A stretch of 62,981 bases of DNA, counting the filler, from Rhizaria sp. SCN 62-66 (lineage: Eukaryota): assembly GCA_001724265.1 (NCBI GenBank). It is 2 parts of 2 records of this genome, joined end to end, with 100 filler letters (N's around TTAATTAATTAA, not from the genome) between each part and the next. Parts side by side here need not be neighbours in the genome. Positions count along the whole stretch, not along the records: positions 1 to 31,442 come from MEDY01000357.1; 1 more part is not named here. One strand, given 5' to 3'. Shown piece after piece: positions 1 through 62,981 of the stretch. The notes under the pieces were generated by a model. It worked only from the letters and a program-made list of their open reading frames with translations, searched no databases and had not been told where the DNA came from. Numbering within the stretch: the first letter of the stretch is position 1; every line of letters begins with the position of its first letter. The translations under genes were made by a program, and so were the position numbers.

Positions 1-944
1 ATTAAAATGTTGTGCACGAACTCAAACACAATTTTACGACATACCTATCAAGATTTCGTCAATAACAGCAAACGGCCCAATTCGCGACCCCCGTGTGACT
101 AGGGGCTGGGTGGCTCTGCTTAGAAATTTAAGCGTTTCTTTATTTGCCTCGACGATTCTGCTACTGATTTCCGCAATACTTCGTAAAAAAATGCGCGCAC
201 CAGATCACATGTATTTGATAGTCCTTGGATTCACGAGTTTGCCATAATTTGTTAGTGTATTGGTTGCATATTTCATTACATTATTTACGAATGTGAGTGT
301 CAGTCAAAAAGTTCCGAAAAAATATTCATTTCGCCTTGGGTCAGAGACCAAGTGGTTGCGCACTTCTACTGATTAAGCAAGCCCAACAAATGCATTGCGC
401 CAAAAAAACAACACAAATCCTGCCATTTAAGTCTCTTAACACGTCCTTCAAGGTCCAGCTGCAGATTGATATGATGATTTCAGCTCCGCGGATTCGTTCT
501 TGCATGCCAACAGATCTTCAGGTTTGCAGTGCATACATTCTACGTCGTATTCACATGCAGATTTGAAGAAGATAGATGTACTATGTACTATCTAAGATGC
601 TCACGTGTTATTGTGCAAGAACGTTATGCAGACGTGTCCAAGGCGCTTTTTGACCGAAGTAAGTGAAGAAGAATGCGCGCAGAGAGCGCATGCTTGAGTA
701 TCATTATGGAAACTGCTTAAGCCAGCGCATGAAATTTCGAGCCTAATGTCGTGTTTGCGTGTCGTATGTATAGTCGTAGCCAAGACAATTTCGTATGCCA
801 TTTGTGTTGAAATAGAAATTCCCTTTGTCAAAAGACGACACAGTAAAAACAACACATATTATTAATCCTTTAGCTGCGTTACTGCTCGCACGAAATCCAT
901 TTACTAGTACCGAGTGGTGCAACTGTTGGGTACGCGTAATAATC

Positions 945-3900
945 TTAGAGATTGTGATAATGACTGCTTGTACTGCTGCTGCGGGTCATGCTGGTGCTGT
1001 ATCCAGTGCCACCGTACTTCTCGTCACTGTCGCGACTGGCGCTTGCAGTTACTGACTTATCGAGCGCCCGTGGCAGCGCAAGCTGCGACGCACTGTGATT
1101 GGCATTCGAGTGACTGATGTCACCGCTGACAGCTTGGGAGCGAACGTCGTCGACGCTGGCGCCACCGGCTCCAACACCACTACTGCTGCTGGCGCTTGTT
1201 GTCAGTGACAGCAGGCCGTGGCCGTTGTTGTTGTTGTTATGATTGCTGTCTCCCGTGCTGGCGCTTGTACCTGTGCTTGCGCTCACATGCGAGTTGGGGA
1301 AGTTGTTGCTTGCAAGCCGAGAGCGCTTAATTTGAGGTCCACGGCCAACAGAAGTGTCAAGGTCAGACTCTTCAGTGACAGCCTTGTTGTTGCCAGTGAT
1401 GACGTTGTCTTTTGCATCAACATCTTCGTCATCTTTCTCGTCATCGCTTTCATAGCCGCTATCACTCTCGCTCACACTGGCGCTGCCGTTGTCACTGTCA
1501 CTACTCCTGCTCTTGCTCCGACTCTTGTTCCGTGTCTTTCCCGAGCCCGAGGCAGAACTAATGCCGCTACCTACAATTGTTGCAGTACTAGTGTTGTTGT
1601 TGCGACCAGAGTTCGGCGCAAAAGCATGCTCTGGCGTGGTTGCGTTTGTTGCCGCAGGAGTCAATGCGTTGCTATCGTGATGCAGATTTGCAGCGGCAGC
1701 CTTAGCAGCAGCGGCTTGGCGATGCTGTTGCTGCTGCTTTTGGCGCGCAAGGATAAGTGCTTGTGAATGCTGCTGCGCCTGGGCCTGTTGCTGCAGCTGC
1801 ATTTGCAGCTGATGTTGATGCTGTTGTTGTTGTTGCTGCTGTTGCTGTTGCTGCAGCACTATCTGCTGCTGCCTTGCACTGACGCGCGTTCCTGCCGCCC
1901 CGCTTGCAGGCCCCCTCGCGCTGTCGCCCGCGGTGGCACTAAGGTACTCAGCCGCAGAGATCACGCTGCCAGCATTTTTTGCGAACCCGCCGGCGCTGAC
2001 GCCGGACAGTACTCGCTCAATCTCTAAGACGCGCCCCGCCAGAGCAATATTGTGCGTCCGCTATTGCTGGAACAAACGCTCCCACTCTCGCGCCGCAGCC
2101 AGATGCTGTTGTGCTTGCACGCGGGCCTGCTCAGTTAGTCGTGTTTGGTCGCTCACGCGGCGGCGCCACGCGGCGTCGAGCTGGCGCTGCGAGGATTCGA
2201 GCTTGCGCGCAAGCTCGTGCCACAGCATCATCACTGTGGCCTCGGCGCTAGTCGCAACAGTGGCCAGTAGCGCTGGATTTGCGGCTGTCGTAGCGCCAGC
2301 AGTGTTCGCAAGTGTGCTTGGACTCCCGGTGCGGTCAGTGTTTTTGCCGTTGTTGTAGTGGTTCGGGTAGATGGTTGTGTAAGTAGCGGTGTAAGGGCCT
2401 GTAGGCGCAACGCTTGCGTTGGTTTGGTTAGGACTTGTACCAAGGCCAGTGCTCACGCTCGGATTGACACTAGCGTTAGCGCCACTCCGACTGCCGCCCA
2501 TAACATCGGTGCAGTTCAAACCAGCGCTGTCAGTTGCGCTAACTTTTCGACGTGGTGGTGTGCTTAACAAAGCACTGCTGCTCACAATGTTACCCTGACC
2601 GCTTGCACCTGAGCTGGCGGCAATCCGAGATGCCGACTGCAAGGCACTGCTTGTTGCCATCCGGTGTTTCCTGTCACTTTCACTATCACTGCTTTGCGGA
2701 GCCGTGCTGGGGGCTGCAGTGCTCTTAACCGTCGGCGAAAGCGCATGCGCAGTCAGACCGCTGTACTTTGTGAGAAGTTTCTGCAACGCCGGCGACATTG
2801 GTGGCGACCCGGTTCCATCTCGACCTGCAGCGGGGTCTGCGTCCGTCATCTCAGCTTTGCCCTCGCCAGTGTTGCTGTACGGCGTGTAGCTAAGTGCGAA
2901 GATACGGTGACCGCTAAGTGTGGGTGTGTCCAGACTAAAATTATCCAGACTTCTGCCATTGCGGCCTGGCTGCTGTTGTTGTGGTTGTTGCTGAAGCTGT
3001 TGTAGGGCGCTCAGGTCTAGTCCCGCAGCGGCAGCCAAGTACGGTGAGTGAGAAGCAGAGGCAGTGGCTTGACTTAGGTTCGAGGAGCCCGGTGTGGCGC
3101 CCTGGGTCTGAGACTGAGGCTGTGAAGGCGACTTTGACTGATGCGATGAGCCAGTTGCAGCTTGCATTTGCTGCTGCTGTGGTGACTGCTGCTGCTGCTG
3201 CGGCTGTTGCGGCTGTAGCGCAACTGTGACTGCTGAGGGCCACACAGAGGAGGCAGGCGATGGCCACCCGCCTTTCTTGCCGGTACCAGCGCCAGCAGCA
3301 TCTGTGCCACTTACAGCTGCGCTCGCGGCCGGCATAAACCCGCGGCGGCCGCGCTTCTTGCGGCGACCGCCCCGTGGCCTCCCAACAGTTGCGGCGACCG
3401 ATGGCACAAGAGTCCGCTGCTGCTGCATTTGCTGAGACTGCCCAGAATTCTCTGTGTCGACATTTTCGTTCACGTTTTCATTATCACTGCCGCTCGTGTT
3501 GCCCTCTTCCTCGCCATCGTCGTCGCCAACGCTCACTTCAATTCCGGCTGAAGGCGCGCCAGTGCCAGTGCTTGCGCCAGGACCCGGGACGACAGCCGTC
3601 GTGACCGTGGGCAGAATCGCGGTCGCTAGGCTGTCGTTGTCAACATCGACTACGCCGCCAGCGCCGTTGTGGCAGTCGCACCGCAGCTCAGCGCCCTGCG
3701 CCTTGCGGCCGGCGACGCAAGAGAGCTCCGTCGGTGTAAAGTAGTACACGTCGAGCAGTCGCGGGCAGAGTCCCATGCGCGAGAGGAAGCTTCCTCCGTC
3801 CTGGCAGATAAAGATCTGACTCACGTGCTCGCGGCGGCACGCGACAATGGCGTACTCTACGCCGCGCGAGTCGTACAGCGGCAGCTGACGCAGCCGCGTG

Positions 3901-5770
3901 ACTGGGTGGTAGTGGTCTGACCACTGGCCGTCGGTGTCGACGAGCGGCACGGTGCCAGGCGCGAGGCCGGGCACTGGGTCCGTACCAGTGGGGGCGAGAC
4001 GGCCGGTGGTCTTGATGATTTTGCGGTCAAGCGTGTGCAACACGTCGCGGTCCGCGGTGATCTTGGTAGCAAACTCAAGGATGCAGAGGATTTGGTGGAA
4101 CACTGTAGGAATAGACGGCAACAGCTTTGTGTGCTTTGGCAGCAAAGATAAAATACGCTCTTTTTCTGCATCGCTCTTTATCGGCTTTGATGCTGCAGCT
4201 GTGGAAGTCTCAGTCTTAGCGCTGGCACCAGACTTCGTGCTCTTGGCTGTGCTAAGCAGTTCGGGCAAAAAGTGCTCCCAGTGAAACACTGCGTAATACC
4301 CCTTCGATGGTACGGAATCAAAGTCTAAGGGCGTGATGTCGCTGAAGTCGTACCCAGCGGCCAACAGCGCCGAGCCCCCCGCGCCCGCTCCAGCTGCGCC
4401 ATAACTACTCAGACTGCCCCCGAGCCCGTGCAAACCACTGCTGCTTTCGCCGCCGGCAGCAGCAGCGGCGGCGGCGCCAGCAAGAAGCTTCATGAACTCG
4501 TTCTCTCCTCCGGCAGCACTCAAGTCTGCAGCACTGCGGCCACCAAGGTACGCGTTGTACGAGGTACCTAAGCCGCTGCCTGTGCCGGCACCACCGCCAG
4601 CAACAGTTCCAGCAGTAGCGCCTGTCGATTGCAGTAACATCTGCTGCTGCGGAGTTAGAAATACGCCTCCTCCGGACCCGTTGGGAAACCCTGACGCTGT
4701 GGTGAGCGGACCGGCCAACGGCCCGGTCACGCCGCTATGATAGTTCTCACGCGTTGCGTACCGGTGCTGCGGCGCGGGCGGCTTAGCTTTCGCCGCCTCC
4801 TCGGCCGCACTGGCGCTCGAGCCGTAGGGAAACGCATGAGACCGCGACGCGGACCTGTGGTGCTGCATGTGGCTGTGCGCAGACAGGTGGCCATGGGCAG
4901 CGGCGGCGCTGGTAACTGCCGTCGGCGTCGGCGGCGGCGCGGTGAGCATTGCGGCGACTGCGGCGCCCACGCTCGTGTGGCCTTTGCTCAGCGCGCTTTT
5001 GCCGACGCCGGTCACGCCTCCAGTCACGCCAGCACCAGCGCCAGAGCCTGCGCCAACAGCAGAGCTAGGCGCAGTCACGGCAGGCGGTTTCTTCTGACTG
5101 CTGCTGGCCTTGGTTGGTTTTGTCACGGGTGGGTACAACACCGCAGGACTGAGACTGCTGGACTTTGCACGCGCACCAGCGGCAGCCGCAGAGCCAGCGC
5201 TGGCGCCAGAACTACCAACAGCTGGCGCTGCCGCTGCTCCAGGCTGCTTTGCTGCTGTTACGCTGTTACTTAGAAAAGCCGTGTAAGGGTTTACCCCTGT
5301 GTAAGTGGCAGGGTGAGTCGCCGATCGTCCAGTGTAAGAACCCGCAGTTGTTGCAGGGTGAATGCTCCCGGTGGTTGCTCCTGGAGCACCTGCGTGTGTA
5401 GTTGCGCCTTGAGTGTAAGTACCGCCGGGACCAGGGTGAGTACCTCCATGGCCGGTGTAAGTGCCTGGGTGGTAAGTGCCGGGCATTGAGGCTGAGATTG
5501 GAACATTCGTTATATGCTGTAGGAGAGCAGGCGGCAGCACTGTCCCTGGTGCAGATGTCAGCGCTCCTGTGCCTACTGCTTGCGCCGTGCCCGTGGCTCC
5601 AGACTGCGAGTATGCGGCGTACGAGGGATCAGTTTGCGCACTTCCAGTGTGTGATTGTGTGTATGCGCCTTGCTGAGCGTGTTGTTGTTGCAGCTGCTGA
5701 TAATAAGCATGCAGCATTGCTGCGGTATACGCAGGCTGCTGTTGCTGTTGTTGCTGGTGTTGCTGTTGCG

Positions 5771-5803
<33 letters not shown>

Positions 5804-6596
5804 GTTGCTGCTGTTGTTGCTGTTGTTGTTGCTGTTGCATCTGCTGTTGTAACTGCTGCTGCTGCTGCTGATGATGCAGCTGCTGCTGATGATGCAGCTG
5901 CTGCTGATAATAGTAGTTATACTCCGCGCTAGCATTTGCGTGCGCTGTATCGGCCCCAGTGCTGGCAGCCGCTGTCGCAGGAGCAGAGGCGCCAGTGTGG
6001 GTTCCTGTCGCAGCGCCGCCGCCACTTCCACTGTACGCTGCTGACGACGAGGCGGCGGCTGGCAGGCCCAACGCAGGCATAGCCGCTGCCGGCTGGCCGT
6101 GGGCGCCACCGCTGGAGTGACCGTGTCCGGCGGAGTGACTGTGGACGGCGTTCGCGCCATAATGACCATGAGCACCGCCGCCGTGCGCCGCGCCGTGGCC
6201 GCCGAGCGCACTCGTGGCCGTGAGCGCGGGCGTCGTGAGCGCAGAGGGCGGGGCCGACGGGGCTGCGGAGGCTGGCGCCGAGGGCACTTGCCCGCTAGTC
6301 CCGATTCCAGTCGCAGTTTCCCCTGTCGCTAAAGAGTGCGGGTGGGGCAGGGGCAGCGGCAGAGGCCAGTGCAGAGGCTGCGGCAGACTCTGCGTTGCAC
6401 TCATGCTCGCGCTGTGGGGGTTCGGGTTTGCGTTTACGTTGCTGAGGCTTGTAGTGACGGCTTCAGGACTTGTGTTGCTGCTGGTTGCAGCGCTAGACGG
6501 AGGAGGCAGGGTTTTGGCGTTGCTGCCAGCACCAGAGCCTGCCGCGTTCGTCGGACTCGTGCTCGCGACGTTAGCGACGTTGTTACTTTGTGACAT
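945..6596 (-). CDS. Gln/Ala/Ser-rich low-complexity protein (~1883 aa) with a central globular region and a leucine-zipper-like coiled coil; in-frame TAG at 2061-2063
   Basis: ORFs 2061..6596 and 945..1964 are in the same frame (offset 1116 nt) and are separated only by a TAG; the sequence between them is open (RTHNIALAGRVLEIERVLSG...). ATG at 6596, TAA at 945-947. PolyQ tracts, basic NLS-like RRKKRGRR and an ordered segment ~3670-4310. A regulatory role is inference only. Confidence 0.8.
1765..1870 (-). repeat. CAG/CAA polyglutamine tract
   Basis: Runs of (tgc/tgt) on the + strand encode QQQQQQQQQQHQHQLQMQLQQQ, downstream of the in-frame TAG. Confidence 0.85.
5735..5905 (-). repeat. CAG/CAA polyglutamine tract (~55 codons)
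   Basis: (tgt/tgc)n on the + strand; QQQLHHQQQLHHQQQQQQ... in the protein. Confidence 0.9.
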
Positions 6597-7713
6597 GTGA
6601 TATCAACACAAAGCCACACGGCAAGGTAGTGAAAAGACACGTTTTAACGATATCTTGTTTTAGCTAAGGGCTACGCAAAGGAGAAAAAAGGCAAAGAGGG
6701 ACGAGGAAAGAGGGACTGCGTTGTGAGATTCAGCTAGTGTGATATGGGAGGCAAACGCCGTAATAGAACCATGTCATCAACTCAATAGCAGCAAGACAGA
6801 GTTGCGCGTAGCCAGGCCACTTAAAGAGTTGATAGTAACGCTATGATATGACAGTCGAGAGCTGGAAACCGCAAAGGTGCTCGAGGGCGGAGTGCAGTTG
6901 CAAGCAAGGATTTCACAGCGACTGTTCTCACTCAAACATCGCACCTGATACACTTTCACTGATTGTTCGGATAAGATATCGTGCCAAAGCATTGTTTCAA
7001 AAAGATATGCTCCTAGAGCAGTTCGATCTTTGCAGCGATCAAGTCCGTTGCAAGTTGTTCCAGTGGGACAGAGACTGGCAGGTGACAACGACTTGAGGCA
7101 ACAAAGGGAACTCTCATCCCTCTTTCCATCCACGGTAATTTTAGTCACAGATCTCAAGTGTTATCCGACAAAACACTATTAATAAATTACATTGGTTAGA
7201 GTTCTATATGCCACACAAGTTCTTTAACTGCAACATTGAGTCTTCAAGTCACACACAATGGTTTCATTTCGGAGTGAGCAATTCTACCACAAACGCACTC
7301 GCTCCGACAGCTGCAGTCTCGTCGACGAGAGGGGCTCTGGAGTGATATCTAAGACCACCAGCAGAGGACCACAGTCGCCGTCAAATACAATACCCGCAGC
7401 TTATTTATGAGGAAACGTGTCGTTATAGTCACTTTTTAATTGAAGTTTCACTTGCTCCTTCAATAATGCTTTGACGCGCGATTTCTCGCAGCATCTCACC
7501 ACCCGACATCTCGTCATGCCCCCTCCCTCATTCTGCCACCCAGCACCCCACTAGGACCTTATTTGCTCTGCCTGTTACCTTCTCCGGCTACCAACAACGC
7601 GCCGCCCCTTTAGCGCTAAGTGTAGCGCGTGTACGAGCGACTGTTCGACCCCTGTGAACCCAGAGCTAGCAGCTCACAACGCGTGCCACGCGTTTTAACT
7701 CGACTCCGTTATC

Positions 7714-10035
7714 ATGTTTCCTTACATGTCCAACGCGTTCCCCTCGCATCCTGCCAGGACGGCCCCCTTTTCCTTTGCCACCGCGCTTGCCGCGAGTCTT
7801 TCTAACGCGTCTCTCCCTTTCAACGCCACCGACGGCTCGGCCGAGCTGACTCTGGTCGACGCCCTCATGGCCTCTCTCTCCGACGCCGACGCCGTCCCTT
7901 CGCTCGGCATCCGCATCCTGAGCCTGGACCGACACATCTGGGCCTGGATCATTGGCGGCACGTTCGCCTTTATGGCGTGCGTCATTAGCACGATCGAGAT
8001 GATCATGCACTGCCGCTACAGCAACGACGCGAAGCTCCGCAAGCACACCCTCCGCATCCTGCTCATGGTGCCGCTCTACGCCATCAACGCTTTCTTCGGA
8101 CTCTACATGAAGGACTCGGTCGAGCTCTGGGACCTTGCGCGCGAGGCCTACGAGGCCGTGGTGATTTATTCCTTCTACCAGTTCTTGGTTGAGTACCTCG
8201 GCGGCGCGAAGCGGCTCGTCTACCTCGCCACCGCAAAGGACCCCGAGCTCGACTGGTACCGGGAGCGCTACCGCCAGCAGCAGCAACGCCTCGGCGCCTC
8301 CGCCTCCTCCGCTGTCGCTGCTACCACGGATGGTATGCAGACTGCGCAGGTTGGCTACGTGCCTCCATCGCTGCCAGACCTCCCCAACCCCGTCCCCGAG
8401 CCTGTTAATACCGCTGCCGCAGCTGTGACGACGACTGCCGCTGGGGGTGTGACCGTGGGCAGCGATGCGCCTGTGACCGTTGGCCGCCGCCGCAAGACCA
8501 CTGTCGCGAGCAGCAGCAATGCCAACGCAGCCGCTAGTGGCAGCATTATTGCGCCGCTGGTGGTCGAGGCTGCTGCCGCGGCTGCTGACAGTAGCGCAGG
8601 CGCCAGCAACGACTCCAACAACAACAACAGCAGCAGCAGCAGCGCTGAGGCTGTTAGCATTCGCGGCGGCCGCAAGCGTGGCACCACTCTCAACAACAAC
8701 GGCGACAACGCTGCTGCCGCGACGAAGGACCTCGCCGATGCGAGCGGCGTGAGCATCAGTGGCGGCGGCCGCCACGCCAGCAAAGTCGAGTTTAAGAAGA
8801 CCTTGCTGCCGGCCTCCGAGGCGACTCTGATCGGCAACCCTTTCGTTCAGTCCAATGGCAGCGTCAACAGCAACAACAGGAGCGACAACGCGGGCACTGA
8901 TGGCGACGCGTTCTCCCCATTTGTCGCCGACGGCAACAGCGGCGACGGCACCAACATCGACAGCCTGCAGCTCAGTACCAGCGCACCCGGCAACAGCGGC
9001 CGCTACACGTTCACCGTGAGCAGCAGCCTCAGCAGCAAGGCCAACGCGGGTCCCGCACCCATTGAGATTACGCCGCTGCCCTCTTACGGCATGTTCTCGC
9101 CCTCCGCGCCCGGCGCCGCCATCCACAGCGACGACGCGGCTGCGCTGAGCCCTCCCGGCACTGTGGTGGTGACGGCCAGCAACGGCGTGCTCTTGCCGCC
9201 GCCGCCGCCGGAGACGGAGGCGGACTTGCACCCGAAGCAGCACTACCACATCCTGCCTTTCTCGCTCATCTTCAAGGATCCCGTGTCACCCGAGCGCTTC
9301 GTTGTGTTAACCAAGTTCGGCGCGCTGCAGTATGTGCCCGTGCAGCTGACCCTGTGCTTCATCACCTTCCTGCTGCACCTGGGCGGGGTCGAGGGCGAGT
9401 GGTCCTGGTCGTCGTACTACCCATACTTTATCCTAATTATCAACTTCTCGCAGATCTGGGCCATGTACGGGCTCTTCTGGTTCTACCACGGCTACCACAA
9501 GCAGCTCGAGCCCTGCCGCCCGCTGGCCAAGGCGCTCTGCATCAAGGGCGTTGTCTTCTTCACGTTCTGGCAGTCCGTCATAATCTCCATCTGGTCTTAC
9601 TTCTTCCCTGTTGAGTGCACCGACCACCCCTCTGCGCACACGGACCTGCCGCAGTGCACGGACGACCAGTACTCGACGTCGCAGCGCGCGCTCACGCTGC
9701 AGAACTTCATCATCTGCATCGAGATGTTCATCTTCGCCATTCTGCACATGTACGTCTTCTCATGGAAGGAGTTCAAGGCGCGCCGCGGCAGGGACGAGCG
9801 CACGCTCTTCCGCCGTTTTGTTACGTTCTTCAACCCGCGGGACATGGTTGTGGATATGCGGCGCAACATCAAGCCCGACACCATCCGCTACATCGCCACG
9901 GACGCACCGGTCAACATGACCGCGGAGCCGGCTGCTGGCGCCGAGGCGGAGGCGGGCGCTGAAGGCGGCCGCGACGAGGAAGACGGCACCGGGGCGCTTG
10001 TTCAGAGCACCATCGAGGGCGATAGCGCTGCCTGA
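7714..10035 (+). CDS. TMEM184: TMEM184 / OSTalpha (Solute_trans_a) family multipass membrane protein, 773 aa
   Basis: Family motifs RILLMVPLYAI, REAYEAVVIYSF..FL.EYLGG, GALQY, A.YGL..FY, K.LCIKGVVFFTFWQ, LQNFIICIEM..FAI.H...F. Intronless, ends TGA. Confidence 0.93.
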   Translation: MFPYMSNAFPSHPARTAPFSFATALAASLSNASLPFNATDGSAELTLVDALMASLSDADAVPSLGIRILSLDRHIWAWIIGGTFAFMACVISTIEMIMHCRYSNDAKLRKHTLRILLMVPLYAINAFFGLYMKDSVELWDLAREAYEAVVIYSFYQFLVEYLGGAKRLVYLATAKDPELDWYRERYRQQQQRLGASASSAVAATTDGMQTAQVGYVPPSLPDLPNPVPEPVNTAAAAVTTTAAGGVTVGSDAPVTVGRRRKTTVASSSNANAAASGSIIAPLVVEAAAAAADSSAGASNDSNNNNSSSSSAEAVSIRGGRKRGTTLNNNGDNAAAATKDLADASGVSISGGGRHASKVEFKKTLLPASEATLIGNPFVQSNGSVNSNNRSDNAGTDGDAFSPFVADGNSGDGTNIDSLQLSTSAPGNSGRYTFTVSSSLSSKANAGPAPIEITPLPSYGMFSPSAPGAAIHSDDAAALSPPGTVVVTASNGVLLPPPPPETEADLHPKQHYHILPFSLIFKDPVSPERFVVLTKFGALQYVPVQLTLCFITFLLHLGGVEGEWSWSSYYPYFILIINFSQIWAMYGLFWFYHGYHKQLEPCRPLAKALCIKGVVFFTFWQSVIISIWSYFFPVECTDHPSAHTDLPQCTDDQYSTSQRALTLQNFIICIEMFIFAILHMYVFSWKEFKARRGRDERTLFRRFVTFFNPRDMVVDMRRNIKPDTIRYIATDAPVNMTAEPAAGAEAEAGAEGGRDEEDGTGALVQSTIEGDSAA

Positions 10036-10687
10036 ACTCACCTGAGCACTGTAATTTCGATCTTTGCGCGTGATTGTGGTTACTATGAAGTTTTACTGGC
10101 CAGATAACCTGTAGATAGTTTAAAAGTGATGCATATGTATAAAAAGTGAACATATTTTATTTTAAATTGCAGTTTGTCTTTAGTCGCTACTGATATGATG
10201 ATCATACCGTGCCAAATATGGCTTTATCGACAGTGCCGCTGCAACGGTTATCGCGTGGTTGGAGAGCGACGAGCAAGACTGTGCTCAAGATTTGTGATGA
10301 TCTACCGCGGCAATATAATCCGCAAATTCACAGTGTCATCGGCTTGAACACATATAACGCGTTGTTTTCCACGAGTTTTATTTATCATATTTCCCGAATC
10401 GTGCGTTTAACGCAATTGCGGAGATCCGGAAGAACCACGTCACTCAACGGTTAACCCCTCCCTCCCTATAACGACGAGAAAGACAGCTATCTCGCCCTAA
10501 GCGACATTGGACGTGATATCATTCTCAGGCCACACACGAGACAACTATTTATATGAAGAAACATTGCTCATAGGTTGAGAACCGGCATACATGTTGACTA
10601 AACTCCCAATAATCGCGACCGCTCATGCGATCCATTTCTCTCTTGCTTTGCGTTGCTGTGCATATTTGACGGCTATAGCGCTCCGTC

Positions 10688-12228
10688 ATGTCTACCATCC
10701 GCGAGCCTTCTACCACGGGTCTCACCTCTGAGCAGCTTACCGCTCTGCGCGCATCGATCCAGGCGCTGCCCAAGGTCGAGCTGCACCGCCACCTCGAGGG
10801 CTCTCTGCGTCTCAGCACGCTCAAGTTCTACTACTGCACGCAGACGCTCGGCGTCGACCCCGCCGTCGTCACCGAGGTCTTCGCCGCGCGTGGCACGCTC
10901 GGCCAGCGCGGCACGGCCGTGTTTCTGTCCCCCGCGACCGCGCCGACCGCGGTCGACGGCGTCACCACGGTGCTGGGCGCCGCCCCCGCCTCCGAGGCTG
11001 TGGCCGAGGCCAATAAGGCTCAGCGCGGCGTGCCCGAGGAAGCCGAGCTCACGCGCACGGTCATCGACCGCTGCTGCTGCTACACGCCCGAGCCGGACCT
11101 GGTGTCGTTCCTGGCCAAGTTCGGGAACATCCAGAACGTGTTCCAGACCCCCACAATCCTGGAGCAGCTCGCTTTCGAGGTCGTCGAGGACTGCGCACTC
11201 GTCAACACCAAGATCCTCGAGCTCCGCTACTCGCCCAGCTACGTTGCCGGCGGCCACGGGCTCTCGTTTGAGGCCATTCACGCCGCGTTTCTTGCCGGCG
11301 TGAAGCGCGCGCAGGAGAAGTATGAGATCGCCGTCGGTCTCGTCGGCATCATGGAGCGCCAGATGAGCATCGAGGAAGTTACAAAGGTACGTGCATCTTC
11401 TGTATCTTGTAAACACATGATAGGATTGATAAGTCAAACGTGTTACGCTTTGTTCAGTCCAGTATTGCTAGGATTACATGGCTTTTTTGTGCTCAAATAT
11501 CAGTTTTCTAATCCTATTTTTATTTAGGTTTGTGACTTTGTTATCGCCAACAAGGACACCTTTGTTGGCATTGACCTTGCTAACGACGAGCTCAACAACA
11601 ACGCCGACCGCTTCCAGGGCGTGTTTCAGAAGGCCTACGACGCCGGCATCAAGATCACCGTGCACTCCGGTGAGGTACGTTTCTCTTGCATAACAAACGA
11701 TGTTACTGCATCAACGAGCACGATTGAATTATTTATATGTTTTTTCTCTAGGTTGCATGCACAATTGTGTTATGCTCATTGTGTTTATATCCAATCAATA
11801 CTTGTGACTAATGATACATTTCGTAGGTCCCTGTTGACGAGGCGCCGCAGTGGGTTTGGGAGTCGATCACGAACCTTCACGCGCTGCGCATCGGCCACGG
11901 CTTCCAGATTATCCGCAACCCCGCCACGATGGCCAAGGCCGCGGCCGCTGGCACGGTGTTCGAGGTCTGCCCCAGCAGCAACTACCTGTGCCAGGGCGTG
12001 GACACGGTAGCCAGCCACCCGCTGCGCAAGCTCGTCGAGGGCGGGCTCACGTGCACCATTAACACCGATGACCCGGGCATGTTCGGTGTCGACATGAACA
12101 ACGAGATCGAGATCGCGGTCACTGTGCTGGGGCTGACGATGGAGCAGGTCCAGCAGATGCTGCTCAACGCGCGCAAGGGCAGCTTCGTCAGCGAGGAGGA
12201 GAAGGCCAAGTACTGGCCCTTGAAGTAA
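10688..12228 (+). CDS. ADA: Adenosine deaminase family enzyme, 415 aa; exons 10688-11386, 11528-11674, 11827-12228
   Basis: Motifs LPKVELHRHLEGS, ELRYSP, VGIDLA, TVHSGE, RIGHG, EVCPSSN, INTDDP. Two GTACGT...AG introns join the exons in frame; ends TAA. Confidence 0.93.
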
Positions 12229-12942
12229 GAGAAATGATGGGAAATTACATAACCCTAACATGTTAAAACAAGAACTCTTATTGTTGAACCCGAACTTCAC
12301 GCGTTGTGGCGTGGATCTTTGTGAATAATTTGGCTGCATGAAGTTACATGTGCAGGATCAGTAGAGTGGTTTCTACTGCTTCTATGCCACACTACACACG
12401 GATACGGTCATTTATCGGGTATACTTGTCTGTGTATAGAATAGAAAATATGATTTTGATTTGAACGCACATGACACGTGTCACTTAGTTACGCTTGCACA
12501 TCAATGATGCTTATGACTTTAAGTTATCAGAACCAATAGCATTCGGTTTACAAGTATAATATTTAATATGAGTTTGACCGTTGTATACGCCACACAGTTT
12601 ATATGCAGCCAGACAAATAAATGAAGAAGATACCACGACATGTGTATTACCCGTGTGATTTGTGGCTGTACGAGGCGTGACCAACGGGCAAGTCGACTAG
12701 GAAGTGCTGTTCAACTTGCGATGCATATAACTCGATACAATATCGACTGTTCAGGATGCGTACCAAATATGTTTTCGATGTCTACATACTGGGTACTTTA
12801 TTCTTATAAAAACCGAACAGTGGCATGATACAATCTCATAACCCCCTTTGAATTTTGCGACCGAATCTCCCCTCCAGCCACTTCGCTTTCAGTCTCTCCA
12901 AACTTCCTTTGCCCTCCTATATCGGTTATTCTAACATTCACC

Positions 12943-15900
12943 ATGTCATCTGGACTGCGCCGCCGCGCCCGCGGTGCCGATTCCAAAGCGATACTTGCAG
13001 CGCCCACTTCGAATCCTCCCCTTGTCGACCACAGTGACAGCGACAACGACGACAACGACAACAACAATATTGACAACGAGAGTGCCCATGACACAAAGCA
13101 GCGGCAATCTACACCTGCGCTCGTTTTGACAAACACTAACTCTGCGTTTTGCTCCGACCCCTCCCCGCCGCATCTGCCCGCGCTGACCTTCGCCCTCCTG
13201 GCGCTGCCTCCGCGGCTGAACGCGCTGCGCAGCCTCGCGCCCAGCGGCTTCGTCTCGGCGCAACTGCGGCGGCGCGTGTGGCCGCTGCTGCTTGGCGTCA
13301 CCGCCGCCGACCTTGACAGCTCCTTTCCCTGCCCGCGCCACGCTTCCTCGCCCCCCAGCTCTCGCGCTGGCGCTGGTGTCGGCGCTGGGAGTGACGCCGG
13401 CGCAGTGGTTGGCGGCGTGAACGTGTCGCACCGCGACTACGACCAGATCAACAAGGATGTGGCGCGCTCGTTCACCCGCATGCGCCACTGCATGGCCCAG
13501 AGCAATGCCGAGCGCGGCGCCGTTGCGCGCGAGCTGTGGGCCGTGTTTGCGGTCGTCGCGGCGACCGTGCTGAGCAGTCCCCAGGCGCTGGAGCAGCTCG
13601 GCGCAACGGTGGCAACAAAAGCTCAGATTGAAGTTAAGGCGACAAAGACGGCTGTTCAGGCCGAGACCGAGGCGAATCCTGACACCGGCGCTGCGGAGTC
13701 TGACGCGGAGGTTAACAGCCCTTCTAACACTGCGACTGCGGCTGCGGCCGACATCAGCCGGTTTAGCCACCACGCTGCTGTTGCCACCGCTGCTCTTGCT
13801 ATGGATCTGCGCAAGGTGCTTGCTGCTTGGCTGAACACCGCGACTTCGCCCGCTGCACTTACGCGTGCCGAGACAGAGGAGCTACTGCAGCCAAACAGCG
13901 CGTCATCCGCGGCTAACAACGCAGACAACAGCAACGGTTTCGCATCACTGTTACCATGCTATCCGCTGGTGCCGCAGTCGTTCCCTCTGCTGCCGTGGTC
14001 GCAGCTGCGCCTTTGGCGCGACTACAGCATGATCGATCCTGGTACGTGGGCTCTCAAGCGACGTGAAAATTTGCTTTATTTGCATGATTTCGCAGAGTAA
14101 CATGATTTTTTTCACTTTGGTTTGCGTTTCTGTTATGTCGTCTTGCTTGTGTAGGACTTGACACTTTTTCACAGTTGGTCGCGACGGCAGCCGCGGATGT
14201 TGTGACTGCGATCGTGACGAGCGATAGTGAGGGGACGGGCAGCGACTCAATGAAGCAATATCCGTGTACTGTTGAGGCGGCCTGCGAGAAGCTTATCCTC
14301 CTTGCAAACCCTGGTAAGCAGTCAAAATCGAGTTCTTGCCCTGCGTCTGCCATCGCAACATCTCTGCTGTCACACATGTTGTTATCTACTCCTAAAAAAC
14401 GGTCTAATAGTACTACCAAGATTAACGCTGACAAGAGTATGAACCCCAGCTCCAACGCGGATGACGTTTTCGGCTCCATCAATGTCGCTGTGAGTGTCAC
14501 GTACCCTGCTTTTGCTGCCGTTACGGGCCACATTATTTCCCCGTCCTTGTTCCATCGGCGCCAGTCGCTCGCGCGCGTTCTGCATTCGATCTTCTCGGAA
14601 CTGCCGTATTTGAACTATGTGCAGGGGTTCCACGACGTTTGCTCTGTGCTCGTGCTGGTGTGCGAAAACAGCATTAGCAGCACGGACCCTAACCTGACCA
14701 CTTGCAGCCCTGTAACCACAAAGCGCCCCTACTCTGCGCGCACCCTTCAGTCGCTCCAGTCGCCCCCTGTGTGCGACGAGCCCCTCGCCTTCGCCCTCGG
14801 CCGCGCACTCGCTCAGGTACGTTACGTCGACATTCACGGTTGAAACTTGCGCTTCAAACGATATGCCAGTTGTTAATAAGGATTTATTTGCGTCTTGTGT
14901 TTCCTTCTTTGTAGGTTTACCTTCAGGACGCGTTGCAGCCCTCGCTGGACCGGGTGATGGCGACGATGGGCCTTATCGACCCACTTCTCACCCGCGCCGA
15001 CCCCGAGCTCGCCTCGTTCCTGCACTCTGCGCACATGCCGTCCTTCTTCACGCTCAGCTGGCTGCTGACGTGGTTCTCGCACAACATCTCGAAGCTGGAG
15101 GACGTGTGCCGCGTGTTCGACTTCCTGCTCTCGTCGCACCCGCTCATGTCGGTGTACCTGGCAGCGGCGACGATCGTGTACTTCCGCGGGCAGGTGCTGA
15201 CGCTGCCGAACGAGATGCCCTCGGTGCACGCGTTTTTCCAGAACATCGGCGACGACGACGACGACGACGACGATGCTGATGATGAGAACAACTGCAGCAG
15301 CGAGGGCGACTGCGACCAAGATGACTGCGACAACGAGCAAGGCGCTGACTGTGATGCCCACCGCCGCAGCGCTCGAACTCCCAGCACGACCAAACGCCAC
15401 AGCCAGCGCGCCATCGACATCGACTCAGTGATCTCGATTACGCTCGCGCTATGGGAAGGGGCGCCCCCGTACCTCATCGCCTCGACTGCGCCGACGCCGC
15501 TGACCACGTACACCGACTACGTGGGCACGCCGCGCACGCCGCACGCCGACAGCAAGACGGGCGGCGGCGCACCCTCCCAGCCGCTTTCGCTGAGCGCGCC
15601 TGCTGATGCTGGCTCACTGGTCGACAGCGTGGCCACGCCGTTGCACAAGGTGTCTCCGCCGCTGCTGCTGACCGACCCGAGCTAGCCCGCGCTTGCGACA
15701 TGGCTTTCGCGCGTCACCAACGCTAGCGCCACCGTAAACAGCAACGCTACTCCGTCTCAGGCAGTGAACCCTTCGCTCTCTCAGTCTCCGTTGCCGCACT
15801 CTCTGTTGCACTGGCGGCACCCTGTGCGCGACGGCTACAACGCGCGCCTTGCCACTGAGCTCTGGGGTCGCACCGCCGCGATCTCTGCACTCGCGAACGC

Positions 15901-18541
15901 ACTAGGCGACCACAACAACAAAGATATTGCTAAGACTTTGAAGTCGTCAGATTCGATCCTCCCCAGCGGTGTGCCCGATAATGCCCCGCGCCCGTTGCTG
16001 ATGTCGTCGCTGTCTTTGCTGTCGCCGGCGCCTGTTTTAACGCCAGCGCCGGCTTCCGCAGCCGCCCGGGCCGCGGCGGCGCGCGCAGCCGCAGCAGCCG
16101 CAGCCGCCGGCGCAGCGGCCGCCGCGGGCGCCCGCGCTTTGGGCGCCACCCCCGCTGGCGCTGCCACCGCGGCCGCAGCTGCTACGGGTGCCGCGGTTGT
16201 CGCGGCCACGAGTAGCCAGACGGTGAAAGGCAGTCTCAATGCGGACGCGAACAGTAAAGAGGCCGACGTAGCAGCCGCGTACACGCTTGGCGTTGCTCGC
16301 GCGTCTCTGCAAGCGCTTACATTGGCGGCTGGCAACGTGTTGGCTACCCGCCACACCGCCAACACGAACTCCAGCTGGACCAATCGCAATGCGAGCGATA
16401 TTGTGAGCACTAGCTCTCGTGTTGCTGAGGGTTTTGGCGGCGTCTACGGGGGCGTTGGTGTGGCCGCTGTCGTGCCTCCGCTGTACACTCCGCCTTTCAA
16501 CACCATCAACAGTAGCAACAAAGCAAGTCTGGGTGATGGCAGTGGTAACCACGCGGCGAGTGCCGACGATGCCCCTGTGGCGTCACTGCTGTCAGCTCAG
16601 GCGCTTCGGTTGAAGCCGCTGCTCGCTGTGCAAAGTGCTGCCGTTGGCAAAGAGCTGCTCGATACGCTACTTCAAGCTATCTCACTGCACAGCAGCAATG
16701 CGAGCGTGAATGCTAGCATCAGCAGCAGCTGTGCAACGATGAGCGCGATGTCTATGGCAAGCACTGGTCTGCTCGCCGCTCGTGTGCCGCCGGCGCTCGC
16801 CGCAGCGCTTGCTGCCGCCGCTGCAACTGCTGCTGCCGCCAGCGCCGCTGCCACATCCGACAACGAGGAAGACGATGATGCTGACGGAACCGATGCTGAC
16901 CGCGACACGGGCGTTAACAAGTGCAAGCGGAAGAGCAAGAGCAAGAGCAAGCGTAAGAGTCGTTGCTGCGCGTGGGTTAACAAGGCCTGCGCCCGCGCTG
17001 GCCCCGCAACCGTCGCCAGCATAATCGCCTCCAGTTTTACCGCCGTCGACGCCAGCAACAGCACCGCGTGCAGCACTGCTGACGGCAACGTTGTCTCGCT
17101 CGTGCCCGTGCCCGTGTTCCCACACACCGGCGACCTGCGGCCTGCGGCTGTGTTGTTGCCGTGGCAGCGCCAGCGTGCGTCGCTCTGGGCCAGCACTGTC
17201 GCGCGGCTCCGGGCGGCCCGGCATCGGTTCGTCGCGCGGGCGGCGCGGGCTCTGCTGGCCACGCTTGAGTCCACCACGAACGCTAGCGCGAGCAGCAACA
17301 GTGCGGCTAACACTGGCGCGCCTCTGTTGACTCACGTGCCGACTGCCAGTAGCAGCGTTGCGAGCGGAGGCTTCATCGCGCAGAGGGCCCGCGCAGCGGC
17401 GGGGCGGCTGCTGCACTCTGCGACGCTGTGGCTGTGGGGCGGCCGCGCGCAATCGCGCACCGCGGCGCTCGCGAAGGCACGCGACCGCGGGAACAACAAT
17501 GGCAGCGCCGCCAGCGACGCAAGTCCGCGCAGAAACTCCGATGCGATGGGCTATGACGCCTCTGTGTTCCCGACAACAACGAGTACGATTACAACAAGCA
17601 TCGCCCCGAACCAGATCAATGCTAATATTACTGCTGCTCCTGCTGCACCTGTTCAGCGTCCTCTCGTTCACTCTCCGTCCAAGTTTAAGCAGGGCTACTT
17701 CGCCTCTTTTACGAGCCCCTTGGACCCGCGCGTGCCCGCCTTAGCCGCTGCCGCCACCGGGGGCTGGCTCTCGGCCCCGCTCTCCCGCGCGCGAGCCCGC
17801 GACGGCCGCGAGTGGTACCGGTTCGAGATCGCCCTCATTGTTCCCGCCACGGCCGCGGCCGTTGCGCTGGGGCTGAGCGCCGTAGCGGCTGCGACTGCTC
17901 TGAGCAGCAGTGCGACCGAGGTCGCGATTGTGGTGGTCGCAGTGGCGCTGCCCGCAACTGCAGTGCCTGTGGGCGTGTGGATGGGTGCCCTCGAGGCCTG
18001 GGAACGGGCTCGGACGACTGGTCTCAACTGCACCACTGCTTTTAGCCAAAACACTCCAAGGTCGAGCAGTCTTAGCAACTCCAGCGCGAGTGCTGGTCCA
18101 CTCCCGCAAGTCAGTGGCAGTGTGTTGACCGCGTGCGGCGTTCTTTGGGATGAGTCCCCCGCCTCGTTGCTATGGAACCCGGCTGCCGGCGCAGCTGTGC
18201 AGGCACCGTTGCTGCCGTCGGTTTCTCAGCTCCGCTCTGCCAACAACAACAGTGTTGTTCAAGCAAGGCCGGTGATCACGAGTGTTCCTAAGAAGCGCTT
18301 GTTGACAACGCCGAAGGGAATGGTGATCGCCGCCGTCGTCGTCGCCGTGTCGGCAGTTGCGGTTGCTTGGGGCTTGGCGAAGCTCTACAACAACACTCAC
18401 GGTAGCGGGAGCAGTATGAGCTGCAACAGTGCGGAGGTGAGCAGTGGCGTCGGCACTGTTGGCAATGTTATCGCGACGTGTGCTGGTGCTTTGTGCGTTG
18501 ACAACAATAGCAACAATATGGGGAGCAACACGAGTATGTGA
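12943..18541 (+). CDS. TBC1D20: TBC1D20/Gyp8-like Rab GTPase-activating protein, ~1795 aa; exons 12943-14041, 14155-14816, 14915-18541; in-frame TAG at 15683-15685
   Basis: LRRRVWPLLLG, R-finger QINKDVARSF, Q-finger YVQGFHDVC, FTLSWLLTWFSH, RVFDFLLSSHPLMSVYLAA. Introns 14042-14154 and 14817-14914 (GTACGT...AG). ORF 15764..18541 is in frame with 14933..15685 and supplies a C-terminal hydrophobic anchor; ends TGA. Confidence 0.88.
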
Positions 18542-18757
18542 ATGCAATATTTAAGTTTATCAATATTAAGCATTGCTGTCTTGGGCACGCATTCATCAAG
18601 CGACCTTACGATTCTAAACAACACGTTACATGTAGTTTCTCCATTGTATTTTCTCGGGGATTATGAATAAAATCTGTGTATTTTACTTCATGAACTATAT
18701 AAATTGATCTTAATATCGCTATAAAAAAGCTCGATTACTTCACTCTCACTGTTGTTT

Positions 18758-21700
18758 TTACAGTTCAATCCCCATCGAACGCCTGCGCTGCCGCACCTTG
18801 TCGTCGTAGCTGTCAATGAATGCCATCACCGCCTCCTTGCCCTTCTGCTGCCAGAGTGTGTCCCAGGCAACCATCCAGCCGTGCACCAGCACCGCTGGGC
18901 CGCCGAGCCCGACGCCGGTGCCGGGGATGTACTGGCCAGTGGAACCAGACTGCGCGGAGCGAGAGTTCGGGCTGAGACTGGAGCTCGCGTCGTCGTTGCT
19001 ACTGGCACTGTTGTTCTTGGACTCGGGCGCAATAAAGACGGACTTGGTGAGATAAGGGTTCGCAAGCAGCACGTCGGACAACCGCACGAACGGTTGACCT
19101 AGCGCCAGCCACCCGTCTTCGGTCATCAGGAGCTGTCCCGCAGTCCTACTTCTGCTGACGGCGTTGTTGTCGCTCGTGCCCAGGTAGCTACCGTAGCCAC
19201 CGCCAACAGGACCAGCGGAGCTTGTGACAGCTGTAGTTGCACGCGGCAAGGGCGACTCAAAGCCAGCCCCCGGAGTTGCTTGCTCCACGGTTGTCGTCGC
19301 CTTGCCGGTGGCCGGGTCGACGCCGCCCGTATCGTCCGTCGTCACGTCGTCCATGATCCACAGAAGCTTGTTGATGACGCGCCACGGCAGCACCCACGGG
19401 TAGTTGGGGTCAATGTCGCCGCTCTCGTCAATGTTAAACGTGAGGCCACCATCGCCGTCAACCTCCGCACCAGCATTCCAGCGAGGGTACTTGGACCCGT
19501 CGTAGTATATGCCGCCGTCAGAGTCGACGCGGTAATTCGCGCCGTCAGCACCGTTGCCAGTGCCGTCGCCATCTCCGTCGCCGTTGCCCTTGTTTTTATC
19601 ATTGTCATTCGCGGCCAGCAGCGCACGGCGCCGTGCGGCCTCCGCCGCGGCCGCCGCGGCCGCCGCGAGCGCCCCCGCGGCGCGGCGCTGCTCGGCCGAG
19701 AGCAGCGTGCGGTGGCGCGCGCCGTGCAGGCCGTAGCGCGGGTGCGGCGTGAGGCCCCAGACATAGCCGGGGAAGGGCGTGCGCGACCGGAAACGATGCT
19801 CGAGCAGGTCGGCCAGAGACGGGCCGGCCGCGGCGTGGGAGGTGAGCAGTGGACCAGCGGCAGCGGTGACGGGAGTGGTAAGGGCGCGGTTGGTGCGGGT
19901 CGATGGGAGGGCAGAGAAGTTGGCGGGGTGGCTGCTATTGCCAGTGCTGTTGCTGGTCGAGTTGCTAAGCATAGTGCGACGAGAGAGCGGCAAGCCAGGA
20001 ACTGTCACAGGGCTTGCACTTGCAAAAGGTGCATTGCTGTTACTCGTGACACTGGACTCACCAGAAGCAACGTTAGCATCATTAGTGTTGATGATGTTGC
20101 TGCTAAAGGGCACAATGCGCGCATTGCTGTCAACCAGCGGAGGACGAATGAGATGGCTACGGCGGCCGCTGATAGGGCGGCTTAACATCGGAACACCTTG
20201 GCGGCCAAGCTTAGATACAACACCCGGATCGGACGTAGAAGCGACATTTGCAGTCTCCAGGGCTTCAGCATTCTCACTGCTGCTGGTATTCATAGGGCCA
20301 CCGTCAGTCCCCTGTTCGCCGCTTACACCGCCTTCGTCGCTATTCATCGCTTGCTTCTCAGTGATAATATCACGAACACCGTCGACTTCTGCGATGGTGG
20401 CCTTGACGTCAGACTTGTTCACATCGACAGTCTTGTTGTCACATTCTTCATTGTCACTATCAGAATACAAATGCTGCTGTTCTTGCTGCTGCGTCTGCGA
20501 CTCCGCAGTTTCCGTCGCTTGGGACTGCGCCTGAGACTGCGGGTCAGTCTGCGTCTGTGCCTGCGGCTGGGGTTGCACACGGCACCACCAGAACGAGGTC
20601 GGGAACCGCGTGTTGAGCTGGAACTGCGGCGGGGGCCACAGCTGCGGCATCGCCTCGCTCACGACCTCACGGATCAGAGTCTGCACCTGCTCGTTGTTTC
20701 CACTTTGAGCGGTCTTGCCGGAACCCTTGCCCATACCCTTGCCTCCACCAAAGCTGTTGTCGCCGTAAGCGCAGTCTGTCTGCTCATCCGTCTGGTGATA
20801 ACTAGCGCGGCTGCTGCCACGCGCAGAGGGAGGGCGCGGGGCTGCGACCGCGACACCTACGCTACTGCTGCTGCTGCAAGAGGCAACAGCGCCAGCTACT
20901 GACCGGGCAGTCAAGGGCGGCTGCTGCTCACGGACACCCTGAGACTGGATGTGGCCGTGGGCAGCCGAGCCAGGACGGCTGTTGCTGCCATACGCAGCGG
21001 AGCCGGGACGACTGTGGTTGCGCGCTGCGGCAGACCCAGGGCGGACGCGGGCGGATGTGGGGCGCGAATAGTGTCCGCCGAAACCAGCGCCTGAGCCGCC
21101 GCTGTCGGCGTTGGCGTTGTTTGCGACGGAGGCAAATGCAGAGGCGACACCACGCGCGCTGACTCCGCCGTCGTTGTCATAGGCGGCCATGGCCCCATCT
21201 TCTTCCTCGTCGTCTTCGTTGTATATACCTTCATCGCGATTCGAGTTGCTGGACTGGAGATGTGATTGCAAGCGGGATGGAGCTTGCTGGCTATGGCCCT
21301 GGCCGCCAGCGCTACTGTTGGTCTGACGCCGGCCGCGGCGACCGTCGCCGGCGCCGCCGCCACCGCGCGTGCTCAAGTGCGGTGCAAATGTCGGCGTGGT
21401 AGACAAGCGCGCGTGCTCTAGCAGCAGCCGCAACAGCGGGTGTAGCTTCTCTTGCTCTTGCTCAGGCCGTAAAGCTCCAGCAGCGTTCGACCCTGGCCGA
21501 CTGTAACTACGGCTGCTCGTCGGACGAGCGCTCCCGGGACGAGCACTAAGGGGCCTTGCACTTAGTCTGCGGCGAGCGCTCACCGGGCGGCCGTTACTGT
21601 CGTGCATGTGGGCGTTGGGGCTGACTGCAATGCCATCAACGTAATCGACGTACGTCCCGTCAATAATGCCGTTGTTGTCATGGGCGGCGTTAGTGCCAGA

Positions 21701-24700
21701 ATCATTGTCGCCGTCATTACGGTTATGATTCGTCTCGTCGTTGACATCCATGTCTGTGGTGATGTCAGCACCAGCGCCACCACTGACGCCCCCGCCCGCC
21801 TCCTTAATATGAGGCGAGGGGTCGACGCGAACCAACTGCGCCGGCAAACAGCTTCCACTTCCAGGAGCGGCTTCAATCGCACTGGTGTTACTAAAGTCGA
21901 TGACATTCTGTGTGTCAATGCTGTCAGAAGGAAGCGTGGCAGGAAGATCGGCCAGAGGCAGATTACGCAAAAGTGCAGCGCGGAACGCAACAGCGGATGG
22001 GGGGCGGCTAGACTTCACAAAACGACCGTTGCCGCAATTAATATTCTCTGGGTTACCTGTCACCATGTTAGCGTTCTCTAAAGCGCCAGGATTCACCGTA
22101 GCGCCGTGAGCAAACGTCATGTTGCCAGCAGTGTTAGGAGCGGCGTTGTTTGCAGTGTTATTGTTCGCTGTGTGCACTGCAGAGCGCGGACGCAAGGTCG
22201 AGTGCATAAACGAATCAAATGCTGTCTCGCCTTCATCAGCTTGCTCATCAGCATCAGAGCCGGAAACATCGTCAGCGGCCTCATCGCCATCGGCGTCACC
22301 ACTGACTGCAACACATGCGTTGTTGCTGTCGCGGATACCGTCATCGTCAGAAACAACACCATCGGCAGCCGCACGGCTACTGCTCCTCCTACCCTTAGCG
22401 TCCCTTCTAATCACAATGATTCCAGAGGCACTCTTTCTGTTCGTGAGAAGACCCGTATCGTCACTGTCGACAGCGCTTGTGGGAGTGCGCGCAGCGGCGG
22501 TCGAGACAGGCAGGCAGGGCAGACCGGGGAATGAGATATCTGGAGACAGCACCGCCAGCGCGGCAGCGACAGGGCCATGATTGACGGGACTCGTCGTCGC
22601 GTTGCTTGCGCTGGCGCTCGTAGCTGATGCTGTGTTGTTACTCGGAGCGTTCACACTCGCAATAGGGGTCGTATTCGCAACACTCTGAGGATGATGGTAA
22701 GTCGGCTCAGCAAGCGCACTGTTGCTTAAAGCAGTGCCCGCATGCTCAGTTGCAATAATCACACGTTCTTGCTCCTGCTCCTGTTGCGGTATCTCATTCG
22801 TGTTGCCAGTGCTGCCCGACGAGCGAGACCAAAACCGCTGCGGCTGCCGCCAATCGCAACTTCTGCTCGCGCTACCTGCGACGATGCTACCTGTGTCGGT
22901 GTTCTTGATGGTGGGCTGGAGCGGTTGACGCTTCCACTGAAGCTTGTGCTGATGCTTAGCGACGAGCTCGCAGTCACAACCATCCGCGCATCCACATTCC
23001 GAGCAAGGGCTGCCGTTGGCGCCAGCAGCGCGGCGCGCATTCGGCGTCGCGTTGGTGTCGCTGTCACTGTCGTCGCCGGCCGCAAGCCGCGCTGCCTTGC
23101 GGAGCAGAGCGTCTGGCACTGTGACGCGCGCTGCGCCTTCCCAGCGCCATTTGGTCACGTTGCCGCCCGCACTAACATTCACGACAGGGGTACTTACGTT
23201 TCCGACGTTCGCCATGTTAACGTTCTTTTTAAAGGACGCATTCGTGTTGTTGTTCGCAACTGTGATCACCGCGGGCACGCCGGCATTAATGCTGTCTGAG
23301 ACCGTGTTGGCGCCAAGCCCCTTTGTGTTGCGCTGCAGGGCGCTCAACGTGTCGCCAAGCCTCTCACTGAGTGTGCCGCCACTAGTAGTATTGCTATATC
23401 CGGCTGCGTGCTGCGGTTGCTGCAGCAACATGACGGTAACTTGCGCTGAGAGTCCATTGCTCGTGTGGACTTGAGAAGTGACAGCACATCGACTAGAGGA
23501 AACATCAGTGCTTGGGTAGACACGAGCGGTTGAGCGGCGAATCCGAACAGTGGCCCCACCAGCACCAGCAGCTTCACTGTCAGCACTAAGAGTTGCCCGA
23601 GAATGTTCACCAGCCTTCGGAATGGCCGTGTTGCTGGCAGCGTTAGTTGGTGATGTTTGCACAGATATGCTGCCGTCAACATCATCATCGTTTTGAACTT
23701 CGACATCGAGATCGTTTGTGCTGGGCATATTGTCATTCGCGTTGTTCAGAGTGCCAGCAAGATTCATATCAGCCAACATCTGTAGTTGTTGGTGCTGCAC
23801 CTTGCTGACATTGTTGGACGCTGCATCGGTGAAGCCAACCCTTGCAGCTGCAGTCGCAGGCCGCACCCTCGTCTTAGCGCCCACAATCACACTCGCCCCA
23901 GTGTTCGTGCTGGAAACGGCAACCTCATTGTTAGCAGCTGCAGCTGAGCTGGGAACAAGAGCGGTGGTCGAGCTGGCATTCGTACTATTGTCGGTGTTGC
24001 GATCACTGTTGGTGGGCGTTGTCAGCGAGGCGTGCTTCGACAGATAGCGCCTCACCCTCGCCAGCGCGCCCTTGCTGCCGATGATGCCAGCACCAGAACT
24101 GGCTGCCACAGAGACCGGCGCCGTTGAGCCCATTCCAGCTATCGCCGCAGTCGTGGGCGGCTCGGGCCGGAGCTTGGCGCCGTTGAACCAGTTCTGCTGC
24201 TGCCGCTGTTGCTGCTGCCACTGCAGCTCGCGCGCGACGCTGCCGCCGCCGGCCGCGGTGCCGGGCCTCCTGGCCGAGTGGCCGCGCGACGGCGGCTGCG
24301 GCTGGGAGTTGAAGTAGTGGCCCGCCTCAGCCTCGAAGCAACCGTTCGCCTTGGCGCCAGAGACTGCGTGGCCACTTCCACGGCGGCGGTCGGTTAGGCC
24401 TGCAATAAAAGCCTTGAGCTGCGAGCGCCGCTGCTCCTGCCGCTCAGCCTCACTTGGCTGCCTCTGCCGCGGCGGCCCCTGCGTCCGACTTTGTTGCTGT
24501 TGCTCAGCGAGCTCTTGGGGCGCGCGCTGATCTCGCAGCACATTCTCTGGCAACGCCTGTGGCTTAGACGCTTGATCAGCTTCAGCATCAGCTTCAACCT
24601 CAGCAATCGGCTCGGTCATGCTGAGCACGTAAACCGGCGCGGTGATGTACCACTGCAGCCCCACCTTAGCGCCCGCAGCGGCCGCCGCGCTCGCGGGGCC

Positions 24701-27700
24701 CGCCCAGCCCAGCGCGGCGCCGGCCGGAACGCGCGCCTGCAGCAGAGATCGCGCCTGGTCTAGCTCGCTCACGGCGACTCGGCCGCTGCTGCTGAACAGA
24801 GCAAGCGGGTAATCGGAGTGACGCAGGATAAGACGGAATTCGAGCTCGCTAAGGGTGTGCAGAGGGGTCGCGTTCGCAACAGCGGTGCTGGTGCTGCCGT
24901 CAGCGGCCACGGTGCTAGAGCTAACGTAGGTGCATGCGGGGGCAACGGTGAGTGTGGTGGCCAGCTCTAGCTCAGGCCTGTGCTGAGACTGCCACTGTCC
25001 GTGTGTAGCGCTCGAGACAACGCCAGGATTGTTACTGTTCGAACTCGCATTGGCCAGCGGATAATAAGGAGTAGGAGCAACCCAGAGCCCGTGCCCTGCG
25101 TTGGCCTCGTGACCGCGAATCGTAGACACCGTCCCAGCAGCGCCGTCATTCACGGCGTTCGTCACCGCGCAACCGATAGGGTTTGCAACACCGTGATGCG
25201 GCGTTTGTGAAGGCGTAGCTGTGGGCTCCAGCAGCAGTTGAGGCGGCACCGGCACTTGATACCGGCGGGCGAGTGCGAGCAAAGCAGAGCGGTCAGTCGG
25301 CAGTGACAGCGCAACGCTGTCGGCATGGCTGCTGGCAGTTGTAGCATGGCTGCCTGAATTGTTAGTGCTGTTATTTTTGAAACCAAGTGCGCCAGCGATG
25401 CCTTCGCCAACACCCAGCTCAGTCAAACTGGCGACATCAGAGCCAGCATCAGCGTCAGCTACACTGTGGTTGGAGTGCTGCTGCGCCAGCGATGCGATCA
25501 TGTTGGGTGAAATGCGGAACATGATAGACTTGGCCTTAGCTTGCTCACGCACCAGCACCAACGCCTGACTCGCCGCCACCGCCCCATCGCCACTCTCAGC
25601 CCCAAGAGCAGCAGGAAGCTTAGCAGGGGCATCCGCTGCGGCAGTGGCGATGGCGGAGTTCGCCGCCGTCACCGCGCACGCTTCCTCCTCGGCTGCTACG
25701 GACAGCGCAATGGCGATGAGCGCGCGGTGAAGCGCGACGGCTTCGGCGGCTTTGGCGTTGCGGCGCAGCGCCAGCGGCGGCTGCCAGGTCGTGGGATCCA
25801 TGCTGCAGCTGGTGAAGTCTTTGTCTTTGTCTTTGTCAGTGCCAGTGCAAGGCTTGCTACTAACATGGGTGGCGTCAACCTTGCCAATGCTGGTGTTCGC
25901 TTCTGTTTTAGGAGCCTGCTCATGATTGGTGTCAGAGTAGCCGTCTTCATTGTTCCCGTCGTTTTCAGTGTTGTCGCAATATGGGTAATCGCCCTGGTTA
26001 ACGCTCAGCGCGGCCTCAAGCGGGTCGTAGTCTTGGAACCCACCCGACTTGTTGCTCTTGAATCCGCTCACCGAAGCGAAACCGCCCTGAAAAGGGGGAT
26101 TGCCCATAATGCTGTTGTGCTTAGGATAGCAATGGCTGGCGGCGGCGTGGATAGGCACTTCATCGTCTTCATTGCTGTCATGAGTAGGACGATTCTCTTC
26201 AGCTACAACGGGCAAGCGAGTAGCTGTCGCATCATTTGCGTCGACACCAGCACCGTCACCGTGGGCACCGCTATCACCAGAGGCGGCTTGCTTTTTTTGC
26301 TCTGCCTCGGCATGCAACACGGCCCTGATCACACGCTTGGGCAGCGGGAACGAGAGCATCAACGAGGACAGAGGCTCATCGTTGCTGCGACCGAGGCCCC
26401 GCAACGGCATAGACACGGGGGCAGACGCGGTATCCAGCGCAGCTGTTGCTGTGGCCTCAGACTCAGCTTTCGCGTTAGACTCCGTAACAGCCTTAGCGGC
26501 GGCAGCAGCAACCTCGGCGTCTTTATGAGCCTTAGAGGCGGCGGCAGCGGCTGAAGCAGCGGCTGCCTTGCGAGCAGCCTTTGACGCAGCTTTGGCTATC
26601 TTACTGCGCATTGCTGGCTCCTCAACGGTATTGTTTGTGTTTTTTGACTCATCGTCATCTAAGGGCGGCGACGAAGACGGGGTAAGCACCTCCGGTGTCG
26701 CAATGCCGAATTCGCTAAACGAGGGCTTCGGCATGCTGGGGTTGGGGTATTTGGACACTGCCTTAAGATACTCAAGTGCGACGTCAGCAATATTTGCATT
26801 ATCAGCGGTATGCGTGCTCACCGGCTTGTCAGAGGAACATTTGTCATCATAGTCTTCGTCCTCGTCCTCGTCTTCGTCGCTCTCGTCCTGGTTTTCGTTG
26901 TCACTCTCAGAATAGATGACTGCAACAGAGCCCGACTGAACCCCCGCGTTTGCACTCGGTGACGCAGGTTCTGAGTCAGAGGGACCGACGGGAGCGGGAG
27001 CAAGAGCGACGGCGACTGATACAGGCGGATACAGCACGGCGTTCGTATCCTTCGGGGCCAGCAGCCCAGACAGCTCAGTCGGAAACGCGAGCTCGTGACC
27101 GGCGTCAAAAGTTAAGCCGTTGTGGGGAGTGGAGAAAGGCAGGCCGTCGCGGCCAAGCACGTCTGGAGGTGCGGTCGCCAGCGCGGCGTCCAATGCGGCC
27201 TGACTGACTTCTGCCTGCGCGGCTTGACTTTGGGGGTCGTTTTCGCGCAGGACCCAAGCAGGGACTGTAACTGTGATCCCGGTCATTGTGTTCGTTGTTT
27301 TCGTATTCTTGGCGTTCTTCTTCGCCGTGTTGCTTTGGTCAGCATTGGCCGTGTAGCCAACGCTCGCGTTCAGCCCACCAGGATCAGTCGCACCAGCTCC
27401 CCGGGACGGAGTGTTATCTCCATTAATGACCGGCATCTCGGTTTCAACTTCGGCTGACGCTGTTGCCTTATCATCAGTGCCTTTGCTGGCGTTGACCCGA
27501 GCGGCCCACACCGCGTGCCCGCCGGCCACAGCTGCCTTTGCGCGCTCGCGGTCACCCTGCTGCTGCAGCTGCGAGTCCCAGTCGTCCCCGTCATCGCCGT
27601 CGTAGATGTTGTAGCTGCTGCCGACGCCTCTGGAGCCGTGTCCGATGCCGAACCCGTTGCCATCGCGCCTCCCAGCTCCAAACCGGTTGTACTTGCTATG

Positions 27701-29343
27701 ATCACCGTTCTTGTTGGCGGCGCTGTCAAGCGACTGGTTGCGGCTGGCCAGCTCGGCCGCCGCAGCGCCTTGGAGCTTGATCTTGCTGATGTTCACACTG
27801 GGGTTCTTGTCCAGCGCCGTGGCGGCCGCTTTGAGCCATGCCAGCACGTCGGACGACTCGTCGGCAGGGTCGAACGCGGCCGTGCGCGCCGTGTTCGCGC
27901 GGGTGGCCGACAACGCGCCACCCTTTGATCCGATGGTATTGGGGTCAAATGCGGCGCTGTCATGGCCAAAGGCGGAGTCAGCACAGGAGCTTGTGTCAGC
28001 GGTGGTGATGTTCTTGTTCGATAGTGAGGCAAGGAAGCTGTCCGCGTCAAAGCGCGCCAGCGGGGGAGGCACTGGGCCAAATACAAACGCATCAGACGCC
28101 AGCGCACCGGAGCTCTGCTGTTGCTGCAGCTGTTCGCGCTCAGAAGCAGACGCCTGCTCTGGCTCTTGCTCCTGCTCCTGACTCTGCAGAGAGTAGTCGT
28201 GAGCGGGCCCGTGTGAGCCGCGGAGGGAGAGCCAGCCCCTGCGGACGCGGCCGCTGTGGGCGCCGATAAAGCCAGGCACACCCGCAGCAGCTTCCGTCTC
28301 CGCAGGGGACTGATGTGCGGCCTGAATAGTGTTGTTTTGCGGAGTGAAAGACGAAGAAAGTGCCGCGAACAAGCGGCGATTTCGCGCCACCTCATTTTCG
28401 TTGCTGTTCGCTCTACTGCTGTTCACAAGGGCATTGTTGTTGGATCCCGCTGCCTTCGGCGCGGTGTTAGCAACCTCAATGGCTACGAGCGCGTTAGCAT
28501 CAGCGGGATTGGAGCCTTCGCAAACGGCATGGCGTGCGTGCGGCAGAAGCGTCCCGAAGCGACTGTTCTTCACGCTAACGACATCGCAGGCAGCGTTGCG
28601 TTCAGTCTCACGATCACGCAAACGTCGCTAATAATTGCTGAGAGCGTTACAATTACCGTTACTATTGTCGCTGTTGTTTTGAGTGGGTTTCTCGACGCGG
28701 TCATCGAGCGCCGTGACGAGCGAAGGGTGAGAGCGCGCTGCGGCGGCCAGCGCCGCCGCCACGTCGGGATCCGACCGCGGCCGCAGCGCGGGGGCCGCGG
28801 CGGCGTCGCCGCTGCTGGGTGTGGCCGGGCCGGGGGGTTGCGTGGGAGCAGTGACGCTGATGACCAGTGTGGTTGGCTCTGAGCGAAGATCAAACAAACA
28901 AGGCAGGATACAGAGCGACATGTGTGTGTGTGTGTGGGGGGGGGGGTAAGATGAAGTCAAGAGATGCAAGTTCAACAATATCATCAAGAATCACACTCGC
29001 GTGGCTACAAAAGAGGTATGAAAGAGCATGTCGCAAAGTCTCATCACGTACCAGGGAGCTGAGGTAGATCGTCCGGGAAGGAGTCCTGCTGCTGCAAGCC
29101 TTGGGACTGCTCGCGCTGCGAAGGGGACGGCGCACTCGCCTGCAGATGCGCGGACGGCGCGGTGGCACCGGCATCATGCTGGTAACGCTGACTCCGCGCC
29201 AGAGCTGATGATACTGGGGCAGGAGCAGGAGCAACGGCAACGGCAGCAGTTGTTACAGGTGCTGAGACTGAAGCTGAGACAGAGACAGAGGCGGGGGCCG
29301 GGCGGCGGGGCGCGGCCGAGCCTGGCCTTGCGGCTGCGCTCAT
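18758..29343 (-). CDS. Very large low-complexity protein (~3470 aa) with many RPxSA motifs; exons 29343-29052 and 28878-18758; in-frame TAG at 28628-28630
   Basis: ATG at 29343 (MSAAARPGSAAP...). Intron 29051-28879 (GTACGT...CAG) splices G|AG into the frame of ORF 28628..28987, which is the frame of the 3287-aa ORF. Ends TAA at 18758-18760. No family recognised. Confidence 0.78.
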
Positions 29344-29914
29344 AATGCAAGCTGGCAATACAAGCGCGCGCTGAACAATAGATTATACGTGAAGAGCTCA
29401 AAGCTGTGTTGTGCTCGATGACAGAGAAAACTGAGGGCTTAGAGCAGACTCCCTGTCAAGTGTGTGTGAAAGAAAAAGGGGGTTAGTACAGCAGGTGAGT
29501 CATAAATACAAAGTTCATATGTGCAAATAATAGAAGCCAAATGTATACCTTGGGTTATACTGTCTAAATTCGCATTGACGGAATATTGATAGAGATATCG
29601 AATGTGAAAGTTAGCTCGTCGAGGCACAGCTCATAACGGCTCTCCTCTGCCAGCCACAAGGGCGTTCAAAGTAGCTTCACTCTGAACAAATTTATCTTGA
29701 CAGCCCTTCGTCATAATCAAATTTGGTGGAACTTCCCATATTTCTGCTGTGCGCTTGAATAACATCTTTTATTAATATCATTCATCGCGCTCACTGTAAT
29801 TCTCTGCGTCCTCCTTCTTCAAAGACCACCCAACCAGTCTCCCACTACCTCGCCCATCTACTCTCACCCAGCCGGTCCCGCTTCTCAGCTTCACTTTACA
29901 TCGCTGCCACCACG

Positions 29915-31091
29915 ATGAGCGCCTTTGCCCCCCGTGCCAATAGCAACATCTCGATCGACGCACAGGGAAACGTGCGTCTGCTGCCGCAGGAGGACTACGA
30001 CACCACCGTCCAGCTCGGCAAGGAGTCGGAGCACTTCGTCTCCAGTACGTCAAAAATCAAGATATCCCTGTTGAATAATCTAGTACACGCTCTGTCTTGA
30101 TATTAAAACGTGTAGCGCGTAGTGGTGTATTACATACGATCAGCCTTGTTCGGTCCGACTTTATCTGTATTGCGTAATCGTCAATCGTGTTCCTCAATAT
30201 TCTGCCAACGGTCATTGTTCCTCGTCATCGTCTCACGTTCTGTATCCTCTTCCCTTTTTTGTTTCACGTTGACAACACATTTGCCGTCGTGTATTATCCT
30301 GCGCCCTAACAGAAATTAGTGCGTTCTCCGCCAATGTTGACGTTCTGACTCAGATCCTTGCTACTCACGCCGACCGCATTGAGCAGGCCAAGAAACTCGT
30401 ACGTATCGACTACAAAACGAATCGAAGCTATTTTTGCTCATGTCCTCACATCAACAGAACTGCAACGTGTCGCGTTTGGAAATGTGTTGATGGTACTATG
30501 CATTTTAAACCATGACAATCGCAGCATATCCATCACAAGCCGCACTCTCACACCATTGTTGTCACTTCTCTGTTTGCTCTCTTCTCTCCGGATGTGTGTG
30601 TTTTCTCTTTCAGGCGATCGGCGAGCAATCCCGCGTGCAGAGCGAGACGGAGTACCGCCGTCGCGAGCAGGCCCGTCTGCAGGCCAACCTGCTTGAGATC
30701 AAGGCACAGTCGCACCGGTACGTTGCAGCGCTATCAAAACCACCCAAAACCATAGAACCGACATGAACCAAGGAGTCACAATGTTGTTATTATCTTGATA
30801 TGATGACATGTCATTGTGAAAGCCTTTCGCGATGTTATCGAATCTTGTCTAATTGAGTGCGAATGCCCGAATACTGTCTCTAATATCAACCTCATCAATT
30901 TCTTGTCTCTCTCCATGTGCTCTCTTGTTTTCTCTTCAATCGGGTGCCTTTGATTGCATTGCGGTTCTCTGTTGCTGTTTCTGTCTGCAACCTAATCGTA
31001 CTTCTACAGTCTGAGTGAGGAGCTTGCGTCCCTGCAGCAGGTGACTCAAGAGCAGAACCAGCTCAAGTCCAAGCTCACTTCGCAGCGCTAA
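29915..31091 (+). CDS. IFT20: Intraflagellar transport protein 20, 133 aa; exons 29915-30044, 30313-30398, 30614-30717, 31010-31091
   Basis: Spliced product MSAFAPRANSNISIDAQGNVRLLPQEDYDTTVQLGKESEHFVSKISAF...IEQAKKLAIGEQSRV...RRREQARLQ...LSEELASLQQVTQEQ matches IFT20 in size and pattern (D..N.VR.L, L..E...F..KI..F, K.AIG, coiled tail). Three GTACGT introns; ends TAA. Confidence 0.88.
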
Positions 31092-31342
31092 GCAAGCTCT
31101 TACTACAGCTTTGATAACGCGAACTACTTAGGTATCATGTAGTTGGGAAACGACGCGAAGAACATCGGTTCCCTCCTAGACTTTCAAGAAAGCAATCCAA
31201 ATATGAAAACGCAAAACAACAACCCGGCATATTACTGCGATATTGCGCATTACGCACGCACATGTCACATGATGGCATGGTACAATACAACTCGACTCCA
31301 TGTTCGTTGTGAAATAATAAAATATCTGTATACGTTTAAGAT

Positions 31343-31641
31343 TAATAACCCCTATGTAGCGTCAACTAAAAAACGCGAATTCGCGCTTTTTTTGCGACTT
31401 TGGCGCACTTTCGTAGAAGTTATCAAACTACGTGGTTTATTTNNNNNNNNNNNNNNNNNNNNNNNNNNNNNNNNNNNNNNNNNNNNTTAATTAATTAANN
31501 NNNNNNNNNNNNNNNNNNNNNNNNNNNNNNNNNNNNNNNNNNAGCTTTGACGATTATTTCACAGAGATTTCTATTGTGGAAGTTACCTGCCGAAAACTGC
31601 GTTTTTGGCGTTTTTTAGTTGACGCTACATAGGGGTTATTA
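31343..31641. mobile_element. Putative DNA transposon/MITE ends: 34-bp perfect inverted repeats around a scaffold gap
   Basis: 31343-31376 taataacccctatgtagcgtcaactaaaaaacgc is the exact reverse complement of 31608-31641. The outermost TA on each side could be a TA target-site duplication. The interior is lost in Ns. Confidence 0.65.
31443..31542. other. Assembly gap with artificial TTAATTAATTAA linker
   Basis: 100-nt block of Ns with a central TTAATTAATTAA, which places stops in all six frames. Confidence 0.95.
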
Positions 31642-31992
31642 CATTCTAATAAAACGTATTTTAGTTGTTTTGTCACAGTCGAACTTTTCCGCTCAAATTA
31701 CTTAAATGAACATGAGAGAGTAACAACATCCAATTGGCACGAACGGGCGACGCAAAATGCACGCACACGTTCGAACGAATGATTATGATGAACACAACAA
31801 ACATGAAGCACGCTAAAGAAAAGCACAACGCAGCTAGGAAAACAACAACAACAACAACAACAACAAGTACACAGTAATCGAGTAGTGATTTGGTGGAAAA
31901 CAGGGCAGCAAACACAAATGCAGAGCGACTTAATCCGCCGCCCCAGCTCAGCGCGCCGTACAACAATGACTGGCGGTGCTTCCGAACTTGAC

Positions 31993-33832
31993 TTAGAAGG
32001 CGGAGTAGTCGTTGTTGTTATCGCTGTTGATCGATGCGGGGATGGCGACGCTGCCGGCGGCGAGCTTGGTCGCGCGCGAGTAGGCGGCCGTGAAGAACGC
32101 GCTTGCGGCCAGCGCGGCAATGGTGCCGATGGCGAGCCCGGCGGGCAGCGCGGCGGAGCGGATCTTGCGCGCACCGTACACGGCGTCGGCGAAGTCCGAG
32201 GCCTGGGAGTCGCCGATCTCGCCGGCCTCCTGCATCCAGACCGAGGGTACGTAGACCTCAGTGGGCATGGCGGCGAACCACGTGGGCTTGTCCTTGAGGC
32301 CCTCGACCTTGAGCGGGCCGATGGTGTTGACGGCCATCTGCAGCGACTTGGTGGCCTTCATCACGGAGCCCGAGATGGGCTCAACCATCAGCACGGTGTC
32401 GTGAACGTCGCGGTCGGGCGCCAGACCGTCGACGCGCTCGGCGACGGCGGGTGACACGTCCAGGAAGTGCGGCTTGGTCAGCACCATGGGCGCGATGTTG
32501 AACGGGGAGAGATCAAACATGCCGGAGGGACCGTTCTGGTTCCACGCCGCGTTCGGGGGCTCAGCTGTCGAGTTAAGCAGCGCCTTGGCGGCGAGGCGGA
32601 ACTCGAGCAGGTCAAGCCCCTTGTACGTGGTGCGACCGGAGCAAGTGAGGATGACCGAGCGGTGCGCGTTGGACACGAAGACCGGCAGCTCAGACTCCTC
32701 GGTGACGGCCTCAAACGGGCGGAAGTTGCGGCCATCGGTGCCGAGCACGCGGGAAGCCTCAAGCGTGCCCCAGGTAGGGCCGTACTTGCCGTCGAGGCCC
32801 TTCTTCTGGATGTGCGTCGCGTTATTGTAGAGGTTGTACTGGAACGCCATGCTCTCGACGTCATCGCCGACGAAGAAGCTCATCCAGTTGGTCGTGCTAG
32901 CCAGCGTCTCCTTCTCCGTCTCGCGCGGGCCCATGAAGCCCGGGAAGAAGGCATCGGCGTTCATGCCGGCATCGGTCAACTTGGCCACAGCCTCGTTCGC
33001 CTCAGCGACATCCGCCGCGCTGGCGTCAGCGGAGAGCGACAGCGTGGGCAGCGCAAAGCGCGGGTCGTGGTAGCCGAAGAGCAGCTCGGAAACGGGGCGC
33101 TTGGTGAACATGCGGTTCATGTCGTTCATCTCGTCGCCGATGGTGTTAGTGTCGTTCCACAGCTTAGCGAAGGTATCCTTGACGAGAATGTTGCTGGCGA
33201 CGACGCGCCAGATCTGGAAGACGGTGTTCTGCGTCGTGATCACGTCCGTCTCAGACAGCGCAGCAGGGGTGAGCTCGCGGTTGAACTCGTACTCGGTCAG
33301 GTCGCGGTACTCGACGACGTTGAGACCCGTCTGACGGTCGGTCATGAACGTCACGTTGTACGAAGTCGACTCCTTGACGTACACGTAAGGGCCCACCTCG
33401 TTGAGAATCGGCTTAGCGCCGGCGAGAACCTCCTCAGGGTTGGTCAAGTTAAGCATGTGCACGCGCATGTAGGTCTTGGTGGCATCCTTGTCGCGGGACG
33501 AGATGAAGGTGCGCCACGCCTGCGAGTCAGCGTCCCTGGCTGCGGGGGTGATCAGAATACCGTCCTTAATGCCCTTAGTGAGCGCGTGGTCGATGTAGCT
33601 AGGGAGCAGAGCGCCAAGGAAAAGTGCAAGCAGGGCGGCAGCACAGCACAGCCATCCGTAGACGACAAATGCCTTGGGTGCACAGCCTGAAAAAAAGCGA
33701 TTCCATGTAAGAAGGGTGAGCCGAGGAAACTCCTTGTGCGCATGACGAGGAAGGAACGACATCACCTCAAAGCACACGCGAGGAACAGAAAAGAAATATA
33801 AATCCGAACAATTACGTACACTTGGAGGACAT
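31993..33832 (-). CDS. CD36 / LIMP-2 (class B scavenger receptor) family protein, 568 aa; exons 33832-33820, 33686-31993
   Basis: N- and C-terminal TM helices; motifs NLTNPEEVLAGAKP.LNEVGPYVY, V.ELLFGY.DP, V.GTDG..F.PF, G.FDLS, P.VLTKPHFL, H.T.L.VEPISG, YVP..W. Intron 33819-33687 (GTACGT...CAG); ends TAA after a YSAF tail. Confidence 0.92.
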
Positions 33833-34167
33833 CTCAGTCGTATTCCGCGGAATCAACGTCTCGTTGTGGTTCAACAGCTTCCGAAACGCAGCCTGTGCTA
33901 TCTTCTCTCTCGGACCGGGACCGCGTCGACCCGAGTTCTGTGTCCACGCGGCACGCACTGGACTTTGCCTGCTCAAAAGCGTCTTTATGTAACTGATCTA
34001 AATCTCATCAGCTGTCATTATAAATGCTGTTTCTACAACGCTTAACTTGTTTGGAACAACTTTCTAAGTTATTTTGCGAACTGATGTATGTGTATGTACA
34101 GGAATCATCTTTGATGTATTTTCAAGTCAACCCTCCACATCACCCTCCACGCCACTTCCTAACACAG

Positions 34168-36265
34168 ATGCTTCGTCGGATCGCTCCTGCGACCAACGCA
34201 ACCCTGCTTCGCGCGTTAACGCCCCGCGCCTGCACCCCGCGCCGTGCGCTCTCTGTGCAGAGCAACGCAAGCGTGAACGCCAACGCCAGCGCCCGTGTCA
34301 GCGCTTGGCAGATCACCTCGCCAACGCCTGCGCCTCGTCAACAACGGCCTGCTGAAACGATCGCGCCAATTCCTGCGCCATCCTCGCCTCGGGTCGTAGT
34401 GGATCACTCGCGCCAAACCTGCGCGGTACGCCCCCTCAGTCGCAACGCCGCAATATCGCCACAAACGCATCTTGAACAACTCGCTCTCACTTGAAGACTC
34501 TCCCATCTCGCACATCAACGTTTTGCTTCTCTTAATCTCGCTCTCTTCACTCCCCGCGTGTAGCGCGTCGACTCGCCATACACGGGTCTAATCGTGGCCG
34601 AGGAGCCCTATCTTAGCGCAGAGCAAGTCACGCGCCTCGTGGCGGAAGCTGCGGCCGCGCAGAAGGAGTGGGCACAGGTACGTTGTTGTATCACGGAACG
34701 CAAAATTGCAGCGGTCACTAAGTACCTTACAACAATCAATTTAAAAACGCCTCACAAGCCAAAATCATTCACTTTTCACCAAATCATTCGCTTTCCCGCC
34801 CGTCTACATTTCTTTGACAACATAATCTCACTTCCTCGCCACAATGCGTGCATCCACACCATAGGTGCCTCTGTCAGGCCGCATCGTCGCCGTAGGCCGT
34901 CTCGTGGCCGCGCTGACCGCAGACTGCGACGCCATCGCGGGCGACATCTCGCGCCACATGGGCAAGCCGCTCGTGCAAGCCCGCGCCGAAGTCGCAGGCA
35001 TGGCCGTGCGCGCGCGCGCCTTCGCCGACCTCGCCCCCACCGCGCTGGCCTCCGTCATCGTCGAGGACGCGCTCTCCGCACGCGGACTGCTCCCGCCTTC
35101 CCCGGCAGCCGCCGCAAACGGCGGTGTCGCCCGGCTAGCCGTGCAGGACGCGGCGCAGTCGACCAGCGCGGCGCTGTTCGAGCGCGCTGTGACGCGGCAA
35201 CCGCTGGGCGTTGTCGCTGCGGCGACGCCGTGGAATTACCCGCTGCTCACGACGGCCAACGCGACGCTGCCTGCGCTGCTGGCGGGCAACGCCGTACTGC
35301 TCAAGCCGTCCCCGCGGACGCCCACGGCGGGCCGCTGGTGGGCGCGCGCCGCCGCCGCCGCGGGGCTGCCGCGCGGGCTCGTGGCGTCGGCGTTCTGCCA
35401 GCCCGCGGTGTTCGAGTCCGCGGTTCTGGCCTCGCCGGCGGTCGCGCACGTCACGCTCACCGGCAGCGTCGACGCCGGGCGCGCGGTGTACTCCGCGGCT
35501 GCGGCGGCGTCCGGCACAGCGACTGCGCCGCGGTTCCTGCGCGTGGCGCTGGAGCTGGGCGGCAACGACGCGCTATACGTGGCAGATGACGCCGACGTGG
35601 GCGCCGCCGCCGCCGCCGCTGCGGACGGCGCCGGGTACAACGCCGGGCAAAGCTGCTGCGCAGTGCAGCGCGTGTTCGTGCATGAGGCCGTGTACGGTGC
35701 GTTCCTCGAGCGCGCAGTCGCCGAGCTGGCCGCACTGCGACTGGGCGACCCGCTGAGCGAGGGCACGACGATGGGGCCGCTCGCGCTCGCTTCGGCGCGG
35801 CCGCGGCTGGAAGGCATGATCGCCGACGCGCAGCAGCGCGGCGCGCGCGTAGTGCTGGGCGGCGGGCCGCACGCCAGCGGCGGGCCCGGCGCGGCGCGCG
35901 CGCGGTTCTTCGAGCCCACCGTGCTGTCGTACTGCCCGCCAGACGCGGCCGTGATGCGGGACGAGGCGTTCGGCCCGCTGCTCGCGGTGTGGCCAGTGCG
36001 CGGCGACGACGACGCGGTGCGGCTAACAAACGCGTCGCAGTTCGGGCTCACGGCGAGCGTGTGGACGCAAGACCCCGCGCGCGCGCAGCGGTTGGCGGCG
36101 CAACTCAACGTCGGTACGGTCTTCGCTAACCGTTGCGACTACGTTGACCCTTACCTCCACTGGGGCGGCGGCTGGGGGCTCTCGGGGCTAGGCTCCTCGG
36201 TGGGCGTCGAGGGCTTCCATGCCTTCACCCGCGTGCGCGCCACCCACTTCAAGTTCCCCGTCTAA
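34168..36265 (+). CDS. NAD(P)-dependent aldehyde dehydrogenase with an Arg-rich, probably mitochondrial presequence, 590 aa; exons 34168-34425, 34564-34677, 34865-36265
   Basis: PWNYP, GNAVLLKPS, TGS...G, LELGG, catalytic NAGQSCCA, EAFGP, FGLTASVWT. The N-terminus MLRRIAPATNATLLRALTPR... has no acidic residues. Introns start GTACGC and GTACGT; ends TAA. Confidence 0.92.
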
Positions 36266-36905
36266 GCCACGAGGGCGTCGGCGTGAGAGAAGGAAGCAAG
36301 AAAATGTGATGACGAGAGTCGCCGATCACATATCGAGATAGCAAGGATAACGAGCACCAGTTGCTACAAAGTTTTAATAAAATACACTTGACTATTATTT
36401 TGAAAGCATACGTGTCTAATATGCGCACTGACGATCAACTTAGTGCTGTGCAGTTACTCCTTTGAAGAGGAGTGGGCTGACGCTGAACCGGACTGGGCTC
36501 GCCCACCGTCTCACTGCCCCCTTTGTTCTGCTTTTCTTCAAGCGTATCACGTCGCAATATCGTCGTTGTTGAAGACATGCGTATAACCATGCATGTCTAT
36601 GGTAATATTTCTATTCGCAATTGCTAAATCTTCTCTCATTTCTCCTTTCTATCGCCCTCCTATCGTCTTTCTTTGCCTACAGGGTGGTCGACCCGGTGGA
36701 ATCCTGCCTTTCCCAAACCAAGCAAGTTTCTGCGTGGGGTGTGATTGTCTTGGGCCAGCCGGTTTTCAAAACAGGTAACTTTGGCGCAAGTACAGCAACC
36801 TACTGTTTATTTGTGCGCAAGTAGCGGTGGTCGCTCAGTCGAACCGTTTCCGCTCTCCCCCCCAGTGGCTGAGGCGACTTGCTTCTTCTCACGCCTCTCC
36901 TCGCC

Positions 36906-39900
36906 ATGTCCGGCTTCCCCGCTCGCCGCCCCGCGTGTCCACTGTGGTCGCAATTTATGGCGGCCATTGTGCTAGCCTTTCTGGGCTTGGCTGGTCTGGC
37001 TGCGGCTCAGAACGGCGCGCACTCGCTCTGCTCAGCAATCACGCGCTGTGACCTGTGCACGACGCCCGTGCCCGCTCGCGGTGTGTCCCCCGTCGCCGAC
37101 GTCGAGACCTGCATGTGGGACAAGGCCGCGCACGCCTGCGTGCCCGCCACGCTGCCGTGGGATCGCGAAGGCCGCTCTTGCGAGGCCCTCTGCAAGGCCG
37201 CTGACCCAACTCTATCGTTCATCCCTTCGCCTCTGTTCCCGACTCTGCAGTGCGAAGCCTCACTGTGTCCCTACGTGCAGCACCGCGAAGTCTGCGCCGC
37301 GCTGTACCCGCACGAGGCCGTCCCGGCGGCTGTGCTGGCGGCCGAGCCTGAGGACCTGCCCGTCGCCGCGGCCGCTGCTGGGGTTGATCCCGCCGACGTC
37401 GCTGATGCCTTGCTACTCGCCGACGCTGAGGACGGTGACTTGGGTGACCCTGATGCCGTGGAGACGCTTGCGCAGATCGCCCGCGAGCAGCGCGCGCTTG
37501 ACACCGTCCCGGACGCGCTGCTCCGCACCTCTGTAATCCAGCAACGGCCGCTGCACATCTCCGCCAACGGCACACAAACCACTTTGCTCGAGGCCGGTGC
37601 AAGCTCGACCGCTGGCACACAGGCGCTGATGTCTCTGTCATCGTCTGCGCGGCTGGCGCTGCTGCAGGCGAGCTCCTCGCAGCTGCTGCTGCGCGCGGCC
37701 CACGCCGCGCATCAGGTCTTGACGAAACTTTTCGCCAAGACACAGGTTGGCGACTGCGCACGGTTCGCCTACGACCACGAAGGTACACTTCAGAAGCCGA
37801 CGAGCTTCGAGTACCAGCTCTCGGTCGCGCGCACCTGCCCCGGAAACATCAAGGGCGGCAAGCTTTCCGGTTGCGCTCAGTCGCACGTGTTTAACGAAGA
37901 GTCTGGCTCGTGCAAGGGCAAGGTCGACAAGTCGCGCATCGTGCGTGCGAGCGCTAAGTACGTCGAGGCCGCTGGTCGCCGCGGCAAGGGCGGTGCGATC
38001 CCGCTCAACCGCGCGTACAAGTGCTTCAACCACCTGACGGACAAATCGAAGCCAACCGCTGCGTCGGCGTGCGCGGCGGGCGCTGGCATCTTCGCGCTCC
38101 TGCAGATGTTGCCCAAGGGTACCGTGATCTCGCACGTCGTCGAGCGCCGCGGCGGTGCGACGCACGAGCAGCCCGCGCGGAACCTGGGACACGTGGGTGA
38201 CGACGAGTATCGCGCGTTCCAGACCCACCACTACGTGCTCATCGGCGTGCCCGGCTCGTCCCCGCAGCCGCAGCACGCCCACCCGGACACGCACATCATC
38301 CTCGACTTCTGGATGGGGCTCGCGGGCGGACCGGAGTACCTCGTGCACCCCGTCCCGGCGCCGCAGAACACGGACCCGTTCTTCCCGGCGTCTGTGCGCG
38401 CGCACTCGAACGCCGCCGCGGCCGTGCACAGCGGCGGCGCCGGGTCCGCCGGTATCTCAGCCCCGCTGCAGCGCGAGGGCCCCGGCCACGGCGACGTGGG
38501 CGTCGTGCCCGCTAAGCCCGCAGCCAAGCCGCCGTCGGGCGTGGGCGCGCTGTTTGGCCGCCGCGTTGTCGCCACGCACGACGTGCACTCGGCTCTCATC
38601 CAGCAAAAGGGGGACGGACTCGTCTGGACAGTCGTCGGTGGCATCCCCAAGAAGTACCCGGTGCCTGCGTGGATGCGCACGCCCGAGAAGAAGGACTCGG
38701 ACGGCAAGCCGGGCAAGGGCAAGGGCATCGACGCCATCAAGTACGGCGCGTCGCCCAACAAGAAGTCCCCCGTGACCAAGGCGTTGGCGTGGTGGGAGCG
38801 GCAAGAGAAGCTGCGCAAGTCCGTCTACGCGCTTCTGCATCCGTTGTCCACGCTGGCGGGCCGCGAGCGCGCGCGCAAGGAATATATCGCGCGCGTCGTC
38901 GCTGCCGAGAACACGCGCCTCGCTGACGAGAAGGACCGCTGGACCAAGCAGTACGCCTACGTCAACAAACAGCTCTCAGACGTCGCCAAATCCCGCTCCG
39001 CCTCGCTGCTCGAAGGCAGTGCGGTCAGTGGGGCGATGGAGGACGCTGCGCTGCGTGCGCGCGCTGAGGAGGCCTGGGCGGCCCACGTGGAGCAGCGGTC
39101 TGTGGCCGTCAACAACGCGCTGGCGCGCCACGCCGCGGCGACCGCGGACCGTGCCCAGTGGGCTGACTGGGCCCGCGCCCCCGCTATGCCTTCTATTCCA
39201 GCTGCTTCGCTTGTTGAGAGTGGCGTCACTGCCAAGAAGGCCGACGCGTCAGTCAACATCGCCTTCGAAGCTGCCGCAGCTGCTGCCACCGCCGCCAAGA
39301 CTTCTGCGACTGCAGCTACTACTGTGACGGCAGCGCCTGCTGCGGTCGAGCCCGCGCCGTACAAGCCTCTGTTGTCGTTTGTCGACATGATCCTCGAGGC
39401 CAGCACCGCCACCCCTGCCGCTCACTCCGCAAACAGCGCGGACGCCGAGGCACAGCGCGATGCGGACGACGTGAACCTCGTGCTGCTGGAGCTGCGCGCG
39501 CTGCTCTCGCAGGCCCCGCTGCGCCCGCCGCTCGCCGCGCTGCGTGAGAAGCTCTCCGCCCGCGGCCGCACTGCCTCCGCCTTTGCTGCCAGTGACGGGC
39601 CCCTGGCGGCCGCGCGCCTGAGCCCGCGCGCGCTCGCGATGCTGTCGCGCCGCGCTTCTGAGGCCATCAAGCTGCGCCCCGACGGCTCCTCGTTCCTCAG
39701 CACGGACGCCGACTCTAACGCCGACGCTGATGCTAGCGCTGAGGCCGATGCTGATGCTGAGAATGAGGGCAGTGCGTACGAGCTGCCGCCTGCGCAGGCC
39801 ACCGCGATCGCGCGCTTCCTCTCCTCGCTCACCCGCCCCGGTACTATGACGGTTGACGCTGCGGCCGCGGTCACGCTGCCGGGCGAGACTGGGCTGGAGC

Positions 39901-41216
39901 TCAACCTGAACCAGCTGCTGTCCGCGACGGAGGCGTCAGAGGACTACGAGGCGCTACAGCTGGGCCTCGACGCTGTGCTGCGCGCGCAGCAGGCCCGCGC
40001 CGAGGCCGTCAATGCGCCTGCCTACTCGAGCGCGGTCTTCGCACCCGACTTCGAGGAAGACGCCGCGTGGGGCCGCCTCAAGTACGCGCTGTGGAGCGAC
40101 CTGGAGCTCGCGCCCGCGCTCTCCGCGCGCCACCCGGGCGCCGCCGCCGACGCCTGGGAGGTCCCGCTGTCGCCGTACCCGCACCTGGGCTCGCTTGACG
40201 ACGACGCCCTCGACGACGCCGCGGTCTCCGTGCCGCGCGCGCTCGCCCGTGTGGCTTTCAACAGCTCAGCGCTCGCGCTCGTCGAGACTGGCGCCGCCGC
40301 GGACGCTGATACCAAGGCCAACGCCAAGGTCGACGCCGCCGAGCGCTACGCCGTGTACATCGATGGCACGCGCTTCGACTTGGCGCCGCTGCTTGTCCCC
40401 GCGCGCGCGCAAGAGGCGGCATCGCTGCCCGAGCGCATGCGTCTGCTGGCCGCCATCGAGGCCACGCGCGCGCACGCGGGCATCCTGCGCCCCGCCGCGC
40501 TGTACTCGGACCGCGACTGGTTGGCCATGCCGTCGCCGCAGGAGCTGGAGGCGCCGCCCGCGGTCCGCGCCGTGTACGCCAAGGCTCGCGCTGAGAAGCG
40601 CGCGCTGGCAGAGGCGGCGGCGATCGAGCACGTGCTCCGCGCCGTCGACGCCGCCGACGTGCCCGGTGTCCAGCGCCGCATCTATGGCCCAGGTCTGCGC
40701 GCCGCACTGCGCCTCGATGGGGTTAGACTCGCGCAGCACGCCGCTGATGTGCGCGCTGAGCTCGAGCGCGTGCTGCCGGCCGCATTCGCGCGCCCCGCGG
40801 CCGTGCCCGCAGTCTCGCTCGTCGACCTGCTCTCCGGCACCGCCACCGAGCACTCGCAGAGCCAAGCTGCGCAGGCCGAGCTGTCTGCGGATGCCGCGGC
40901 CGAGGCCGAGACGGAGGCAGCGATGGAGCTGGCCGCCGACGCCGAGTCGCTCGTGCTGCTGCAAGCCGAGGCCGAGACTGACGCCGAGGCCGAAGCCGCC
41001 GTCGCCGGGTTCGCAGAGATGAAGGCGCAGGCGCGCGCCGCTGTGACAGCGCTTAAGCAGCGCCTGCGCGCGCGCGTGCTTGCGCACCGTGAGGCGGGAC
41101 CGATGCGCGAGTCGCTGCGTGCCGCGGCGGATACGCTGCGCAAGAACGTCCAGAAGGGCACGCTCGTCTCCGATACTGAGGCCGCGGCGCGCGCCTGGCT
41201 CCACGGCGTCGCTTGA
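36906..41216 (+). CDS. Large predicted secreted protein (~1420-1436 aa; ATG at 36906 or 36957) with a Cys-rich N-terminal module
   Basis: Long intronless ORF with GC3-biased codons. Signal-peptide-like MAAIVLAFLGLAGLAAA|Q is followed by a PSI-like C..C..C...CMWD...C pattern. Ends TGA. Confidence 0.82.
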   Translation: MSGFPARRPACPLWSQFMAAIVLAFLGLAGLAAAQNGAHSLCSAITRCDLCTTPVPARGVSPVADVETCMWDKAAHACVPATLPWDREGRSCEALCKAADPTLSFIPSPLFPTLQCEASLCPYVQHREVCAALYPHEAVPAAVLAAEPEDLPVAAAAAGVDPADVADALLLADAEDGDLGDPDAVETLAQIAREQRALDTVPDALLRTSVIQQRPLHISANGTQTTLLEAGASSTAGTQALMSLSSSARLALLQASSSQLLLRAAHAAHQVLTKLFAKTQVGDCARFAYDHEGTLQKPTSFEYQLSVARTCPGNIKGGKLSGCAQSHVFNEESGSCKGKVDKSRIVRASAKYVEAAGRRGKGGAIPLNRAYKCFNHLTDKSKPTAASACAAGAGIFALLQMLPKGTVISHVVERRGGATHEQPARNLGHVGDDEYRAFQTHHYVLIGVPGSSPQPQHAHPDTHIILDFWMGLAGGPEYLVHPVPAPQNTDPFFPASVRAHSNAAAAVHSGGAGSAGISAPLQREGPGHGDVGVVPAKPAAKPPSGVGALFGRRVVATHDVHSALIQQKGDGLVWTVVGGIPKKYPVPAWMRTPEKKDSDGKPGKGKGIDAIKYGASPNKKSPVTKALAWWERQEKLRKSVYALLHPLSTLAGRERARKEYIARVVAAENTRLADEKDRWTKQYAYVNKQLSDVAKSRSASLLEGSAVSGAMEDAALRARAEEAWAAHVEQRSVAVNNALARHAAATADRAQWADWARAPAMPSIPAASLVESGVTAKKADASVNIAFEAAAAAATAAKTSATAATTVTAAPAAVEPAPYKPLLSFVDMILEASTATPAAHSANSADAEAQRDADDVNLVLLELRALLSQAPLRPPLAALREKLSARGRTASAFAASDGPLAAARLSPRALAMLSRRASEAIKLRPDGSSFLSTDADSNADADASAEADADAENEGSAYELPPAQATAIARFLSSLTRPGTMTVDAAAAVTLPGETGLELNLNQLLSATEASEDYEALQLGLDAVLRAQQARAEAVNAPAYSSAVFAPDFEEDAAWGRLKYALWSDLELAPALSARHPGAAADAWEVPLSPYPHLGSLDDDALDDAAVSVPRALARVAFNSSALALVETGAAADADTKANAKVDAAERYAVYIDGTRFDLAPLLVPARAQEAASLPERMRLLAAIEATRAHAGILRPAALYSDRDWLAMPSPQELEAPPAVRAVYAKARAEKRALAEAAAIEHVLRAVDAADVPGVQRRIYGPGLRAALRLDGVRLAQHAADVRAELERVLPAAFARPAAVPAVSLVDLLSGTATEHSQSQAAQAELSADAAAEAETEAAMELAADAESLVLLQAEAETDAEAEAAVAGFAEMKAQARAAVTALKQRLRARVLAHREAGPMRESLRAAADTLRKNVQKGTLVSDTEAAARAWLHGVA

Positions 41217-41685
41217 GCGACTGAGTTTGTTGCGTAATGTACGCAATGCGAAGATGAGGGATGATATTGGTTGGAGGATAATGATTATAGGGCCATTGGC
41301 CTTGTGAATCCCAGGAAAACCAAGTTAATACATTTTCAAAATAAATTGTTCAGTTTATTTGTGTAAGACCTTCTTGTTCGTGATCATATTGGAACGCACG
41401 AAATTAGCTTTGAATCGGCTTTGAACCGACCAAGATTGGGTCAACAACAGCGAATAAAAGTTAGAATATGTATGGTTGCTTGTTAGTCATCAAAATGAAA
41501 AACCATATTGTTATAATAAGATTAGAAAACGTTATTGTTAATGTTACTATTATTATCCGGATGATATCATATAATGTAGTGTTTCCTGGCCATACAAGGC
41601 AGAAAACACTCTCACTCGCCAATCACCTTCACACAACAGTCGACATCTTGGTTATCACATTCACCATTGAGGGCGTCGCGTGCGT

Positions 41686-44600
41686 TCAAGCCGAGGGCGG
41701 CATGCCAGCGTCGAGATCAAACAGGTCGTCGTACGTCGTCATCATGCTCGACTGCCCGCTCGCCGCAGTCGCCGGCGCGCCGGGCGTCAGTGCGACCGCG
41801 GGCGATGACGTGGCCACAGGCACGGACACAGGCGCAGTGGCGGAGTCGCTGGAGCCAGACTCGGCAGTGAGCAAGGCGGCGGACAGGCCGGCGGCGAGGT
41901 CGAGGGCAGCAGCGTCGGCCACGGGAGCAGCAGCAGCCGGGGCGGCACCGGGGGCGGCCCCCTGAGCGGCAGCCGCCTTGGGTCCCTTGGGCTTGGGCTT
42001 GGGCGGGTTGTTCGGGGGTGGGCCGCCGCCACCGGCCTTGGCCTTCGGGGGGTTGTTCGGCGGGGGGCCGCCCTTGGCCTTAGGAGGATTGTTGGGCGGC
42101 GGACCGCCTCCGCTCTTAGCCTTCGGGGGATTGTTCGGGGGCGGGCCGCCGCCACTCTTAGGCTTAGCAGCAGCGGCACCGGCCTCGTTGTCGTCGTCGT
42201 CGTTGTCGTCGTCGTCGCCCGCGGGGAGCCCCTTAGCGGCCTTAGCGGCACGCATGTTGCGCTTCTTCTTCTCTTTATGGTAGCGCTTCTTCTGCGAGCC
42301 GGTCATCTCCGAGATATCCATCGCCATGATGATCTCGATATCCTCCTCCGACTGCATGTTCTGCGGCACCACAACCTTATTCTCGACGATCTGCACCACA
42401 AGCACTTCCTCAGCGGCCTCGACGGGTGCGCCGTCTTCATCGTCGCTGCCGTCTCCGTCGCGGCCCTTGCGGCTCACGGCGACGACCTGCGCGACGGCGG
42501 CCGTGGACGCGTTGGGGTCCGCCACGCCGGCCTGGTAGGACGCGAACGCGGACACACACAGCCGCGTAGCGACGCGCAGGAACGGCTCCGACGCGTAAAG
42601 ACCGATGCGGCACGGGAAAAGCGTGGCGCCGGCGTCTGTCTTGGGGCCCAGCGTCGTGGGGCCGAAATCGACGAAATCGTACCCTTGCTCGAGGGCCATG
42701 CGGACTGAACGCATGAGCATGATGAAGTACGCCTTGGCCTTGCGGCCGAGCTGGTGGTCGAGCCCCTGCATGTCGCACGTCATCATGCGCGACCGCGGGA
42801 ACTTGAAAATGACCGAAGAACCAATGGGGCGACCGTCAAGGCGCAGCAGCATCATCATACGGTTCGCAGGGTCCATCTTGGCAACATCGAGGAACATACG
42901 CGGCGTCAGATCGTACAGAGTCGGAAAATCGCCCTGCGCAACGCGGTGGTTCACAATACGCTGCCACAGCTCGAAAAAGTCGTTATTCCACCCGGGGTAC
43001 GACGGCTCGTACTTCTCCTGCACGCTGCCGATCGCGCTCGTGGCCTCGGCCTCGACGCCCGCGGCCGCGTCCAGCGCGGCGCGCACCGCAGCCGAGGTCT
43101 CAGCACCGGCAGCAGGAGCAGGCAAAGAGGCGGCGGTGATGTTGTCGTCGTCGAGCGCGGAGAGCGCGGACTCCCACGCGCCGCCCTGACCGGCACCGGC
43201 ACCCGTGGCGCGGGCCTTGAAGGTCTGAGCGCGCGGGGCCGGGTACGCAGTGTCGTTGTTGTGGTACGGGTTCTTGCCGTGGTAGAACATATCGGGGTAC
43301 TCGACGATCTCCAAGTCACCGTTCTCATCGTCGTCCAGATCGCGCATGGTGTCCATGATGTAGTGGATTGTGCCGCGCATGTCGTAGAAGGCGTTGTCGA
43401 ACTCGCGGCGATTACCCTTCTTGAGCGAGTGCAGATACTGCTTCCACGTCTTGCCCTTGTGCGGACGCAGGTCGACGATCGCCGTATGCGGCAACACCGC
43501 GGACGTGAAGCCGGACTTGGTGGCGTCAAGCGCGCGCGACACGGGCTCGGTGTCCATGGCGGGCAACAGGAACAGCGCTGCCCGCTGCAGCGCAGGCAGG
43601 GTGTTGTTGTACTCGACTGCCGCGCGCAGTGCGTACGTGATCTGCGTTGTAGCGTCAGCACGCCGCGGCCCGCGCGGGTTGCGGTTAACCAGGAACACAC
43701 CGGACGTAAAGGGCCAGTGGAATCCGACGAGCATGAAGCGCACGACGAGCCACTTAAACAGCGAGGACCGGCCGCAGCAAAACGCCAGCGGGCGCACGAA
43801 CCGCGTGAGATCGATGATTTCGACGACAGTGATGAAGATCACAGCCACCGTCTCATCACGGGGCGGGTGCGCTGTGGGCGCCGTGGAGATGCGTGTCGAC
43901 TGCCCGTCGGTGGGCTTGTAGATGTGCAGAGCGAGGCCGCCGATGTCGGGCACGCCGCGGCGCGAGTACGCCTTCATCATTTCGAGCGCGCCGGCGCCGT
44001 CCCACGCGCCGCAGTGGCGGAGGCCGTTGCCGCGGTCGATGGCGGCCGCCCACTGCGCCTTTTGGTCCGCCGACAGCGAGAGCACGTCAAGGACCTCGAC
44101 TGAGAGGCCGGAAGGCAGAGAGCGGGCACCGACGACGCGGGAGACCTGGCGTGAGGTGAAGTAGACGATGGCGACGATGACGCCCAGGATGAGGTTGGCC
44201 TCAATGAGAATCTTGTGGCGTTGCTTCATGTGCGAGTGCGTGACACACCCGGCGATGACGAACACCACAGTCGCCAGGAACGACATCACCATGCCGATGT
44301 CGTAAAAGACAACTGATAAGTCCAGCGCCATGCCGGGGCTGAGGACAATCGTACATACACCGAGGATGAAGCAGATGATAAGCACGATACCCACGCTCTC
44401 AAATCCGATGAAGATCCAGCGGTGCTCGTACGCTGTGTGGACCTGGTTGAGCGCCACGAGCGTGCAGCCGGTCGCGAGGAGGAAAACGCAGATGGTCGTC
44501 ATGAAGCCCCAGGCGGCGGAGCGGCGGCGACCCCACTGCACCGAGAGGTCGCCGTAGATGGCGAAACACAGAGCGATAACGTTGATGATGAGCACGACGA

Positions 44601-45455
44601 CGAAGGCCCAGCGGAAGATGTCGGCCTTGGTCGAGATGGAGCGGCCCTCGGCGCGGTTGATGGTGCCGAAGGAAGAGACAGTCGCGATAGTGAAGGCCAG
44701 ACAGAGGATGATGCCGACGACGTTGATCAGGTAGTGAACTGTGACGGGCGGCACGCACAGACTGGACCGGTTGGCCTCTTCGGCGTCGGAGGAGGAGGAA
44801 CCGGATCTAGGGGGAGCCTTCTGCGACTGGTGCCACAGGATGAGACCGAGGATCGCGTTAATGACGAGGAAGGCGGCGAGGATAGTGATGAAGATCGGCG
44901 TCAGGCCAGCGACAGAGAGCACTTCGTCGAGGGATTTGTTGACTAGGAACATGATCGACGTGGCGAGCAGCGCGATGGACGCGAGCTAGCGAAACGGAGG
45001 GCGGTTATATACAAGTGATGACGACAGAGGGCAAAGGTGAGAAGATATTAGTGCGAATCCGACATGAACACAGGGGCAGTGAAGGGAAGCCGCGGAGAAT
45101 AACGTACCAGGCAGAAGATGTTGCTCCATAGCAGGTGGGAATTGGATGTTTTCAGGGAGAGCTGCGATACAGGGAGACAAATGCATGGTGGAAGAGAAAG
45201 AAAAGCATGTGAGGGGAAGCTTGTCCTGGAAGCACAAAACCAGTCGGCTCGCGGGCGATACGAAAAGTGCACGCAAAAAATGCAGCGGGAGTAGGTGTAG
45301 GAGAAATATGAGCTTGCAAAAATAGTGCGTTTCTTCCATAGACGTACCTCATCGTTTTGGTAGAACTGATGGTCGTTATTGCCCGAGGGCAGCAAGGACT
45401 CATCGTCGTCCATATCATCTTGGCGGCCGTTCATGCGGACTGGAGCCGACCTCAT
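41686..45455 (-). CDS. Multipass membrane protein fused to a FemAB/BioF2-like GNAT domain, ~1153 aa; exons 45455-45348, 45161-45108, 44985-41686
   Basis: Two GTACGT...AG introns (45347-45162, 45107-44986) give an in-frame N-terminus that completes a TM helix (LLWSNIFCL|LASIALLATSIMFLV); about 8-9 TM segments in all. GNAT-type motifs VDL...TWKQYLHSLKKGNRR, LRLDGRPIG, GLDH...YF....R.ALEQGYDFVDFGPT...K...GA. Ends TGA. Confidence 0.85.
41990..42170 (-). repeat. Four tandem copies of a K-x-GG(G)PPPNNPPK peptide
   Basis: KPKSGGGPPPNNPPKAKSGGGPPPNNPPKAKGGPPPNNPPKAKAGGGGPPPNNPPKPKPK. Synonymous differences between copies suggest selection at protein level. Confidence 0.9.
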
Positions 45456-45995
45456 CAAACTCTCTTAGAAAATGTGCAACGTTGACCACAGAAAGCGTTA
45501 GCAATCTGTTATCTGACGAAGAGAGTCGCAAGGAACTCACGCCTCACGACCGCCCCTCATCTTGCCTGCCCGCCTCCCAGTCCCCTTTGCCTACCACACA
45601 CGCACTGGCTAGGTACGTTCAGCCGGTCCAGTGACTGTGAGCAGGGCGGCGTCTCGACCACACATTACCCGTGGTTGATATGTTCCTCTGCATAACCGTT
45701 AAATGAAATATTAGTGCGTTCTTCTGTTAATTCTTTACCGCACCTTTATTATACGCTTTTTATGTTGTTGTATTCTTCTATTTAAGCCCCGATCAGCACC
45801 ATCAAAGTCACGCTTATTGGAGACTCTTCACTGGGTTGAGTACTCCACTTTTGTGATTAATATCTTTGCCTTATTTGCTAGCCTCACAACGTCGCTCGGA
45901 ATATAGCCTACGAACATATCTGCACGGGAGCCGTACTAACACCCGTTCTGCCGATCTTTAAGCACGCGAACTCCGTCTGAGCTCACTCCGGGTCC

Positions 45996-48900
45996 ATGTT
46001 TCGCTCAGGTACGAAGTCACCGATTTTCCCACCCAAAACAGACGAAACTCCTGATCATAGAAATGCAACCAAACTTACTGATTAATTGCGAATGTATCAT
46101 ATCCGTTTTTACTGCGTTTATTGCTCTGCTGTAGATGTGTACGCGCGCCGGCTGACGCACGAGGCGCTGCTCGTACGTCAATTCGAGTACTCCTCGTCTG
46201 CGCCCGTCGTCGCCGTCGGCGGGTGTCTCAACGACGTGACGTTCGTGCACACTGAGACGGGCAACATCCTCTGCTCGAGCGTGGTTAACCCGGTGTGCGA
46301 GTCCGCCTACCGTGGCGCCCGCGAGCTCCGCACGATGACCACTGCGTCCAGGCATGCCGTCATGGCACTCGCGCATTATCACACCGCGCCGGACACCACG
46401 CGCACTCTCGTGTGCTCGGCTGACCGCACAGTCGCGCAGATCTCCTTCCACACGCCCGCCGCGCTCGCGCTTGCACAGGACCCGACCCTGGCCTACTCCG
46501 CGGGCGCCTGCGCCGATGCCGTCAACGAAGGCATTTACCAGCGGCACACGGTGTGCGTGCTCAATACGGGCGGACTACCCACGTCGCTGGCCGTGAGCTG
46601 CGACAACGCGCTCTTTTCCGCTTGCGCGGGCTCCGAGTTCTCTCTTCACGACGCGCTGACGGGAGCGACTGTGCGCCGCTACACAGCGCCGCACAACGGC
46701 AACACTGTCAACATCACGCGTTTCGCCAACACAATGCCCTCCGTCTTCGCATCGTGCTCGCTCGAGCGCACCGTCGCGCTCTGGGACGCGCGCGTGCAGA
46801 GTCCAACGCCCGTGCTCACCATCAACAGCGCAGAAGAGAACATTGTATTATCCTTCTCGCCCGACGACTCGCGGCTGTTGATCTCCGGCGCCGCCAACTC
46901 AGTCTGGCAAGTGTCCACGCTCACAGGCGCGTTCCACTCCGAGGTCGAGCTCCCCTTCGGTGACGCCCCCCGCGCGCGCTTCTACACGCGCGCCTACTAC
47001 GGCAACGGCGGCGAGACGATCGTAACGGGCGCCTCTGAGTCCGATCTGCTCTCCGTGGCCGACGCCGACACGGGCGCACTCATCGACTGCGTGCGGCTCG
47101 CGCCCGCCGCGCAGTCCGGCGCGCTGCATGTCCAGTCTCTGCGCGCAAACCCACTGCGGCGCAACCGGGCCGCGACGATCCTCATCACGGCAGGTGCGGT
47201 GCAGTCCGCTGAGCTGTTCGAGATCGATCTCGCGCGCGGCACTGCCGACGCGATTGCAGAGGCGCATGATGCCTTCCGCGCGGCCGTGCACGACGGGCTT
47301 GCGCTCGCACGGTCAGACTTACTGGCACAGACCGAGATTCAGTCTCAGACTGGGAGTGGGATTCCAACTGGGAGTCAGACCGGGACTCAGATTGGGATTC
47401 CGACTGTGCCGAGTCAGTCGTCGCTGTCACCATCGTCTTCGCGCTCCAGCAGCAGCAGCAGCAACAGTAGCAGGAGTAGTGCAAAGAATAAGACTCTTGC
47501 GATGACTGACAACGACAACGACGACGATATCGAAGACTTCTATGAGTGCGTTAGCGCCGCCGCCGCTCCCCCTGCCGTCGAATCCCCCGCATCAGCGTCC
47601 ACCGCATCGCCGGTGTCCGCACCGACTGTATTTTCGCCCAATGTGCAGCGCGACTGGCAAGCGCGGCTGGCGCGTGAGTGCCGCCCCCTCGCCTTGGCAG
47701 AGCCGCCCATCATGCCTGCAGACGTGCTCCGCGCCACCGAATCCGTCTCCGCCGCCATCGCCGCAGCCACCGCTGCTGCAGCGGATGCGGATGCTGGTGC
47801 GACGGCCACTGGGGGTGAGAACGTCGCTGCAGCGTCGTTGTCAGAGCTCGACAACGCGTGCCGCGGCGTTCACGTTCTGGAGAAGCTTCTTCTGCAGCGG
47901 CTTGTGCTGTCGACCCTCGCTGACACGGGCGTGCCGCGGCCCACGCGCGCCGAAGTCGCCGCCGCGCTGCCGCTGTCGTCGCCGCCACTGCGCGCGCCCG
48001 AGCTCGCGCGGCAGTCGTCCCTGCTCAGCAACGCGTTTGCGGCCGCGGACGACGTCGCCGCCGAGGCTGCGGCGGGCCGGCGCGCGCCGGGACAGGGCCT
48101 GCTCGGCGTGTCACGCAGCGCACGCAATGCGCTGGCCAGCGGGGCGGTGGCCGCGGTGACGCCGACGCACGAGGACACGGCGGGCGCGCTGCCCGAGAAT
48201 GGGCGCCACGAGATGACCCCTGCGAGCGCGCTGCTCGACGCCGCGCGGTGCCGCCGTGTGACCGACGAAGCCGCGGCCGCCGCGCTCGCCGCGGCCGCCG
48301 CGCAGGCCACCGCGCCCGACACACCCGCGGCCGCGGCCGCGGCCGCCACCGCGCTCCTGGCCGCTCCTGCGGAGACGACGGTGGCCCGCAATGCGCTCGC
48401 GCCGCAGCGGATGCTCGCGCCGTGCGACGTCGTGTTCGTAACCGGCGACGACATGCTCGTCACGGGCCACGGGATCGTGCTCGCGGCGGTGTGGCCCCTG
48501 CTTGCGCGCGCCCTCGACGCGGTCGCCGACGATGACGCTCCCCATGCTTCCCCCGCCCCCACTGCTCCCGCTATGAGTGACACCGAGACTGTGGCTCAGG
48601 CTCGGCCTCAGACGCAGACTGCGCACTCTCCACTGCCGACGCTGCGCGAGGCCCTAGTGTCCCAGGGCGACGCGCTCCGCTCGTTCCCGGGCTTCGACGG
48701 CGGCCGCGCGCGCGCGCGGGCGGCGTTAGCGGCGCACCCGTTAGCGGCGCATCCCGCGGGCAGCGTGGCGGGTGCACGGCTTGAGAACCGCCTTGTACAA
48801 CAACTGCGCTGGCTCGCCCGCCTCGGCGCTACTCGTATCGACTCTAAAACGCGCCCTCACGCACGCGTTAATAGCGCGCAGCAGTGGCCACAGGTGCGCG

Positions 48901-51900
48901 TGGCGACTCTGGATGTCGTGACCGCCATGCGCTTCACGTCGGGACTCACCGTCATTGTTGCGCCCGCCGCGCCGCAGCCGTGGCTGAGTATGGCAACCGT
49001 GTTCCGCGTGGTTAACTTTGCCTACGCGCGGTCCATTCGCTTCGACCGGTCGGAGCTGCACATGCCGGTCGGCACAGAACCGCTTTCGCGGGCCGCAACG
49101 ACCGCAGAGGACTTCCCCCAAGACAAGTTCTCCACGGCGTGGGTGGCGCTCACCAATGGCGCACACGCCAGCGCGGCCCGTGCCGACTTGGCGCGCACCG
49201 GCTACGGCGGCGAGTACGGCAACGACGGTGGCAACGGCGGTAACGGTGACAAGTGCAGTCTGCAGGCGGCCCGTAACGCACAGGTCCGCGCGCTGCGCCG
49301 CGCGCGCGCACTGTTTAGGAGCGCACACTGCGACGGCACTCCAGGTGATGACGTCATTGCTGAGAACGAGATCGACCGAACGGGACTCCCGGACACTGCC
49401 GACTTGGCGGCGAGCCCCGAGATGGCAACCGCTGACGCGATCAGCGCCGCACAGAGCCACCTTAAGACCAGCTTCGACGCGCAGATTAGGAACATGTGCA
49501 GTGCCGCTGCGGAGGAGGATGCCGCGAGCGCGCGCATTCGGCCCGACGCGCGCGCGCCGCAGCGCTGCACTGCAAGCGCCAACACCGACACCGCGGCCTC
49601 CGCAGGCGCGGATGATGCAGACGTGTGCCATTGCAGCGCGTGTTATGCGCAGTGGGTCAACGCTCCTGCCTCCAGCGCTTCACACCCGTCGCGCGCTGTT
49701 GCAGTCGGCGACGATGAAGATGGCGCAACTAAGAGCGCGGCCACTGGCGCTGAGAAGTCTGCCGACACGGAGACGGAGGTGTGGACACTGCCAGCCACGC
49801 CGAGCGTGCTTGCGCTGCGCCACGCGCTCTCGCCACAGCACATATTCCGCCGCTACAAGCCCGGTCGCTCCAGGGCGGCGCGGCGCAAGAGCTACTCGCT
49901 GCATACCGTGCTATCGTGGGATGCCGCCGCCGACGCCGCGACGGTGTGGGGCCACGAGACCGAGAACGCGCGTAAGCTCCTCACGACGGCCGCGCCCGCC
50001 GTGCGCGACATGTGCATGATGGGCAACGTCATGCTCGCGTGGACCGCCGTCTCGGCGCTCACAGCGCTATACAGCGAGACGCTTGCGCTCGCGTCACTCG
50101 CACTCTCTGCCGTCGGTGAGCGTGGTGTCACAGCCGCGGTTTCAGACCCCTTTGCGCTGCAGGCGCACGGCTATGCGGCCGGTCTGCTGCCGCAACTGCG
50201 CGCGGCGCTGGTGGCCGTGCTAGAGCGCGCACGGCAGCTCGCCGCGCTGCCGGTGGCCGCGGACGCTGACCCTGTGCAGCTGCTTGCGCCGGGGTACTTC
50301 GACGCGCTCATCACCACGGCGATTCCGACTGACTTCTTCTAGGGACTCGTCCCGGTGCCGCGGACCGTCTCGTACAGAGCCACGTGGTTCCAGACCCGCA
50401 GTGTCTTCGCTGAGCCCTTCGCACCGTCTGTCTGGCACCGCAACGAGGTCCAGCTCTGGCCCACCGCCGCCGCTGGTGAAGGTGTCACACAGCAGCAGCA
50501 GCAGCAGCAGCAGCAACAGCCTGATGCTGAGGGCACGCCGAACCCGGCCGCCGCTGACTCTGTAGCCGCCGGCGTGGCTGCGTGGCGTAGTCTGCTACTG
50601 CTGGGGCCCTGCTCCGCCGACGCCGCATTGCTGTCTTACCGCGACTCGGTGCTCGACTGGACGGGTTCCTGGCGAGGCGACACCGCCCTGGCCGCTTCTA
50701 GCGTCGGTGCCGCACCGGGGTTTCTGTCTGACTGGTTCGCCACGTCCTCACGCCGCCGCACCGCGCCCGCGCCCTTTTCCGCCGACGCGCGCGCTCCAGT
50801 GCGCCACTGGCTCCGCGCGACCACTGACTCCGCCTCGTCCACCGGTGTGCCGGCCCCGCTGGCGGCCACTGTGGACTCGCTGCGGGACGGGCTTGCGGTC
50901 CTTGTTGGCGCGGACACGGCGCCCTGGCTCGCGCAGCACTTCCCCAACAAGGATACGAGCCTTGAGCTGCCGCTACACGGCCGCAGGAAGGCCGTCGCGC
51001 GCGCGCCCTCGCTCGCCGCGCCCGCCGCTGTGTCTACGCTTGTGGGCTATACCGCGCTATTGACCTTGCGCGAGGGCCTCTCTTCCGCCGTCTCGGCGCT
51101 GGCTACGGCGCAATTCAGCCGCGCCGGCTCCGGTGAGGACGAGGACGAGCTCCCTGTGGAGCCGCAGCGCAGCACGATTGCTGCGAGCGCTGTCGCCGCC
51201 ATCGGCGCCCTCACGCGCTCTCTCCGCGACGACGACAACGATCTCGCCGTTTGTGCGAACACAGCTGCTGCGGTCAACACTAGCGCGCTCACTCTGGACC
51301 AGCTCGCGCGCGCGCTGCCGCCGCGCCTGCTGCAGCCCGGTGTATTGCAGACGCTTGCGCACAACATCGCGCACATGTCCGCCGTGGTGGCCCAACGCCT
51401 GCCCGGGCGGCCGTCCACCGCGACCGTGGCCACTGCAGCCGCGCCGTGCACAGGCGTCGTTTGCAGCGCGCCCGCGTTCCTGGCCTGGGTTGGCGAGGTC
51501 GCCGCCGACGGGCTGTCTGGCACTGCTGACGACAGCGCGCGCGCCACGGCCTTCGCAGTCGCGCACTGCGCCGTCATCGAGGGTCCAGAGGGCGTGGCTC
51601 CGCTGCCGCGTCTGGCCGCTTCGACAACAACAACAGCAACAACAACACCAGCGACAGCAACAGTAGAACAGCGCTCGTCGGAGCTCTCCGACTGCGAGGC
51701 TGCGCGCGCTGCGCTCGAGACCCTGTTGGCGAGCGGTGCGGACGCTGTCGACGGCTGGACCTCGCGCCTCGCCAAGATCTCTGGTGATCTTCCCGTCTCT
51801 GCCGCCGCGCTGCGCCCGCGAATGGCCAGCGTTGCCGCACTGTTTGCCAAGACCCCTCTGGGCGCGCTAGCGGCGCTGCTGGCCCACTGGCGGCGCCGCG

Positions 51901-54900
51901 CTGCGGTCCGCGGCCACCCCGCTGGCGGACTGGTCCCCGCGCTGAGCGCCGCGCTCATGTGTCCCACCACCGCGCTGACGCGGGGGCCCGGCGCCGTGCT
52001 GCGCGGCGTGCAGTGGCTCGCGCTCTTCCTCGCTGCGCAGACGCGTGCGCGTGTCGCGGCGGAGGCCGCAGCGTGCTTGCAGATCGCAGCCGGGCTTGTC
52101 GAGGTCGAAATCACTTCCACCTCCGAGGCCGATTCCGCCGCCGCCGCCACCGCCGCCGTCTCTGTGCATTCTGCTCCGGGCGTTGACAGCGATGCTTCGC
52201 AGGGCGCGGCGCTGGAAGACATCGCGCTGTCGTTCAGCAACAAACAGGGTTACATGAACGTTAAGCCCGCGGAGCTCGCGGCACGCATGGGCCCCGTGAC
52301 CGCGGCCGTGCTGCGCGACCGTTCATTCCTCGCACTCGCCGTCGCCCCCGCCGCGGTCTGCGCCCTGTTGGCCGCGCTGGCCCGTCTCAACGCGAACGCC
52401 CCCGAGGCCGTCACCGTGCTCGACAGAGCGCTCGCCGACGCGAACATGACGGTGAACGTCGCGGCCGCCGAGTTTGCGTGCGCCAGCGTCACCGCGCTCG
52501 CCGACAAACTGCGTGGTCCGATTGCGCCAGTGGGTGAGCGCGCGCAGGCGATTTGCGCCGTGGCCGACGCGTTGCGCTCGATCAAGCTCCGTCTCGCAGA
52601 AGAAGGCTTTGCGTGCTACGACGCGTCGTCCGCTCACCTCACCGAGCAGACGCCCTCCGTCTCGGCCGCCGTGCTCAATTGGGCCCAGGAGACTGTCCTC
52701 CCTGTTGCGGCGTTTGACTTCGAGGACGACAGAGACGGCGACGGTGACGACCCGTCTCCTCTCGACTCCGACGCCGCACTGCGGACCCTCGTGGCGCCCG
52801 CACTGGACCAGCTGTTGCATCACACCCGCAGCGCTATGTCGGCCGCGAGTGACGTCTTCGCCGCGGCCGACGGCAGCGCGCCCGCGACTGACGCGGCGAG
52901 CGTGGCCGTCATGGTTGGCGTTAACGTGTCGGCGCGTTTCACTGTGCGCGCGCTGGCCGGGCGCACCGCTGGTATCGTGCGTGCGCAGGTGCACGCGCTC
53001 GTGGCCGCGCTGGCAAACTCTCCGCTGCTGCCATCGGTCGCCGCGCCGCGCGAAGCCACGCCCAGTGGTAGTGCCAGCGACGGTGATGCCGCGCGGCGGC
53101 AGGTGGAGCGGTACATTGCGCTCGACACTGCCGCGCAGGAATTCCTTGCTTCCAATGCCGGGAGTAAGACTGCGATGCTCGACTTGGAGGCCGCGCTGGC
53201 CGTGCCGCTGCAGGACCGCGTCAAGGTAAACTGCGCAGATGCCGCCGCGCTGCAGGCAGATCTGATCGGCGCGGTGACTACGCTGCTGATTAAGGACCTC
53301 GAGGGCACGTTCGCGTCGCAATCCCACTCACAGCCCCAGTCGCAGTCACCGTATAGCCGTGACCGAGAGCAGGCTGCCTCGCTCGCTCGCGGCAGCCTCG
53401 TGGCGAGCGGCCTCAGCAGCCTTGGCGGCGGCAGCGTCTTCAAGATGATGGACGACGACGGCAACGACGACGGCGACAGCGGCTCTGCCGACAGCGAGGC
53501 TGACTCTGCAGATGAAGCTGTTGAGACTACCATCTTGACGAAGGATACGAAGAGCAAGAAGGCTAAGTCCGCGCCGAGTGTTATGGTGCTCGAGGCCGCC
53601 GATTTTCCCACGCTCTCGGTGGAGGCAGCGCTTTGCCACGCCGAGGCGCAGCGCCGGGCGCGCGCCGCACTGTTGCTGGGCTCGCCGCTCTCAGTCACAT
53701 CCCTCCGCCGCAAAAAGTATCTGGCGGGCGAGCGTTCCGCAGCGACGACGGCGGCGACTGCGGAGTGGCTCCGAAGCACGTTGCCGAAGATGACCTCAAC
53801 GCGGGCCCGTGACGACGCGCGTCGCCGCGAGCTGCAGCTTGCACAGCTCAAGGAGCCCGTCAAACGTACCAAACTCAAGACCCCCGTGGTGGCGGGCTTG
53901 ACGCGCAACTTCAAGCGGTTCCGTGCTACGCCAGGCGTGCCGTCCCAGGTGATGTGGTGGCGCGACCTGAAGCTGGACCACTACACAGTCGCCGACAAGA
54001 GGCAGGCCATCAGCGCCGTGGTTGCGCGCCCTTCGCCGCGTGATATTCACAACGCTCGCGCGCGCGTGCTGCTGATGAACGTGTATTCCGTCACAGTGCT
54101 TTCGCAGCTGCTGGAGAGCGACGTCCCCGCAGACTTCGTGGTCTCCTCTGCGGCGAAGCGCCAGGGCGGAGCGCGCATGGCGACTGCGCCAGTTGCGAGG
54201 AAGACGATGCTTCCCTTGATGCTTTCGCTGGCGCAGTGGAGCTCGGCGGGCTCGACTGAGGCTTCGACTCAGATTGCGGGTGCGATCGCTGTGCTTGCCA
54301 AAGACTCAGGTGACCACGAGACGACTGCACTGGCCGACTCCGTTCTGTATCAAGCGTCAAACTGGCTGCGCACGTCGCTCAAGCCTTTCTTGAGCTTGGA
54401 GACGAAGTTCTACGCAGCCGCGGACATCAAAAAGTCTTTTTTCTCACTTAAGTCGCACGTGTCCCCTCTGACTCAGAGCACAATCGACGATCTCGCCAGC
54501 CTCGACGCGCGGCTCATGGGTCCAATGACCTGCACCGCGACGGCCGAGGTGGATACCGCGCTGGACGGCTTCGCCTTTGCGAAGAAGGTGAACCAACTGT
54601 ACATGCTGCCTGAGCCAGCGCCGCGGACGCCGACCAACGTCCCGCAGCAGCTGCTGCCGTCATACTTCTCCAGTGTGATCCGCCAAGCCCCGCTCGATGC
54701 GATGAGTGCGTTGCACATGCTCTACGCGCTCGCCAGCGCTGCGCCGGACGCTGCGCCACCCAGTCTCTGTTCACAGCTTTCCGGTCATCTGACCATGGAG
54801 CTCGACGTCAGCAACGTCTTTTACATCTACGCCATTGCCGCGCGCTTTGTGGCCACCGTGGAGCAGTTAGCGTCCGCTAGCACCGCTCAGCAGCAGCAGC

Positions 54901-57900
54901 AACAGCAGCAGCCACAGCAAGTGCAGTCGCAGCCTAACTACGCGTACGGCGCGCTGCAGACCGTGCTTGACACGACGCTGGCGTTCGTGGCCGAGCACTT
55001 GCCGCTGTTCCGGTCCGCGCTGTTTGCGCACCTCGACGTTACCGCGTGCCTCTCAGCCGCGCACGTGGCCGAGGTCGAGCGCCGCGCGCGGGGCCCCGCC
55101 GTGCTGATGACTTCGCACGTCATGCCGTCGGTGATCCCGCCGCGCGAGCAGTTCGCGTCGGTGCAGCTCATCTCGTACGCAGAAGCGCTCGCGTCGGCGC
55201 GGCAGGCGCGCATGCAGCGCGCGCTAGAGCTGGAGCAAGGCCGTGACGACCTTTATAACACGGACCTCTTTGTTGAGGGCGACGAAGTGCCCAACCAGGG
55301 CCGCCACTTCGCATTGGACGCACACGAGTACGTCGCGGCCACGAAGATCCCGGAGCTGCCCGCGGCGGCGGAGAAGCTGCGCAAGGCGCACGACCGCTTG
55401 GACGTGCTGATCTGTCCACACGCAGGGCCCTCGCACGCCTTCGCACCGGCCGTCGCGGGCGCCGCGAGTCTGGCCCCGCTGGATCCGGCGCACTCGTACC
55501 CGCATCCTGACGACGACGAAGAGCTCCTCAATGGGCCTGAGAGCCGCGGCCATGAGGCGGGTGATGAGGATGAAGACGCTTCATTCTCCGGGGCGGCTGG
55601 GCGCCGGCACCGTGAAGAGTTTTTCGGTCAGAGCCAGCTTGATCCCGACGTCATTGTGCCACAATGGCAGTTTGTGTCGTCTGATGCGCCCGTGCTGCTT
55701 ATTGGCGGCGTCCAGGACTCGCAGCTCTTGAGCAACTCGGCGCTGACGCTGTACGACCCAGTGACGCAGCGCTACACGCCCATCCACGCACGTGGACTTT
55801 CGCAGCATATTTCTCTTGTGTCCGCGAAGCTGCACCTTGTCTTCCGCAAGAAGCGCGCCGAAGTGATCGCTGTGGGCGGGTACTTGCCGCATGGCTCCGT
55901 GGCCGTGCTAGACGTGCTCACTATGTCGTGGACGCTGCGCACAGCCGCAAACGTAAACTTCGCGCCCATGGAGTCGCTCACGCTCAGCGGGTCGTGCGTC
56001 ACGTCGGATTCACTTATCCTCACGTTCGGCTTTGGCGCCAACCGGCTTCCCGTGGAGTTCGTATATAAGCTCTCGCTGGCTGATTTGTCCTGGTCTGGCC
56101 GCGCCGTGGTGCCGCCGCCCGGACTGATCGAGGAAGGCTTCAACTTGGCCGTTATGATGGCCGAGGCTGTGTACGATGCCGAGAGTGACTGTGTGTACAT
56201 CTCCTGCATCGATGGTCACCCCGTTTCCACGGTTGTGTTTCGCTTTGACTTGCTGGCATGGCAGCTGTCACTTATGTTTTGCAATCGCCAAAACTTCAAC
56301 GTGAACCCGGACGACAGCGACGACGATGAAGAGCGCGGCGACAACAACACTCTTAATGCGCCCGACATCGACTTCTCCGCCGCGCGCCTTGTGGCCGAGA
56401 ACGTGCTTGCTGCGTGGATGACCGAGGCCGACGATGAGGACGAGGACGAAGATGAAGACCGCGCATCAAAACTTCCCCCCAATTTGTTTGCACGGACACG
56501 TCCATGCCACTACACTCCAGCTGCGCGCGCCGTGATGGCGCATCTATTCAGCGGCTCCGCGTTAATGGCGCGTGTCATGTGTGCGGGCGACGAACAAGTG
56601 GCCTCCGAGTGGAGCGCTTGCTGCAAGCTGCAGCGGCGCCCTGGACCGTCGCCGCGGACCACTCCGCTCGTGGCCGTGCTGCAGCAAAACCTGCCTGCGT
56701 TCGGCCACTCACCTGAGACTGTGGCGGCGGCGGCTGGCTTCCGCGAGGATTCCGCAGCGCCGACGCATTTCGCGGTCATGCCTCTGCGCGCTGACGATGG
56801 CCGAGACGACAGTGATGCGCTTTACAACAGCGGGGCACTCTACTTCAATGTCTCGCATCACTCCGAAGGCGATTTTGATGACCATGTTATCTCGCCCGAC
56901 GTGCAGCTGCTCACGCTTGGCTGGGTGGTGCGCAGCTTGAACGCTTCTCGAAGCAGGAACCACTGCTTGAGCTCGTGGCAAGGCGGCATTTCCTCCAGTG
57001 TGCTGCGCATCATGAATGTCGACGGCCGTCGTGCCCTCGTTTTTGTCGGCGGACGGCTCTCGCAACTTGCCTCCTCCGGGCGGACGCAACGCGAAGTGAA
57101 GAACTTCCTGCCCGAAAACATTCTGCGCTGCATCGATCTCCAATCCGGTGTGGGGTTCCACATCCGCGCGCAGCTCCACAGCACCGCTGCGCGAGCATGG
57201 CACACTGTCATCGCCACCGACACGTTTCCTGCGCCGGACAAGTGGGTGCTGACAACGCATCTCAGCGCTGACGCCGGGACTGTCGATGCGCAGACACAAG
57301 CAGTCGCAGCGCAGTCACTCTTCAACGTCCACAACTTCTCGTTCGATGCCGCTGAGCAAATCGAGCTTTTCCGCGCGTTCCGGTTCAGCACTACTGCTGA
57401 CCCGACGGGGCTGTGTGCGGCATACCAGCGTCCCGCGGCCACGCGCTCCGGCCGCTTTCTGCACATGATCGGCGGCCTGAACGACAGCAACCGGCCGCAA
57501 ATGCTCGTCGACGTCTACGACTCGTGGACCGGCGCGTGGATGTCGTTCGTGCCGTGCGCATCGACGCAGTCGCGCCGGCCCGGTGCCGCGGGCGTATTGC
57601 CTGCCGCGCTCCGCACGTCCGGCGGTCGCCAGGAGCAGTTGCAGCGGTGGCTTGAGTCCGCGCCGCAGCGGCTCCGCAACGCAGGTCTTATGGTTTCTCG
57701 ATCTGCGCTTCCAGACGGCCACAAACTTGCATTGCCGCACGTGGAGTCACCTGACGACGCAGTCATGGCACTTGACGTCGCGGCAACGATGCTGCAGCTC
57801 GGCGCCGGTGGTTTTGGCGGCGTTGATGTGCGTCGCGACGCGCGCTGGCTTGACCCTGGACTCGGGCAATCCGCGCGTTATGCGCGTGCGACGCCGTGCG

Positions 57901-59120
57901 CCCTCTCGCAGACGCGTGTGCGCAGTGGCGCCGCAGAGCTGCTCGTGCACCGCGTTCTGCTGGCTGGTGCAGGACCTATGTTTGCGCGCGGCGCACACGA
58001 GTCACCTCCGGCGGCGTACGCGCGACTCACTCGCACAGATATTGATTCCATCGAGGCGAAGAGCATGATGATGGAGCGTCTGCCCGCATCAGATGTCGCG
58101 AGCGTACGCCCCGCAGTGCTGCGCTCTGTTATCAAATCGCTCTACTCAGGCGATGTTGACACGGACGCACTGGCGCCCTTCGTGCACGGACGCTTTGATT
58201 GGCTTGCTGATGAGGCTAAGAATGCTATGCATGCGCTGCTGGAACGCGCGCCTGCGGCCCTCGCGCAGCGCGGTTTCTTCGCTGGTGAGACTGTCCGGGC
58301 GGTGCAGGTGCCAAGTGGCGCGCCCACACTGCCTTGGTACAGCCGTCACCTCACGCACTCGACGGCACAGTACTTAACGGTGCAAATGTACGTCGAGAGC
58401 AAGATGCGCGACCTTCTGCTCGAAAGCACCCTTCCTGAGCGGCTGCAGCAGCCGCGGCTCCGCCCGACCATAGCCGTGGCGATCGCGCTGCCACGGCTCT
58501 GCGAGGCGCTGCGCAACGCCTCTAAGCTCCGCGGCCCCAGCGCCGCCCTGAGCCACCTCATTCACTCCGCTGCGCGCTCTTCTTGGGAGAACGGCGTTGC
58601 AGACCAGTTAAAGCGTGCGGCAGCGTCGGTCCCGGGCGCCGCCACGTTCGCGGTCTTGCGCATTCCGCGCGGTGTCTTAGCCGAGTCAGTTTCCCTTGAC
58701 GACCTAGAGCGCCTGTGCACTGCAATAGCGTCCTCTGTCGTGCCGGCGGGCTCTGAGTCCGCGCAGCGCGCGCGCTTTGTGGACCCGTTCGAGCTTCTGG
58801 GCGCGCACGATGCGCTGCAGCTGCCCGGTGCACTGGCGAGCTCGCTCGATGCCATGTTGGTGCGCAGCGTCAACACCGACAGCGCGGTCGCGACCCTAGC
58901 CATGGCGGAGCGCCTTGAGCGTCCTCAGCTTGCGGCCCGTGTCGCACTCTACTGCGCCGCGGTATTCCCTGTTATCTCGCACACACGCGCGTTTACGGAG
59001 CTGCTTTCCGCGCCGATGCGCGCAGCCGTGATGCGGTCGTCGCTGTTCATGCAACAAAAGTCCGTGACTGCGCTGACGATGGCACTCATCAAAATGCTCC
59101 AACAGACACACTCTGCTTGA
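45996..59120 (+). CDS. Giant DHU1-like WD40 + BTB-like + Kelch-like + BTB/BACK-like protein, ~4332 aa; exons 45996-46008, 46135-59120; in-frame TAG at 50340-50342
   Basis: ATG TTT CGC TCA G|gtacga...tag|AT GTG gives MFRSDVYARR. WD40 block: RQFEY, NITRFAN..PSVFASCS.E.TVALWDAR, FSPDD, YTRAYY, VQSLRANP. BTB-like CDVVFV...GH.IVLA and LVHRVLLA...PMF...LRSVIKSLYSG. Kelch-like LLIGG/IAVGG/VFVGG/RAWHT/HMIGG. ORFs 46086..50342 and 50355..59120 share one frame; ends TGA. Confidence 0.83.
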
Positions 59121-59755
59121 TATCATTGCTATTAGAGGTATTTATATCACATTACCGTTAATTAGAATACACTATTACCCACTTGATGCTCCAATTCTGT
59201 CATGTATTTTCACAACGGACTGACAATTTTAACTGCATGTACATGTAGCCTCGCATAATGCCAAGAGAACCTTGAGTGCAACTCCAGTCATGTTATCTTC
59301 AGCGCCAAGAATGTATCTACTTTGGGCGGTTGCGGCAACAAGGCTTACGTCGAGCCTCCGCCTGGTCGTCTTTCCTAACTGCTGGTGGGTCAAGGTCAGC
59401 CCGGCAACACAGTAGCGTGCTGGAACACCAACATGAAAGAGGAACATGTCATTCTGCGATCAAATATAATCTCTGATTATGTATTTTGGACTAAAACATA
59501 CTACACTGTATTTTAATCAAAACTTAGTTAATTGTCGAGTTAAAAAGCATCACATTTTTGACTCGTTGGTTGTTTCAATTCTATAAACAATGTACTTTTG
59601 TACATGTACATGTATTTCTCATACACTTAAGGTCGGACTTGCATCAAGTCTGAAAATATTGCAATTGTACTACATGTATCATTGAATCAAGGTCACAAAA
59701 ATATGGGGGTAATTGGTGTTATTCTACAGTTATGAGTTGGAAGGCTGATTACTTG

Positions 59756-59932
59756 TCATTCAGGCACGTCCGAAGCATTGTCCGTCATGTTGCCACCCGG
59801 CGGCGTCGGCTCCACACTCCCAGCATCTTCTGTGCCAGCAGACTCGGCAGCAGTGCTATTGTCGCCACCGTCCTCGTTCGTTTCCCCCGTCGCCGTCGTC
59901 TCGGGCTGCTCAGTTTGAGTTGACATGATCAT
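59756..59932 (-). CDS. 58-aa acidic ORF overlapping the importin stop (ATGA); possibly the frameshifted continuation of its tail
   Basis: Reads MIMSTQTEQPETTATGETNEDGGDNSTAAESAGTEDAGSVEPTPPGGNMTDNASDVPE*. Coding-like GC content persists to its TGA and then drops to AT-rich. Confidence 0.4.
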   Translation of the reverse strand: MIMSTQTEQPETTATGETNEDGGDNSTAAESAGTEDAGSVEPTPPGGNMTDNASDVPE

Positions 59933-61707
59933 TCAGAATCATCATGATCATTATCTTCACCGTCCTCAGAGTCAATCTCACCATCATCCTTGTCCTCGCT
60001 CTCACCCTCCCCATCCTCACCCTCACCGTCCCGATCTTCGTCCCCGTCTTCGTCCTCTTCCTCAGCGGCATCATTGTCGCCATGATTGTTACCGCCACCC
60101 CTCGCCTGGGCATTGGCTTCGGCAAAGCGATTCTGCCTCGCAAGCACGTCCTGCGGCACCCCAAAGTCGCCGATAATGCCCATCACAAGATGGACCAGCT
60201 GCATTGTCTCCTCCCATGCCGTCATGGTCACACGCACTTTGCTGTCCTCAAGCAGCTCCAGTAGCGCGCTGTGGCCGTCGGCCGCGAGAAACACCGCCAA
60301 GGCCTCGTTGCGCGGTCGCGCGCCCTCAGTCAGCACCGCGGGGTCCGGACTCGTGTCGCCGACGCGGATGATCTCGGCCACGGCCTGCATAAACCGTCCA
60401 AGCTGCCCGCTCGGCGGCGGCTCCTTCAGCGTGGCCGCGGCCGCAATCGCCTGTGCGCAGTACTCGAGCGCGCCCGCGCCGAGCAGAAGCTGCGCCACGG
60501 CCCCGCGGCCGCCGTCGACGCCGCCGGTCGCGACGTCGTCCATCGCGTTGGCCAGCACCCAGGAGATCTCGGTGCCAACGGACCACTCGCCGGACTTGGG
60601 GTTCCCGTCGCGCTGCAAAACGGGCGCTTGCGGGATCAGCGCGGAAAGCACGTCGCCCACCAGCACACACGCCGCGGTCTCCTGGCAATCAGCGAGCAGG
60701 TTCGAGACTAGCCACGCAAGCTCCTTGACCGTCGCCATTTCATCGGGGTCTAGCTGCTCGGCCAACCGGCGCAGGTGGGCCACCACGGCCGACGTAAAGA
60801 AGGCCGCGCCACCGCCGCCTTCGAGCGCGGCCACGTTGCCCAGCAGGCGCAGCGCGGGCGTGCGCGTCGGCTTGGGCCCGTGCAGCTGCCGCACAACGCG
60901 GGACAGAATGTTATCGAAATCTATGTCACCGTCACCGGGAGGCGCGACGCTACCTTCAAGGATACTGTTCTTGTCTTTAGGGACGATGATGAGGTCTTCA
61001 AATCGAACACCCTCGGACTCCTCGCGAAAGACGTACGTCAGACTCCACAGCACGTCGACGAGCGCGCTGCGCAGGCCGTTGCGCTCGAAGCGTTGCAGGC
61101 AGCGCGCAAGCAGCGGCACGACTGGCGCCAGTAGCGCGTATGGCAGGGGCGGTTTGACGCGCGTAAAGTTGGACACCGTCCACATAAGATTGGTCTGCAC
61201 CGTGTCCCCCGTGGAGCCGAAGCCTTGTGCGTCGGCGTCGGCGTCGGCGTCGACCTCGGCGAGGAAGCGGCTGACGTGGGCGAATACCCCGCGCTCGACG
61301 AGCGAGTCGACAGCGGCGCGGCCCTCGCCGGCGATGTTGCCCAGCGTCCAGATTGCGTTCTCGACGATGTCGTCGGGCTGGCCGAGGTGGAGCACGCAGC
61401 AGAGCTTCTCGGCGACGCCGCGTTCAAGCAGCGCGGTGCAGCCCGACGAAGATACGGCGAGGTTGGTAAACACCCAGAGCGTCTCCATCGACCGTTTGGG
61501 CTCGTCCGCGTCCCCGCAGTACTCGAGCGAGCGCAGGAGCCAGTCGAGCACGCCATGCTCAAGGCAGGCCGCGGTGAAGGCCACCAGGTCTGAATCGGTG
61601 GCCGCGCTGATGCGGCGAAGAGCCTCGATGCCGGCGGACGAGGGCGCCAGCGACGTCAGAGACGCGAGCGCAGTCTGAAACGAGGCGTCAGTAAACGGGG
61701 TTGTCAT
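59929..61707 (-). CDS. Importin-alpha-like ARM-repeat protein without an IBB domain, with an acidic tail, 592 aa
   Basis: Repeated WxxxN motifs: WVFTNLA, ENAIWTLGNIAGE, WTVSNFTR.KP, DVLWSLTY, TPALRLLGNV, KELAWLVSNL, EISWVLAN. Intronless; ends TGA. Confidence 0.88.
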   Translation of the reverse strand: MTTPFTDASFQTALASLTSLAPSSAGIEALRRISAATDSDLVAFTAACLEHGVLDWLLRSLEYCGDADEPKRSMETLWVFTNLAVSSSGCTALLERGVAEKLCCVLHLGQPDDIVENAIWTLGNIAGEGRAAVDSLVERGVFAHVSRFLAEVDADADADAQGFGSTGDTVQTNLMWTVSNFTRVKPPLPYALLAPVVPLLARCLQRFERNGLRSALVDVLWSLTYVFREESEGVRFEDLIIVPKDKNSILEGSVAPPGDGDIDFDNILSRVVRQLHGPKPTRTPALRLLGNVAALEGGGGAAFFTSAVVAHLRRLAEQLDPDEMATVKELAWLVSNLLADCQETAACVLVGDVLSALIPQAPVLQRDGNPKSGEWSVGTEISWVLANAMDDVATGGVDGGRGAVAQLLLGAGALEYCAQAIAAAATLKEPPPSGQLGRFMQAVAEIIRVGDTSPDPAVLTEGARPRNEALAVFLAADGHSALLELLEDSKVRVTMTAWEETMQLVHLVMGIIGDFGVPQDVLARQNRFAEANAQARGGGNNHGDNDAAEEEDEDGDEDRDGEGEDGEGESEDKDDGEIDSEDGEDNDHDDSE

Positions 61708-62562
61708 GGCGCGCGGTGCCGCTCGAAATCAAAACTAGCGCAACTAACGGGTTGTTGTTTCCCCACTGCAGAGCGTAAGGCGGCGAAAACAAAACGTTGG
61801 AATCGTGAGTTATGTCCTAGGAAGAGGCGAATAGAGTTGTTGTGTGTCCATGGACAAATATAGCTAGCTACTCTAGCATATATGCGATGCAATGATAGCT
61901 CTTGCACCAGAAGAATACTTCGTTTGTGGCTGAAAATGATGTGATGATAAGGAATCTCTTTTTCGCTGTCCAGGCAAGTTGCCAGATCGGGAATAACAGA
62001 TAAAAACTGAACAACAACAAAAAACATAATAATTTAGTAGATAAAATATCGTAATGCTAAAGATTTCCATGCCAAACAATTCAGACTGGCTTAATTTAAC
62101 CGTGAAAACATATTTTTTCTTCATTGCATCAGCAATTGGTTCGTGGTTCTGTGTTCAGTGGCCCGACGATCATTCAGTGGCTGCCGTGCGACTGTGGAAG
62201 ACAGACTCAAGGAGTCAGCAGAGCAGCAAAGGAAACTCGGCGGCATCTGAGCTCCTGAGTCGCTCAACCATAGACGCACGACGGCCACCGATCGTGGGGC
62301 CACCGGCCATGGAGCGCCTCAACACTCTGGCGACGAGCTTCTTCAAGGACTTGGTCTAAAAACAAATAGAATTTCACAGGAACGCGGCCATTGCGGCCAA
62401 GATGTGGATAGATGTCTTGTCACTTGATTTACTATTTGAACCCTCCATAATATCTCTTGGGGCTTTGGTCTTAAGTCTCCAGGTTCATTTATCACAGTCG
62501 CACCTCTCGAGTCAGTTTCAGCACTGCCATGCTCTCTCGCATGAGACTCGTGTGCATGCCTA

Positions 62563-62981
62563 TCAACGATTGAAACGGTTCACCAGCGCCGTCAAACACA
62601 TGCGCGCTTGTTCTGTATGGTGGCAGTGACCTTGCTCTTTATTGTCCTGCATCCCTCTCTATAGCGCATCATAGTGTATCGTCGTTAATTCCTTCGACAT
62701 CCCATCGAGAGCCTCACTGATGCTGCTTGTTGCTGCTGCTGCTGATGCTGCTGCTGCTGCTGCGTGGCTGTGGCTGACTCTGAAGTAGATTGTGTGACTT
62801 GACTGCTACGGTGCCGCTTGCGGTGCTACTGTAGTCACTCCGCGCCGCGCGTGCATGTACAGCGCTGTGCGCCGCGCGCTGAAAACCGCTGGCTGTGCCC
62901 TTCTGCTGCTCCGTGCAGTGGTGGCTCGCAGACCGGCGGTGTCACGGTAGTTCTTACGCTGGTTTGCTGTTCGGCAACAGT
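62563..62981 (-). other. Possible 3' end of a gene (or degraded gene fragment) cut by the window edge
   Basis: GC-rich coding-like sequence with (gca)n repeats. One frame is open from 62979 to TGA 62563-62565 only if two TAGs are read as sense. Confidence 0.3.

Follow-up and report, generated by a model that had tools for sequence, protein, structure and literature searches.

The window, that is, the whole stretch of 62,981 nt analysed here, is eukaryotic scaffold sequence with coding DNA of about 60% GC and AT-rich introns that start with GTACG, and its genes encode an OST-alpha transporter, an adenosine deaminase, a TBC RabGAP, CD36, an aldehyde dehydrogenase, and WD40 and ARM proteins. The sequencing runs in which the stretch is contained are, where labelled, bioreactor or wastewater metagenomes; since the organism recurs in such samples, it may be culturable. 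Further DNA of the organism was not found in the viral or prokaryote collections. A relative of the CD36 protein (31996-33759, minus strand), P0005 with 54% identity, is present in another metagenome and would belong to a sister organism. Very large low-complexity proteins are encoded in long single exons, at 18758-29345 on the minus strand (about 3,400 codons) and at 46137-59120 on the plus strand (about 4,300 codons). There is also a small multi-intron gene at 29914-31091 on the plus strand, which may resemble IFT20; if so, a flagellated cell would be implied.

On the minus strand, two open reading frames in the same frame, one of 1513 codons (2061-6602) and the other of 371 codons (945-2060), are joined by a TAG codon at 2063-2061. 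The gene and its features are as follows:

945..6596, minus strand: full CDS with the TAG read through, 1883 aa, mostly low-complexity, ending at the TAA of 947-945, no intron detected
3636..4352, minus strand: Cys/His-rich folded domain that defines the family (homologue search; model pLDDT 78.8; no Pfam match)
2007..2225, minus strand: conserved C-terminal coiled coil, W-E-x-x-aromatic-x-x-E-x-x-x-N-x-x-L-x-x-R (homologue alignment)
2061..2063, minus strand: in-frame TAG at the Glu column of the family and at a heptad d position (homologue alignment; identical letters in run X4)
2016..2033, minus strand: R-h-x-x-h-E motif (RVLEIE) in the g-a..d-e register (sequence; present in the orthologue P0007 too)

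The protein is composed of the Cys/His-rich domain, long Q/S/A-rich tracts, a basic stretch and the coiled coil, and across the family the domain is usually paired with a C-terminal coiled coil. The domain itself is undescribed. The ESM Atlas search with it gave no usable match, and Foldseek with its model gave none at E <= 0.001; the best VIA-align result was the SLED domain (Z 5.3, rmsd 3.6, 104 residues aligned), which is below the trust level of the tool. A nuclear regulatory role may be proposed for the protein. The named members of the family are from Lotharella and Amorphochlora, and since these are chlorarachniophytes (Rhizaria), the family membership points to a rhizarian-like organism. 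Its lineage seems to inflate proteins, with 1883 aa here and 1315 aa in P0007.

The open frame downstream of the TAG is not due to chance, since a stop-free frame was obtained in none of 5000 shuffles (on average 13.5 stops per shuffle); the two other minus-strand frames contain 10 and 26 stops over the same part. Nor is the TAG an assembly error, because a contig of run X4, which belongs to a different study, spans 1864-2137 with 0 differences (depth 4.2, one contig). However, X4 and the window differ at only 3 positions in 4.9 kb, one of them synonymous, so that both come from the same lineage and the shared TAG is no proof of its age. No credible splice joint was seen in the gene in four runs, among which only X4 reaches TAG 2063. 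X9, a poly(A) run, covers the gene elsewhere, whereas X4, whose library type is unrecorded, covers the TAG; none of the runs X7, X8 and X9 reaches this site, and the low word shares of these three come from incomplete coverage and not from divergent strains. A small intron excising the TAG was considered and rejected, the gene being collinear with P0007 without an indel and the flanks having 60-65% GC. Standard gene callers truncate the TAG-bearing proteins of this organism, and the protein records P0006 and P0038 each end at a TAG.

In the preliminary description of the locus, the TAG was assigned to Leu on the basis of a leucine-zipper register, and the stretch was held to be the best evidence in the window for Leu over Gln or Trp. 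In order to identify the residue, 1.84 billion representative sequences were searched with HMMER, which gave 23 matches, 22 of them non-self, and 17 of these 22 were aligned, the five left out being those in which the coiled coil is absent or lost. The orthologue P0007 (1315 aa, E 1e-85) aligns without a gap across the TAG and has Glu opposite it; it is collinear on both sides and shares 8 of the 18 residues that follow the TAG. The column is occupied by Glu in 14 of the 17 homologues, with one gap, one Thr and one Arg, the last two being gene calls that lose similarity there, while neither Leu nor Gln occurs in any of the 17. Among the 14 intact rows, this Glu column is the sole invariant column of the coiled-coil stretch. 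When the TAG was scored against a profile built from homologues only, Glu ranked first (53.4 bits), followed at a distance by Gln (46.1, fourth), Trp (45.0) and Leu (43.9, 19th of 20); the lead of Glu over the next residue is 6.2 bits with the 14 rows and 2.7 bits when the three dropped rows are restored. The alignment with orthologues that had been proposed as the check on Leu thus returned a polar Glu, and the assignment to Leu is refuted. Glu is strongly favoured for TAG 2063, and the comparison supports a reading in which the codon would be read through and the protein made at full length.

Similarity in the gene calls P0017, P0019, P0026 and P0028 is lost no more than 1-2 codons from the Glu column, a pattern suggesting that relatives have a conserved intron there; the window gene has none. 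Near the far C-terminus, IKRxR and EKYG/GKYG motifs (window 945-1400, minus strand) recur at the end of P0007; this hints, though weakly, at homology of the entire read-through tail.

The structural part of the preliminary description fared better than its residue. The read-through peptide on the minus strand is indeed W-E-R-L-F-Q-Q-TAG-R-T-H-N-I-A-L-A-G-R-V-L-E-I-E-R-V-L, preceded by R-E; its positions 1, 5, 8, 12, 15, 19, 22 and 26 are W, F, *, N, L, V, I and L, and the TAG stands at a heptad d position inside a coiled coil whose register is kept in the homologues. Counted from the TAG in 14 homologues, W is found at -7 in 9, W/Y/F at -3 in 12, N at +4 (an a position) in 11 and L at +7 in 13. 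The quoted pattern LxxxNxxLxxxVxxLE holds for the heptad and the Asn, but the last d position is Ile and not Leu. Moreover, the d positions of the family are W, E, L and I/V, without Leu at successive d positions. The d position of TAG 2063 would correspond to a conserved polar layer of the coiled coil, and the case shows that a heptad position by itself is insufficient to name a residue.

GCN4-type zippers place Asn at an a position of the heptad, ahead of L, V and I. This family resembles them in the Asn followed by L, V and I, but it has Glu at the d position before the Asn, then R-h-x-x-h-E, and no bZIP or other Pfam match. The designation as a classic dimeric zipper stands as to the heptad and the Asn at the a position, while the dimer is doubtful: in the g-a..d-e register the R-h-x-x-h-E motif favours trimers, according to the available text of PMC3653964, and a trimer appears as plausible as a dimer for this sequence.

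The TAG at 2063 is not the only one in the exons of the window, and one of the TAGs that belong to introns is listed with the others:

15683..15685, plus strand: second mid-exon TAG, RabGAP-TBC gene, with a predicted C-terminal membrane anchor after the TAG
28628..28630, minus strand: third mid-exon TAG, near the start of exon 2 in a gene about 3,400 codons long
50340..50342, plus strand: fourth mid-exon TAG, in a 4,300-codon WD40-containing gene with equal codon bias on both sides
11525..11527, plus strand: 3′ splice-site TAG of an adenosine deaminase intron (GTACG donor, AT-rich intron)

Homologues of the TBC protein carry a hydrophobic C-terminal segment, and in the window gene this segment lies downstream of TAG 15683; five TBC proteins were found for its column, and these could be aligned over the TBC domain only. 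For TAG 50340, the codon-bias score is 0.234 on one side and 0.237 on the other, with GC3 of 0.78 and 0.80, and the homologue search with this stretch returned only the protein of the window itself. The TAGs at 11525 (+), 14912 (+), 34862 (+) and 44988 (-) were rejected as codons, since they are splice acceptors of AT-rich introns with GTACG donors.

Additional loci of the same kind were reached through a transposon at the junction of the two parts of the window:

31345..31640, strand not assigned: one transposon terminal inverted repeat on each side of the N gap, the handle for the sibling contigs L001-L010

These 97-bp terminal repeats belong to a multi-copy DDE (DDE_1) transposon, which L003 and L004 contain as complete copies encoding a transposase about 690 aa long. 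With the end repeat, ten metagenome contigs were obtained. Two of them match the window at 100% identity, a further six have the repeat in common with it and belong to the same assembly, and the last two are from other assemblies. The exons of L001, L007 and L008, in which no in-exon TAG was seen, the short ORF of L003, and L002 and L006, which duplicate the window, were left out of all counts. The short L003 ORF (3894-4397, plus strand) lies beside the transposon, is signal-peptide-like and contains one more in-frame TAG, which is uncounted. In L004, the TAG of the transposase aligns without a gap to a GAG (Glu) codon of a 49%-identical paralogue. The L009 gene (608-2140, plus strand) encodes a coiled-coil repeat and a P-loop NTPase and has five in-exon TAGs in 511 codons, two of which stand one codon apart; in its 11 seven-codon repeat units, the same position is GAG in 9, AAG in one and TAG in one. 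L009 is the richest of the loci in which the code could be tested. It has 38 bases at its start in common with window 1-38, which suggests a second repeated element. As for L010, a distant paralogue of the window ARM protein, two weak alignments (24 bits, E 0.005-0.007) place Cys and Leu opposite its TAGs; they are too weak for a residue assignment, though they were counted against the Glu reading. The reliably anchored TAGs, namely 2063 and those in L004 and L009, are all opposite Glu (3/3).

In-frame stop codons were then counted in the exons. The window has 4 TAG in 16,184 codons, and four sibling loci together have 10 TAG in 2,630 codons; in the roughly 18,800 exon codons of both, neither TAA nor TGA occurs in frame. 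The 15 gene ends, defined after reading through TAG, consist of 8 TAA, 7 TGA and 0 TAG, and the probability of 0/15 is 0.002-0.09, depending on the rate assumed. For 14/14 stops being TAG together with 3/3 arising from Glu, point-mutation nulls give P = 2e-6 to 3e-5, and P = 0.006 under the most favourable null, which allows coding-strand G-to-T changes only. The share of TAG among Glu codons is 4/670 (0.6%) in the GC-rich host genes of the window and 10/149 in the mobile or lower-GC genes of the sibling loci. TAG is followed by C in 5 cases, G in 4, A in 3 and T in 2, so read-through does not require one particular context.

Several explanations other than a full Glu code must be weighed against these data. 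Leu, the earlier reading and the meaning of UAG in the rhizarian exLh, is favoured by the heptad d position and by the coincidence of a rhizarian-like organism with a Leu code in Rhizaria, and one L010 TAG is opposite Leu at the very end of its 24-bit alignment; nevertheless, with its absence from all 17 homologues, its low profile rank and GAG opposite both other anchored TAGs, it is now highly improbable. It is equally hard to credit that UAG encodes Gln or another residue, or that splicing of a small intron or editing eliminates the TAG. Gln is the commonest meaning of UAG in eukaryotes as surveyed in the available part of PMC11687900, and the codons adjoining TAG 2063 are Gln codons, but Gln does not occur in the column. 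The four splice-acceptor TAGs lend some plausibility to an intron, against which stand the collinear P0007 and GC-rich flanks so different from the AT-rich GTACG introns. A-to-I editing of TAG would give Trp, and this outcome does not fit the Glu column.

Under the standard code, the TAGs would be nonsense alleles, fixed or heterozygous, in a clonal lineage with a G-to-T bias. Each of the three anchored TAGs is one G-to-T change from GAG, the near-identity of X4 leaves the age of the TAG unproven by sharing, and the sibling loci adjoin transposon ends, all of which would suit such alleles. However, 4 of the 12 window genes would then be truncated, yet beyond the window TAGs the frames run on without a stop for 371 to 3,289 codons and show normal codon bias; the commoner mutational routes (from CAG, CAA, CGA and TGG) have yielded no TAA or TGA, and even the null restricted to coding-strand G-to-T is disfavoured; and conservation to P0007 persists beyond the TAG. 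This explanation is improbable. Dual or leaky decoding, in which UAG is read as Glu partly or by context and is otherwise a stop, would be an early, ambiguous stage of reassignment with GAG-to-TAG changes tolerated though mildly harmful. It fits the same Glu columns and would agree with TAG being scarce in host genes and commoner in mobile ones, but none of the 15 gene ends is TAG, and with five TAGs in the 511 codons of L009, weak decoding would yield little complete protein. Avoidance of the new codon is also known in fully reassigned codes, as described in the available parts of PMC5304391 and PMC12153298, and leaky decoding is on the whole unlikely, although less remote than the nonsense alleles. 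The preferred reading is a nuclear code in which UAG is fully reassigned to Glu while UAA and UGA are kept as stops, to which we give a probability of roughly two in three; if full and leaky decoding are taken together, UAG read as Glu with UAA and UGA as stops becomes very probable. The limit on the Glu reading is that 3 TAGs are reliably anchored, and that for two of these the gene is mobile or rich in repeats and adjoins transposon ends that may be decaying. The great rarity of TAG also counts against it.

As for the mechanism, UAG would be decoded by a tRNA-Glu with the anticodon CUA, which is one base from tRNA-Glu(CUC) and would be unable to read UAA. It has been argued, in the accessible text of PMC5304391, that CUA is the sole anticodon that reads UAG while ignoring UAA, and precedents for tRNA-Glu(CUA) are reported for Oligohymenophorea sp. 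PL0344 (PMC10553269) and Blastocrithidia (PMC12153298), each in the part of the source available. No tRNA gene is present in the 62,981-nt window. It is inferred that eRF1 has lost most of its recognition of UAG, that TAG codons originate from GAG through G-to-T drift, and that GC pressure together with weaker decoding keeps them rare. At 2063, the protein would be full length, with Glu at the conserved polar d position of the coiled coil. The code may even be near its birth, UAG having been emptied as a stop and captured by tRNA-Glu(CUA), with UAA terminating and TAG spreading from GAG, a proposal for which the balance is even.

To our knowledge, UAA and UAG nearly always change meaning jointly, and few nuclear codes split them. 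Such a code would show how eRF1 distinguishes UAG from UAA, and a new codon that makes up less than 1% of the codons of its amino acid in a GC-rich genome would allow a direct test between the codon-capture and ambiguous-intermediate models. Codes so sparse pass for scattered pseudogenes. In the literature searched (few subscription journals, no supplements, so that a listing may exist elsewhere), neither UAG = Glu with UAA as a stop nor any rhizarian Glu code was found, and a UAG-only Glu code appears new among nuclear codes in that literature.

Among the known codes, that of PL0344 has UAG = Glu, UAA = Lys and UGA as the sole stop, with a tRNA-Sup(CUA) derived from tRNA-Glu, as far as the available part of PMC10553269 describes it. 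It shares UAG = Glu with the present case, but it belongs to a ciliate in which UAA is Lys, whereas the present organism is rhizarian-like and has UAA at gene ends but never in frame. In peritrich ciliates and Blastocrithidia, UAR = Glu (available portions of PMC11687900 and PMC12153298); UAG thus has the same meaning, but UAA is also Glu there. Blastocrithidia has a tRNA-Glu(CUA) and avoids the reassigned codons, 1.4-1.7% of all codons, in abundant proteins, and a model of AT pressure is given for it (PMC12153298, same portion). In contrast, coding DNA of the present organism has a GC content of about 60%, and the codon, at about 0.025% in the window, is rarer by a factor of about 50. If true, the present code would be the missing one-codon intermediate toward the UAR = Glu and the UAG = Glu/UAA = Lys codes.

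Codes in which UAG alone has changed are also known. For phyllopharyngean ciliates, Protocruzia tuzeti and Scotinosphaera, the residues given in the available part of PMC11687900 are Leu, Gln or Ser, with no Glu among them; UAA is kept as a stop in these cases as it is here, and the difference lies in the residue. In exLh (Sainouroidea, Rhizaria), UAG = Leu, with 384 UAG in 71 transcripts, and in Iotanema spirale, UAG = Gln, UAA and UGA being stops in both (PMC5304391, text available). The likeness is that UAG alone is reassigned while UAA and UGA still terminate, and exLh is also rhizarian; the differences are that the residue is Leu or Gln there and Glu here, and that UAG is abundant in exLh and very rare here. 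If true, this would be a second and different UAG reassignment within Rhizaria, a code that would work like those of exLh and Iotanema while being a member of neither.
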